Below are positions 1-64,000 of a stretch of 64,000 bases of DNA, piece after piece (position 1 is the first letter of the stretch; the number at the start of each line of letters is the position of its first letter). The position numbers and the translations under genes were made by a program. The notes beneath the pieces are model-generated. The model ran no database searches, was not told the DNA's origin, and saw only the letters and a program-made list of their open reading frames with translations. The stretch is from an uncultured Alphaproteobacteria bacterium (GTDB taxonomy: Bacteria > Pseudomonadota > Alphaproteobacteria > CAAGCB01 > CAG-977): contig CALDOX010000015.1 in assembly GCA_937912005.1 (NCBI GenBank), positions 180,303-244,302 on the forward strand. Reading direction: 5' to 3'.

Positions 1-2220
1 CGGTCTGACTTGTTCGATATCCTGACCTTCCGGCTGATCGGCCAAAATCTGCGCCCCCAAATTGGAAGTCAGAATAATCAAAGTATTCCTAAAATCGACC
101 GTGTGCCCCTGTCCATCCGTCAGCCGGCCGTCATCCAGAACCTGCAATAAAATATTGAAGACATCGGGATGCGCTTTTTCAACTTCATCGAACAAAATCA
201 CCTGATACGGCCGACGACGGACAGCCTCGGTCAAAACGCCGCCTTCTTCATAGCCGACATATCCCGGAGGAGCGCCCAACAACCGCGCCACAGCATGCTT
301 TTCCATATATTCGGACATATCAATACGCAGCAAAGCCCGTTCGTCGTCAAACAGGAAAGAAGCCAAAGCCCGCGCCAGTTCCGTTTTTCCGACACCCGTC
401 GGCCCCAGGAATAAAAACGATCCCATCGGCCTGTTCGGATCCTGCAATCCCGACCGGGAACGGCGAACAGCGTTTGCAACGGCTTTAACCGCTTCGTCCT
501 GCCCGATCAGACGCGCTTGAATATGACTTTCCATATTCAACAGCTTTTCGCGTTCGCCCGTCAGCATTTTATCCACAGGGATTCCCGTCCAACGAGACAC
601 AACGGAAGCGATCATTTCCGTCGTCACGTTTTTGCTGGCCGACACTTGCGCGGACGCGGCAATCGCTTCCGCCTGTTTCAGGCGGCTTTCCAATTCGGGG
701 ATTTGTTTATACCGCAATTCGCCGGCGCGCTCGTATTGTCCTTCACGCAAAGCCCGATCAACTTCGATACGCGCGGCATCCAACTGTTCACGCAGTTTGG
801 AAGCGTTTGACAAAGCGTTTTTACTGGACAGCCATTCCGCCGTTTTCTGAGCGGAATCCTCTTCCAGCTCATGAATATCCTTTTCCAATTTTTCCAATCG
901 TTCGACGGAAGCCTCATCCGTTTCCTTTTTCAACGCTTCCCGCTCGATTTTAAACTGAATCAATTTACGATCGACTTCGTCCAAGGCTTCCGGTTTGGAA
1001 TCGACTTCCATACGCAGACGGGAAGCCGCTTCGTCCATCAAGTCAATCGCTTTATCCGGCAGGAAACGATCTGAAATATAGCGATTGGACAACGTTGCCG
1101 CCGATACCAAAGCGCTGTCTGAAATTTTGACGCCATGATGCAGTTCATACTTTTCTTTAATGCCGCGCAGAATGGAAATTGTGTCTTCCACAGTCGGTTC
1201 GTTAACAAAAACCGGTTGGAAACGACGGGCCAAAGCCGCGTCTTTTTCCACATATTTACGGTATTCGTCCAACGTCGTTGCGCCGACGCAATGCATTTCC
1301 CCGCGGGCCAAAGCGGGCTTGAGCAGATTAGAGGCATCCATTGACCCTTCCGAAGCGCCCGCACCGACAATCGTGTGCATTTCATCAATGAATAAAATAA
1401 CTTGCCCTTCGGCAGCTTCGATTTCCTCCAGAACGGATTTTAAACGTTCCTCAAATTCACCGCGGAATTTAGCGCCGGCAATCAGAGCTCCCATATCCAA
1501 AGCCAAAAGCCTTTTATTTTTCAAACTTTCCGGCACATCACCGTTGACGATACGCAAAGCCAACCCTTCAACTACCGCCGTTTTCCCGACGCCCGGCTCG
1601 CCGATCAGAACAGGGTTGTTTTTCGTTCTGCGGGATAAAACCTGAATTGTCCGTCGAATTTCTTCGTCACGGCCGATAACGGGATCAAGTTTTCCTTCCT
1701 GCGCCCGCGCCGTATAGTCCAAAGTATATTTTTTCAGCGCTTTGTATTTTCCTTCGGCATTGGCTGTCGTTGCTTTGCGGCCTTGGCGCAAATCTTCGAT
1801 TGCTTTGTTCAGACCGACCGCCGTCAAACCGCAATCGGTCAAAATACGATGAACTTCCGTATTCGGCACAATCAGCATAGCCAAAAGCATGCGTTCCACC
1901 GTGACATATTCGTCACCGGCTTTTTGCGCGATTTCTTCAGCCTGAGACATAATCTTGCCGAATTGCTGATTAGGATAACATTCGACGCTGTCGCCCGATA
2001 CTTTCGGCTGTTTATCGATAGCTTCCGCCGTTTCTTTTTTTGCTTTTTTCGGATCGCCGCCGACCTTTTTAATCAGTTCGGCACACATTCCTTCATTGTC
2101 GTCCAATAATACTTTTAATAAATGTTCCGGCGTTACAAATTGATTGTCATTACGTTCCGCAACGCCTTGAGCCGATTGAATAAACCCCCGACTTCTTTCT
2201 GTGAATTTATCTATATTCAT
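1..2220 (-). CDS. clpB: ATP-dependent chaperone ClpB (partial). The N-terminal ~740 aa are present; the C-terminus runs off the window start.
   Basis: Minus-strand translation from the ATG at 2218-2220 reads [41 protein letters not shown]..., a ClpB N-domain. Two AAA+ Walker A motifs follow ([15 protein letters not shown] and [18 protein letters not shown]), with a coiled-coil M-domain between them. The frame stays open to position 1. It is missing from the ORF track only because it has no in-window stop. Confidence 0.9.
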
Positions 2221-2253
2221 TTTACGCCTCTATATAAAAAAATTCTCTTGTTG

Positions 2254-2282
2254 ATATAGGTTCGCCTTCTTCTTTTGACAAG
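2254..2282 (-). promoter_or_regulatory. Candidate RpoH (sigma-32)-type promoter upstream of clpB: CTTG-N18-CCTATAT on the minus strand.
   Basis: The reverse complement of 2254-2282 reads CTTGtcaaaagaagaaggcgaaCCTATAT, about 35-60 nt upstream of the clpB ATG. This matches the alphaproteobacterial sigma-32 consensus. clpB is a classic heat-shock regulon member. Confidence 0.5.
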
Positions 2283-2325
2283 AAGACTTTTCATCAAAAC
2301 AACGATTTTTTAAGCGATAAAAACG

Positions 2326-2916
2326 TTACGCTTCAGCATCAACCGCTTTTTTGGAAGGACGGCCGCGACGTTTAACAACAACAGGAATATTTCCTTCAAT
2401 CGGCTGCGGTTCTTTTTTTGCCGCGGGACGGCCGCGGTGCGTTTTCACTTCATTTTCAGCAATGACCGAAACCGGAACTGACAAATCCTTTTTAACGACT
2501 TCGGACAAATTCGGCTCTTTTTTCTCTTCCGCAACCGGTTCCGGCAAAGATATGACGACCGGATTGTTTTCATCGGATTGATCTTCCGCCTCTTCAACAT
2601 TTTCAACCGTTTCCGGCTCTGTCTGAGGCTGAGGTGCAAAACGCATTCCCTCTGCAGCTATGGCCAAAGCATTTATCCGCATATAGTGATCCGCATGCTG
2701 CAGACAGCTTTCGGCGGCGACACGATCGGACGACATCAGTTCTTTAGCGGCGGACAGATACTTTTCCATCAGCTGAAAAGCCGTTCCGCGCAGCCGCCCC
2801 GCCGGACCGATGCTGTCATAAACCGTATTGCGATTAGGGCCGTTGTTAAACCGGCGGTTATTGTTAAAATTATTATGGTTGCGTCCGCGCGAACGTCCCC
2901 GAGGATTCATGCCCAT
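2326..2916 (-). CDS. DUF4167-like protein (Arg/Asn-rich N-terminus, acidic middle, basic C-terminus). It sits in the conserved prmC-DUF4167-clpB position.
   Basis: 196-aa ORF. The N-terminus MGMNPRGRSRGRNHNNFNNNRRFNNGPNRNTVYDS is low-complexity, followed by a conserved block. Its position between prmC and clpB matches the arrangement in Rhizobiales. Confidence 0.5.
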   Translation of the reverse strand: MGMNPRGRSRGRNHNNFNNNRRFNNGPNRNTVYDSIGPAGRLRGTAFQLMEKYLSAAKELMSSDRVAAESCLQHADHYMRINALAIAAEGMRFAPQPQTEPETVENVEEAEDQSDENNPVVISLPEPVAEEKKEPNLSEVVKKDLSVPVSVIAENEVKTHRGRPAAKKEPQPIEGNIPVVVKRRGRPSKKAVDAEA

Positions 2917-3035
2917 GGAAAATACTCATCTTTGTTGAAATTAAAAACTGCCGCCGTCACTTACGGTAAAGGCTTCCTTTATCTCTGCTTAAACTACATA
3001 GCTCTTTATTATTTTTCAATCTTTTTTTACATTTT

Positions 3036-3890
3036 TCAGCAAAAAGCTGTCAAACAGCGTATAATTCCGCCCAAATCCACACCAAAAGCCCCGAAACGCA
3101 AACCGGCAGAGCAAATAATCCGGCGCACATCTTCTTCCTGTCCCTTGCCGAATTCTGCAATAAATACGCCGTTTTTTTTCAGCAGGCGAGGCAATACGGG
3201 CGCAATCTTCCGATAAGCGTCCAGTCCGTCTTCTCCGGCGAACAAAGCTTGCGCCGGATCATAATTAACAACTTCCGGAGCCAGAACCGCCCTTTCTTTT
3301 TCCGCAATATACGGCGGATTGGCAATAATCAAATCAAACGTTCCTAAACCTTTTTCCCAATCGGGATTGCTCCAGTCCGCCAAAACCGCAGAAAACCGAT
3401 CTTTTAATCCGTTTGACGCCGCATTTTCCGCCGCGATCGCCAAAGCCTGCTCCGAAGAATCCAAGCCGACGGCTTTTGCGTTGACATATTCGCACAACAA
3501 AGCTTGAGCCAAACAACCGGATCCCGTTCCCAAATCCAATATCGTTAATGTTGCGAAACGATCTCTGAAAACCTTTAAAGCTTCCTCAATCAACGTTTCG
3601 GAATCGGGACGCGGGTCAAGGACATCCCGCGTGACTTTGAAATCCAGCCGCCAAAATCCGCGGGTCTGCGTGATTTTGGAAACGGGTTCGCGTTTCAGCC
3701 GCCGTTCGGTAAAAGATTGTATCTTTTCCAGCTGGTCTGTTTCAACTTCAAAATCTGGATTAATCCTTAAAAAAACAGGCGTTTTATTGATTCCGAAAGC
3801 GATCAAAGCTCTGGCGTCCGCGCGCGCTTCGTCCAATCCCGCCTGTTCAAAGCGTTCTGCCAGTTCGGCAAGAAGATCTTTAACACGCAT
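3036..3890 (-). CDS. prmC: Release factor glutamine N5-methyltransferase PrmC (HemK).
   Basis: 284 aa with the NPPY catalytic motif (IIANPPYIAE) and a SAM-binding block (ILDLGTGSGCLA). It lies immediately downstream of prfA. Confidence 0.9.
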   Translation of the reverse strand: MRVKDLLAELAERFEQAGLDEARADARALIAFGINKTPVFLRINPDFEVETDQLEKIQSFTERRLKREPVSKITQTRGFWRLDFKVTRDVLDPRPDSETLIEEALKVFRDRFATLTILDLGTGSGCLAQALLCEYVNAKAVGLDSSEQALAIAAENAASNGLKDRFSAVLADWSNPDWEKGLGTFDLIIANPPYIAEKERAVLAPEVVNYDPAQALFAGEDGLDAYRKIAPVLPRLLKKNGVFIAEFGKGQEEDVRRIICSAGLRFGAFGVDLGGIIRCLTAFC

Positions 3891-3892
3891 TC

Positions 3893-4972
3893 TTACTCAA
3901 GCTCAGAGAGGCGGGACAGCTGATCTTCCGCAATCAACGCTTCGATAATTTCGTTCAATGCCGTCCCGTTCATTACTTCGTCTATTTTATACAGAGTCAG
4001 ATTGATACGGTGATCAGTCACGCGGCCCTGCGGGAAATTATAAGTGCGAATCCGTTCGGAACGATCGCCGGAACCGACTTGATTTTTACGATCGACGGCA
4101 CGTTCCTTGTCCAGTTGGGCTTGCTGCATATCATAAATGCGCGACCGCAAAATACGCATCGCACGATCTCTATTTTTAAACTGCGAACGTTCATCCTGAC
4201 ATGCGACAACAATGCCGGTCGGAATATGCGTGATGCGAACGGCGGATTCCGTTTTATTGACGTGCTGACCGCCGGCGCCGGAAGCGCGATACACATCGAT
4301 TTTCAAATCTTTTTCATCAATCTTCAAATCGACTTCTTCAGCTTCCGGCAAAACGGCAACCGTCGCGGCAGACGTATGCACGCGCCCCGAAGCTTCCGTT
4401 TCCGGAACACGCTGAACACGATGCACTCCGGATTCAAATTTCAGCCGTTCAAACACGTTGCGGCCGCTTATGCTGGCCGAAGCTTCCTTATAACCGCCGA
4501 TCCCCGTATCATTGACGGACAGCATTTCGAACTTCCATCCTTGAATGGCGGCATAATGTTCGTACATACGGAACAATTCAGCGGCAAATAAAGCGGCTTC
4601 CTCTCCGCCCGTTCCGGCGCGGACTTCCAAAATCGCATTCTTTTCATCAACGGCGTTTTTGGGAAGCAGCAAAATTTTAAGCTGCTTTTCCAATTCGGGC
4701 ATCTTTTCCTTGGCCGCATATATCTCGTCATGCGCCATTGACCGCATTTCGTCGTCCGTTTCCGAATCATCTAAAAGAGCTTGCGCTTCTTCCATATCCG
4801 ACAACACTTTTTTATACGACTGGATAACGACGACCACATCTTTCAAAGCCGCCAACTCTTTAGAAAGCTTAACAAACGTTTCCCCGTCCACGTTATCGCC
4901 GGAACCAAGCAAAGCCTCCAGTTCTTCATGCCGGGCCAAAACGACATCCAGTTTTTCTTCAAAACTCATACT
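3893..4972 (-). CDS. prfA: Peptide chain release factor 1.
   Basis: [20 protein letters not shown] motif and the typical RF1 length. The start was chosen at [10 protein letters not shown]..., directly abutting the hisS stop. Confidence 0.9.
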
Positions 4973-6236
4973 AGGCTCCCTGACATTGCTTGTATTTTTG
5001 CATAAAAGCACTCAAATCCGTCAACGCGACTTCGTTTTGGTCGCCGGAATCCAAATCACGCACGGTCACAACACCTTTGGCAAATTCGTCTGATCCCATA
5101 ATCACTGCCGCGCAGGCGTTGATTTTATTGGCTTTTTTCATACGTTTTCCCATATTGCCCGAATAGGCCATATCGACAATGAAACCGTTTTGCCGCAGCG
5201 TATGCGCCGTCTGCATAATCGGCAACAGCGTATCCGCTCCGACGGGAATGACGGCGATCGGACGCGTCTCAGCCGGCTGTTTGCCGACTTCCTGCAGCAA
5301 CAAAGACAAGCGATCAATACCGGCACCGAAACCGATTCCGGGCGTCTGCGGCCCGCCCAGTTCTTCAACCAATCCGTCATAACGCCCGCCGCCCAGAACC
5401 GTACCCTGTGCGCCCAGAGAATCCGTAATAAACTCAAAAACGGTATGACGGTAATAATCCAAACCGCGCACCAAACGCGGATTGACGATAAAAGGTATTC
5501 CCATTGCGATCAGTCCGGCTTTGACTTCTTCAAAAAAAGCGCGGGAAGATTCATTTAAGTAATCCGTCATCGCCGGCGCATTTTCGACGATTTTTTTATC
5601 CCCTTCATCTTTGGAATCCAAAATGCGCAACGGATTCTTTTCCAGACGATTCAAGCTGTCTTCGGAAAGCTTGTCTTTATATTGTTCAAAATAGGCAACC
5701 AATGCTTTACGGTAAGCCGCGCGGCTTTCCGCATCGCCCAATGTGTTCAATTCCAACCGGATATAATCCTTCAGCCCCAAAGCCGATAAAAAATCCCATC
5801 CCAGGCAAAGCACTTCCACATCCGTCTGCGGCGCGGCGGAACCTAAAACTTCCAATCCGACCTGATGCAGCTGACGGTAGCGGCCTTTTTGCGGACGCTC
5901 ATAGCGGAACATCGGCCCCGCATAAAACAATTTAACCGGCAGATTTTGCTCCATGCCTTCGGAAATAAACGCGCGGACAATACCGGCCGTTCCTTCGGGA
6001 CGAAGCGTAAAGCTTTCCCCGCCGCGATCGGTAAATGTGTACATTTCTTTGGAAACGATATCCGACGTTTCACCGACGCCGCGCGCGAAAACTTCCGTCG
6101 CTTCAAAGATCGGTGTTTGAATTTCGCCGAAACCATAGCGTTTTGCCAAAGCTCTGGCCGTATTTTCAACAAATAAAAAAGCGCTCAGATCCGCTCCATA
6201 TATATCGCGCGTGCCGCGCGCCGGCTGTATTTTCAT
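4971..6236 (-). CDS. hisS: Histidine--tRNA ligase.
   Basis: 421 aa with class II aaRS motifs. The N-terminus [17 protein letters not shown] is typical of HisRS. There is a C-terminal anticodon-binding domain. Confidence 0.9.
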
Positions 6237-7327
6237 TTTGCTTTCTCCGTCTTTTCGGCTGCCATTTTTTCCGCCAATTCCGCCACGATATCCGCGGCAT
6301 TTGCGGCATTAATCGGTTCTTTTTGCTCTGCGCGAACAAACAGCAGAGCCTTGCCGTTCCCGCCGCCGCATACGCCGATATCGGATTCACGAGCTTCGCC
6401 GGGACCATTTACAACGCATCCCATAACGGCGATTTTCAAAGGTTCGGAAATATGTTCCAAACGAACTTCCAATTCCTTGACAACTTTTTCAACATCAATG
6501 CCTCGGCGCGCGCATGTCGGGCAAGATACCAGACGAACGCCATGATAACGCAGCCCCAAAGTCCGCAAAATTTCAAAGCCGACTTTGATTTCTTCGGTAA
6601 CGTCCGCCGTCAAAGACACGCGTAAAGTATCGCCGATTCCATCCATCAGCAACGACCCTATTCCCAAAGCCGATTTAACCGTTCCGGCACGCAAACCGCC
6701 GGCTTCCGTCACGCCCAGATGCAGCGGATAATCGCATTGAGCCGCTAACAGACGATAAGCTTTCATCGTCATCAGGGTGTCGGAAGATTTCACCGAAATT
6801 TTGAAATTAAAAAAGTCGTTGTCCTCCAAAATCTTAGCATGTTCCAAAGCGCTTTCAACCATCGCTTCGGGACACGGTTCGCCATATTTTTCAAGCAAAT
6901 GTTTATCCAGAGAGCCGCCGTTGACGCCAATCCGCATAGAACAATTATAATCTTTTGCCGCTTTGATCACATCGCGGACACGTTCCGCAGAACCGATATT
7001 ACCCGGATTGATACGCAGACAAGCCGCGCCCGCTTCGGCTGATTCGATCGCGCGCTTATAATGGAAATGAATATCGGAAACGATCGGCACTTTAACCTGT
7101 TTAACGATTTCTTTCAGCGCCTTTGTCGATTCTTCATCGGGACAGGAAACACGAACAATATCCGCGCCGACAGCCTCCAACGACCGGATCTGCGCCACCG
7201 TCGCGGCAACGTCCGCCGTCGGCGTATTTGTCATGGATTGAACGGAAACGGGAGCACCGTCACCGACGGCAACAGATCCGACATACACGCGTCTGGAATG
7301 ACGGCGCTTAATTTCAGGCATATTCAT
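6233..7327 (-). CDS. ispG: 4-hydroxy-3-methylbut-2-enyl diphosphate synthase IspG (GcpE), MEP pathway.
   Basis: 364 aa. The N-terminus [28 protein letters not shown] and the C-terminal CPTCARRG...[11 protein letters not shown]e-S motif are diagnostic. Confidence 0.9.
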
Positions 7328-7334
7328 CGTTCAC

Positions 7335-8360
7335 CTATTCTATATCTTCAACAACTTTTGCGGCAAAATCGTCGGGAATCAAAGCGACATTCGAACGCAG
7401 CGCTCCTCTCGGCCCCAAAGATTGCGTCAATTTTCCGTCGCAATAAATTTCCAGCCCGCCGGCGTTCCCTGTTTTTAAAAACAGCTCTTCCGGTTTGTTT
7501 GAAGAAACCATATATTGATCTCCTCTGTTCAGCAGCCGCGAAAAAACAACCGTATCCCTGCGCGTAATTTCAATCCACACTTCTTCTTTAGCAATTAAAA
7601 TCAATCTGGGATTATAGTTTTTCTGACCGTAAATTTGCGGTTTTAAAAGCTCCGGTTCGACTTTCGGCTCAACTTTAACCGGTTCGGGTTCCCTAACAGG
7701 CGGTTCCGAAACTTCAGGTTCGCTTTCTTCTTTATATTCCGGTTTTACCGGAGGAACGGGCGGCACGACCGCCGCGGAAGGAACATCTTCCGTTTCCGCC
7801 GTCACGGAAATATTTTCTTCCTGCGGCAAAGGATAAGCCTGATCCACTATCGTAATAGAATCAACCGGCTTCACAACAACGGGCGTCGGCATTTCCTTTT
7901 CTTTGGAAGAAGACTGCCACAAACCGAAAACAATCAACAGCAAAACAAGAGAAGCAATCAATATTTTCGGCGCCGGAACAACGTTTTCCGCTTCCTCGGG
8001 AGACATAACATACAGATTGTTTTCCCGTTTTTCCTGGCTGAAAAACTCTTGTTTATAGCGTGTAATAATATCCGCCGGATTCAATCCCAAATATGAAGCA
8101 TAGCTGCGGATAAAACCGTTTGCATACGCCTCGCCGGGCAATTCTTTATAACGCCCCTCTTCCAAAGCTTCCAAATACTGATAGCGAATACATAAATAAG
8201 AAGCTATATCGCGCAGATCCTGATTTTTAGCCAAACGCGTTTTGCGCAGCAAAGCGCCGACCGTCTCTTCCTTTTTTTCCGTCGGATTCAAATTTTCCGG
8301 CTTTTCTTCGTTCTGCGTCATAGTGTCACCTTTTAATCTGTTACGCGTTTGCCCGGCCAA
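7335..8360 (-). CDS. rodZ: RodZ-like cytoskeletal protein (N-terminal HTH, TM, Pro/Glu-rich linker, C-terminal DUF4115).
   Basis: An HTH_25-like segment (LLRKTRLAKNQDLRDIASYLCIRYQYLEALEEGRYKELPG), a TM segment (ILIASLVLLLIVFGLW), a PEP/PVK-rich linker and a conserved C-terminal domain. Confidence 0.6.
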   Translation of the reverse strand: MAGQTRNRLKGDTMTQNEEKPENLNPTEKKEETVGALLRKTRLAKNQDLRDIASYLCIRYQYLEALEEGRYKELPGEAYANGFIRSYASYLGLNPADIITRYKQEFFSQEKRENNLYVMSPEEAENVVPAPKILIASLVLLLIVFGLWQSSSKEKEMPTPVVVKPVDSITIVDQAYPLPQEENISVTAETEDVPSAAVVPPVPPVKPEYKEESEPEVSEPPVREPEPVKVEPKVEPELLKPQIYGQKNYNPRLILIAKEEVWIEITRRDTVVFSRLLNRGDQYMVSSNKPEELFLKTGNAGGLEIYCDGKLTQSLGPRGALRSNVALIPDDFAAKVVEDIE

Positions 8361-9366
8361 AGCGCCTCAAAGCATCGGCCGCCTGAGAAACCAGTTCGTC
8401 AATAACCGCCTGAACCGATTTTTCTTCTTTCACAAGTCCGACGCTTTGTCCCGCCATCAGCGAACCGTTTTCGACATCGCCGTCAATTACTGCGCGGCGC
8501 AAAGCCCCGCCCCAAAAATGCTCAATTTCCAACTGGGCTTCTTTCAGTTCCAATTCGCCGCGTTGATATTTCTGAATCGTTTCCATTTGAAATTCCATAA
8601 ACCGCTTGGTTCCTTCGTTCGTAATCGCACGAACGGGAATAACGGGAAAACGAGGATCAATCTGAACGGTCGGCATGGCATCGCGCGCATTCGCACGGAT
8701 AAACGCCCTTTTAAAATTCGGATGCGCAATACATTCCGTCGTGCAGACAAAGCGGGTTCCCAGCTGACAGCCGGCCGCCCCCATTTCCAAAAAGGCCGCC
8801 ATCATTTCACCGGTTCCGATACCGCCCGCAACAAAAACGGGCACATCTTTAATATACGGAACGATTTCCTGAACAAGAATGTTTGTCGCCACCGGCCCGA
8901 TATGTCCGCCGGCTTCGGTTCCTTCCAAAATCAAAGCATCAGCGCCGGATTTAATCAATCGCTTTGCCAACACCAGAGCCGGAGCAAAACAGAGAACTTT
9001 CATTCCCTTATCTTTCAGTTTCTTGACCGCCTGAACGGAAGGAATGCCGCCGGCTAAAATCATATGGCCGACCCGGGTTTCGATACAAACGTCTATCAAT
9101 TCGTCCAGCTGCGGATGCATCGTGATCAGATTCACCCCGAAACTGTTTTTTGTCAAAGTCTTTGTTTGAACAATCTCTTCTTTCAGCAGATCGGGCGGCA
9201 TCGCTCCGCCGGCGATAACACCGAAACCGCCCGCATTAGAAATAGCCGCCACCAGATGATGTTCGGAAATCCAGGACATTGCGCCGCCCATAATCGCATA
9301 GCGCGTATTCAAAAAGGAACGGCCGGCATTCCAAAAATCATTTAAAATTTCATCGTTCGAACGCAT
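8341..9366 (-). CDS. NAD(P)H-dependent flavin oxidoreductase of the nitronate monooxygenase (NMO)/FabK family.
   Basis: 341 aa with NMO-family motifs (GGMSWISEHHLVAAISNAGGFGVI; GTEAGGHIG; VFVAGGIGTGE). Confidence 0.7.
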   Translation of the reverse strand: MRSNDEILNDFWNAGRSFLNTRYAIMGGAMSWISEHHLVAAISNAGGFGVIAGGAMPPDLLKEEIVQTKTLTKNSFGVNLITMHPQLDELIDVCIETRVGHMILAGGIPSVQAVKKLKDKGMKVLCFAPALVLAKRLIKSGADALILEGTEAGGHIGPVATNILVQEIVPYIKDVPVFVAGGIGTGEMMAAFLEMGAAGCQLGTRFVCTTECIAHPNFKRAFIRANARDAMPTVQIDPRFPVIPVRAITNEGTKRFMEFQMETIQKYQRGELELKEAQLEIEHFWGGALRRAVIDGDVENGSLMAGQSVGLVKEEKSVQAVIDELVSQAADALRRFGRANA

Positions 9367-9369
9367 GCT

Positions 9370-10596
9370 TTATTCCTTGCCTTCCAAATGAAATGCCGCA
9401 TGCAGAGCGCGCACGGCCAGCTCGGCATATTCGGCGGCGATCAGAACGCTGATCTTAATTTCCGAAGTGGAAATGGTTTGAACGTTAATGCCTTTTTCGG
9501 ACAACGCCTCAAACATTCTTTGCGCAATGCCCGTATGTGTGCGCATACCGACGCCGATCAAAGAAATTTTAACGCAGTCCGCATCGGAAATAACGGAACG
9601 ATAACCGATACTTTCTTTGTTTTTTTCAAGAACTGCCACCGCTCTGGACAAATCCGATTCATTAAGCGTAAACGTCATATCCGTATGCGTTCCGTCCGGC
9701 GAATCGCTTTGCACAATCATATCAATGCAGATGTTTGCCTGAGCCATGGCATTAAAAACGGCGGCGGAAATGCCGGGTTTGTCCTGAACGCCGACCAACG
9801 TAATTTTAGCTTCGTCACGGCTGCAAGTAATGCCGCTGATAATTTCTTTTTCCACAATATCCCCCTCATCGCAAATAGTCGTTCCGACCGGATTCTGTTC
9901 AAAACTGGAAACCACGCGCAAATTGACGCGGTATTTCATCGCCAGTTCGACCGAGCGCGTCTGCAAAACTTTCGCCCCCAAAGAAGCCATTTCCAACATT
10001 TCTTCATATGTAACGCGATCTAACTTTCTGGCGTTTTTCACAACGCGCGGATCCGTCGTATAAACACCGTCCACGTCCGTATAAATATCGCATCTGTCCG
10101 CTTCCAAGACGGCTGCCAAAGCCACCGCGGAAGTATCGGAACCGCCGCGTCCCAAAGTCGTGATGCGGCCATTATCGTTAATTCCCTGAAATCCCGCCAC
10201 GACAGGCACTATCCCCGCAGCCAGGCAAGCTTTTAATCCGTCTGTCCCGATTTGATTGATTCGAGCTTTGGAAAAAGCGTCATCCGTTAAAACAGGCACT
10301 TGCCAGCCAGTCCAGGACTGAGCCGGAATCCCTATTGCCTGCAAAGCCATCGCCAACAGGCCGATTGTCACCTGTTCGCCGGTAGAAACGACAACGTCAT
10401 ACTCTTTCAAGTCGTAATCAGGCGCAATTTCCTGGCAGTATTTAACCAACTGGTTTGTTACGCCGGACATAGCGGAAACAACAACAACAACCTGATTGCC
10501 GGCGTCTATTTCTTTTTTGACTTTCAATGCGACATTTTTAATCCTGTCCGTATCCCCTACGGACGTGCCGCCGAATTTTTGCACAACAAGTCCCAT
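9370..10596 (-). CDS. lysC: Aspartate kinase.
   Basis: 408 aa. N-terminus VVQKFGGTSVGD, an amino-acid kinase domain, plus two C-terminal ACT domains. Confidence 0.9.
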   Translation of the reverse strand: MGLVVQKFGGTSVGDTDRIKNVALKVKKEIDAGNQVVVVVSAMSGVTNQLVKYCQEIAPDYDLKEYDVVVSTGEQVTIGLLAMALQAIGIPAQSWTGWQVPVLTDDAFSKARINQIGTDGLKACLAAGIVPVVAGFQGINDNGRITTLGRGGSDTSAVALAAVLEADRCDIYTDVDGVYTTDPRVVKNARKLDRVTYEEMLEMASLGAKVLQTRSVELAMKYRVNLRVVSSFEQNPVGTTICDEGDIVEKEIISGITCSRDEAKITLVGVQDKPGISAAVFNAMAQANICIDMIVQSDSPDGTHTDMTFTLNESDLSRAVAVLEKNKESIGYRSVISDADCVKISLIGVGMRTHTGIAQRMFEALSEKGINVQTISTSEIKISVLIAAEYAELAVRALHAAFHLEGKE

Positions 10597-10748
10597 AAAA
10601 GCTCTGTTCCTCGTTTATTAATATATCAAGAATCGAGGTATTCTTACCTTAATATAAATAACAAAGCAAGAATTTGCGTAAAAATCAGGTATATTTTTTT
10701 TTCAAAATCGAGTACAAAGAAACATCTTTACAGAAAAGGAGCGATAAT

Positions 10749-11111
10749 ATGGTTGTAAAATATGAAAAAGGGGCTTCGGACATTCGTCCTTGGGGAACTT
10801 GGGAAATTTTAGACACGGGTGATCATCACACCGTCAAGCGGATTGTCGTTCATCCGGGGCAAAAATTGTCATTGCAGAGCCACAACCATCGCGACGAACA
10901 TTGGATTATCACGGAAGGAACGGCGGAAGTAACGAATGGCGACAGTCTTGTCAAAGCCGGACCGAACACACCGATTTTCATTCCCGCAAAAGCCAAACAC
11001 CGTATTGAAAACATCGGTTCGACGGACGTTGTTTTTATTGAAGTGCAGACCGGCGATTTATTGGATGAAAACGACATCATTCGCTATGAAGACATTTACG
11101 GCCGCGTTTGA
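10749..11111 (+). CDS. Cupin-domain protein (mannose-6-phosphate isomerase type II C-terminal-like).
   Basis: Two cupin motifs (GQKLSLQSHNHRDEHWIITEGTAEV and PAKAKHRIENIG). The start was chosen at MVVKYEKG, preceded by AAAGGAG. Confidence 0.6.
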   Translation: MVVKYEKGASDIRPWGTWEILDTGDHHTVKRIVVHPGQKLSLQSHNHRDEHWIITEGTAEVTNGDSLVKAGPNTPIFIPAKAKHRIENIGSTDVVFIEVQTGDLLDENDIIRYEDIYGRV

Positions 11112-11743
11112 TCTTCCCGACCGGCTTTGGCAAAAGTCAGCACACAGACCGCTTTTGCACCGTTTTTCATCAGAATTTCCGTACAGGAACGGGAAGTTGC
11201 TCCCGTTGTCAGAACGTCATCAATCAGAATGATCGTTTTTCCCTGAATATCGCAATTCGGATTCATCGCAAAGGCGTTTTTAACATTTTCAAATCTTTCT
11301 TTGCGCGTTCCCTGTTTAGGCGTTGCCCTGATCCTTTTCAAAAGTCCGGGATTTGACGGAACGCCGGAAAGTTTTGATAGCTCCGCGGACAGAACGGCCG
11401 CCTGGTTGTATTTCCTGAACAACATTCTTTTCCAATGCAGCGGAACGCACGTCAGCAAATCCGCCCGTCGTAAAAGATCGTTTCCCGCGTTGTACATCAA
11501 TTGCGCCAACAAAGACGCCAAATCCGGCCTGTCGCCGTATTTCAGTTTCATAAGCAAATGCTTGCTTGTTTCATTATAAACAACCGCGGCGATCCGTTTT
11601 TCCGAATTATCCGAAACAAATTCCAAACGGGAAAAACAATCCGAACACAACCGGCCGGCTGTCGAAACGCGGGCGGAACAAACAGGACAGACCGGAGGAA
11701 AAAAAGCGTTCAAAAGATAATTCGAAAACATAAAACTATTCAT
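11096..11743 (-). CDS. ComF-family phosphoribosyltransferase-domain protein.
   Basis: An N-terminal CPVC...CSDC zinc finger and a C-terminal PRTase motif (IILIDDVLTTGATS). Confidence 0.75.
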   Translation of the reverse strand: MNSFMFSNYLLNAFFPPVCPVCSARVSTAGRLCSDCFSRLEFVSDNSEKRIAAVVYNETSKHLLMKLKYGDRPDLASLLAQLMYNAGNDLLRRADLLTCVPLHWKRMLFRKYNQAAVLSAELSKLSGVPSNPGLLKRIRATPKQGTRKERFENVKNAFAMNPNCDIQGKTIILIDDVLTTGATSRSCTEILMKNGAKAVCVLTFAKAGREDQTRP

Positions 11744-11800
11744 CGCGAAAAAATATGATATAACTAGAATATGATTGATTCAAATAGCGGAAAAAACCAG

Positions 11801-12337
11801 ATGAAAAAACTGTTTTTATATTTTCTGTCCTTAACCGCCTTAAACGGCTGCGTCTCGTCTGAAGAGGATTACGTTTATTCTTTGTCCGTTAGCTTTCTGC
11901 AGCCGACGGAATGGAACGGAAAAATCATTCCTCCGCATCAAGGCTGCCGTTCAGACGGCGGAAAAGGCAGCACGCCGCCCTTATATGTCACGGGCATTCC
12001 GAAAACAGCAAACCTGCTGATTATGGAAATTAACGATCTGGATGTCCCCGCTTTATCCGAAAACGGCGGTTTGGGGTCAATCGGTTTTTATCATAACGGC
12101 GAATCTTCCGCGTCGCTTTTCCCCGTACCGGGAGAAGAAAATATTTTGCCCAATTTTGCTTTTAAAGAAAAATCCAGCCGTGTTAATCCGGTCAAACCTT
12201 TTCCTTATACGCCGCCGTGCCTTGAAAAACGTCACCACTATTCCGCCACGATAAAGGCGGTTAAAAGAACAGGGTCTTTTGATAAGCAAAAAACCGTTTT
12301 GGTCGGAATCGGTAAAATTCGTTTGGGAAGATATTAA
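11801..12337 (+). CDS. YbhB/YbcL-family phosphatidylethanolamine-binding (PEBP) lipoprotein.
   Basis: Signal peptide with lipobox (LTALNGC). GGKGSTPPLYVTGIP and HHYSATIKAV resemble the YbcL motifs GGNTSPSL and HHYQFKVWAL. Confidence 0.55.
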   Translation: MKKLFLYFLSLTALNGCVSSEEDYVYSLSVSFLQPTEWNGKIIPPHQGCRSDGGKGSTPPLYVTGIPKTANLLIMEINDLDVPALSENGGLGSIGFYHNGESSASLFPVPGEENILPNFAFKEKSSRVNPVKPFPYTPPCLEKRHHYSATIKAVKRTGSFDKQKTVLVGIGKIRLGRY

Positions 12338-13422
12338 AAACTGAAATTATCCAACGGATCTGCTTTTATTTCTTCGGTGGAAATCGTATCAAAATCGTTT
12401 TCCTCCATTAGGGAATCTTCCATAACTAAAGAAGCATCGAGGAAAGTATCGGATATCTCGGCCTGTAATGTGGCGCCCCGTCCGGCAATTCCCCATGACA
12501 GTGTTTGCTCTTCATCCGGCGGACCGTATTTTTTAATTAACGTTTTCAAAAATTCCTGCCGCCGTTTTGTTTTCAAAAACCGACCTTCTTCCGTCGCTCC
12601 CAAAGAATGGTCTCCTTTGCTGACATAACGGATGCGATACGCCTGATTTTCCGTATAAATACTGGTAAAATCGACGCTGAGCGTTTCTCTGCGCCGTTTG
12701 TTTTCAAAAACAAGGCGGCTGACATATTCGCTGTTATCGTTTTGGGCGGCTTCGCGAATACAGCGTTTTTTATTGTCAGGCGCATAAAATCTTTTTCCCA
12801 GACAGAAGCGATGGTATCTCCATTCGTTCAATTCGGGAATTTTCAAATCCTTAAATTTAATCGAAAAGCCAAATTCCTCAGCTTTTTCAATAACTTCCTC
12901 CGGCATCATTTTCAACCGAATGCCGGCGATATCAAATTTCAAAACATTTGTATCGGAAAAACCCGTTTTTTTGGCTCTCATTTCAAATAAGGATAAATTC
13001 TCGCTGTTTTTTTTCTTGGTATTTCCGCCCAAATTAGGCAGAGAATCAGCATTTCCCGACCCCAACTGCGGCAGAGAAATCCCTTGCGGCCCTGTCGATA
13101 AAGAGAATGTCTTTTGGGGTTCTTTCTTTTCGGGAACGGAAGATGCGGGCACCGAAGCGGATTCCGATTTGGCCGTCGGTTTGGAAGAAGTTTGAACAGG
13201 AGCGCCCTTCGAAGCCTGAACAGGGACAGGCGCTTTAACGGAAGACGATGGATTTTCCTTTCTTGCCGGAGTGCTTTTAGGAGACGGCTTTGCGGAAGAA
13301 TTCCCGACTTCCGAAGACTGCAGTTCCTCTTCGTCAAAAAGATCGTCCAACATTTGCGCTGCCGTCTGTCGTTGAGAAAAAAGCATCATTACTGCAAAGA
13401 TAAAAGTTGAAAGATGTTTCAT
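12334..13422 (-). CDS. Secreted hypothetical protein (Ser/Pro/Lys-rich N-terminal region, conserved C-terminal domain).
   Basis: 362-aa ORF with an N-terminal signal peptide (MKHLSTFIFAVMMLFSQRQTAAQ). I recognise no domain. Confidence 0.45.
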   Translation of the reverse strand: MKHLSTFIFAVMMLFSQRQTAAQMLDDLFDEEELQSSEVGNSSAKPSPKSTPARKENPSSSVKAPVPVQASKGAPVQTSSKPTAKSESASVPASSVPEKKEPQKTFSLSTGPQGISLPQLGSGNADSLPNLGGNTKKKNSENLSLFEMRAKKTGFSDTNVLKFDIAGIRLKMMPEEVIEKAEEFGFSIKFKDLKIPELNEWRYHRFCLGKRFYAPDNKKRCIREAAQNDNSEYVSRLVFENKRRRETLSVDFTSIYTENQAYRIRYVSKGDHSLGATEEGRFLKTKRRQEFLKTLIKKYGPPDEEQTLSWGIAGRGATLQAEISDTFLDASLVMEDSLMEENDFDTISTEEIKADPLDNFSF

Positions 13423-13502
13423 CGCGTCCTGTAAGAAATGTTTAATAAAGCTTACCTATAATACGTCTATATTGTTACTTTTTCTTAAACAGGATCAAAA
13501 AA

Positions 13503-14078
13503 ATGTTTAAAATAAAATCTCTGGGAGTTTTCTGCGGTTCCGCAAACGGAAAGAACCCCGAATACGTCAAAGACGCGGCAAAATTAGGAAAAATTTTAGC
13601 TCAAAATCATATACGTCTGGTATATGGTGCGGGTCATGTCGGTATGATGGGCGCTGTCGCAAAAGGAGCTTTGGAAGCCGGAGGACATGTAACCGGTTTA
13701 ATCAACACCCTTCTGCAAAATCAGGAACCTCAGCTTTTTGAACTCAGCGAATTAAAAATATTTCCCTCTCTGCATATCAGAAAAGACGCGATGTTTGAAG
13801 CTTCCGACGCTTTCTGCATTTTACCTGGCGGTATCGGAACTTTGGATGAAGTGTTTGAAATTATGACACTGAAACAGCTGAAAGAACATTACAAACCGAT
13901 CGTTATGTACAACGCAAACGGCTTTTGGGAACCGTTCAGAAAAATCATAGACACTTTAATTAATGAAGGCTATGTCCGCCCCGAACATGCGCAGCTGGTC
14001 ACATATGTTGACAGGATCGAAGATATTTTGCCTGCGATCGACGCGGAAATTACAGCGCACGAAAAAAAAGCCAAATAA
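13503..14078 (+). CDS. LOG-family cytokinin riboside 5'-monophosphate phosphoribohydrolase (TIGR00730).
   Basis: LOG-family motifs GVFCGS...VYGAG..GMMGAVA and PGGIGTLDEVFE. Confidence 0.85.
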   Translation: MFKIKSLGVFCGSANGKNPEYVKDAAKLGKILAQNHIRLVYGAGHVGMMGAVAKGALEAGGHVTGLINTLLQNQEPQLFELSELKIFPSLHIRKDAMFEASDAFCILPGGIGTLDEVFEIMTLKQLKEHYKPIVMYNANGFWEPFRKIIDTLINEGYVRPEHAQLVTYVDRIEDILPAIDAEITAHEKKAK

Positions 14079-14084
14079 AATCCG

Positions 14085-14969
14085 TTAACGCGGAAAAACC
14101 AACGCTAAAGCGGAATATTCCGGCATCATCAGATAGTTGCGGCTGAACGCGATATCAATCAAAGAAGCATCCAGCATTTTAATCAGGGCGGACTGTACTT
14201 TTGCAGCGCCCTGTTTAGCATATCCCAAAGAAAAAACATTCCCCGAGCAACCGCCTTCACGGGCAATAAGACCGGCCGTGTACTGCGTCATTGCATTCAA
14301 CATTTCCAATGCAAATCCATGCAAATAGGTATAATCTACATTTTTTCCCGTTGCCAGCCAACCTTTTGCCATTTCCGTCGCATTTCTGCCCATATTGACT
14401 GCGATCGCCGCAATTGTATCAAAAATCCCCGAATCTTTCTCGGCCAGTTTGTCCGCCAAACACGCTCCGTTTTTCAAACGCGGCAATTCTATTTCCAGAA
14501 AAATTTCTTTTTTATCTTCTTTATACAAATACAGCGTATTTCCTTTTGCCGCACAGAAAAAATAAGAATACAACGCCCGCGGCTGCAGCAGTTGATGTTG
14601 AAAGCAAAGCTTCGTCAACTTTTCCAAAATAGGAACGGCTTCGATTTTTACCCAATTGCACCAATCGTCGCGGCTGCCTGTTTTTTTTATAAACCCCCAC
14701 TGTTTTTCAAACAGAGCCAGTTCGTCAAGATATGGTATCAAATAAGAAATATTGTTTTGAGAAATAATTTTCGGACGATAGTGCCTGACCGAAACCAAGG
14801 GCAAATCCGCTTGCTTTCTGTTATAAGCATCATCAAACAGATAATGCGGCATCTCTTCCTGAATAATTTCCTGATAGTTCGGCATTTGACCGCTTTCTTC
14901 AACCGGCCCGAACAAAGTTTCAATCAGCTGTTTTTCCGAAACATTTTCCTTTAAATCACTGTCCTTCAT
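14085..14969 (-). CDS. Hypothetical protein, possibly a standalone methionine-synthase (MetH) B12-reactivation-like domain.
   Basis: 294-aa ORF. It has a weak resemblance to the MetH activation-domain C-terminus (GY...LMMPEYSALALVF versus PGYPACP...AMWPGASVSGWYF). This is not decisive. Confidence 0.35.
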   Translation of the reverse strand: MKDSDLKENVSEKQLIETLFGPVEESGQMPNYQEIIQEEMPHYLFDDAYNRKQADLPLVSVRHYRPKIISQNNISYLIPYLDELALFEKQWGFIKKTGSRDDWCNWVKIEAVPILEKLTKLCFQHQLLQPRALYSYFFCAAKGNTLYLYKEDKKEIFLEIELPRLKNGACLADKLAEKDSGIFDTIAAIAVNMGRNATEMAKGWLATGKNVDYTYLHGFALEMLNAMTQYTAGLIAREGGCSGNVFSLGYAKQGAAKVQSALIKMLDASLIDIAFSRNYLMMPEYSALALVFPR

Positions 14970-15091
14970 CTTTCATTCTTTCCGTTTTTTCACAAAAGTT
15001 TACTTCGATACCTTTTAAAAAGGGTAAAAACGATTTATCAGGTTAAAAAAACTTGTCTGATTTTTCTTACGGCGTTAATCTTGCCCCTATG

Positions 15092-15889
15092 ATAAAAAAA
15101 TATAAAAGGTTCATTGTCGTTTGTCTTTTTCTGCTGTTACCGGGATGCGCTTCCGTGCCGGCGGATCCGGCTGAAGCGGCCGTATTTCGGGAAACAAACG
15201 ATCCTTGGGAACCGATGAACAGAAAAATTTTCGCGTTCAATATGGTTGCGGACAAATATGTTTTGCATCCGATCGCCGAAGGGTACAGGGCCGTCACGAC
15301 CGCCGATTTCCGATCAAAAACAAGAACTTTTCTAACCAACCTGAAAACCCCTTTAACAGTCATCAATGACGTTTTGCAGCTGAATTTCAAAAATGCCGGA
15401 ATAGACTTGTCACGGTTTATTATTAACTCAACGCTTGGTTTTTTCGGCATGTACGATGTTGCCGGAAAGATGGGACTGCCTTTAAACTCACAGGGATTCG
15501 GTACGACCATGGCCGTTTGGAACATTCCGTCCGGACCGTATCTTGTCCTGCCGCTGCTCGGCCCTTCCAACGTAAGGGACGCTTCCGGCACTGTCGGCGA
15601 TATCTTTCTTGATCCGTTTTATTATGTTGCCCGCAATAATGATGACGCGGACGTTAAACGAATTTTCTGGACCATTGACGGCATCAATGCGATTGCCGCT
15701 TATGAAAACAGTATGGATCTATTGGATGAAGGCAAAAAATCTTCGCTGGATTTTTATGCTTTTATGCGTTCCACTTATCAGCAGCATCGTAAAAAAATGA
15801 TTGAGCGCGTCAAAGGAACGGAGGAAGCAACCCAAAAAACGGCCGATTACGAGTTTTCTTTGGACGCGGAAGAAGAGTTCGACGAATAA
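15092..15889 (+). CDS. mlaA: MlaA/VacJ outer-membrane lipoprotein (phospholipid asymmetry maintenance).
   Basis: Lipobox LLPGC; VacJ-family conserved blocks (DPWEPMNRKIFAFN, INSTLGFFGMYDVA). Confidence 0.8.
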   Translation: MKKYKRFIVVCLFLLLPGCASVPADPAEAAVFRETNDPWEPMNRKIFAFNMVADKYVLHPIAEGYRAVTTADFRSKTRTFLTNLKTPLTVINDVLQLNFKNAGIDLSRFIINSTLGFFGMYDVAGKMGLPLNSQGFGTTMAVWNIPSGPYLVLPLLGPSNVRDASGTVGDIFLDPFYYVARNNDDADVKRIFWTIDGINAIAAYENSMDLLDEGKKSSLDFYAFMRSTYQQHRKKMIERVKGTEEATQKTADYEFSLDAEEEFDE

Positions 15890-15899
15890 GAGGTTTGTT

Positions 15900-16535
15900 A
15901 TGAAAAAATTTTTAAGTCTGTGCTTTTGCTTTTTATTTTTGTCCTGTCCGACCTTTGCCTCCGATACGGCCGAAGCCGAACAATTTGCAAAGAATCTGGC
16001 AAACGACATTATCACAAATGTCGTCCGTCCTAAGATTTCCCTGCAGCAAAAACAGGAAAAATTCCGACAGGTGTTTATGGCGGTCATCAATGTTAAAGCG
16101 AATGCCCGTTTCACGCTCGGACGCTATGCAAAAGGAGCCGATCCGGAACAGTTTGAAAACTATACAAACGCATTGGCCGACAATATTATTTATACTTGGA
16201 CGAACCGTTTTAACAGCTATGCCGGCGACACCTTGACAACAGACGCGATTCATTTTGAATCCGCCCGCAAAAGTGAAAACGGCGACTTTTATATCACCTC
16301 TAAAATCAAACTGCCGGATGCGGAAAACGATATTGAACTGATTTGGCGCATTTCCGATAAAAAAGGAACATTAAAATTGGCGGATCTGATCGTGGAAGGC
16401 GTCAGCATGCTGATGAGTTACCGTAACGAATACACCGCTATTTTACAGCAAAACGGAGGAAATTTAGCCGCCCTGACGGAAATGCTGCAAAAGAAAAACG
16501 AGCAGCTGAAAAATCCGGAAAAGAAACCGGCATAA
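15900..16535 (+). CDS. mlaC: MlaC/Ttg2D-family phospholipid-binding periplasmic protein.
   Basis: A signal peptide followed by a Tol_Tol_Ttg2-like domain (FTLGRYAKGADPEQFENY...). It is adjacent to mlaA. Confidence 0.7.
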   Translation: MKKFLSLCFCFLFLSCPTFASDTAEAEQFAKNLANDIITNVVRPKISLQQKQEKFRQVFMAVINVKANARFTLGRYAKGADPEQFENYTNALADNIIYTWTNRFNSYAGDTLTTDAIHFESARKSENGDFYITSKIKLPDAENDIELIWRISDKKGTLKLADLIVEGVSMLMSYRNEYTAILQQNGGNLAALTEMLQKKNEQLKNPEKKPA

Positions 16536-16540
16536 AACGG

Positions 16541-16568
16541 TTGACAAAGTTACGTTTTTTGCTAGACT
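16541..16568 (+). promoter_or_regulatory. Candidate sigma-70 promoter for rpsD (TTGACA-N16-TAGACT) with a ~100-nt leader.
   Basis: ttgacaaagttacgttttttgctagact read directly in the sequence, upstream of rpsD. Confidence 0.4.
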
Positions 16569-16672
16569 TCAAAACCTATTTCCGAGAATGCGGACGGTTC
16601 TGCCGCCCCGCTGCCCCTGAAAGATCGGGCGCAGACTATCGGGACAACAACAAATAAAATGGAGTATATCTG

Positions 16673-17287
16673 ATGTCAAAGCGTTTAGCCGCTAAATTCA
16701 AGATTAACCGCCGTTTGGGCGTTAACCTGTGGGGCAGAGCGAAAAGCCCCGTCAACCGCCGTGAATACGGCCCCGGTCAGCATGGTCAGCACAAAGGCAA
16801 GCCGACAGACTACGGCACCCAATTGTTAGCCAAGCAAAAATTAAAAGGATACTACGGCAACGTTTCCGAAAAGCAGCTGCGTAAATATTATGCCGAAGCG
16901 ATTCGTCGTTCCGGTGATACGTCCGAACATTTGATCGGTCTGCTGGAAAGCCGTTTGGACGCCATTGTTTACCGTATGAAATTTGTTCCCAGCGTTTTTG
17001 CCGCCCGCCAGTTTGTGAACCATGGTCACATTTTGGTCAACGGAAAACGCGTCAACATTCCTTCTTATCAAGTCAAAGAAGGCGATGAAATTTCCATTCG
17101 CGAAAAATCCCGTCAGCTGGCGATCGTTTTGGAAGCCGAAGCTTCGACGGAACGCGAAGTCCCCGAATATATGGAAGTCGATCATAAAGCCGGAAAGGGA
17201 ACTTTTCTGCATGTGCCCAAGCTGGCGGATGTTCCTTACCCCGTCCAGATGGAGCCGAATTTGGTCGTCGAATTCTACTCCCGTTAA
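16673..17287 (+). CDS. rpsD: 30S ribosomal protein S4.
   Basis: 204 aa. [39 protein letters not shown] is a diagnostic S4 N-terminus, followed by an S4 RNA-binding domain. Confidence 0.95.
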
Positions 17288-17309
17288 TTGGGAATCTCTT
17301 TTATCAAAA

Positions 17310-17336
17310 GCCCTCTTTTCCAGAGGGCTTTTTTTA
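17310..17336 (+). terminator. Rho-independent terminator after rpsD.
   Basis: A GCCCTCT/AGAGGGC 7-bp stem with loop tttcc, followed by TTTTTTT. Confidence 0.6.
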
Positions 17337-17358
17337 TTCCCCCTTCCTTTTCAAAATT

Positions 17359-17374
17359 TGGCACGCCTATTGCA
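17359..17374 (+). promoter_or_regulatory. Sigma-54 promoter (TGGCAC-N5-TTGCA) driving fliK-flgD-flgE.
   Basis: A perfect consensus, tTGGCACgcctaTTGCAtt, lies about 40 nt upstream of the fliK ATG. A sigma-54 activator gene (flbD) is present in the same locus. Confidence 0.7.
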
Positions 17375-17414
17375 TTTATCAAAACGAGTTTAATTTTGAA
17401 CAAGGAACGCTGTT

Positions 17415-19391
17415 ATGGATTTATCGGTTTTCAATTTGCTGATGAGCACAAATCCGAACGCTGCCGCGGAAAACTTATTTCCAAGCGCGGTTCAGAACAG
17501 CGCTCCCGTTGATTCCGTCGATTCTTCAATAAAAACGGGAGAAGCATTCCTGCAGGCGCTGGATCAAGTCAGAACAGGAAAAACGGAAAAGAATGCCGAC
17601 ATTTTATATAATACGCTCAGCGCACGGGCAGACGCCGCCTCTTCTTTAAAAGATTTGAAAAAAGGAAATGCGGCTCCGGAAAATGTCAAAATTGTCAAAT
17701 TGCACATCAAACGCACCAGAGCCAGCCAAACTTTAAGAAAGCTGGATGAAGAAAAAGCGACGCCTGCTTCCGCGGCGCCCCAAAGCGGGAAAAAGATTCC
17801 CACACGGGAAAATATCGCCGCCGCACAAGAAGTCACGCCAATCCCGCAAGAACAGATCGACTTACAGGATGTTTCTTCCGCAGTCGTTCCCCAAACTTTT
17901 TCTTCTTCAGATTTTTTCATTGAACAGCCGGAAACTCCTTTTGTTTCAACCGATGAAATAACTGCGGCCGACATTCTGATCAATTCTGCCATTCAAGCAA
18001 CTCTGATGCCGTCGCCGCAAACACCGCAAACAACCGTTACAGAACAAGCGCCGGAAGCACACTCTTTATCCGCAGCGTTTTTGCCGCAAAAAGAAACGGT
18101 TTCCGATCCTGTTCGTTCGCAAACCGTTTTGCCCGATCAAAAACCGGAAATTCAGACAGAAACACAAACAGAGCCACAAAAAACACCGGTTTTTGCCGCT
18201 GTTGAAACACCTGTTCAAAAACAGGACAAGTTTACTTTTGCACCGGATCGGGAAAATATTGCCTCTGTCTCGAACAAACGGCCGGAAGAACATGCAAAAA
18301 CGGCGGAAATAAAGCAGCCTGAAGAAACTCAGAACGTTTTATCCGTCAAATCGAACGATCATAAGGCCGTTAAAGCGGCAGAAACACAAACAAAAGCAAC
18401 GCCGGAAACAGCCGCCGTTCCCCGTTCGGCTTCCGTTGACACGGTAAATGTTGAAGAAATTCAATCTGTTGATAAAGATTATTCTTCTCATCAAGCGCAC
18501 AGACAAGCGGAACAATTAGCGCATGAGCTGCCCGCGCAAACAAACATCGCGATCACGGTTCAAACACAAACGCCCGTCGTTCAAGAATTGACTTTACCGC
18601 ACAACGTTTCCCCGCGTTCTTCCTCTGTCAGAAAAGCGAAAGAGGCAGATACGGAACCAAAGGAATTAACAATTGAGAAAAAAGAAGATCAAATTTCCCC
18701 GGTTTCCGCAAAAGAATTAACGCTTCATTCCGGAAAAACGGAACATTTGCGTCCTTCCGCCCAGGAAATAACGCAAGAAAATCAACCAAACGTTCTGGCT
18801 GCTGCCTTGCCCGTTCAAAACAAAGTCCTGTCCGATTCTTCCCCGCTTCAGCAGGCAGACGGACAAACAGTGGAAATCAACACTCCGTCTGTTTCAACAA
18901 CTCCGACGGCAGCATTTTCCGTCGGTCACGAACTTAAAGGCAAAGCCGTATCCGGCTCCGTTCCCGTTCAAAAGAACATCCCGGTCAATGAATTGGCCGA
19001 TCAAATCAAAGTCAACATCAAAAAGGCGTTAAAAGACGGATTGGACAAGATCGACATCGTTTTGAAACCCAAAGAACTGGGCACGATCAAGATTCATCTG
19101 GAAATCGGCAAAGACGGTTCAATGAAAGCGATTTTAAGCACGGCGCGGGCTGAAACGCTCGACCTGCTGCAATCGGATTTAAGCGCGTTGAAACAAGCTC
19201 TGGCCGACAGCGGATTTGACCTGAATGATCAGTCTTTCAGTTTCAACTATCGCGGCGAACGCTACAACGACGAACACAGACAGCCGCATCCGCAAAACCG
19301 TTTCATCGCGGAAGAATCGGTTGACGAAACGGCAGAAACCGCAGGCACATTAAGCATTTCAGGGCGTTACGCTCTGAATATCAGAGTATAA
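17415..19391 (+). CDS. fliK: Flagellar hook-length control protein FliK.
   Basis: 658 aa with a long Pro/Thr/Gln-rich linker. The C-terminal Flg_hook domain reads IDIVLKPKELGTIKIHLEIGKDGSMKAILSTARAETLDLLQSDLSALKQALADSGFDL. It is immediately upstream of flgD-flgE. Confidence 0.75.
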   Translation: MDLSVFNLLMSTNPNAAAENLFPSAVQNSAPVDSVDSSIKTGEAFLQALDQVRTGKTEKNADILYNTLSARADAASSLKDLKKGNAAPENVKIVKLHIKRTRASQTLRKLDEEKATPASAAPQSGKKIPTRENIAAAQEVTPIPQEQIDLQDVSSAVVPQTFSSSDFFIEQPETPFVSTDEITAADILINSAIQATLMPSPQTPQTTVTEQAPEAHSLSAAFLPQKETVSDPVRSQTVLPDQKPEIQTETQTEPQKTPVFAAVETPVQKQDKFTFAPDRENIASVSNKRPEEHAKTAEIKQPEETQNVLSVKSNDHKAVKAAETQTKATPETAAVPRSASVDTVNVEEIQSVDKDYSSHQAHRQAEQLAHELPAQTNIAITVQTQTPVVQELTLPHNVSPRSSSVRKAKEADTEPKELTIEKKEDQISPVSAKELTLHSGKTEHLRPSAQEITQENQPNVLAAALPVQNKVLSDSSPLQQADGQTVEINTPSVSTTPTAAFSVGHELKGKAVSGSVPVQKNIPVNELADQIKVNIKKALKDGLDKIDIVLKPKELGTIKIHLEIGKDGSMKAILSTARAETLDLLQSDLSALKQALADSGFDLNDQSFSFNYRGERYNDEHRQPHPQNRFIAEESVDETAETAGTLSISGRYALNIRV

Positions 19392-19404
19392 GGGAGGAAA
19401 CGTC

Positions 19405-20142
19405 ATGACTACATCGGTAAGCGGAATAGACGTTTTAAACAAAGCCGTCAGCTCGGGAAAAGATTCCGGCAGCTCGAAAACGCAGCTGTTCGACGATATG
19501 GAAGCATTCCTCTTTTTGCTGACTCAGCAATTAAAATACCAGGACCCTTTGGATCCTATGGATACCAGCGAATACACCAACCAACTGGTCCAATACGCTC
19601 AGGTCGAACAAAGCATCCAATCCAACACTTATTTGGAAACGATCGTGGCGCAAAACGTCAATGCCGTTGCGACTCAGGCGGTCAGCTATATGGACCAGTA
19701 CATACAAGCCCTCGGCAGCGGACTGCCGCTGCAGAACGGAAGCGCTAAATTTTCCTATGTGTTGGGAGCCGACGCCTCTTCATGCGTCGTCGCCATCAAA
19801 GACGCGTCAGGAAACTTTGTGAAAAGCTTTACCGGTGTCGAACAGTCCGCGGGACGTCATGAAATGACATGGGACGGCAAAGACAATTACGGCAATCAGC
19901 TGGAAGACGGAGCTTACACACTTGTCGTAACGGCTCTGGATTCCACAGGTTCCTCTGTTGAAGTGCAGACGACCGTTTTCGGAAAAGTCACCGGTGTGGC
20001 TTATGACGGTGACAGCGTCGCCATCGGTATGGGCGGCATCGCCGTTGATATGAACAGCGTTCTGGCCATCCACAGCAAAGATGATGTTGTTTCAGCTTCG
20101 AACAACGCTTCTGAAACGGAAGAGGGAATACAAACGGTTTAA
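19405..20142 (+). CDS. flgD: Flagellar hook assembly/capping protein FlgD.
   Basis: The FlgD N-terminal motif (FLFLLTQQLKYQDPLDPMDTSEYTNQLVQYAQVEQ) and a C-terminal Ig-like domain. Confidence 0.85.
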   Translation: MTTSVSGIDVLNKAVSSGKDSGSSKTQLFDDMEAFLFLLTQQLKYQDPLDPMDTSEYTNQLVQYAQVEQSIQSNTYLETIVAQNVNAVATQAVSYMDQYIQALGSGLPLQNGSAKFSYVLGADASSCVVAIKDASGNFVKSFTGVEQSAGRHEMTWDGKDNYGNQLEDGAYTLVVTALDSTGSSVEVQTTVFGKVTGVAYDGDSVAIGMGGIAVDMNSVLAIHSKDDVVSASNNASETEEGIQTV

Positions 20143-20230
20143 TACAAGCCGATCAGAAAATTCGGCATAAAACGGCGCTTCTTTATACAGAAACGTAAAA
20201 AGAAGGCCAAAAGAAAAAAGGAGAATGACA

Positions 20231-29149: not shown

Positions 29150-31270
29150 ATGGCAAACGAACCCGTCAAAGCAGGCTCCATTCCCTCGCCGGCAAACATT
29201 AAACAAGGCCTTTTCTCCATAGGAAGACGGTCGGATATCGCTTTGGCGCTGGGCATCGTTTTGATGCTGGTCATTTTGATTCTGCCGCTGGCGCCTTGGC
29301 TGTTGGACGTGGCCTTAGCGTTGTCATTGACCTTTTCCGTTTTGGTTTTAATGACTTCCATTTTTATTGAAAAGCCGATTCAGTTTACGTCTTTCCCGTT
29401 GGTTTTATTAATCACGACTCTATTTCGATTGGCGCTGAACCTGTCTTCCACCCGTTTAATTCTGGCCAACGGCTACAGAGGTCCCGAAGCCGCCGGTCAT
29501 GTCATTGCCGCGTTCGGCGGATTTATTATGAGCGGCAATTTCATCATCGGCGTGATCGTGTTCGCCATTTTGGTTTTGGTCAACTTTATGGTCATTACCA
29601 AAGGTTCCGGCCGTATCGCAGAAGTCGCGGCCCGTTTTGCTTTGGACGCGATGCCCGGCAAGCAAATGGCAATTGATGCGGATTTGTCTTCCGGTTTGAT
29701 TGACGAACCCGAAGCCCGCAAACGCCGTGACGAACTTTCGCAGGAATCCAGTTTTTACGGAGCTATGGACGGTGCTTCCAAATTCGTGCGCGGAGACGCG
29801 ATCGCCGGCCTTGTCATTACGGCGATCAACATCATTGCGGGAATCTTAATCGGCGTTCTGCAGCAAAACATGCCGTTTATGAAAGCGGCCAATACTTATA
29901 TGCGCTTAACGGTCGGTGACGGTCTGGTTTCACAAATTCCCGCTCTGATCATTTCCGTTGCGGCCGGTATTATGGTTTCCAAGGCGGGCATTTCCGGCGG
30001 CACGGAAAAAGTTTTGTTCGGCCAGCTGTCTCATTATCCGAAAGCGCTCGGTATGACATCTTTTCTGGCGTTTATGCTGGCGACGCTGCCCGGCACGCCT
30101 GCCGCGCCGTTTTTATTTTTAAGCGTCGTCACCGGAACAACGGCTTATTTCCTGATTCGTCAGCAGCAAAAAGCAAAAGAGGAAGCCGAACGGATGTTGT
30201 TGGAACAACAGCCGGAAACACCGCCGCCGATTGTGGAAGAACCTATCTCCAGCGTATTGAAAATGGATTTAGTGCGTCTGGAATTGGGTTACAGCCTGCT
30301 TTCCCTGATCAATGACACGTCCAATCGCCGACTGACCGATCAAATCAAAGCTTTAAGACGCGCTTTGGCTTTGGAAATGGGATTTGTTATGCCGTCCGTT
30401 CGTATTCAGGACAATATGCGTCTGCCCCCGAATACCTATGTCATTTATATCAAAGAAACAGAATCCGGACGGGGTGAACTGCGTCCCAATAAATTACTGG
30501 TCATGGATCCGCGCGGTGAAGAGATCGCATTGGAAGGGGAAAAAACGAAAGAACCGACTTTTGGTCTGGCCGCGATGTGGATTGATATGACGGCCAGAGA
30601 AGACGCAATGTTCCGCGGCTACACGGTTGTTGACTGCCCTACAATCATCACGACGCATATTACCGAACTGGTCAAAGCAAACATGTCCGAACTGCTGAGT
30701 TATGCGGAAACGCAAAAACTGCTGCAGGAACTGGATAAGGATCAACAAAAACTGGTTGAAGAACTGATTCCCAAGAAAATCACCATCGGCGGCGTACAGC
30801 GCATTTTACAAAACTTGCTGACGGAACGCGTATCGATTCGCGATTTGCCGACAATTTTGGAAGGCATATCCGAAGCATGTTCGGTTACGCAAAGTTTAAT
30901 GGTGATCACGGAACATGTCCGCACGCGTTTATCGCGCCAGATTTCAAATGCGGTTGCCGGACCTGACGGCATAATTCCTTTAGTGACTTTATCGGGCGAA
31001 TGGGAACAAAATTTTGCCGAGTCTCTTTCCGGACAGGGCGAAGAAAAGCAACTTTCCATGGCTCCCACTCAAATTCAAAAATTTATTTTGCGTATCCGTC
31101 AAGTCTTTGAAGACCTGGCAGCCCGCGGAGAATCGCCGGTTTTGCTGACCAGTCCGGGAATTCGTCCTTATGTCCGTTCAATTATTGAGCGCTTTCGCCC
31201 GACAACTGTGGTAATATCGCAGAATGAGATTCATCCGCGTGCAAAAATCAGAACGGTAGGACAAGTTTAG
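29150..31270 (+). CDS. flhA: Flagellar biosynthesis protein FlhA (export gate).
   Basis: 706 aa, the FlhA family. It has N-terminal TM helices and the conserved FHIPEP region. Confidence 0.95.
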   Translation: MANEPVKAGSIPSPANIKQGLFSIGRRSDIALALGIVLMLVILILPLAPWLLDVALALSLTFSVLVLMTSIFIEKPIQFTSFPLVLLITTLFRLALNLSSTRLILANGYRGPEAAGHVIAAFGGFIMSGNFIIGVIVFAILVLVNFMVITKGSGRIAEVAARFALDAMPGKQMAIDADLSSGLIDEPEARKRRDELSQESSFYGAMDGASKFVRGDAIAGLVITAINIIAGILIGVLQQNMPFMKAANTYMRLTVGDGLVSQIPALIISVAAGIMVSKAGISGGTEKVLFGQLSHYPKALGMTSFLAFMLATLPGTPAAPFLFLSVVTGTTAYFLIRQQQKAKEEAERMLLEQQPETPPPIVEEPISSVLKMDLVRLELGYSLLSLINDTSNRRLTDQIKALRRALALEMGFVMPSVRIQDNMRLPPNTYVIYIKETESGRGELRPNKLLVMDPRGEEIALEGEKTKEPTFGLAAMWIDMTAREDAMFRGYTVVDCPTIITTHITELVKANMSELLSYAETQKLLQELDKDQQKLVEELIPKKITIGGVQRILQNLLTERVSIRDLPTILEGISEACSVTQSLMVITEHVRTRLSRQISNAVAGPDGIIPLVTLSGEWEQNFAESLSGQGEEKQLSMAPTQIQKFILRIRQVFEDLAARGESPVLLTSPGIRPYVRSIIERFRPTTVVISQNEIHPRAKIRTVGQV

Positions 31271-31280
31271 AGAACTGTAA

Positions 31281-32267
31281 ATGAAGATTAAAACCTATAC
31301 CGCCCCGACAATGTCCGAAGCTATGGACCTATTGCGCCATGAGCTGGGGGAAAACGCGATTATCGTGTCAACTCAGCGATTGGGAACCGGCGCGGGAATA
31401 CGTCTGACCGCAGCTATAGAAGAAAATGACCGCGACATTGAAATCGAACAGCTGTATAACGACGAAGAACCTCAGGAAACGGAGCTGCAGCGCGCCGTTC
31501 GGGAAATATTGGCTTATCACGCCCTGCCCGAACCGTTAATTGAAAAAATCGTCCTGCATGTAAAAGAGTCTAAAAACAAAAGTTCTCTGGTATCTTTCGC
31601 TTCCGCTTTGGACACGGTCTTCAGTTTTCATCCGCTGCCCGAACAGATTAAAGGGCAGGCTTTTATGCTGACCGGCGCGGCAGGCAGCGGAAAAACCGTC
31701 ATTACGGGCAAGTTAGCCACCCGAGCTTGCTTATCGGGACATAAAGTCGGCCTGATTTCAGCGGACTCCGTACGCGCCGGCGCCGCCGAACAGCTGGTTG
31801 CTTTTACAAACATTCTGGATATCACGCTTTTAAAAGCGCGTTCTCCGGAAAATTTACAGTCTCATATTACCGTTTTGCGCAGGACTTGCGATCTGATTTT
31901 CATTGATATGCCGGCGTTTAACCCGTTTCAGCCGACCGACATGGAATATCTGACCGATTATATTGAAGCGGCAGACGCTTTGCCCGTCATGGTCATGCCG
32001 GCGGGAGTCGATCCGCTGGAATCCATGGAAACAGCGGAAGCCTTTGCCGAAGCCGGCGCAATTTATTTATTGGCGACGCGATTGGATGCCGCCCGACGCT
32101 TCGGCGGCGTATTGGCGGCGGCGGATGCCGGTCGTTTGACGCTGTGCGAAGCCAGCATGAGTCAAAACATCACCCGGGGATTGTCCCCGATCGACGCAGT
32201 TTCTCTGGCAAAATTGCTGTCGACATCATCGGAAGAATCCGATTCTGCTACAAGGAAAAAACCATGA
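31281..32267 (+). CDS. flhF: Flagellar biosynthesis GTPase FlhF (SRP-like).
   Basis: A C-terminal SRP-GTPase-like domain with a divergent P-loop (LTGAAGSGKTVITGKLA). Its position between flhA and fleN is the canonical flhA-flhF-flhG order. Confidence 0.65.
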   Translation: MKIKTYTAPTMSEAMDLLRHELGENAIIVSTQRLGTGAGIRLTAAIEENDRDIEIEQLYNDEEPQETELQRAVREILAYHALPEPLIEKIVLHVKESKNKSSLVSFASALDTVFSFHPLPEQIKGQAFMLTGAAGSGKTVITGKLATRACLSGHKVGLISADSVRAGAAEQLVAFTNILDITLLKARSPENLQSHITVLRRTCDLIFIDMPAFNPFQPTDMEYLTDYIEAADALPVMVMPAGVDPLESMETAEAFAEAGAIYLLATRLDAARRFGGVLAAADAGRLTLCEASMSQNITRGLSPIDAVSLAKLLSTSSEESDSATRKKP

Positions 32268-33079
32268 ATACGTCAACAACGCAAAACTCCTCTGAACAGA
32301 TACTGGCCTTAGCACCCAGAAAGGTTATGCGCCCTCAGGTCCGCAATATGATTGCAGTTGCTTCCGGAAAAGGCGGCGTCGGCAAAACCTGGTTTTCAAT
32401 CACGCTTGCCCATGCTTTCGCGCAAAACGGCTTAAAAACTTTGCTTTTTGACGGAGATCTGGGATTGGCGAATATTGATATTCAGCTGGGATTGATGCCG
32501 TCGCATGATCTGGGCAGCGTCATCGCCGGAAAGATCACGCTCAATCAGGCAATCTGCCACTATGAAGAAGGCGGCTTTGACATTATCGCCGGCCGGTCGG
32601 GCTCAGGCAGTCTGTCCAATGTACCGCTGAGCCGTCTGCAGCTGATCAACGATGATTTGCGTTTGTTGGCCGGCGGATATGACCGCGTGATCGTGGATTT
32701 GGGCGCCGGCGTGGAAAAACCCGTGCGTTTGTTTGCTTCTTCCGCGGCTACGTTATTGATTGTCTGCACGGATGAACCGACTTCTTTAACAGACGCTTAC
32801 GCATTCATCAAAATGGTTTGCATGGAACAGCCGCAGCCCAATATCAACATTGTTGTCAACTCGGCCAATTCCGCCCGGGACGGAGAAAGAACCTACACAA
32901 CGCTGTTGAAAGCCTGTCAGGGATTCCTGCGCATTTCACCGCCTTTGGCCGGCGTGATTCGCAGAGATACGCGCGTTCGGGACGCCATTCGCAATCAAAC
33001 ATCCATCCTGCGCCGCCATCCCAATACGGAAGCCGCCGAAGACGTTTTAACCATCGCCGCCCGCCTGACCAAAGAATAA
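32264..33079 (+). CDS. fleN: MinD/ParA-type flagellar number regulator FlhG/FleN.
   Basis: Deviant Walker A (VASGKGGVGKTWFSITLA). The start overlaps the flhF stop (ATGA). Confidence 0.8.
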   Translation: MNTSTTQNSSEQILALAPRKVMRPQVRNMIAVASGKGGVGKTWFSITLAHAFAQNGLKTLLFDGDLGLANIDIQLGLMPSHDLGSVIAGKITLNQAICHYEEGGFDIIAGRSGSGSLSNVPLSRLQLINDDLRLLAGGYDRVIVDLGAGVEKPVRLFASSAATLLIVCTDEPTSLTDAYAFIKMVCMEQPQPNINIVVNSANSARDGERTYTTLLKACQGFLRISPPLAGVIRRDTRVRDAIRNQTSILRRHPNTEAAEDVLTIAARLTKE

Positions 33080-33089
33080 AGGCTTTTAA

Positions 33090-35018
33090 ATGAGCAGCCC
33101 TACCGTTTCCCTTCAAAATTCGGGGCTCACTGCTCAAACGGCCGCGGCAGCGACGGTTGTATCCATTCCGGATGCGCCTGCGGAAATGCGGGAACTGCCC
33201 ACGGGATCAATTTTGCCGGCCGTATTCATTCCTGCCAAAACCGTATCGGAAATGCCGGTCATACAAATGACTTTGCCCGACGGCAAAGAATTGGCCGTTC
33301 CCGTCAAAAGCACGCATATGCTGCGCGTTCCGACACCGGTCAGCATAAAAATCCTGCCTTTCGACGCAAAAAAAACGATGACGGTCCGCGTCCACTTTTC
33401 AGCCCCTCTGCCCGATATCAAAAAAGCGATAAAAGACCTGCCGGAAGCTTTACAGTCACAAGACGCCACGGCTTCTTCCGTTCAAAAACATTCTATTCCT
33501 CTCAGAGCTTTCGTTCTGCGATCCGTTCCCGAACAAATTACAGCTTTGATGAATGAAATGGAATCTCCCGTCGAACAAAATCTGCCGCCTTTAAAACCGG
33601 AGCAAACCGTTCGATTGGAAATTTCTCCGCAATCGAATCAAACAATAAACGCATTAACAGAACATACGCGCCTTCCCGCTGTGCAGACGACAGATCAAAG
33701 CACTTTTCCCAATTCACCACCAAACACCGTTCCGGAAATATCCGAAACAAAGCCGGATTCTTTACCGTCCTTTTCGGCAAATACTTCCGTTTCAACACCC
33801 GAATCATCCGATATTTCTTCCTTTCCCGTAAAAGAAAGCGCTCCGGCTTCTGTTGTGCAATCAATACCGCGACAGGATATCCCCTCCTCTTTTCCGGCCG
33901 AAAATCAGGAAGCGCAAACATCCGTCATTTCTCCAAAAACGGAACCGGCATCGCCTTCCTTTTCTGTTCCACGAGAAAATCCGCCTGAAACCGTTTCACG
34001 GGCTTCTGCTCTCCCGACACAAACTCCCCCGGCTCTTTCCTTAGAAAAAAACGAACCGTTTATTAAAGATCATCCTCTGCCCCTTCCTGCGGAACCGGCG
34101 CCCGAACAAATCTCTTCCCCAACATCCTCATCTGCCGAAAAAACAACACAAATCTTGCCCTCTCCCTTCCCTTTAAAAGGAGTCGTTTTCGATTTTAAAG
34201 AACGCTCGGCTCCTCTGGTTATTACCAAAATAGGCGTATTGGCACTGGAAGAAAAAATTCAACTGCCGCATTTGACACCGGTCAATGTTCAAATTACGGA
34301 AATAGCCGAGCCGCCGGCATTCTCTTTAACGGAGCATACGGACAATCCCGTTTTCCGAGGAATTGAAGAAACGTTGAATTTGCTGCGGGACACGGATTCG
34401 GCATCGTTCGAATCTTTCAAAAACGCCCTGCCGCAAATCGGCAATAAATTGCCGGCGCAAATCATTTCTTTTATCAACACCGCTTCCCGAAACGTGCCGG
34501 TTTCTTCTTTTATCGGGGAATCAAGCGTCGTCGTATTGCAAAGTTTAGGTGAAAAGGGGCATAGTCTGCTTACTCAAATCGAAAAAGAAATCACCGCTTC
34601 ACCAAAAAAAGTCACGGATGGCCGAAGCTCTTGGAAAGGATGGACCGTTCCTTTTTTATCCGGCGCAATAGTCGAACCGGTTTCTCTTTATTTGCAAAAA
34701 CCGCACGAAAACGGCCACCGGCAAAAAGGAACAGTCTCCAAACCGAATGCCGTCCGTTTCGTTTTGGATTTGAATCTGACACGACTGGGCAATCTGCAAA
34801 TGGACGGACTGGCTCACCGCAGCGAGCGTCGGTTTGACTTGATCATACGCCATCAAAACGATTTGCCTGACGCTTTTGATGAAAAAATCCGTTTCATTTT
34901 CACACAGACTTTATCGGCGTTGAATTATACGGGAACGGTCAAGGTTGATCACACGGATCAATTTATCGTTTTAACTCAAGAACTTGAAACCGAATCAAAA
35001 CGGGGTGTTTGGGCGTGA
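33090..35018 (+). CDS. Proline/serine-rich protein with a FliK-like (Flg_hook) C-terminal domain. It may be a second length-control or flagellar accessory protein.
   Basis: 642-aa ORF. The central ~350 aa are Pro/Ser/Thr-rich and low in complexity. The C-terminal segment RFVLDLNLTRLGNLQMDGLAHRSERRFDLIIRHQND...IRFIFTQTLSALNYTG follows the L-x-L-x-LG-x-L pattern of the FliK C-terminal domain. The ORF is in-operon, 10 nt after fleN. Confidence 0.4.
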   Translation: MSSPTVSLQNSGLTAQTAAAATVVSIPDAPAEMRELPTGSILPAVFIPAKTVSEMPVIQMTLPDGKELAVPVKSTHMLRVPTPVSIKILPFDAKKTMTVRVHFSAPLPDIKKAIKDLPEALQSQDATASSVQKHSIPLRAFVLRSVPEQITALMNEMESPVEQNLPPLKPEQTVRLEISPQSNQTINALTEHTRLPAVQTTDQSTFPNSPPNTVPEISETKPDSLPSFSANTSVSTPESSDISSFPVKESAPASVVQSIPRQDIPSSFPAENQEAQTSVISPKTEPASPSFSVPRENPPETVSRASALPTQTPPALSLEKNEPFIKDHPLPLPAEPAPEQISSPTSSSAEKTTQILPSPFPLKGVVFDFKERSAPLVITKIGVLALEEKIQLPHLTPVNVQITEIAEPPAFSLTEHTDNPVFRGIEETLNLLRDTDSASFESFKNALPQIGNKLPAQIISFINTASRNVPVSSFIGESSVVVLQSLGEKGHSLLTQIEKEITASPKKVTDGRSSWKGWTVPFLSGAIVEPVSLYLQKPHENGHRQKGTVSKPNAVRFVLDLNLTRLGNLQMDGLAHRSERRFDLIIRHQNDLPDAFDEKIRFIFTQTLSALNYTGTVKVDHTDQFIVLTQELETESKRGVWA

Positions 35019-36070
35019 AGGATAAAAAAGGATACTACGCCATACTGCATGTTGATGAAACGGCCAGCGAAAAGGAAATAAAAAACGCTTTTCGCCGCGA
35101 AGTTAAACTGTATCATCCCGACAAAAACCATGATCCGAACGCCGGAGCAATCTACCTGAAAATTAATGAATCTTATCGGGTTTTAACCGATCCCGATGCC
35201 CGGAAAGCTTACGACAATCTGCCTGATGCCGCCGCCGATTTTATTCCTTGCTGTCTATGCGGCCGGCATGCGCATCAGCCGCGGTTCATTTTTTTTGATG
35301 TCGGTGAAAACATTTCGCAAGGCGGCGTATATTGCCGCCCCTGCGCTTCCCGTCGGCAATTCAAAGCCGCAATGAAAATCTGGAAAAAATTTCTGATTTC
35401 TCCGGTTAAAAGCTGGCGTTTGTTAAAGCAAGCCAGAGCCATGCGGGAACAACCCGCTGACAAAAACTTTGATATGCTGCTGCAAAACGCGGCGGCTTTC
35501 AACAGCGAAAAACGGTATGGTTTAGCAAAATTTCTGGCGGAACAGGCGCGGCGGTTCGCGCCCGATCAGCCGGAACGTGCGAAAGTCAATACGTTCCTGA
35601 ACATTCTTCCCGAAGCTCCGTACCGCTATGAACCGGACGAATGGAAAATTAAAGGAACGGATACACTGCGTGTTTACCTCCCTGTTTTTATCGGCATTCT
35701 GATTATTTTATTGCTTTTTTCTTTTCCGTATCTTCCGCGCTTATTACCGGATAATTCTTATGATTTGGCTGATTATGAACAGCAAAACGTTATCTTTTTG
35801 CCTTTCGGCCTGTCCGATGAAACTCAGCTGTATCATACTCGAAAAGACAATGTTTCCGCTTATCAGGCTCCCAGTACAAAAAGCGGTATTTTAGCTGTTT
35901 TACCGGCACAAACAACGGTCCGTATGACGGGATATGTACCGAAGACACCTTGGGTACAGGCGATGACGCATCAAGGCTTGATTGTCTTTATCCGCCGATC
36001 CGATTTGGAAAAAGGAGTCGGTGCGGAAAAAAAGCCTTACAATTCAAAAATCCTGCCGACAAAAGATTAA
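35009..36070 (+). CDS. J-domain (DnaJ-like) membrane protein with a Cys-rich segment and a C-terminal SH3-like domain.
   Basis: J-domain (YYAILHVDETASEKEIKNAFRREVKLYHPDKN). A CCLCGRHAH...CRPCAS Cys cluster, a TM helix (VFIGILIILLLFSFPYL), then a C-terminal region. Its TTG/GTG start overlaps the upstream stop, so it is translationally coupled to the flagellar operon. Confidence 0.65.
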   Translation: MGVKDKKGYYAILHVDETASEKEIKNAFRREVKLYHPDKNHDPNAGAIYLKINESYRVLTDPDARKAYDNLPDAAADFIPCCLCGRHAHQPRFIFFDVGENISQGGVYCRPCASRRQFKAAMKIWKKFLISPVKSWRLLKQARAMREQPADKNFDMLLQNAAAFNSEKRYGLAKFLAEQARRFAPDQPERAKVNTFLNILPEAPYRYEPDEWKIKGTDTLRVYLPVFIGILIILLLFSFPYLPRLLPDNSYDLADYEQQNVIFLPFGLSDETQLYHTRKDNVSAYQAPSTKSGILAVLPAQTTVRMTGYVPKTPWVQAMTHQGLIVFIRRSDLEKGVGAEKKPYNSKILPTKD

Positions 36071-36594
36071 GCTTTTTTCTTTTCTTTCAGAATGGCGTCG
36101 ATATTCAGCCGAATTTGTCCGGCTTCCGGATTGTCTTTCAAATTATAAAGCAACACATGAACACCGGCCGTTTTCAGCATTTTTTGACGTCTTAAATGTC
36201 GTTTTTTGTTTTCGCCTTCCAATTCGACGACACATACGATATTTAAAGCCGCATCGCAAATAACAAAATCGACCCGTTTCAAATTGAACGGCGCCCAAAA
36301 ATCCCAATGATTTGTTTCGATCAAAGCCCGCATCGACACATGAGGGAAAACAAAAAAGCCTTCCGGAATCGACCGCCGCAGCAAAAGAAAAAATTTTTCT
36401 TCATCGTCATTTAAAACTTTTTTCGGTTTATAGTATTTGCTGATAATATCGCGCTGTTTATCAGAAATCCACGCCAACAGGCACAACATAATGTATCCGC
36501 CCAATAACAGACCGATAATCGATACCATTACATAAACGCCGTTATTGGAAAGAAGCGTCTGCACCAATGACATCAAAGTCGTTTCATCGTCCAT
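36067..36594 (-). CDS. Membrane-anchored DUF2726-like (NERD/PD-(D/E)xK-like) protein.
   Basis: N-terminal TM (VMVSIIGLLLGGYIMLCLLAWI). The C-terminal region with RVDFVICD...VVELEG resembles DUF2726. Confidence 0.45.
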   Translation of the reverse strand: MDDETTLMSLVQTLLSNNGVYVMVSIIGLLLGGYIMLCLLAWISDKQRDIISKYYKPKKVLNDDEEKFFLLLRRSIPEGFFVFPHVSMRALIETNHWDFWAPFNLKRVDFVICDAALNIVCVVELEGENKKRHLRRQKMLKTAGVHVLLYNLKDNPEAGQIRLNIDAILKEKKKA

Positions 36595-36667
36595 TGCCGC
36601 CTCCTTTTTTTAAGTTTATTCCTACATCTTATTGTAAAGGTTAAATAAACAAAAGTCCAGAAACCAG

Positions 36668-37858
36668 TCAGATTCCGTATGTTTCGCGCATAAATTTCCG
36701 CAGAACGGGAATCGAGCGTTTAACCGTTTCCGTATCTTTGCAGAATGCGGCGCGGAAATAGCCCGGGCATCCGAAACTGTCCCCCGGAACAAAAATCAGA
36801 TTTGCATACTTGGCTTTGTTGCAAAAGACTCTTGCGTCCGATTCGGGCGATTTCGGGAACAGATAAAACGTCCCGTCAGGACGGACGCATTCGCAGCCCA
36901 ATGACGTAAAAGCGTCATACAATAAATTCATATTCGTTTCATACACTCTTAAATCCGCCGTCGTTCCGATCAGCTCCCCGATCGCCAGTTGAACAAACGC
37001 CGTCGGACAGTTATGTCCCGTTCCGCGCGAAACCTGTCCGCACATCGGCGCAATCATTTCCGCATCAACACAAGCCGGATTGGCGGCCAGATACCCGATA
37101 CGGTCGCCGGGAACGGACAACGATTTTGAAAAAGAATAACAAGATAATGTATTGTCATAATACTTTGACACATACGGCACGGTTTTTCCGTCAAACACGA
37201 TTTCCCGATACGGTTCATCGGAAATAATAAAAATTTCATGGCCGTATTGCTTTTGTTTTTCGACCAAAAGAGCGGCCAGTTTTTTCAATGTTTCCTCTGA
37301 AAAAACAACACCCGAAGGATTGCTGGGGGAATTAACGATCACCGCCGCCGTTTTTTCGTTCAAAGCCTGCTCCAATCTGTCAAAGTCGATCTGAAACGCT
37401 TTTGTGTCCGCTTCAACAACGCGCATTATACCTCCGGCCAGTTCGATATACGGACGGTATTCTGGGAAATACGGAGCGAAAACAATAATTTCCTCTCCCG
37501 GTTCCATAACGCAGTGAATCGCGTGACAAAGCGCGCTTGCCGCGCCGGATGTCATAAAAATATGATCCGCTTTATAAGCCATATCGTATGTTTCGTTCAA
37601 ATAATCGGCGACTTTTTCACGCACGGATAAAATGCCAAGATTCGGACTGTAGCCGTGAATATGAGTAAAATCCGGATCTTCAAGCAATCTTTCAATCTTT
37701 TTGTTATACGCTTCCGGTACGGGAACGGACGGATTGCCAATGCTGTAATCGAAAACGTTGTCAGCGCCGTGTGTTTCAATCCGTTCTGTAGCAAAATAAA
37801 ACATATCCCGAATGACCGATTTTTGACTCAACATTTCTTTGTATTTTTTTGAAAGCAT
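36668..37858 (-). CDS. PLP-dependent class I/II aminotransferase (aspartate/alanine aminotransferase-like).
   Basis: Aminotransferase family blocks (SIGNPSVPVP; SFSKSLSVPGDRIGY, containing the PLP lysine). The start was chosen at the second ATG, which follows GGAG. Confidence 0.8.
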   Translation of the reverse strand: MLSKKYKEMLSQKSVIRDMFYFATERIETHGADNVFDYSIGNPSVPVPEAYNKKIERLLEDPDFTHIHGYSPNLGILSVREKVADYLNETYDMAYKADHIFMTSGAASALCHAIHCVMEPGEEIIVFAPYFPEYRPYIELAGGIMRVVEADTKAFQIDFDRLEQALNEKTAAVIVNSPSNPSGVVFSEETLKKLAALLVEKQKQYGHEIFIISDEPYREIVFDGKTVPYVSKYYDNTLSCYSFSKSLSVPGDRIGYLAANPACVDAEMIAPMCGQVSRGTGHNCPTAFVQLAIGELIGTTADLRVYETNMNLLYDAFTSLGCECVRPDGTFYLFPKSPESDARVFCNKAKYANLIFVPGDSFGCPGYFRAAFCKDTETVKRSIPVLRKFMRETYGI

Positions 37859-37877
37859 CTTTTTCTCCATAAAAAAA

Positions 37878-37905
37878 GCCCCGCTTTCCGGCGGAGCTTT
37901 TTGCC
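37878..37905 (-). terminator. Rho-independent terminator after ileS (minus strand).
   Basis: Read on the minus strand: aaagctccgccggaaagcggggcttttttt. Confidence 0.5.
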
Positions 37906-37922
37906 TTAATTATTAAGAACAA

Positions 37923-40900
37923 CTACGCCTTTTCGATTTTGAACGTCACTGCCGCGTCACCGACATCTTCGGTATCGCCTTTCATATTCGCTTGTTCTTC
38001 AAACGAAACGGCAAGGACCTGTTCGGAAATGTACGCTTTGTTTTCCTTCAGGGCTTCCAGAACCGTATTATCGGCGGACGTGTAAGCCACCGTGATTCTG
38101 TCAGATACGTCAAAGCCCGAGTCTTTGCGTTTTTGCTGAATGACGCGCACGAAGTCGCGGGCGATGCCTTCGCGTTCCAGTTCGGGACGCAAGGTTACGT
38201 CCAAAACGACCACCGCCGTATTATCCGGCAGAGCCTGTCCCGCGTTGCCGTCTTTCAGGACAAGACGCAGTTCGAATTCTTCCGGCAACAAAGTCTGTCC
38301 GGCGATCGACAAAGTGCCGTCCGCGTTTTTCGACCAGTCGTTTGTTTTGGACGCGGCCAGAATGTCTTTCATGAACCGCCCCAAACGCTTGCCGACCAAC
38401 GGCGTGATGATGTAAAGCGTCTGATCGGCCAAATCGGAAACGTCTTTGCCGAACGCGACTTCCTTAACGTTTACTTCGTCTTTGATCAGGTCGATGTAAT
38501 CCGCCAGACGACCGGCATTGTTGCCCGCCACCGTCATGGAAGCCAACGGCAGACGGTTGCGCAGTTTGTGATCTTCGCGGATCGACTTCGCGGTCGAACA
38601 GACGGCGCGCACGAAGTCCATATCGGCGACAAGCTTGTCGTCCGCCGCAAAGGCGTTATAATCGGGATAATCCGTCAAATGGACGCTTTCCTCCCCCGTC
38701 AGGGCGCGGTAGATGTATTCGCACGTCAACGGCATCAGCGGCGCGATCGCCTTCGTCAGCGTTACCAAAACCGTATACAGCACGTCAAAGGCTTCCTGTC
38801 CGTTGGAAACGTCCCAGAAACGGGCGCGGGAACGGCGGATGTACCAGTTGTTCATCAGCTCCAGAAAATCGGACACGTCGGAACACGCGGCGACGATGTC
38901 GCAAGCATCCAGTTTTTCCGTCAGGCCTTTGACCAGCTCGCGCGTCTTTGCCAGAATATAGCGGTCCAGCACGTCTTTTGCCGTCGTCGTAAAGTTCGCT
39001 TTCAATCCTTCGGCGTTGGCGTACAGCGTGAAGAAGTAGAACGCGTTCCACAACGGAATCAAAGCCTTGCGGGACGACTTCGCGATTTCCTTGCCTTCGC
39101 GGTCGATCGACAGGTTGCCGCCGCGCAAAATCGGCGAGGACACCAAAAACCACCGCAGAGCGTCCGATCCCAGCGTGTTGAACACGTCGGTCGGATCGGG
39201 ATAGTTGCGCAGACGTTTGGACAGCTTTTGCTGATTCTCGTCCAAAACGACGCCGTGGCACAGACAGGTCTTAAAGGGGGCGCGATCAAACAGAGCCGTG
39301 CTCATCACCATCAGCGTATAGAACCAACCGCGGGTCTGCGCCAGATATTCGACGATGAAATCCGCCGGAGAATGGTTTTCGAACCATTCCTTGTTTTCAA
39401 ACGGATAATGGACCTGCGCGAACGGCATCGAACCGGATTCGAACCAACAGTCCAGAACGTCCTCGACGCGGCGCATCATCGACTTGCCGGTCGGATCGTC
39501 CGGATTCGGACGGACGAGCGTGTCGATGAACGGACGGTGCAGATCGGTTACTTTAACGCCGAAATCCTTTTCCAGTTCGGCGATCGAACCGTACACGTCC
39601 ACGCGCGGATACTTCGGATCGTCGGATTTCCACACGGGAATCGGCGTTCCCCAGAAACGGTTTCTGGAAATCGACCAGTCGCGCGCACCTTCCAGCCACA
39701 TTCCCATCGCGCCGTTTTTGACGTGTTCGGGGATCCAGTTGATCGTCTTGTTGTTTTCCACCATACGGTCGCGGAATTCAGTCACTTTGACGAACCAGCT
39801 GTTGATCGCCTTGTAGATCAGCGGCGTGTCCGTGCGCCAGCAGTGCGGATAGTTATGCTTGTACATTTCCTTACGAACCAATTTTCCTTCCGCTTTCAGG
39901 CGTTTGATGATCGGTTCGTTCGTTTCAAAGACCTGCATTCCTTCGTAATCCGGCACTTCTTTGGTAAAGCAGCCTTTGCCGTCAACGGGACAAATGACCG
40001 GAATGTCATACGGTTGGCAGGCGATCATATCGTCTTCACCGAATCCGGGGGCGATATGAACGATACCGGTACCGTCTTCGGTCGAAACGTAATCCGCCTG
40101 AATGATTTGGAAGCAGTTTTTCGTTCCCGCAAAGTAATCAAACAACGGCTGATAGGTGCGTCCGACCAAATCCGCGCCCCTGACCGTGCGGACTTTTTCC
40201 GCCTTGGCCAGTTCGCGCTTGTATCTGCCCGCCAACGCCTGCGCGATGACGTACTGAATGCCGTCCTCTTCGTAAACGTCGTAGTCGATATCCTTGTTGA
40301 CGCACAAAGCCAAATTGGACGGCAGGGTCCACGGAGTCGTCGTCCATGCCAACACTTTGACGGGCTTTGTTTCGCCTTCAACCGGATTCAGCGTGAACAT
40401 CACGGTTACGGACGGGTCTTCGCGTTCGCGGTACGAGTTGTCCATACGCGTTTCAAAGTTCGATACCGGCGTTTCGGCCGCCCAGCTGTAGGGCAAAATG
40501 CGGACGCCTTCGTACATCAGGCCTTTTTTGTACAGCTCTTTGAACGCCCAGATGATGGATTCCATATACGGCAGATCCATCGTTTTGTAATCGTTGTCAA
40601 AAGCGACCCAACGCGCCTGACGGGTAACTGTTTGCTCCCATTCGTTCGTGTACATCAGCACGCGTTCTTTGCACGTTTCGTTGAACTTGCCGATTCCGAA
40701 TTTGGAAATCGCGGCGCGTCCGGAAATGCCCAGAAACTTTTCCGTATCCATTTCCGCGGGCAACCCGTGGCAGTCCCAACCGAAACGACGTTCGACACGA
40801 CGGCCGCGCATCGTCTGATAACGGGGAATGATGTCTTTCACATATCCCGTGACCAAATGCCCGTAATGCGGCAGACCGTTCGCGAACGGAGGGCCGTCGT

Positions 40901-41060
40901 AAAACACATATTCGTTAGAGCCTTTTTCACCGGCGGCACGATTGTTGACGGACTTTTTAAAAGTGCCGTTCTCGCGCCAAAACTTTAAAATGTCTTCTTC
41001 CAAAGCCGGAAAATCGGCTTTCGGGCTGACTTCGGGATAATGTTTTATTTTTTCGGACAT
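37923..41060 (-). CDS. ileS: Isoleucine--tRNA ligase, type 2 (eukaryote-like).
   Basis: 1045 aa. N-terminus FYDGPPFANGLPHYGHLVTGYVKD (HIGH region) plus a KMSKS-type region. The length and sequence style match type-2 IleRS. Confidence 0.9.
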   Translation of the reverse strand: MSEKIKHYPEVSPKADFPALEEDILKFWRENGTFKKSVNNRAAGEKGSNEYVFYDGPPFANGLPHYGHLVTGYVKDIIPRYQTMRGRRVERRFGWDCHGLPAEMDTEKFLGISGRAAISKFGIGKFNETCKERVLMYTNEWEQTVTRQARWVAFDNDYKTMDLPYMESIIWAFKELYKKGLMYEGVRILPYSWAAETPVSNFETRMDNSYREREDPSVTVMFTLNPVEGETKPVKVLAWTTTPWTLPSNLALCVNKDIDYDVYEEDGIQYVIAQALAGRYKRELAKAEKVRTVRGADLVGRTYQPLFDYFAGTKNCFQIIQADYVSTEDGTGIVHIAPGFGEDDMIACQPYDIPVICPVDGKGCFTKEVPDYEGMQVFETNEPIIKRLKAEGKLVRKEMYKHNYPHCWRTDTPLIYKAINSWFVKVTEFRDRMVENNKTINWIPEHVKNGAMGMWLEGARDWSISRNRFWGTPIPVWKSDDPKYPRVDVYGSIAELEKDFGVKVTDLHRPFIDTLVRPNPDDPTGKSMMRRVEDVLDCWFESGSMPFAQVHYPFENKEWFENHSPADFIVEYLAQTRGWFYTLMVMSTALFDRAPFKTCLCHGVVLDENQQKLSKRLRNYPDPTDVFNTLGSDALRWFLVSSPILRGGNLSIDREGKEIAKSSRKALIPLWNAFYFFTLYANAEGLKANFTTTAKDVLDRYILAKTRELVKGLTEKLDACDIVAACSDVSDFLELMNNWYIRRSRARFWDVSNGQEAFDVLYTVLVTLTKAIAPLMPLTCEYIYRALTGEESVHLTDYPDYNAFAADDKLVADMDFVRAVCSTAKSIREDHKLRNRLPLASMTVAGNNAGRLADYIDLIKDEVNVKEVAFGKDVSDLADQTLYIITPLVGKRLGRFMKDILAASKTNDWSKNADGTLSIAGQTLLPEEFELRLVLKDGNAGQALPDNTAVVVLDVTLRPELEREGIARDFVRVIQQKRKDSGFDVSDRITVAYTSADNTVLEALKENKAYISEQVLAVSFEEQANMKGDTEDVGDAAVTFKIEKA

Positions 41061-41202
41061 CGTTTTTCACTTTTGTTAATCAAGTTCTGTATTTATATAA
41101 GACTTTTTAAACGGATAGCAAATATTGTCAATAGAATCCTTGACGACAAGAGGATTTTACGAGATTCTTATTAAGCTATGAACTCTGACAGGACCGGATA
41201 AA

Positions 41203-44200
41203 ATGACGCAGGACACAGAAGCCGAATACAACTCGAATGCTTTTTCCGACGATACAAAAATGATGTTTTCCGAACAAAGCGGTTTGCCTGAACAAGTCAA
41301 ACCGCAAAAAACGGATAACAGCTTGATCGCCGCTGCCGCTTTAAGCATTGTCTGGGCCTTTTTGGTCATTGATTATCTGCTGTCCAGCGGTTGGTGGGCA
41401 GCACGTTTTGAAATGACTCCGCCCGAGTTTATGAGCATTATCGCCGGATCTTTGTCTCCGTTTGCTTTTATTTGGATTGCCGCCATTTATTTTTCTTCTC
41501 AGCGCAAATATGTCAAAGAAGCCCGAAAGCTGCGCAGTTATATTTTTGAATTTACGCATCCCAACGCCAAAAACAAATTATACGTCAAGTCCCTGTTGGA
41601 TGATATCCGCCAACAAACATCGGATTTAAACATTGTGTACGGCTTGTTGAAAGAATGCACAAACAACACGCAAAACGCTTTAAAAGACCGATTAAACGAT
41701 CTGAACCGCATTGTCGCCGCCCTTCAGGAAGACATCGAAACATCCGTTCATAAAATAGGGCAGCAAACGGAACTGCTTAACGAATCGTCCGTACAAATCA
41801 ATGAAAGAACAACAGAAGCTGCCGGATTGCTGGAAACGAACCTGACGGCCATTCAAACCGCAGCCGATCAATTTTCCGACCTGACATCTTCGGTTAATTC
41901 CGATTTGCAAACTGCTGTTCATCAACTGACCGAAACCGGCGATACGCTCTCCGACAAAACGCTGCGCATTTCTTCCGAAATTCGGGAACAACAAACATTA
42001 CTGCAAAACACCGCTGAAAACGTACGCGATATTATGACGCGTCAAACAGCCGCCGCAGCCGCGGAATTAAACCGTCAGAGCGCTTTTATTGTCGAAGCGG
42101 GGAATCGCATATTCGAGACAGTCAACCAACAATCACTCCGCGTCAAAGAGGCTGTTGAAAATCATGTAGCCGCCCTGACCGGCAGCGGCGAATCTATTGA
42201 AAATAATGTTTATTCCATTATCTCCGATTTAGAAACACAGATTTCTGTTCTGAACGATACGGCGCAATCCGCTCAAGACAACACGGAAAAAATGCTGTCC
42301 GGATTGGAACGGCGCATCAATATGCTTGAAGACCTTTTCAGCAAACAAATCGATACCGTTTCCGCCAACGACAAACAGCTGCTTGAAACAGCCGGACAAA
42401 TTCAAAACACCTTTAAAGAACAAAATGCGCTGCTGGATCAGGAAGCGGAAAAAATTATCACGCGTTTCAAAACGATTGAAACAACATTGGATACTTATAT
42501 TAATGAAATCAATTCGGCTTCGACAACCGCGATTGATCAAATTTCCGTCGTTTCCGAATCCCTGAGCGGAAAAGCGGGCCAGATTGCCGCCGTCGGCGAA
42601 CAAACCCGGACAGAAATATCGGCTGTTGACGAAGATATTTCAAACAGAGCCGGCCGTTTGACGGAAGCGGTTTCCAGATTGAAAGAACGGGCTGAAACCG
42701 TTTCGGCGGCTTTAACCGAGCATACTCAAAAACTGGCGGAAGCATTGGACGGCACAGAGCCGCGCTTATCCGCCATTCAGGAAAACATTCGGACAAGCCT
42801 TGCGGAACTGAACGACAACATAACCGCGACAGAAGAAAAAACGGAAACGGCTTGCCAGAAATTAATGAAGCAAAACAATGAGTTGTCAGATTTGACCGGT
42901 GCTTTGGTTTCTCAAGCGATTGTAACGGAAACATCTTTGGCTCAGCAACAAAAATACATTTCCAACGCTGCCGCAAAAATAGATGCGGCCAAAACCGATC
43001 TGAAAGAACAATCGACAGATTTGACGGATATTGCCGAATTGCTTGATTCGCGTGCGGCGGAAACGGTTTTGCGTCTGACCCGTTTATTCGAAGACACTCT
43101 GACGCAGTCCGGCAAAATCGTCGATCAGGTCAATACGCTGGATGCCAGCCTTTTAAGTAAAATCAACGCCTTGGATATGTCTTCGCAAAAGACGGTCATC
43201 GCCAACAATACGCTGCATGAAGAATTGGATCGCCATAAAGCGCTTTTGGACGCTTCCGCAAATCGGATGACCACCTACGCGGAAGAAATAAGCGCGGAAA
43301 TTGCCAGACAAACGACTCAAATGGATATTTCTTCCGAACTGATCCAATCCCGCTGTGAAAAAGTCGTTCAGCAAATTGACGAACAGTTCAGAAAATTAAC
43401 GGAAGACGCCCAAATTTTAATTGACAACACACAAAACGCTTCCACCGTGATGACGGATCAGTCCGAAAAACTTGAAACGCTCTTTAACCGGCAAAACTCA
43501 ACATTATCCGAAGTATCGGACAAACTGGCGGAACAAAGTTCTCAGGTTGCAACGATGCTTCGCGAACAATCCGAACAGGCGGATAAAGATTTGGAACGCC
43601 TTGTTTCCAGAATCAATTTAATTGAAGAAGGATTGAACGTTCAAACAAAAGAACTCTCCCACGCTTCCGAAATGACCATATCGCAGCTGGAAACCGTCGG
43701 AACAGCCTTAACGCGCCAAGCGGAAACATTGTCAACGCTCAGCGATGACACGAAGGAAAAAATAGCAGAAATCAGTTCTTCCGTTTCCGACGCCACGACA
43801 AAATTATCGGAAATGGCGCAGATCGCCTGCCAACGCAATTCCGAATCTTTATCCGCTTTGGAAGCCAAACAAAATGACTTTAAGCAATCCGCAGACGATT
43901 TGATGCAGAGAATCCTTGCTTTGCAGGATGAAATATCGCAGCAAACCGACAATTTGCAAAAACAGTCTGTCAAATCGACACAGCAAGCCGTTATGGTACG
44001 CGATTCCATGCAACGGCATATTGTTGATCTGGGAGACGTGGCCAATATCGTGGCAACGCAATCCCGTATGGGGGAAGCGGCGCTAAGCAATCAGATCAAT
44101 TATCTGAAAGAAGCGGCGGAAAACGTTATGACGCACATCCGAAGCATTAATGAAGCGGTTCGTCAGAATACAAACGATTTGTTGACCGCGTCTTCGCGAA

Positions 44201-45369
44201 TCGGTTTTGAATTGGATGCGATGGGTGAAAATTTGCGCCGCAGAAATGAGGAAGCATCCAAATCTGCCGAAGACAGTTTGGCCAGATCGCAGGCCGCCGC
44301 TCAATTTTTGGAAGAAAAAGCTATTCTTTTATCCGATATGACCGAACAGGTAACGAACAATCTGACGACGGCCGGCAATGAATTTTCAGCCCATGCCAAT
44401 ATGATCGAAGCTGCCGGACAAATCGCCAGGGAACAGCTGGAAACGACGGGAGAATCTTTCCTGGTTCAATCTCATCAGCTGACCCGTATTTCCGAAGACG
44501 CACAAAAGGCCGTTAAAAACCTGAGTATTGTTATGCGGGAACGGGCGGTTGATTTCAATAAAACCGCCGAAGAAGCCGGCGCCCGGGTACGCAGTATGAA
44601 TGATACCATCATACAGATCGAAAAAGAATTTGAAGAAATGTCAAACAAAGGCGTTATTCAAATTGACCTGGCCGGCCAGCGTCTGCGCTCCATGCTCAGC
44701 GAAGTGGCCGGAAATTCCGAACGCATTGCCGTTGAAGTGCGTAAATCCGGCGAACAGTTTGTCGATCAGTCGGATTTGTTGTCCGTCGCTGCGGATGACG
44801 CATTAAAACGGCTGCAGAATTTATTGAATATCATGCGTGAAAACGCCAAAGAAATTCAGGAATCCGGCGAAAAGATTTCGGCTCAGTCTCTGAAATTGGG
44901 CGGTGCGTTCAACAGACAGGTTCAGTCTTTGATTTCCGCCTCCCGATCGGCGGAAGAATACATTACCGCATTGGATAAAAGAAAAGAAGAAGCCGATACG
45001 GATCGTTTTATGAAAGAAGCCTCTTTTATTCTGGAAAGGCTGCAGTCTTTGGGTGTTGATATGGCGCGCATTTATACGCCAAATGTTGAAGAAGACCTTT
45101 GGAAACGGTATTATTCCGGCGACAGAAGCGCGTTTATTCGTCATCTGTCCCGCGCAGTCGACAAACAACAAGTACGAAAAATAACGGAAACTTTTACGGA
45201 AAACGCTGAATTCAGAGAATATGTTTCCCGCTATATTGCCGAATTTGACAGTATTTTATCCCGCGCTCAGGAAAATGAACGCTCTGATATTTTAACCGGT
45301 ATTTTGCTGGGCTCCGAAGCGGGACGTTTGTACATGCTTCTATCCAAAATCTTCAATAAGGAAGCTTAA
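41203..45369 (+). CDS. Large two-TM coiled-coil protein with TipN-like topology (candidate polarity/flagellar-placement landmark).
   Basis: 1388 aa. It has a ~40-aa cytoplasmic head and two TM helices (LIAAAALSIVWAFLVIDYLLS; IIAGSLSPFAFIWIAAIYF). About 1290 aa of Glu/Gln/Leu/Thr-rich heptad-like sequence follows, with no recognisable catalytic motifs. Confidence 0.45.
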   Translation: MTQDTEAEYNSNAFSDDTKMMFSEQSGLPEQVKPQKTDNSLIAAAALSIVWAFLVIDYLLSSGWWAARFEMTPPEFMSIIAGSLSPFAFIWIAAIYFSSQRKYVKEARKLRSYIFEFTHPNAKNKLYVKSLLDDIRQQTSDLNIVYGLLKECTNNTQNALKDRLNDLNRIVAALQEDIETSVHKIGQQTELLNESSVQINERTTEAAGLLETNLTAIQTAADQFSDLTSSVNSDLQTAVHQLTETGDTLSDKTLRISSEIREQQTLLQNTAENVRDIMTRQTAAAAAELNRQSAFIVEAGNRIFETVNQQSLRVKEAVENHVAALTGSGESIENNVYSIISDLETQISVLNDTAQSAQDNTEKMLSGLERRINMLEDLFSKQIDTVSANDKQLLETAGQIQNTFKEQNALLDQEAEKIITRFKTIETTLDTYINEINSASTTAIDQISVVSESLSGKAGQIAAVGEQTRTEISAVDEDISNRAGRLTEAVSRLKERAETVSAALTEHTQKLAEALDGTEPRLSAIQENIRTSLAELNDNITATEEKTETACQKLMKQNNELSDLTGALVSQAIVTETSLAQQQKYISNAAAKIDAAKTDLKEQSTDLTDIAELLDSRAAETVLRLTRLFEDTLTQSGKIVDQVNTLDASLLSKINALDMSSQKTVIANNTLHEELDRHKALLDASANRMTTYAEEISAEIARQTTQMDISSELIQSRCEKVVQQIDEQFRKLTEDAQILIDNTQNASTVMTDQSEKLETLFNRQNSTLSEVSDKLAEQSSQVATMLREQSEQADKDLERLVSRINLIEEGLNVQTKELSHASEMTISQLETVGTALTRQAETLSTLSDDTKEKIAEISSSVSDATTKLSEMAQIACQRNSESLSALEAKQNDFKQSADDLMQRILALQDEISQQTDNLQKQSVKSTQQAVMVRDSMQRHIVDLGDVANIVATQSRMGEAALSNQINYLKEAAENVMTHIRSINEAVRQNTNDLLTASSRIGFELDAMGENLRRRNEEASKSAEDSLARSQAAAQFLEEKAILLSDMTEQVTNNLTTAGNEFSAHANMIEAAGQIAREQLETTGESFLVQSHQLTRISEDAQKAVKNLSIVMRERAVDFNKTAEEAGARVRSMNDTIIQIEKEFEEMSNKGVIQIDLAGQRLRSMLSEVAGNSERIAVEVRKSGEQFVDQSDLLSVAADDALKRLQNLLNIMRENAKEIQESGEKISAQSLKLGGAFNRQVQSLISASRSAEEYITALDKRKEEADTDRFMKEASFILERLQSLGVDMARIYTPNVEEDLWKRYYSGDRSAFIRHLSRAVDKQQVRKITETFTENAEFREYVSRYIAEFDSILSRAQENERSDILTGILLGSEAGRLYMLLSKIFNKEA

Positions 45370-45542
45370 AAAAAACATCATTTCCGCGGCCTTCGGCAAA
45401 AAGAAAAGTTGTTTGTTTAATGTGTTTTGTCTTATGATAATGATCGGAAAACGAAAAAACGACAAAAAGACAGAAGCAATACATGCAACGCTTTTTTATC
45501 GGATAAATATATTTTTAAAGCTTATTTAACAGGAGAAATCAA

Positions 45543-45872
45543 ATGCAAATCGAAAAAACGCAGGAAGGTGATATTGTTGTTTTGAAGGTTATCGGCCAGC
45601 TGACATCGTCAACATCGCCTGCGCTGGAAACCGCTGTTAACGACGTTTTGAAAACGGAAAGCAATCTTGTTTTAGATTTTGCCGAATTGGATTTTTTGGC
45701 TTCCTCCGGTTTACGCGTCATTTTATCGACTCAGAAAAGAATAAACGCCAAAAACGGCGCGCTGGTTATCCGCAACGTCAATAAAGTTGTGATGGAAGTG
45801 TTTGAAATGACCGGATTGCGGGATTTTCTCAATGTTTTCCAGGGCAATCGGCAGATTTCCGGTTCAAAATGA
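45543..45872 (+). CDS. STAS-domain anti-sigma-factor antagonist (SpoIIAA/RsbV-like).
   Basis: 109 aa. LDFAELDFLASSGLRVIL is a typical STAS phospho-serine region. Strong RBS (AGGAGA). Confidence 0.8.
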   Translation: MQIEKTQEGDIVVLKVIGQLTSSTSPALETAVNDVLKTESNLVLDFAELDFLASSGLRVILSTQKRINAKNGALVIRNVNKVVMEVFEMTGLRDFLNVFQGNRQISGSK

Positions 45873-45920
45873 CGGAATTGCGGGAAATTATCAATATCCA
45901 CTAACAGATCGGGACACACG

Positions 45921-48218
45921 ATGCTCGAAAAAAAAGCCCCCTCTTTGCACCGCGTTTTTCAAGCGTGGTTGTTGTTGTTTGTCTTTATCGCTTTTTGCAT
46001 CATATTCGGCCTTTCGTATTTCTTTCAAACGCGTTCGGCTCAAAATATGATGATGCGTCAGGCGGTTTTACATTTGGATTATATCGGCAATCAGGTCAAA
46101 ATCATTGAAGACGATTTAAAAGATCTGAAAAAAGAATTAAGCAACGGTTTGGTTGAAAAAGCCCGTGTTTTTGCCATGCTTTTGAAAAATGCGCCGATAT
46201 TGCTGCATAATAAAAACTTTTTGCGTGATTGGAGCAAAGACGCGGGAATAGAAGAAATCAGCATCCTTGGCAAAGACGGCATCGTGATCGAATCTTTTCC
46301 GGAAAAATTCATCGGCACCGATTTTAAAGAATACGATCTGATGCACCCCTATTTACCGTTGATTAACAAGAACAACGGCGTTTATATCGAAGATTTGCGC
46401 ACCAGTTATAACAAAAGCGGCAGCGTTAATTCGTTGGTACAATTTGTCGGCGTATCACGTTTGGATGCTCCCGGCGTCATTCAGATGGGGTATTCGGCCG
46501 AACGATATGCCGAAGCATTAAAAACGGCGTCCGCCGACGTTTTAGCCGATGATTATATTCTGGGAAAAGACGGTTTTATCATTATCTCAAAAGACGATAA
46601 AATTATCAGCGCCGGACATAAAGAGTTAAAAGGAACGACTTTGACGGGTTCCGATTGGAACTTCATCAAAGATATGCCGGAAAATCAGATTTTATTAAAA
46701 AATTCCGTTTTCCTGATGTCACGACAAATTGATTCTTATCGTTTAACCGCCGTCATGCCGAAAAGCGATGTTTACGCCTTCCGCAATACGATTTTATCGT
46801 GGGCGGCTCTCGTTTACATACTTCTGCTGTTCATCGTGTACGTTTTCCTGTCGGCATTATTGGAGCGGGTCGTCGTCCGCGGGATTGAAAAAACAAACAC
46901 GACATTGGAAAAAATTACCGAAGGAAACCTGAACGAAAAAGTCGATGTGCATTCGAATCTGGAATTTGTTTCTCTGTCCAACGGCATTAACACAATGGTT
47001 GACACGTTGAAAGAAGCGATTGCCGAAGCAGCCGCCCGTTTGGATAAGGAATTGGAATTTGCCCGAGAAATTCAACATGCCGCTTTGCCGCGCATATTTC
47101 CGCCGTATCCCAACAAAAACGAATTCGATATTTTTGCATCAATGACGGCGGCAAAAGAAGTCGGAGGCGATTTTTACGATTTCTTTTTATTGGGACACAA
47201 CGGAAGTCATATCGGCATCGTCATTGCCGACGTATCCGGAAAAGGAATTCCGGCTGCTTTGTTTATGATGTCCGCCAAAACGCTAATCAAAAATTTTGCC
47301 GAAACGGGAATGTCGCCCGCAGAAATTTTTTATCATACAAACGAAAAATTATGTGAAAACAACGAAGCCGGCATGTTTGTAACGGCGTTTATGGGGATAT
47401 TGGAAATCGAAACCGGCAAATTCACCTATGTCAATGCGGGACACAATCCTCCGTTGATAAAACGGGCGGACGGCGGTTTTGAACGAATGACGTTAAAACC
47501 TGGATTTATGTTGGGCGCTCTGGATTCTTTTGCGTATCAACAGAGCGAAACATGTCTGGACGGCGGCGACACCATATTTTTATATACCGACGGTGTTACG
47601 GAAGCTCAAAATAAAAACCTGGAATTGTTTGGAGACGATCGTTTGCGCGACGTTTTGAACGAAAACGCTGATAAAGCGCCGAAAGAACTGCTGACAGCCG
47701 TGCATAAAGCGGTTGCCGCGTATGTTGACGGCGCGGAACAATCCGATGATTTAACTATGCTGGCTTTGACATATCATCCGAAAACGCTGACCGTTCCCGC
47801 TGAAATCGAACATCAGGACGACGTTATGAACTTTGTTGACGAGATGTTGAAAAAAGCCTCCGCATCGCCGGAAACCATCGCCAAAACGAATATCGTGTTG
47901 GATGAAATTTTTACCAACATCTGTCATTACGCATATGCGCCGGCCAAAGGAACAGCGACGATTCGTTGTTGTGTCGGCGGAACGCCCGCTTTTATGTCTT
48001 TGGTATTCCGCGACAAAGGAAAGCCGTTTAACCCGTTGAACAAAGCGGATCCTGATATTACGGCAAAAATAGAAGACCGTGAAATCGGCAATCTGGGCAT
48101 TTTTATGGTAAAACAGATCATGGATTCCGTCGAATATGAATACAAAAACGAAGAAAACGTGCTGACCATGGTCAAACGTTTGGAAACCGCTTTGAACGAA
48201 AAACAGCCGATTGATTAA
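45921..48218 (+). CDS. Fused partner-switching protein: membrane sensor, HAMP, PP2C (SpoIIE/RsbU) phosphatase and an RsbW-like GHKL serine kinase, all in one polypeptide.
   Basis: Two TM helices flank a ~250-aa periplasmic domain, followed by a HAMP-like helix. Next comes the PP2C domain (VGGDFYDFF...GIVIADVSGKGIPAALFM...LYTDGVTEA). Last comes a HATPase_c_2 domain (N-box DEIFTNICHYAY, G-box GNLGIFMVKQ). Confidence 0.75.
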   Translation: MLEKKAPSLHRVFQAWLLLFVFIAFCIIFGLSYFFQTRSAQNMMMRQAVLHLDYIGNQVKIIEDDLKDLKKELSNGLVEKARVFAMLLKNAPILLHNKNFLRDWSKDAGIEEISILGKDGIVIESFPEKFIGTDFKEYDLMHPYLPLINKNNGVYIEDLRTSYNKSGSVNSLVQFVGVSRLDAPGVIQMGYSAERYAEALKTASADVLADDYILGKDGFIIISKDDKIISAGHKELKGTTLTGSDWNFIKDMPENQILLKNSVFLMSRQIDSYRLTAVMPKSDVYAFRNTILSWAALVYILLLFIVYVFLSALLERVVVRGIEKTNTTLEKITEGNLNEKVDVHSNLEFVSLSNGINTMVDTLKEAIAEAAARLDKELEFAREIQHAALPRIFPPYPNKNEFDIFASMTAAKEVGGDFYDFFLLGHNGSHIGIVIADVSGKGIPAALFMMSAKTLIKNFAETGMSPAEIFYHTNEKLCENNEAGMFVTAFMGILEIETGKFTYVNAGHNPPLIKRADGGFERMTLKPGFMLGALDSFAYQQSETCLDGGDTIFLYTDGVTEAQNKNLELFGDDRLRDVLNENADKAPKELLTAVHKAVAAYVDGAEQSDDLTMLALTYHPKTLTVPAEIEHQDDVMNFVDEMLKKASASPETIAKTNIVLDEIFTNICHYAYAPAKGTATIRCCVGGTPAFMSLVFRDKGKPFNPLNKADPDITAKIEDREIGNLGIFMVKQIMDSVEYEYKNEENVLTMVKRLETALNEKQPID

Positions 48219-48384
48219 AAGAGTTGCTTTTAAATCCGGCCCGATCCGCGGAATTGAACAAAGTGCGTCATATCCTTTTTGATGCTTGCTTTTTCATAGA
48301 TTTTTTTGTACTCTGTTTCGTGATAAGAATGCTCATGGGAGGTTCTTTGAAAGACAGAGATGTCATGTTGCTTAATGAAAGGAT

Positions 48385-49251
48385 ATGACGATGACAACAG
48401 CTTTTTTACCAGTCGTTCAAAACGGCATACAATCTTATTTGGCGTCAATCAGACGCATTCCCGTTTTATCTGCCGAAGAAGAATATATGCTGGCGAATCG
48501 GTTTCGCAATCATGGCGACTTGTCCGCAGCAAAAAAACTGATTTCGGCACATCTGCGGTTGGCTGCTAAAGTCGCCTTTTCCTATCGGTTCTACGGCCTG
48601 CCTATGGAGGATTTGATTTCCGAAGCCAATATCGGCCTGATGCAGGCGGTCAAACGCTTTGAACCGGATAAAGGCAACAGGCTTTCCACCTATGCGGTTT
48701 GGTGGATTAAAGCCGCCGTCAACGAATTTATTTTAAAATCCTGGTCTTTAGTGCGGATCGGCACAATCGCGGCACAAAAGCGGTTGTTTTACAATCTGCG
48801 CAAAATCAAAGCGAAACTGGGACTTTACGACAATACGTCGTTAGATCAGGAAAGCATCAAAGAAATATCGCAAAACCTGAATGTGCCCGAAGAAGATGTC
48901 GCGGAAATGGATATCCGTTTAAACGGAGACGTTTCTTTAAACACGCCTGTTTATGAGGACGGCTATGCCGAAAAACAGGACTTTTTAAGCGATGACCACA
49001 ACATTGAAGAATCGCTGGCCGAACATCAGGAAAGCACGATGCGCCTGCAGCTGCTGGCGCAGGCGATGGGCAAACTGAACGATCGCGAACGTGCGATTAT
49101 CCGGGCGCGCAAACTGTCCGAAACACCGGATACATTGGATGCTTTAGGCGAACGTCTGGGCATTTCCCGCGAACGCGTGCGTCAAATTGAAAACCGCGCC
49201 GTTGAAAAAATGACACAGTTTATTCAGTCCCGCGCGGGTGCGCTCGTTTAA
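48385..49251 (+). CDS. rpoH: RNA polymerase sigma-32 factor RpoH.
   Basis: 288 aa with sigma-70 regions 2-4. The RpoH box-like segment and an alphaproteobacterial RpoH-style N-terminus (SYLASIRRIPVLSAEEEYMLA). Confidence 0.9.
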   Translation: MTMTTAFLPVVQNGIQSYLASIRRIPVLSAEEEYMLANRFRNHGDLSAAKKLISAHLRLAAKVAFSYRFYGLPMEDLISEANIGLMQAVKRFEPDKGNRLSTYAVWWIKAAVNEFILKSWSLVRIGTIAAQKRLFYNLRKIKAKLGLYDNTSLDQESIKEISQNLNVPEEDVAEMDIRLNGDVSLNTPVYEDGYAEKQDFLSDDHNIEESLAEHQESTMRLQLLAQAMGKLNDRERAIIRARKLSETPDTLDALGERLGISRERVRQIENRAVEKMTQFIQSRAGALV

Positions 49252-49267
49252 ATTTCTTTCGATAAAA

Positions 49268-49295
49268 AAGGCGGCAGAAATGCCGCCTTTTTTTC
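49268..49295. terminator. Bidirectional rho-independent terminator between rpoH and aas.
   Basis: aaggcggca-gaaa-tgccgcctt followed by a T-run. It lies between convergent genes. Confidence 0.6.
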
Positions 49296-49301
49296 TTATT
49301 C

Positions 49302-52300
49302 TTATGCTTCCTGTTCTTCCGCTAATTTAGCCGCAGTAATGTAATCAAACTTGCCCGACCCCAAAACAGGCGGTTCTTTGACATAAATAAACTTGGACGG
49401 AGATCCGAGTTCGTTAAAGCCTTGATCTTTAATATAAGCTCTGATTTCAGACAGATCCGCATCCTGTTTCGTCGTAATCAAAACCAGCTTTTCACCCTTC
49501 TTCGGATCGGGAACGGAAACAAGTCCTTGCACCGCATCGGGATAAAGTTTTGACAACAACTGTTCTATCGCCGTCAAAGAAACCATTTCACCGCCGATCT
49601 TGGCGAAGCGTTTAGCGCGTCCCTGAATAAAAACAAAACCGTCTTTGTCAATCGTGACGATATCGCCCGTATCGTGCCATCCGTCTTTTGGCGGAATCAA
49701 AACACCCGGATTATCGGCTTTCATATAGCCCTGCATCACATTATCTCCGGAAACCAACAGCTTGGCTCCTTCTTTAATACCGGGAACTTCTTCCAATTTA
49801 GCCGCCATTTTTGGCAACAAGCGGCCGACGGAACCTTCACGAATATACATCGGCGTGTTTAAAGAAATAACCGGAGCCGTTTCCGTCGCGCCGTATCCTT
49901 CTAAAATACGGACGCCGAATTTGCGCATCCACAATTCGGACGTGCTCGGCTTCAACTTTTCGGCACCGACAATCGCATAACGCAGCGCAAAGAAATCGTA
50001 GGGGTGAGCCATTGCGCCATACCCCGCGAAGAACGTGTCCGTTCCGCACAAAACCGTCGCGTTTGTTTCATAAACCAATTCCGGCACAATACGATAATGC
50101 AGCGGAGACGGATAAAAGAATGTTCGTATCCCGGATAAAAGCGTTAAAATAGTGCCGACCCCCAAACCGAATGCATGGAACATCGGCAGCGCATTGAAAA
50201 ACACGTCAGCGGAAGTGATCGCAATCACGCTCAGCGCCTGATAACGGTTCGCTTGGAAATTCCGATGAGACAGCAGCACGGCTTTCGGCATACCTTCCGA
50301 TCCGGAAGTAAACATAATCGCCGCCGTATGGTCGGGGCCATTTTTCGGCTTCTTTGAAGTCAGATACGCCAATATTCCTTTCAGTTTATCCTCAAACAAA
50401 ACTTCCGAAGCGAAATCTTCCAGATAAACGACTTTGATGCCGTTTTCCTTTAAAGCTTCTTCCAGTTTTTCCAAATGAGCGTTTTCAATAAATTTCCTTG
50501 ATGTCAGAACGGTTTTCAGCTGCACCGTCTTCACACAGGAAACCACCTGCGCCACGCCGGTGGAAAAGTTCAGCATAGCCGGCACTTTATCAATGCTTTG
50601 CAAAGCGAAAAACGACACAACATTCGCTAAAACGTTCGGCAATAAAAGCCCCAGCCGTTCTTCGTCTTCAAAACAGCGCTCCATAGCTTTGCCCAAGACA
50701 TAGCTTTTCAAAATCAATGTCTTGTATTTAATCGGTTTTCGACTGACATCTTCCGCAATGATATGATTTTTGCCGTTGACCTTCGACGCGTTCAGCAACG
50801 AAACAAACAGATTTTCGTTAATCTTGGAAGATTCGTAAAGCATATCCGTCATCATATCGTAAAGCTGATTGGATATTTCGTGATTACGCTGACGACTTGT
50901 CCAGGACGGATCTATGTCAAACTTTCTGGGCGGCAGAATGTTCATAATGATTTTGGGGAAATAACGCGTTTTCACGCGGTCTTTCAGCAAAGAAAACTTG
51001 GAATACTGCGCCCCGTTGATACGAACGGGCAAAATATTGGCGTTCGCTTTTTCGGCAACCAGCCCCGCCCCTTCATAGACTTTCATCAATGCGCCCGTCA
51101 CGCTGATCCGGCGTTCGGGAAAGATCATCACTTTATTGTTTTTCTTGATCAAATCGACCAAAGAACGGATCGACAGCGGATTGTTCAAATCCAACGGATA
51201 CAGATCAATCATCAGGCTGAACAGTTTTGCAAACCATTTGTTTTCCCATTCCGGCTTAATCACAAAAGTGATTTTTTCAGGCATAAACGCCGCTATCAAC
51301 AAACCGTCCAGCAATGATGTATGATTGGCCACGATTAAAACGCGCTTGCCGGCCGCTTGGAAATTGGGTAATCCTTTGACCGTTACGCGGTAGAAAAATT
51401 CCAAAATCGTTTGAACGATCGACCGCAATAAAGCCGCGGGCAAAACGGAACAGTTATAAACAGACACGATAAAACTGGCAATTCCGGCGAATAAGAACAA
51501 AGCCGCGATACTTAAACCGGCATGACGCGCCGCGATAAAAATCAGCGCCATTAATGCGATCCCTGCCGCATTAATCAAATTGCCGGCGGCAAAAACGGTG
51601 GCTCTGTTCGCATCCGAAGCTTTGCTGCGGATCAATGCCGTTAAAGGGATAACATACATACCGCATGAAAACCCCGATAAAAACAGAAAAACGGAAAAAA
51701 AGATCACGCGCGGACGCAAAACAAATTCCGCAAACGAAGCCGTTTGAACCGGAGCTGCATATTCCGCCGTCAGGAAAAAAAGCATCATAAAGCAAATGCC
51801 CATTCCGATTGTACTGATCGGCACAAAAGTCGTATGCGCTATTCCTTTTAACAGCCGATGACAGTACATCGCTCCGGTGCCGACACCGGCCGCGTATAAG
51901 AGCAGCTGGAAAGCAACGGCAAAATTATCCGCATGAAAGACCTGTTCCGTCAACGGATAAACCTGCATAATCATCAGCAACCCGATGGACCAAAACCATG
52001 TTGTCCCCAATATGCTGCGGAAAATCAAAGGATACTTGCGCACAGTCCGCAAAGTTTTCCATATCCCGATCAGCATATCTTTCGGTGAATTGCTGCTGTT
52101 TTTTTCTTCCTGCTCATCTTTTATCGCATCGGCGGAAGAACGCCATGTCAAAAAGAACCCGATAACGGAAAAAACGATCAAAAAGGCGGCAGCCACTCTG
52201 ACGGGCACCAAAGTTCCGAGCAGCAACGCCGCTACGATACTGATATACGTTGTCTTTTCGATATACGCGTTTCCGGCCGTCAGATCACTTTCTTCCAGCT

Positions 52301-52673
52301 GATCGGGCTGAAAAGCGTAACGTATCGGTCCTAAAAAAGCGGACAGCGCCCCATATAAGAACGGCAGAAGAATCAACAAGCCGATGTTTTTCGTCAATAA
52401 AACGCTTCCGGCCAACAGCATTAAAGCCAATTCCGTTAAATTCAACGACAAGGAAGTTTTGATTCTGTTATATTTTTTCGCCAGTTGGGTTGCTCTGGCA
52501 GAAAATAAAAAGAACGGCAGAATCAACATACCGGCAACAATGTTATACGGATCGTCCGTCTGCTGTGTAATCCGGACGGCTATCATCGTTAACAAAGTAA
52601 TCCGGAACAAATTATTGGTCAGCGCCGAAATGATATGGGAAAATATCTCTGAACTTAACTTAGGCAGCGGCAT
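49302..52673 (-). CDS. aas: Fused lysophospholipid transporter LplT (MFS), 2-acylglycerophosphoethanolamine acyltransferase and acyl-ACP synthetase (Aas).
   Basis: 1123 aa. An N-terminal 12-TM MFS region, a central PlsC-type acyltransferase with the HXXXXD motif (VANHTSLLDG), and a C-terminal AMP-binding domain (TSGSEGMPKAV...GYGATE). Confidence 0.85.
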   Translation of the reverse strand: MPLPKLSSEIFSHIISALTNNLFRITLLTMIAVRITQQTDDPYNIVAGMLILPFFLFSARATQLAKKYNRIKTSLSLNLTELALMLLAGSVLLTKNIGLLILLPFLYGALSAFLGPIRYAFQPDQLEESDLTAGNAYIEKTTYISIVAALLLGTLVPVRVAAAFLIVFSVIGFFLTWRSSADAIKDEQEEKNSSNSPKDMLIGIWKTLRTVRKYPLIFRSILGTTWFWSIGLLMIMQVYPLTEQVFHADNFAVAFQLLLYAAGVGTGAMYCHRLLKGIAHTTFVPISTIGMGICFMMLFFLTAEYAAPVQTASFAEFVLRPRVIFFSVFLFLSGFSCGMYVIPLTALIRSKASDANRATVFAAGNLINAAGIALMALIFIAARHAGLSIAALFLFAGIASFIVSVYNCSVLPAALLRSIVQTILEFFYRVTVKGLPNFQAAGKRVLIVANHTSLLDGLLIAAFMPEKITFVIKPEWENKWFAKLFSLMIDLYPLDLNNPLSIRSLVDLIKKNNKVMIFPERRISVTGALMKVYEGAGLVAEKANANILPVRINGAQYSKFSLLKDRVKTRYFPKIIMNILPPRKFDIDPSWTSRQRNHEISNQLYDMMTDMLYESSKINENLFVSLLNASKVNGKNHIIAEDVSRKPIKYKTLILKSYVLGKAMERCFEDEERLGLLLPNVLANVVSFFALQSIDKVPAMLNFSTGVAQVVSCVKTVQLKTVLTSRKFIENAHLEKLEEALKENGIKVVYLEDFASEVLFEDKLKGILAYLTSKKPKNGPDHTAAIMFTSGSEGMPKAVLLSHRNFQANRYQALSVIAITSADVFFNALPMFHAFGLGVGTILTLLSGIRTFFYPSPLHYRIVPELVYETNATVLCGTDTFFAGYGAMAHPYDFFALRYAIVGAEKLKPSTSELWMRKFGVRILEGYGATETAPVISLNTPMYIREGSVGRLLPKMAAKLEEVPGIKEGAKLLVSGDNVMQGYMKADNPGVLIPPKDGWHDTGDIVTIDKDGFVFIQGRAKRFAKIGGEMVSLTAIEQLLSKLYPDAVQGLVSVPDPKKGEKLVLITTKQDADLSEIRAYIKDQGFNELGSPSKFIYVKEPPVLGSGKFDYITAAKLAEEQEA

Positions 52674-52896
52674 AGAAGCTCCTTATAAAAAATATACTTT
52701 CGTATTAATATTGTCTTTTTGCCCTGCTTTGTCCATAGGATTTTCCAAAAAATCGGTCAGATCAAAGAACCGTTGACATAATGAAGCTTTTTTGATAGAA
52801 AAATTGATCTTTCATTTTAACGGAGGTCTGAAGCGATGCAAAAATAAACAAACATTTCCGATCTTTTTGTTTGTTTTATTTATTGCGGAGGGCTTT

Positions 52897-54477
52897 ATGA
52901 CCGAAAATTTTCTTTCGTTTAACCATGTTTCTTATATTCTGCCGAACGGTGAAAAGCTGTTGTCGGACATTTCTTTTCATATCGGGTTCGATGAAAAAGC
53001 GGCTCTGATCGGCGCGAACGGGTCGGGAAAAACGACGCTGTTCCGTTTGGCCGAAAGGGTTCTTTTTCCGAACAGCGGCTCGATCAACTGCAATGAAACG
53101 CCCGCTTTTCTGCCACAGCATTTCAATCCGAACCAAACCGTTAAAGACGCTTTGGGCGTGGCGCGGATACTGGACGCGCTGGAACGCGTCGAAAACGGCG
53201 ACGGTTCGGCGGAGCTGTTTGATGTGATCGGACAGCGTTGGGATATTCGGTCGGAAACGCAAAAAGCTTTGGCGGATTTTAATTTAAGTCATATTGATTT
53301 AAACGCTTCTTTTGCGAATTTAAGCGGCGGAGAACGTGAAAAAATTCTGCTGTTGAGAATATTTCTTTCTTCTTCAAATATTTTAATGTTTGACGAACCG
53401 ACGAACAATCTGGATGAAGCGGCCAGAAATGCCTTCTATGATTATATTTCTTCAACGCCGAAAACAGTTTTGATCATTTCGCACGACCGGACTTTGTTGG
53501 AGAAAATGACCTGCTTATACGAATTGGCTGACGGAAAAATAAAAAAATACGGAGGAAATTACAGCTTTTATCAAGAAGCCAAAGCGAACGAAAAAGAACG
53601 TTTGGAAGACCAAAAATCCCGATTGGAAAGCCAAACCGCCAAACTATCCGGAGGACAGCGCGCCATTGAAGAATCCACAGGCAAGAAAAACCGCGCGGCC
53701 GAAAAACGCATCGAAAACAAAAAATACACTAAGATGCAAGCCAATTCGATGAAATCCGCCGCGCAGGAATCCAAAGCCAAGAAAATCAAAAAAATCGAGG
53801 AAAAACTGTCGCAGTCTCAAGAGGAATTAACTTCCGTCAAACTGGCTTTAAGGAATGAACAAATCAAAATCCCGATGCCCGAAAAGCCGTTTTTAAAAGA
53901 CAAGGTTCTGGAGCTGTCCGACGTGTCTTTCCGCTTCGGCGACAGAACGCTGTTTTCCGGCCTGAACCTGATTTTGAAAGGCGGGGAACGTCTGCTGATA
54001 AAAGGAGCGAACGGAGCGGGAAAAACGACCTTATTACGTTTGATTCTGGGACAAACGCCACCGACGGCGGGACAGGTTTTCCTATACGGGAAAGCCGCTT
54101 ATCTGTCGCAAAATCTGGAAATGCCGATCGAGGACGGAACCATACTGGACAACATTTTAAAAATGGCGCCCGAAGCTTCCGTCAACGAAGCTTATGCCGC
54201 TGCCGCGAACTTTCTGTTCAGGAACAAAGACGCCTTAAAAACCGTTTCGACGCTCAGCGGCGGGGAAAGGCTGAAAGCCGCTTTAGCCGCCGTTCTGGGA
54301 ACGAAAAATCAACCGGATTTGCTGATTTTGGACGAGCCGACCAATAACCTGGACATCCGTTCAACAGAAATATTGGAAACTGCCTTAAAAGCGTATCGGG
54401 GAGCACTGATTTTGGTGTCCCACGACCAAGTGTTTACGGAAAATATCGGCGGATTTCACATCTTAGAATTATCGTAA
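52897..54477 (+). CDS. ABC-F family ATPase (two tandem ABC domains, no TM domain).
   Basis: Two Walker A motifs (GANGSGKTT; GANGAGKTT) and two LSGGE signature motifs, separated by a Lys/Glu-rich linker. The start was chosen at MTENFLSF after GGAGGG. Confidence 0.8.
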   Translation: MTENFLSFNHVSYILPNGEKLLSDISFHIGFDEKAALIGANGSGKTTLFRLAERVLFPNSGSINCNETPAFLPQHFNPNQTVKDALGVARILDALERVENGDGSAELFDVIGQRWDIRSETQKALADFNLSHIDLNASFANLSGGEREKILLLRIFLSSSNILMFDEPTNNLDEAARNAFYDYISSTPKTVLIISHDRTLLEKMTCLYELADGKIKKYGGNYSFYQEAKANEKERLEDQKSRLESQTAKLSGGQRAIEESTGKKNRAAEKRIENKKYTKMQANSMKSAAQESKAKKIKKIEEKLSQSQEELTSVKLALRNEQIKIPMPEKPFLKDKVLELSDVSFRFGDRTLFSGLNLILKGGERLLIKGANGAGKTTLLRLILGQTPPTAGQVFLYGKAAYLSQNLEMPIEDGTILDNILKMAPEASVNEAYAAAANFLFRNKDALKTVSTLSGGERLKAALAAVLGTKNQPDLLILDEPTNNLDIRSTEILETALKAYRGALILVSHDQVFTENIGGFHILELS

Positions 54478-54635
54478 TGCGACACAGAGTTCACCGGCAA
54501 GCGTCCGTATTGCGGATTGCGTATCCTGCCAAAACGACAAAAACAATAGTGGTTGTTTGCCTCTCTTGTTCTGCTCATCAAAGACCGCGCCACTGGCGCG
54601 GACTTTAAGATGTTGCTGAAATAATCAACCAACAA

Positions 54636-54665
54636 AAGAGCCGCTCGAAAGAGCGGCTTTTTTTA
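54636..54665. terminator. Rho-independent terminator between the convergent ABC-F and zinc-ribbon/DUF805 genes.
   Basis: gagccgctc-gaaa-gagcggctt followed by TTTTTTT. Confidence 0.6.
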
Positions 54666-54667
54666 TG

Positions 54668-55426
54668 TTATCCCTTTGATAAAACGGCTATAATTGCAGA
54701 TATTATCAGTCCGAAAATAAAAATCAAAAAAAAGTCGCTAACGGTAAATTTTTCTGCTTTTTCTTTTTCAACATCTTCTTCACGTTCTTCTGTTTCATCA
54801 TTTGTTTTTCCATAATCTGATGCATCTTCGTTCTGTTCCTTAAATTTTTCTCCTTGTAGAAACAAAATACAGGCTTGATAATAAATCAATACGAGTGCCG
54901 CTATAATGTTAATCCCTTTTTCTCTGATAAATAAACCGCAGATCGGCGGAATCAGCATTACCCACAACGTAACATTTAAGTCTTTCAGTCTTTTTATATA
55001 TGATGACGCCAGCAACCAAATAAAGGCGACGGTTAACGGAACAACAACAAGTTTATAAATTTCAGGAACAGCCGTACACGGAACAACGATCGCAAAAAGC
55101 GCAATATAAACAATCACCCGCGCATAAAAATATTCCAATCGGGAATATGTACCGTCAAAAGAAAAATATTCCTTAAGGTCTTTTGAAAAGAACTTTCGAA
55201 ACATTTTCGGGAAACTGACAATTCCGTTTTCACAGTTCGAATAATCATAGTCGCCGTAATTTTCTTCTTCTGTTGTACCTTCATACGACGTCCATTCCGT
55301 CTCTTTCTCTTTTTCAATATCACCGACAGGCGTTCCGCAATACATACAAAAGTTTGCGCCCTGACGAATTTCTTTTCCGCAATTTGAACAAAACATCTTA
55401 TTTTTCCTCTTTGCTATGATCTTCAA
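54668..55426 (-). CDS. Zinc-ribbon plus DUF805-like integral membrane protein.
   Basis: N-terminal CSNCGKEIRQGANFCMYCG zinc ribbon, then RLEYFYARVIVYIALF, three or four TM helices and an acidic tail. The locus is about 35% GC. Confidence 0.55.
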   Translation of the reverse strand: MKIIAKRKNKMFCSNCGKEIRQGANFCMYCGTPVGDIEKEKETEWTSYEGTTEEENYGDYDYSNCENGIVSFPKMFRKFFSKDLKEYFSFDGTYSRLEYFYARVIVYIALFAIVVPCTAVPEIYKLVVVPLTVAFIWLLASSYIKRLKDLNVTLWVMLIPPICGLFIREKGINIIAALVLIYYQACILFLQGEKFKEQNEDASDYGKTNDETEEREEDVEKEKAEKFTVSDFFLIFIFGLIISAIIAVLSKG

Positions 55427-55997
55427 TCGCCTGATATTTTTCCGCTGCCGGTAATTTGGCGTTGTCTTTATCTTCCGGAGTCAGCGCGGCACATAAAGTT
55501 GTAGCCGCTGTTATTGCGTTTGTTGCCGTTATTCCCGCCTGCATACCGCCTCCCAATGCGGCCAGACCGCTTGTAGTTGCCGCCGCACCTGCCGTTCCCG
55601 TCGCTGACAAAGACGATACGACGCCGGCAGCGGCAACATTACCGATTGCAAATCCGACAGCGGCTTTCCCGATAAATTTCCCGCATTTTTCGGCTGTTTC
55701 AACGGTTTCCGGAGAAACGTCGCAAAACTCGCATACTTTTTTAGCCGCCAATCCGGTAGCGTCACCCGCTAAAACAATCGTTCCGTCAATAGCGGTTTCT
55801 GCAAAATCAGATACGGGAACGGACACGCCTTCTATAGTTGACGATATTTGATCGCTTACCTTTTGAAGCGATTTTTTTGTTTTAGCGTCATCTATAAAAC
55901 TGGCCGCCACATAAAATGCCGCTTTTTGGGCCGCATCAACGGAAACGGATGATAATTTAATGATATTTTTTGCTATTTTTCCGAATGTAAAAGCCAT
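55398..55997 (-). CDS. Hypothetical Gly/Ala/Thr-rich protein with glycine-zipper-like segments.
   Basis: 199 aa. The C-terminal half has GxxxG/AxxxA repeats (GFAIGNVAAAGVVSSLSATGTAGAAATTSGLAALGGGMQAGI). It overlaps the downstream gene by 29 nt. Confidence 0.45.
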   Translation of the reverse strand: MAFTFGKIAKNIIKLSSVSVDAAQKAAFYVAASFIDDAKTKKSLQKVSDQISSTIEGVSVPVSDFAETAIDGTIVLAGDATGLAAKKVCEFCDVSPETVETAEKCGKFIGKAAVGFAIGNVAAAGVVSSLSATGTAGAAATTSGLAALGGGMQAGITATNAITAATTLCAALTPEDKDNAKLPAAEKYQAIEDHSKEEK

Positions 55998-56292
55998 AAT
56001 GTTTCCCCATAGCCGAATAAAAAAAGACCGCCTTTCAGCGGTCGGGGAGTAGAAAAATCAGCTATACTTGATCCTTTTGACCTTTAAAGCCTGTCAATAC
56101 AAATCGGGGCTTCTGAACATACGTCAAAAGCTCCCCGAACCATCAATAAAGACAGTCGGGGATACTTTTCGTGTTTGCCATAAGCAAAACGAATAACGGC
56201 GCATCTCTGCACCGGTATAGCTAAAGAGTTTTTCTAGAACTCCGCACCCGCTAAGGCACTTTATCGACAACCCGATGTTGCCGATACAGAAA

Positions 56293-56322
56293 CAGAATGC
56301 CATTCTGTTGCTTTTTTTTCAA
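56293..56322 (+). terminator. Plus-strand rho-independent terminator in the intergenic region (orphan; possible 3' end of an sRNA).
   Basis: aacagaatg-c-cattctgtt perfect 9-bp stem followed by gcTTTTTTTT. There is no upstream plus-strand ORF. Confidence 0.4.
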
Positions 56323-56373
56323 GAAAGAAAAGACTGAACGGCTGTTTTCCCGTGATCTGTATTATATAAAAAA

Positions 56374-56399
56374 GCTCCCGATTTCTCGGGAGCTTTTTT
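56374..56399. terminator. Rho-independent terminator immediately downstream of ctrA.
   Basis: aaaaagctcccga-ttt-ctcgggagctttttt; A/T runs flank it on both sides. Confidence 0.6.
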
Positions 56400-57086
56400 C
56401 TAACCTTCTTTTTTCGGTTCGCGCAAAACGTAGCCGCGTCCCCAAACGGTTTCGATATAATCGTCCCCGCCGGTCGCTTCGGCGATTTTTTTGCGCAATT
56501 TGCAGATGAACACGTCAATAATCTTCAATTCCGGTTCGTCCATACCATTATACAGATGATTCAGGAATTGTTCCTTGGACAGTGTCGTTCCTTTCGACAG
56601 CGACAAACGTTCCAGAATACCGTATTCGCGGCCGGTCAGATGCAGCGGCTTGCCGTTGACGAACGCTGTTCTGGTATCCAGATTGACTTCGATCGCTCCG
56701 GTACGGATAACCGATTCCGGATGACCTTTCGACCGGCGAACCAAAGCGCGGATACGAGCGACTAATTCCGCCTTGTCAAACGGTTTCGTCAGATAATCGT
56801 CCGCACCGGTGGACAATCCCTTAACCTTTTTATCCGCGCCGGACAAACCGGACAGAATCAAAACAGGCGTGCTGATTTTAGATGCGCGCAGCCGCTTTAA
56901 CACTTCATATCCGTCCATATCCGGCAGCATTAAGTCTAAAATGATGATGTCGTAATCGTACAGCTTGCCGATTTCCAAACCGTCTTCACCCAAAACGGTC
57001 GGATCAACAACCATTCCTTCCTTATGCAGGACGGCTTCGATCGTCTGAGCCATCGCCTTGTCATCTTCAACCAATAAAACGCGCAT
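56400..57086 (-). CDS. ctrA: Cell-cycle response regulator CtrA (OmpR family).
   Basis: 228 aa, near-collinear with Caulobacter Ctr[10 protein letters not shown]..., D51 in [17 protein letters not shown], and a C-terminal [15 protein letters not shown]...[11 protein letters not shown]. Confidence 0.9.
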
Positions 57087-57116
57087 AGAATCACCCTTAT
57101 TCGAGGAAAAATAAAA

Positions 57117-57132
57117 TTAACTTCTTATTAAC
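57117..57132. promoter_or_regulatory. CtrA box (TTAA-N7-TTAAC) in the divergent ctrA/fliI intergenic region.
   Basis: TTAActtcttaTTAAC lies about 30 nt upstream of the ctrA ATG on the opposite strand and about 130 nt upstream of fliI. Confidence 0.55.
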
Positions 57133-57261
57133 TTTATGTTGTATGAATCTCAGATGCAAGCCTATATTTCAATGAAAAATAATTTTTTTTATTTTTTTGA
57201 TAAAAGGGCGACAAAGCATCAAGGAAAGATTATATTATAAATACAGCTTCGGGAATAAAGA

Positions 57262-58611
57262 ATGGACACTTATCTGAAAAACCTGATTGACGATATTGAT
57301 GCTTTGCCGGAATACCGCTGTTACGGTTCCGTTTGCGCGGTTAAAGGCATGCTGGTTGAAATATCCGGCATCCGCGCCGATTTGTCCGTCGGAGACAGAT
57401 GCTGTATCGGTGCGCGCGGCGATAAAAAAGTCGTCTGCGAAGTCGTCGGTTTCAATAATGACAAAGTGTTGGCGATGCCGTTTATGAATCTGGATGGCGT
57501 CGGTCCCGGCAATCCGGTAGATGTCAGCAATTCCCGTCCCGTCTTGTTTCCCGATGTGTCATGGCTGGGACGCGTCATCAACGCGATGGGCGAACCAGTG
57601 GACGGCAAAGGTCCTTTAATCAAAGGCAAAGTTCCTTGTCTGATTCACAACTCCCCTCCCCCAGCGCATTCCCGCGAGCGCGTTGCCGGCAAAGCCGATC
57701 TGGGCGTACGGGCGATTAACACTTTTCTGACGGTCTGCAAAGGGCAGCGTATGGGAATTTTCGCCGGTTCCGGCGTCGGCAAATCATCTTTGATGGCGAT
57801 GATGGCGCGCCATACGCAGTTGGACGTAACCGTTTTGGGATTGATCGGCGAACGTGGCCGCGAAGCCCGCGAATTTATTGAAGACGACCTGGGCGAAGAA
57901 GGCATGAAGCGCAGCGTCGTCGTCGTCGCGACTTCTGACGAATCTCCTCTGATGCGCCGACAGGCCGCCTATGTCGCGATGACCGTCGCCGAATATTTCC
58001 GCGATCTGAAACAAAACGTTTTATGTATGATGGACAGCATCACGCGTTTTGCCATGGCGCAGCGTGAAATCAGCCTGTCCGCCGGCGAACCGCCCGCAAC
58101 GAAAGGCTACACGCCGACCGTTTTCGCCGAACTGCCCCGATTGCTGGAACGCGCGGGACCGGGACCGATCGGCAAAGGTTCCATTACGGGACTGTTCACC
58201 GTGTTGGTGGACGGAGACGACCACAACGAACCGATCGCGGACGCCGTGCGCGGTATTTTGGACGGGCATATCGTTCTGGAACGCTCGATCGCCGAACGCA
58301 ACCGCTATCCGGCGATCAACCTGCTGCGCAGCATTTCCCGTACAATGCCGGGATGCAACAACGACGATGAAAACGCTCTGGTCAACCGTGCGCGGGCTTT
58401 AATGGCGACTTATCAGGATATGGAAGAATTAATTCGTCTGGGCGCGTACAAACGCGGTTCCAACGAACAGGTCGATGAATCGATTTTCTATCACGACAAA
58501 CTGGAAGCTTTCCTGTCGCAAAAGAAAAAGGAAAAATTCGATTTTGCGGCCGGTTATCAGCAGCTGAAAGACATTCTGGCGCAAAATCCTGCCGGCCCGT
58601 CTCAAAAGTAA
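57262..58611 (+). CDS. fliI: Flagellum-specific ATPase FliI.
   Basis: 449 aa. Walker A GSGVGKSSL, Walker B LCMMDSITR, F1/T3SS ATPase family. Confidence 0.9.
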   Translation: MDTYLKNLIDDIDALPEYRCYGSVCAVKGMLVEISGIRADLSVGDRCCIGARGDKKVVCEVVGFNNDKVLAMPFMNLDGVGPGNPVDVSNSRPVLFPDVSWLGRVINAMGEPVDGKGPLIKGKVPCLIHNSPPPAHSRERVAGKADLGVRAINTFLTVCKGQRMGIFAGSGVGKSSLMAMMARHTQLDVTVLGLIGERGREAREFIEDDLGEEGMKRSVVVVATSDESPLMRRQAAYVAMTVAEYFRDLKQNVLCMMDSITRFAMAQREISLSAGEPPATKGYTPTVFAELPRLLERAGPGPIGKGSITGLFTVLVDGDDHNEPIADAVRGILDGHIVLERSIAERNRYPAINLLRSISRTMPGCNNDDENALVNRARALMATYQDMEELIRLGAYKRGSNEQVDESIFYHDKLEAFLSQKKKEKFDFAAGYQQLKDILAQNPAGPSQK

Positions 58612-58621
58612 AAGGTAGCGA

Positions 58622-59080
58622 ATGGCCGGCAAAGATTTAAAAACCCTTATCCGTGTCCACAAGTTCGAACTGGACGAAAAACAAAGGCAGCTTGGCAACT
58701 TGCTGCGGTTTGAACAAGCTTTGCAAAACCGCAAAATCCTATTGGCCAAACGCTTTGTTGAAGAGGAGGAAGCCGCGAACTCCAGCCCTATTGCCGCTCT
58801 GACATTCGGAGCTTATGTCGATTGGCATGTTGAAGAAAACAAACGCGTTGACCGCGCCTTGGAGGAAAACAGACAGGAAATTCTGTTGATGCGCGACGAA
58901 ATCATCGAAGCGTATCAGGAGTTGAAAACTCTTGAAATCACGCAAGAAAATCGTGATAAACGCGAATTGGCTGAACTGGAACGCAAAACAAACGCCATGC
59001 TGGACGAAATCGGTCTGACCCTATACCGCCGCCGTCAGGAAACGGACAGAGAAGACGAAAAAAACAATGACGTTTCCTGA
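58622..59080 (+). CDS. fliJ: Flagellar export chaperone FliJ-like coiled-coil protein.
   Basis: 152 aa, charged and coiled-coil, immediately downstream of fliI. Confidence 0.55.
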   Translation: MAGKDLKTLIRVHKFELDEKQRQLGNLLRFEQALQNRKILLAKRFVEEEEAANSSPIAALTFGAYVDWHVEENKRVDRALEENRQEILLMRDEIIEAYQELKTLEITQENRDKRELAELERKTNAMLDEIGLTLYRRRQETDREDEKNNDVS

Positions 59081-59172
59081 ATCATTTTATCAAAAAACTG
59101 ATTTATAATGCCTTTTTCAACAAATTGTTTTATATTATCCGCAAACACAAAAGCTATCGAGAAGATCTTTAA

Positions 59173-60585
59173 ATGAACAAAAAATTAAAGCACTCCTTAT
59201 TATTATCCATTTATATCTTGGGATATACAAGCCTGTCTTTTGAACTGATTATTCTCAGACAATTTGTCAATTTTGTCGGTTCAAATACTTTGATCACGTC
59301 TATTATTATGGCGTTTATTCTGATGTTTTTGTCTCTCGGGTATTATTTGGGCTCTGTAATTCGTTTTTCAAAACACCCTATTCGAAAAAATATCATTAAA
59401 ACAGTTTATTGTCTCTCCGGCTGGTATATTTTAGCCTGCTCATTTCCAATCATCGGCAGCTTGTTTTACATACTGTATTCTTCAGGAATAACCTCCGCCA
59501 CCGCTCAAGTGACAATTATGTCATTGATCTTATTAATTTTCCCCTCTGTCGGCTTAGGATTTATCACATCCGTTATAGGCAGAATCGTCCACCATTCCGA
59601 TTCAAATTACACGGGACGCTTTATGGCTGTCGATACTCTCGGCAGCGTATCGGGATCTTTATTGACCACATTATTTTTTATGCCGTTATTAGGCGTATAT
59701 GCGGCCACAACTCTTCTGGTTTTTTTAACCGCCTGCGTTTTATTGTTGCTTTCCCCCTCCCGAAAAAAAATTTTTTCCCTTTCCTTTGTTGTTCTTATAA
59801 CAGCCGCCGCCCTTTTCAGCTCTAATGAAAAATTGCTGCAAAAAGATTCTTCTTTGGTTCTGGACGATGCCGTTTCAAGAATAGAAATTGTCGAAACAGA
59901 TCAGACCGACGGAGAATTTTTATCCAAACAAATGTTCATCAACGGCTCAAATTCTTCAAAAATATCCAAAAAAGACGACTTGATGTTCGGATACATAAAC
60001 TACATCAACAACACTTTTATCAATACGCTGCCTGCCGATAAAGTTCATAACATTCTTGTTCTGGGCGCCGGCGGTTTTACGGCCGGAAAAGACGACACGA
60101 GAAACAATTATGTTTATCTTGACGTCGTTAAAAACCTGAAACAGATTTCAGAAGATCTTTTCTTGGACGAACCGCTGACAAAAAACAAAACGTTTATCGC
60201 TCAAGACGCTTATCTGTTCATGCTTAAAGACAAGAAAAAATACGATCTGATATTAGTGGACGTTTATTCGGCACAGCGCAACATTCCCGTTAATTTTGTC
60301 ACGGCGGATTTCTTTGAAATGGTCAAAAACCATCTGGAAAAAAACGGTGTTATGCTTGTCAACATTATCACTTCGCCGTCATTTAAAAACAAATATGCGG
60401 CAAGATTGGACAACACGCTCCGTTCGGTTTTCCCACACTATTTATCCAGACAAATCATAGCAGGGAAACGGTCTTATAATCCATATGCGGACGATCTGCG
60501 CAATATCATATACACTTATTACAATTATCCGTATGATAACGGAATTTACACTCTGAACAAGAATTCGGCCGTCTTTGGTCAATAA
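59173..60585 (+). CDS. Membrane-anchored spermidine/spermine synthase-family protein (polytopic N-terminus fused to an aminopropyltransferase-like domain).
   Basis: 6-7 N-terminal TM helices. The C-terminal region carries VLGAGGFTAGKDD and YDLILVDVYSA, resembling spermine_synth family motifs. Local GC is about 35%. Confidence 0.6.
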   Translation: MNKKLKHSLLLSIYILGYTSLSFELIILRQFVNFVGSNTLITSIIMAFILMFLSLGYYLGSVIRFSKHPIRKNIIKTVYCLSGWYILACSFPIIGSLFYILYSSGITSATAQVTIMSLILLIFPSVGLGFITSVIGRIVHHSDSNYTGRFMAVDTLGSVSGSLLTTLFFMPLLGVYAATTLLVFLTACVLLLLSPSRKKIFSLSFVVLITAAALFSSNEKLLQKDSSLVLDDAVSRIEIVETDQTDGEFLSKQMFINGSNSSKISKKDDLMFGYINYINNTFINTLPADKVHNILVLGAGGFTAGKDDTRNNYVYLDVVKNLKQISEDLFLDEPLTKNKTFIAQDAYLFMLKDKKKYDLILVDVYSAQRNIPVNFVTADFFEMVKNHLEKNGVMLVNIITSPSFKNKYAARLDNTLRSVFPHYLSRQIIAGKRSYNPYADDLRNIIYTYYNYPYDNGIYTLNKNSAVFGQ

Positions 60586-60586
60586 T

Positions 60587-61273
60587 ATGACAATGGAAGA
60601 AAAAATTTTTCAACGCTCAAACGTTGATTTTTCAAAACTCGAACCATACGGTTTTAAGAAAAAAGGAACGGATTTTATTCTGGAACAATCTTTGATGAAC
60701 GGTGCGTTTAAAGCCGTTATCATGATTGACGGAAACGGAACCGTTTCAGGACAGGTCTATGATTCCGACGCCGGCGACATATATCTGCCTTTGCGTGTTG
60801 AAACCAATGCGGGCGGATTTGCGGAACAGGTCAGGACAGCATACAAAGACGTTTTGGAAGACATTCGCGAAAAATGCTTCATTCCGAAAGCTTTTATCGG
60901 TGATCAGACCAACCGCATCACGCAGAAAATTTTTGAACTTTACGGCGACGCACCCGCATTTCCGTGGGAAAAATACGACGATTGCGGCGTGTTCAAAAAT
61001 CCGAACAGCGGCAAATGGTACGCGCTGATTATGAACATCGATAAAAGCAAACTGGATAAGAAGCTGTCCGGCGCCGTTGAAATAATGAACCTGAAATTGT
61101 CCGTGGAAAAGATTCCCGAACTGTTGAAAACGAACGGTTTTTATCCCGCTTATCACATGAATAAAAAAAGCTGGATCACTGTTACTTTAGATGACGCTCT
61201 GCCGGACGAAACCGTTATGGCATTAATAGAAGAAAGTCATTCTTTTTCTTGTTTAAAAAAGAAACGACTTTGA
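60587..61273 (+). CDS. YjbR/MmcQ-family domain protein (N-terminal extension plus C-terminal YjbR domain).
   Basis: The C-terminus KWYALIMNID...MNLKLSVEKIPELLKTNGFYPAYHMNKKSWITVTLDD matches the YjbR family. The start is taken at the ATG just after the upstream stop. Confidence 0.55.
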   Translation: MTMEEKIFQRSNVDFSKLEPYGFKKKGTDFILEQSLMNGAFKAVIMIDGNGTVSGQVYDSDAGDIYLPLRVETNAGGFAEQVRTAYKDVLEDIREKCFIPKAFIGDQTNRITQKIFELYGDAPAFPWEKYDDCGVFKNPNSGKWYALIMNIDKSKLDKKLSGAVEIMNLKLSVEKIPELLKTNGFYPAYHMNKKSWITVTLDDALPDETVMALIEESHSFSCLKKKRL

Positions 61274-62239
61274 TCAGACTTCGTTTTGCGCCAAAGTATC
61301 CTGCAACGTCTTCGCTGATTTTTGCAGATCGGCTTTTTCCGTTTCGCTTAACTGCAGCGGAACCAGCGTTTCAATGCCGTCTTTACCGACGACAGCCGGC
61401 ATGCTCAAAGAAATACCTTCAATGCCATATTCGCCATGCATCATCGAAGAAACGGGCAGAATGGATTTTTCATCGCGCACGATCGCTTCGCAAATTCTTT
61501 TAACGGACATAGCGATACCGTAATAAGTCGCTCTTTTGCGCTTGATGATTTCATAAGCGCTGTTCTTTACGTCGGCTGCGATCTTTTGAATTGCTTCGTC
61601 GTGGTTGAAATGACCGCGCATCTCACAAAACTTGTGCAGCGGAATGCCGGACACATTCGCAGACGACCACGCCGCGATTTCCGAATCCCCGTGTTCGCCG
61701 ATGATAAAAGCGTGAACGCTGCGCGGATCGACGTTTAAATGCGCGCCCAGTTCCGATTTCAAACGCGCCGTGTCCAGAACCGTCCCCGACCCGAATACGC
61801 GGTTTTCCGGCAGTCCCGACAGCTTTTGCGCAACGGTTGTCAGAATATCAACCGGATTGGCGACAATTAAAAGAATACCTCTGAAATTCCGCTTTTTGAT
61901 TTCCGGAAGAATTGATTTGAAAATGGAAATGTTCTTTTTGACCAAATCCAGACGCGTTTCCCCCGGCTTCTGGTTTGCGCCCGCCGTGATGATGATCAAC
62001 GACGCGTTTTTGATGTCGTCATAGCCGCCCGCGTAAATCTTGATCGGCTTGGCAAATGGAACGCCGTGGCTGATGTCCAGAGCTTCCCCTTCCGCCTTGG
62101 CAGGATCCGAATCAATCAGAACCATTTCCGAAAACAGCCCCGACTGCATCAGGCTGAAAGCGCTAGCCGCTCCGACAAAACCGCATCCGACAACTGCGAC
62201 TTTTCTGGTATTGGTGCAATGTAAGCAATCTCTTTCCAT
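61274..62239 (-). CDS. ldh: L-lactate dehydrogenase.
   Basis: N-terminus KVAVVGCGFVGAASAF (Rossmann fold). The LDH/MDH family catalytic region reads IGEHGDS, with DxxR typical of L-LDH. Confidence 0.85.
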   Translation of the reverse strand: MERDCLHCTNTRKVAVVGCGFVGAASAFSLMQSGLFSEMVLIDSDPAKAEGEALDISHGVPFAKPIKIYAGGYDDIKNASLIIITAGANQKPGETRLDLVKKNISIFKSILPEIKKRNFRGILLIVANPVDILTTVAQKLSGLPENRVFGSGTVLDTARLKSELGAHLNVDPRSVHAFIIGEHGDSEIAAWSSANVSGIPLHKFCEMRGHFNHDEAIQKIAADVKNSAYEIIKRKRATYYGIAMSVKRICEAIVRDEKSILPVSSMMHGEYGIEGISLSMPAVVGKDGIETLVPLQLSETEKADLQKSAKTLQDTLAQNEV

Positions 62240-62330
62240 AATATCATCCTTCTTTTTTGAAACGAGCCTTTGTTTAAATAGGATCAAACCTAGCCAAAAT
62301 CAATATATCCCAAAATATATTTTTTTACCC

Positions 62331-62358
62331 CTTGCGCTTTGAAAACAGCGTCCTATCT
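62331..62358 (+). promoter_or_regulatory. Candidate sigma-32 (RpoH)-type promoter for the Hsp20 operon: CTTG-N18-CCTATCT.
   Basis: cCTTGcgctttgaaaacagcgtCCTATCTg lies about 60 nt upstream of the first hsp20. It has the same architecture as the clpB promoter candidate. Confidence 0.45.
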
Positions 62359-62416
62359 GAACATCAGAAGCCGAGAAAGAAAAGCTTGGCACAGTATCTT
62401 GAAAAGGAGAAAGATT

Positions 62417-62878
62417 ATGTCCAATATGGTTACAAGAAAATATGACAGCGAACCGCGCACAACGGATGTTTGGGGATTGCAGTCTGACATCAACCGCCTG
62501 TTTGACACTTTTATGATGCCGTTTGAAAGAACGGTGGTCGGAAAGGATTTGGCTCCGAAACTGGATGTCGCGGAAATGAAGGACAAATATGAAATCAAAG
62601 CGGAACTGCCGGGAATTGACGAAAAAGACATCGACGTGTCAATGGATGACGGCGTTCTGACGATCAGCGGCGAAAAGAAAGCCGAAGCCGAAAGCGACGA
62701 CAAAGGATACTATCTGAAAGAATGCTCTTACGGTTCGTTCAGCCGATCAATCCGTTTGCCGGAAAATATTGCCGATGATAAAATCATCGCGAAATTCGAC
62801 AAGGGCGTTTTAATGATCGACCTTCCCAAAAAAGAACCGACAGTTGCAAAAACGAAAAAAATCGCGATTACCCATTAA
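62417..62878 (+). CDS. Small heat-shock protein (Hsp20/alpha-crystallin family), cytoplasmic.
   Basis: Alpha-crystallin domain (PKLDVAEMKDKYEIKAELPGIDEKDIDVSMDDGVLTISGE...GSFSRSIRLP). RBS AAGGAG. Confidence 0.85.
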   Translation: MSNMVTRKYDSEPRTTDVWGLQSDINRLFDTFMMPFERTVVGKDLAPKLDVAEMKDKYEIKAELPGIDEKDIDVSMDDGVLTISGEKKAEAESDDKGYYLKECSYGSFSRSIRLPENIADDKIIAKFDKGVLMIDLPKKEPTVAKTKKIAITH

Positions 62879-62889
62879 GAAGAAAAGTC

Positions 62890-63369
62890 GTGAATAAACT
62901 TCTATTCTCTTTAACGGCTGCTGCCGCCCTGATGACGGCAGCGCCTGTCAATGCGCAGGCTGTCCGCGTCAGAGACCCGTTCAATTCGTTTTTCGATGCA
63001 ATGATGTTTGCTCCGCAGCCATTTGAAATGCCGCAATTTGCGGGACCGAAAATGGATGTGGCGGATTTAAAGGACAAAATCGAAGTGAAAGTCGAGCTGC
63101 CCGGCATGGAAAAGGACGAAGTAACGCTGACGTGCGAAAACAACGTTCTGACGCTCAGCGGAAACCGCAAACAGGAAACGGAGGAAAAAAGCAAGGATTA
63201 CTATCTGAAGGAAATTTCCTCCGGCTCTTTCAGCCGGTCGATCCGCCTGCCGCAAAATATTGACGAATCAAAAATCGAAGCGGAATTTAAAAACGGCGTT
63301 CTGACCGTCATCATTCCGAAAACGGAAGTTACAAAAGATCCCGTAAAAACGATCCCGATCAAAGGATAG
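62890..63369 (+). CDS. Hsp20-family small heat-shock protein with a predicted Sec signal peptide (periplasmic sHSP).
   Basis: N-terminus MNKLLFSLTAAAALMTAAPVNAQA (n-h-c regions with AxA-like VNA-QA), followed by the alpha-crystallin domain (MDVADLKDKIEVKVELPGMEKDEVTLTCENNVLTLSGN...GSFSRSIRLP). GTG start, 11 nt after the first hsp20. Confidence 0.7.
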   Translation: MNKLLFSLTAAAALMTAAPVNAQAVRVRDPFNSFFDAMMFAPQPFEMPQFAGPKMDVADLKDKIEVKVELPGMEKDEVTLTCENNVLTLSGNRKQETEEKSKDYYLKEISSGSFSRSIRLPQNIDESKIEAEFKNGVLTVIIPKTEVTKDPVKTIPIKG

Positions 63370-63378
63370 TATCCAAAG

Positions 63379-63406
63379 CCGCCGGAAAATTCCCGACGGC
63401 TTTTTT
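63379..63406. terminator. Probable bidirectional terminator between hsp20-2 and the GNAT gene.
   Basis: aagccgccgg-aaaattc-ccgacggct followed by TTTTTTTT. Confidence 0.45.
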
Positions 63407-64000
63407 TTATGCTTCAAACAACTGTCCGGGCAGTTTCAGTTTTTCCTTCGGCGGGAAGGTCGCTTCGTAAGCGTCAAAAGCTTCCGGATTGTTCTGACAG
63501 ACGAAGTATCCTTCCGGATCGCGAAAAACGCCTTTGACGCCGTTGAAATATCCGGCGGTCAGTTCGCGGCACAGCAGATATTCGGCCTCCGGATCGTCGG
63601 CGTACCGGATGCCTTTCGTCTTGGCGACGACAAAGCCCGACTTGCCGTAAAAGTCGATGTTTCCTTCGATCACAATGCCGCCGGCATTCATCGCTTTCGC
63701 CTTTTCCAGCGACGCGTCCAACAGATATTTGCCGTATCCTTGCCTTTTCAATTCCGGCGCGATGCAGATCGGCCCGAAAACCATAATCGGCAATCTTCCG
63801 CCGTTGTCCAGTTCCAACGCCGTTCGCACATACATCACCTGTCCGATGATTTGTCCGTCCTTTTCCAACACCAGATCCAGTTCCGGCACAAAAACCGGAT
63901 TGTCCCGAAAGCAGTGCATCACATAGTGTTCCATACACCCCGGACGGTACACGTTCCAAAAAGATTCCCTGATCAGATTTTCGACCGCGCGCCAATCGTC
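63407..64000 (-). CDS. GNAT-family N-acetyltransferase (partial; the N-terminus lies beyond the window end).
   Basis: The frame is open to 64000 (..DDWRAVENLIRESFWNVYRPG..). Acetyl-CoA binding motif QGYGKYLL. Confidence 0.7.
   Translation of the reverse strand, partial: DDWRAVENLIRESFWNVYRPGCMEHYVMHCFRDNPVFVPELDLVLEKDGQIIGQVMYVRTALELDNGGRLPIMVFGPICIAPELKRQGYGKYLLDASLEKAKAMNAGGIVIEGNIDFYGKSGFVVAKTKGIRYADDPEAEYLLCRELTAGYFNGVKGVFRDPEGYFVCQNNPEAFDAYEATFPPKEKLKLPGQLFEA

Follow-up and report, generated by a model that had tools for sequence, protein, structure and literature searches.

A conserved signal-bearing small heat-shock protein encoded in a predicted two-gene heat-shock operon of rumen and gut Alphaproteobacteria

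The window, that is, the whole 64,000-nucleotide stretch of DNA analysed here, contains two tandem Hsp20/alpha-crystallin genes, h1 and h2 (hereafter gene 1 and gene 2), separated by a gap of exactly 11 nt (Table 1). Both products match the Pfam family PF00011 HSP20, gene 1 with E 9e-26 and gene 2 with E 2e-26 over residues 58-158; ArsA_HSP20, a related HSP20-type family, was also reported by Pfam. An earlier note on this DNA had described tandem Hsp20 genes 11 nt apart, with which both the ORF coordinates and the domain matches agree. The two proteins are 44% identical (E 3e-38). Against the NCBIfam IbpA/IbpB equivalog, the gene 1 product scores far under the cut-off and the gene 2 product gives no score. 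The same window encodes MlaA and MlaC, which shows a diderm envelope.

Table 1. Features of the hsp20 locus and the associated rpoH gene, as read or predicted from the window sequence (positions are those of the window).
Feature	Position	Strand	Details
rpoH (sigma-32) gene, presumed trans-acting factor for the hsp20 promoter	48385..49251	+	TIGR02392 rpoH_proteo
A/T-rich tract, UP-element-like (putative function)	62312..62327	+	read from sequence, just 5' of the -35 element
RpoH (sigma-32)-type promoter, predicted	62331..62358	+	-35 CTTGCG 62331-62336, 15-nt spacer, -10 CCTATCT 62352-62358
5'-UTR stem-loop, predicted	62370..62390	+	GCCGAG/CUUGGC, 9-nt loop; minimum-free-energy hairpin
Shine-Dalgarno, gene 1	62404..62409	+	AAGGAG, 7 nt 5' of ATG
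hsp20 gene 1 (h1), cytoplasmic sHSP without signal peptide	62417..62878	+	ATG ORF, 153 aa, PF00011
Weak Shine-Dalgarno, gene 2	62877..62882	+	AAGAAG, overlaps gene 1 TAA stop, 7 nt 5' of GTG
hsp20 gene 2 (h2)	62890..63369	+	GTG ORF, 159 aa, 17.7 kDa at full length, PF00011
Signal-peptide coding part, gene 2	62890..62955	+	residues 1-22 MNKLLFSLTAAAALMTAAPVNA; passes heuristic, predicted site between VNA and QA
Mature part of gene 2 with stop codon	62956..63369	+	137 aa, 15.5 kDa, pI 5.15
Alpha-crystallin domain, gene 2	63049-63321	+	approximately residues 54-144; PF00011, AF2
C-terminal I-P-I motif, gene 2	63352-63360	+	I155-P-I157
Intrinsic terminator, end of operon	63375..63411	+	hairpin with U8 run, dG -13.8 kcal/mol

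The predicted promoter of gene 1 agrees at 12 of 13 positions with the S. meliloti RpoH2 consensus, CTTGCC-N15-16-CCTATCT, as quoted in PMC4843759; membership among alphaproteobacterial RpoH promoters was defined by the pattern CTTG(AA/CC)-N15-16-CCTAT(A/C)T. The strict form CTTG-N17-CYTATNT matches at two places in the 64 kb, where 0.08 would be expected. The second place (52353-52380, minus strand) falls within an MFS-acyltransferase-AMP-binding gene and was attributed to chance, so this pattern alone is not fully specific. Inspected by eye, a CTTG element and a CC[CT]A[TC]AT-like box are kept 5' of all 29 related hsp20 loci, 23 of which also match a relaxed RpoH promoter pattern, and orthologous loci carry a comparable A/T-rich run 5' of the CTTG. 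The TIGR02392 score of the window rpoH product is 333.3 bits, the cut-off being 323.1. The sigma-32-type promoter claimed in the earlier note is borne out by the consensus agreement, by its retention in the related loci and by the presence of RpoH in the window, and the operon is predicted to be heat-induced and transcribed in an RpoH-dependent manner. A scan for sigma-70-like promoters gave four matches against 1.7 expected, one of them (62756-62784) inside gene 1.

The 5' UTR is predicted to be structured. Most of 25 distinct orthologous UTRs have a hairpin of 6-9 bp at the equivalent place (mean z -1.78), with differing stem sequences. RNAalifold on a MAFFT alignment of 26 UTRs returned no consensus fold, because the loop lengths differ and MAFFT misaligns them. 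ROSE and fourU RNA thermometers are the usual control elements of alphaproteobacterial sHSP genes; in an Rfam scan of the 5' UTR, neither these two nor any further thermometer family appeared, even with E values up to 10 allowed, and the hairpin matches no Rfam family. The gene 1 AAGGAG is identical in 26 of 26 aligned loci. At the far end, the terminator hairpin has a z of -3.3 relative to shuffled sequences, and most orthologous loci likewise have a hairpin and then a T-run after gene 2, with no terminator elsewhere in the operon. That the two genes form a single operon, as previously proposed, is supported by the short gap in 13 orthologous loci (9-13 nt), by the gene 2 ribosome-binding site overlapping the gene 1 stop and by the sole terminator after gene 2.

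The tandem layout is found in 13 of 16 species of rumen or gut Alphaproteobacteria. Gene 2 stands alone in the other three, at least two of which have an RpoH-type promoter directly upstream, the third showing a weak GTTGCA-type match. Every carrier lives in association with a host, in the rumen or gut. Gene 1 orthologues share 63-88% identity across 25 species loci, compared with 48-88% for gene 2 orthologues in the same genomes, and the gene 2 branches are longer, so that gene 2 is the faster-evolving of the two. In a neighbour-joining tree, the gene 1 clade has a bootstrap value of 98% and gene 2 together with a further sHSP, P0121, 85%, but monophyly of genes 1 and 2 on their own was recovered in 0 of 100 bootstraps, with P0124 and P0246 interspersed. 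A strict sister relationship is thus not recovered; a recent duplication is rejected by the tree, and an old one is unproven. The earlier note had proposed a duplicated chaperone retargeted to the envelope. Since joint monophyly is not recovered, ‘duplicated then retargeted’ is just the simplest reading.

The reading of gene 2 depends on its start codon, which had been given as ATG and is in fact GTG. This GTG, behind the weak AAGAAG ribosome-binding site, counts against the export of the product. Together with an in-frame ATG at codon 15, it also lends some colour to a mis-assigned start, with initiation at, for example, Met15, whereby an ordinary cytoplasmic sHSP would be made and the upstream ‘signal’ left untranslated. 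The orthologues speak clearly against this. Met15 is missing from many of them (e.g. P0015 and P0018), while 14 of 16 species have an ATG at the position of codon 1, with a strong Shine-Dalgarno 6-8 nt 5' of it, and every orthologous locus has a Shine-Dalgarno before the start, overlapping the gene 1 stop codon and reading TAAGGAG, AAGGAGG or AAGAGG at the corresponding place. The frame is open, with the n-, h- and c-region features of a signal peptide retained in 50 distinct sequences; initiation at later Met codons would delete the conserved DPF motif of the N-terminal region, and L004 has no alternative start upstream of that motif. On the evidence of Met15 conservation, codon 1 usage and the Shine-Dalgarno sequences, an internal start, the condition named in the earlier note as refuting its reading, is hardly credible and was rejected.

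Initiation at codon 1 yields the N-terminus MNKLLFSLTAAAALMTAAPVNAQAVRV, in agreement with the earlier note. A Sec signal peptide has a positively charged n-region, an uncharged hydrophobic h-region of 7-15 residues and a polar c-region; cleavage by signal peptidase I calls for small neutral residues at -3 and -1 and a helix breaker near -4 to -6. Signal peptides were assessed by a heuristic combining n-, h- and c-regions with the -3/-1 rule, which the gene 1 product fails. Five of 52 window ORFs pass, gene 2 among them; the others are a plausible exported comparator (12334-13422), two likely N-terminal membrane segments and one uncharacterised ORF. The gene 2 signal consists of MNK followed by 15 uncharged residues, with a best 8-residue Kyte-Doolittle mean of 2.04. 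Residues 1-40 contain no Cys and no RR, and a Tat or lipoprotein signal is ruled out by the lack of a twin arginine and of a lipobox Cys at +1. The same architecture is seen in the MlaC of the window, which is a bona fide periplasmic protein and reads MKKFLSLCFCFLFLSCPTFA before the cleavage site and SD after it.

The signal is present in all 56 full-length gene 2 relatives, representing 50 distinct sequences, and follows the pattern M-[KNRH]-K, about 15 uncharged hydrophobic residues and usually P-x-x-A before the cut with Q after it. Position -1 is Ala in 56/56, -3 is A, S, V or G in 53/56, -4 is Pro in 42/56, and +1 is Gln in 53 and Glu in three. All 56 have one or two K/R within residues 2-5, and 55 lack acidic residues before the last three positions of the signal. 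Across the gene 2 clade, the heuristic rejects three of 57 proteins, two of them fragments, and accepts the other 54. The conservation of Ala at -1, a small residue at -3, Pro at -4 and Gln at +1 places the site at Ala22/Gln23 (VNA before, QA after) and not after AQA. The ‘textbook’ signal peptide of the earlier note therefore stands, its cleavage site excepted. An invariant -1 Ala, with a small -3 and Pro at -4 over 50 distinct sequences, indicates selection for signal peptidase I cleavage, and the gene 2 product is predicted to be exported by Sec and cleaved by this enzyme.

The hydrophobic N-terminus could instead remain uncleaved, so that the protein is tethered to the inner membrane or acts at the membrane surface, as a membrane-protecting ‘lipochaperone’ rather than a soluble periplasmic holdase. 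There are precedents in the membrane-associated sHSPs Oenococcus Lo18 and Synechocystis Hsp17, and three sHSP representatives found here (P0125, P0133 and P0137) have apparent N-terminal transmembrane anchors. Nevertheless, a core of about 15 residues with a moderate hydrophobicity of 2.04 is short for a transmembrane anchor, and the same conserved -1, -3 and -4 positions argue for cleavage, which makes tethering quite unlikely.

Signals of this kind are scarce among sHSPs, in accordance with the earlier statement that exported sHSPs are rare. None of 61 other sHSPs passes the heuristic, and a signal-like start occurs in at most one, dubious, case of 113 other sHSPs sampled. Even so, two further signal-bearing families were found, P0121 (195 aa) and P0148/P0202 (204-208 aa, gut metagenomes), so that exported sHSPs are not unique to the gene 2 clade. 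Like gene 2, both have an N-terminal signal-like segment, an alpha-crystallin domain and a C-terminal I-P-[IV], and both have promoters of the RpoH type (CTTG[AC]A-N15-C[CT]TAT) and a hairpin in the 5' UTR. P0121 lies 9 nt downstream of a gene of the gene 1 type, whereas P0148/P0202 is monocistronic. Both differ from gene 2 in their much longer mature N-terminal regions and in a domain identity of just 42-52%. The open-access full-text literature yielded nothing relevant on periplasmic, secreted or signal-peptide-bearing bacterial sHSPs, although such work may be published elsewhere.

For the remainder of the gene 2 protein, AF2 predicts an all-beta fold over residues 54-144 (pLDDT 85-94), the alpha-crystallin domain being a 7-8-stranded beta-sandwich, with pLDDT < 50 for residues 1-28. 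In a Foldseek comparison of the model with the PDB, the best 50 matches are all sHSPs. Of solved structures, that of wheat Hsp16.9 is the closest (E 4e-20), aligning only with residues 28-159; S. pombe Hsp16.0 also ranks among the nearest structures to the mature domain. Residues 23-53 (QAVRVRDPFNSFFDAMMFAPQPFEMPQFAGP) form an F/M/P-rich N-terminal region, the variable hydrophobic part with which sHSPs bind clients and assemble; its conserved DPF motif can be aligned to the corresponding region of the gene 1 protein. At the C-terminus, both isoleucines of the oligomer-anchoring motif, I155 and I157, are the same in every one of 36 clade members aligned. As judged from sequence and model, the mature protein keeps all three parts of an sHSP (N-terminal region, alpha-crystallin domain and I-x-I motif), and it may be expected to form large oligomers and to act as an ATP-independent holdase.

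HSP20-like folds are reused outside chaperones, as the ArsA_HSP20 match illustrates, and the faster evolution of gene 2 would also suit an exported protein without general chaperone function, in which the alpha-crystallin fold serves as a scaffold for a specialised or structural envelope role. Such a role is very improbable, however, given that the F/M/P-rich, DPF-containing N-terminal region and the I-x-I motif are conserved or invariant and that heat-shock control is shared with a canonical sHSP.

These observations suggest the following scheme. RpoH-RNA polymerase would initiate at CTTGCG-N15-CCTATCT and produce a single mRNA, with a structured 5' UTR, that encodes both paralogues and stops at the hairpin-U8 terminator. 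Gene 1 would give an ordinary cytoplasmic sHSP. Gene 2 would be translated from its start 11 nt past the gene 1 stop, and its product, bearing a Sec-type signal peptide, would cross SecYEG unfolded and be cut by signal peptidase I at Ala22/Gln23. The 15.5-kDa mature form would retain the hydrophobic N-terminal region, alpha-crystallin domain and I-x-I anchor that an oligomeric sHSP needs, and as these parts are all retained, we propose that it assembles in the periplasm as an ATP-independent holdase. There it would hold envelope proteins, without ATP, under heat or other proteotoxic stress, the clients being freed spontaneously or handed to periplasmic proteases. Two general considerations weigh against a periplasmic role: the periplasm has no ATP and no DnaK/ClpB, the client acceptors of canonical sHSPs, and sigma-32 regulons are chiefly cytoplasmic, envelope chaperones being usually under sigma-E or Cpx.

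The protein might also travel past the periplasm, to the outer membrane surface, outer-membrane vesicles or the medium, and act on host or community targets. The host-associated habit of all carriers and the rapid evolution of gene 2 would fit such a destination, and cell-wall-associated sHSPs are known in M. tuberculosis Hsp16.3 and myxobacterial SP21. We regard this as unlikely: no associated secretion-system genes, lipobox, beta-barrel or autotransporter domain were found, the chaperone-relevant motifs are all kept, and the gene shares its heat-shock promoter and transcript with that of a cytoplasmic sHSP, which favours a role in proteostasis. It is probable, then, on present sequence evidence, that 62417-63369 is a two-gene heat-shock operon, carried by a rumen or gut alphaproteobacterium with a diderm envelope, and that its second sHSP is exported as a periplasmic holdase.

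Bacterial sHSPs are treated as cytoplasmic holdases that need DnaK/ClpB for client recovery, and the recognised periplasmic chaperones belong to families unrelated to sHSPs. A conserved exported sHSP would be a new family in envelope proteostasis and would offer a natural system for the ATP-free release of sHSP-bound clients. The chances seem to us evenly balanced that the gene 2 proteins form an unrecognised class of envelope chaperone in gut and rumen Alphaproteobacteria: a true sHSP, Sec-exported into an ATP-free periplasm and co-transcribed under RpoH with a cytoplasmic paralogue. If so, a single heat-shock signal would supply the cytoplasm and the periplasm alike with holdases, sHSP-client complexes would be resolvable without Hsp70/Hsp100, and P0121 and P0148/P0202 would mark an older and wider lineage of exported sHSPs. 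The operon would tie the cytoplasmic heat-shock regulon to envelope protection and, as it belongs to uncultured bacteria of the rumen and gut, may bear on how they cope with host-associated stress. Both proteins are small and soluble, and thus experimentally tractable.

Among known systems, E. coli IbpA/IbpB and the rhizobial class A/B sHSPs share with both genes the PF00011 domain and tripartite build, heat-shock sigma-factor control and, often, the tandem operon. Those proteins are nonetheless cytoplasmic, have no signal peptide and pass clients to DnaK/ClpB, whereas gene 2 carries a conserved signal. A parallel to a signal-bearing sHSP is found in plants, where the ATP-independent holdases of the ER class reach a secretory compartment by means of a cleavable N-terminal signal peptide; the solved structures nearest to the mature gene 2 domain are likewise eukaryotic. 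The plant proteins, however, enter the ER co-translationally, have a retention signal at the C-terminus and function in a lumen with ATP and BiP, while gene 2 ends in IPIKG with no retention motif, and the two are of independent origin.

In its proposed job, the ATP-free holding of unfolded envelope proteins after Sec export, gene 2 resembles Spy, Skp, SurA and HdeA/HdeB. It shows no homology to any of them, Pfam giving only HSP20-type families and the fold search only sHSPs, and it is predicted to be under RpoH, whereas they belong to sigma-E, Cpx, Bae or acid regulons. In a 2021 review of stress-responsive periplasmic chaperones, sHsps appear just as the cytoplasmic IbpA/IbpB (PMC8144458). 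Finally, IbpA with IbpB, and Hsp17.7 with Hsp20.2 of Deinococcus, resemble gene 1 and gene 2 in being two diverged, co-expressed paralogues with divided labour. In those pairs both partners are cytoplasmic and can work together on the same aggregates, whereas here the inner membrane is predicted to lie between the two products.

The tandem hsp20 pair consists of gene 1, encoding a cytoplasmic small heat-shock protein (sHSP), and gene 2, whose product carries a predicted signal peptide. Rereading of the ORFs confirmed the coordinates and peptide sequence in the earlier note, with a gap of 11 nt in the window sequence. Both products match the Pfam HSP20/alpha-crystallin family (E = 9e-26 for gene 1, 2e-26 for gene 2) and share 44% identity across 142 residues. 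The Shine-Dalgarno sequence of gene 1 (AAGGAG, 7 nt 5' of the ATG) is strong; that of gene 2 (AAGAAG, 7 nt 5' of the GTG) overlaps the gene 1 TAA stop. A hairpin with a U8 run follows gene 2 (dG -13.8 kcal/mol, z -3.3).

Features of the hsp20 pair, its control region and the rest of the window
Feature	Position	Strand	Description
Gene 1	62417-62878	+	ORF, ATG start, 153 aa
Gene 2	62890-63369	+	ORF, GTG start, 159 aa
RpoH-type promoter	62331-62358	+	CTTGCG-N15-CCTATCT, upstream of gene 1
5' UTR with stem-loop	62364-62416	+	Equivalent UTRs in related loci L001-L028
STAS-domain protein	45543-45872		Directly upstream of rpoH, with the fusion gene below
HAMP-PP2C(SpoIIE)-HATPase_c_2 fusion	45921-48218		Immediately upstream of rpoH
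rpoH	48385-49251	+	Module with upstream genes spans 45543-49251
Aas-like fusion gene	49302-52673		MFS-acyltransferase-AMP-binding, 1123 aa
Second strict promoter-pattern match	52353-52380	-	Inside the Aas-like fusion gene
Flagellar gene cluster	17415-35018		
FlgE-type hook protein	20225-23470		1081 aa, unusually large; in flagellar cluster
J-domain protein	35009-36070		At the end of the flagellar cluster
ORF of 1388 aa	41203-45369		No significant Pfam match; best is sub-threshold ApoLp-III
Polytopic membrane protein	59173-60585		470 aa; weak C-terminal spermidine-synthase-like domain, below Pfam cut-off

An internal Met as the true start of gene 2, an alternative raised in the earlier note, would mean that the start codon is mis-assigned. 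This is rejected on several grounds. At the position of this GTG, which the window shares with locus L015, 14 of 16 orthologous species have ATG. Each locus also has a Shine-Dalgarno sequence (TAAGGAG, AAGGAGG or AAGAGG) 6-8 nt upstream. Met15 is not conserved among orthologues, and locus L004 offers no alternative start 5' of the conserved DPF motif of the mature N-terminal region. Among close relatives, codon differences in the signal region are more often non-synonymous than synonymous and never include frameshifts or stops. A non-synonymous excess is usual for signal peptides.

The signal peptide itself was judged by comparing relatives and by a simple heuristic requiring a net positive n-region, a hydrophobic h-region and agreement with the -3/-1 rule. 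In all 56 full-length members of the exported clade (gene 2 and its relatives, 53-95% identity), an M-[KNRH]-K start is followed by about 15 uncharged, mainly hydrophobic residues and an Ala-ended c-region. Signal lengths range from 20 to 24 residues, with 50 distinct sequences among the 56 members. Position -1 is invariably Ala (56/56), -3 is A, S, V or G (53/56), -4 is Pro (42/56), and +1 is Gln (53/56) or Glu (3/56). Selection for Sec targeting and for cleavage by signal peptidase I would be expected to leave such a pattern, in which the sequence varies while physicochemical features and cleavage site stay fixed. Given this clade-wide pattern, we place cleavage between VNA and QA (22/23). 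This differs from the site after AQA given in the earlier note, whose equivalent has I or T at -1 in many orthologues. An uncleaved membrane anchor would share the hydrophobic segment, but is less likely with Ala fixed at -1.

Of 57 clade proteins, 54 pass the heuristic, and two of the three that do not are fragments; none of 61 non-clade sHSP matches passes. The gene 1 product also fails. One dubious case passed among 52 sHSP loci of other phyla, as did 5 of the 52 window ORFs. In the AF2 model of the gene 2 protein, residues 1-28 are unstructured and the alpha-crystallin domain has pLDDT 85-94; the alignment to wheat Hsp16.9, the closest solved relative, begins only at residue 28.

The predicted heat-shock control of the pair is well supported at sequence level by a conserved RpoH-type promoter and an RpoH encoded in the window, which scores above the TIGR02392 cut-off. 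The sigma-32-type promoter of the earlier note agrees at 12 of 13 positions with the S. meliloti RpoH2 consensus CTTGCC-N15-16-CCTATCT, as quoted in PMC4843759 alongside that of RpoH1 (CTTGAA-N15-16-CCTATAT). An A/T-rich tract, CTTG[CA], about 15 nt and a CC[CT]A[TC]AT-like box were read by eye in all 26 gene 1-led loci, and a relaxed pattern matched in 23 of 29 related loci. The strict pattern CTTG-N17-CYTATNT has two matches in the 64 kb, where 0.08 are expected; the other match, which is intragenic, was judged to be chance. The exported copy lies 9-13 nt downstream of the gene 1 orthologue in 13 of 16 species, and orthologous tandem loci have a terminator after the second gene only. In three species the exported gene stands alone, directly preceded by an RpoH-type promoter in two (L006, L010) and by only a weak GTTGCA-type match in the third (L011). 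A partner-switching-type module (STAS protein and PP2C fusion) adjoins rpoH, a hint that RpoH control receives an unusual input.

Most of 25 distinct orthologous 5' UTRs fold into a stem-loop of 6-9 bp 3' of the promoter (mean z -1.78), with varying stems (GCCGAG/CUUGGC, CUUGAGG/CCUCAAG, GCCAUG/CAUGGC and others). An Rfam scan matched neither ROSE nor another thermometer, nor any family for the stem-loop, which may serve to stabilise the mRNA or act as a thermosensor not yet described. A U-rich tract 5' and an A-rich tract 3' of the Shine-Dalgarno sequence could form a weak second hairpin.

Exported sHSPs are rare overall, as the earlier note stated, but are not confined to one family. A library of 1.84 billion cluster representatives contains 78,446 sHSP representatives at E < 0.001; the exported clade accounts for one full-length representative at 50% identity (270 bits), followed by two signal-bearing entries that are shorter or more diverged (183 and 178 bits) and full-length non-exported sHSPs at 170 bits or less. 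A profile including the signal region brought up, in its top 150 representatives, a few further signal-like sHSPs (P0121, P0134, P0148, P0151, P0202 and P0217), together with some apparently membrane-anchored two-domain forms. P0121 (195 aa; L087-L088) lies 9 nt downstream of a gene 1-type sHSP with promoter CTTGAA-N15-CCTATGT. The P0148/P0202 family (204-208 aa; L081-L086), common in mouse-gut and other metagenomes, is monocistronic with promoters CTTGCA-N15-CTTATAT. Beyond its own family, P0202 best matches exported-clade proteins, and these families may share an older origin; the n-region S-V-R-R motif of P0202 faintly resembles a Tat signal. P0125, P0133, P0137 and P0134 (345-442 aa) may be membrane-tethered double sHSPs: each combines two alpha-crystallin stretches with a hydrophobic segment (transmembrane anchor or signal) at the N-terminus.

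In a neighbour-joining tree, gene 1 orthologues are monophyletic (98% bootstrap), as is the longer-branched exported clade with P0121 (85%); the two groups are neighbours, not strict sisters. Gene 1 alone, then a terminator, is found in 12 related species. In two species without the exported gene, its place is taken by a 26-codon signal-peptide-like mini-ORF (MVNKNVGLMLTLSVFVSLICFDYIIL-stop; L024:4426-4520, L025:4393-4490) behind a Shine-Dalgarno sequence overlapping the stop codon, probably the remnant of an exported sHSP gene that was deleted. Its start is ATA instead of ATG in L025, suggesting decay. These patterns are most simply explained by an old tandem duplication, then signal gain and later losses.

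The exported gene was present in 16 species (one genome scanned per species), all MAGs from rumen of sheep, goat, buffalo, yak or roe-deer, or from horse faeces, some labelled Rhodospirillales or Azospirillum; close relatives are labelled 'MAG: Alphaproteobacteria bacterium'. The window encodes both MlaA (outer-membrane lipoprotein) and periplasmic MlaC, which identifies the organism as a diderm, with a periplasm. The MlaC signal peptide (MKKFLSLCFCFLFLSCPTFA, followed by SD) is built like that of gene 2. Secretion beyond the periplasm, which would begin with the same signal, is less likely.

The mature gene 2 product (137 aa, 15.5 kDa, pI 5.15) keeps a Phe/Met/Pro-rich N-terminal region with DPF, an alpha-crystallin domain whose long beta-hairpin is characteristic of plant- and bacterial-type sHSPs, and a C-terminal I-P-I motif that does not vary. 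By its domain and fold, together with its N-terminal region and I-x-I motif, it belongs to the sHSP family; a non-chaperone role for the exported protein is less likely. In a 2021 review on periplasmic chaperones that respond to stress, sHsps are named only as cytoplasmic IbpA/IbpB. A full-text literature search of incomplete coverage found no periplasmic sHSP described in bacteria, and an earlier description is possible.

Since the mature product retains the N-terminal region, alpha-crystallin domain and I-P-I motif, we propose that, when RpoH is active, it would be made alongside its cytoplasmic paralogue, exported by Sec, cleaved at Ala22/Gln23 and assembled into periplasmic oligomers, where it would act as an ATP-independent holdase for envelope proteins. 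It would thereby work like Spy, Skp and HdeA, but is unrelated to them. The closest precedent in concept is the plant sHSP targeted to the ER.
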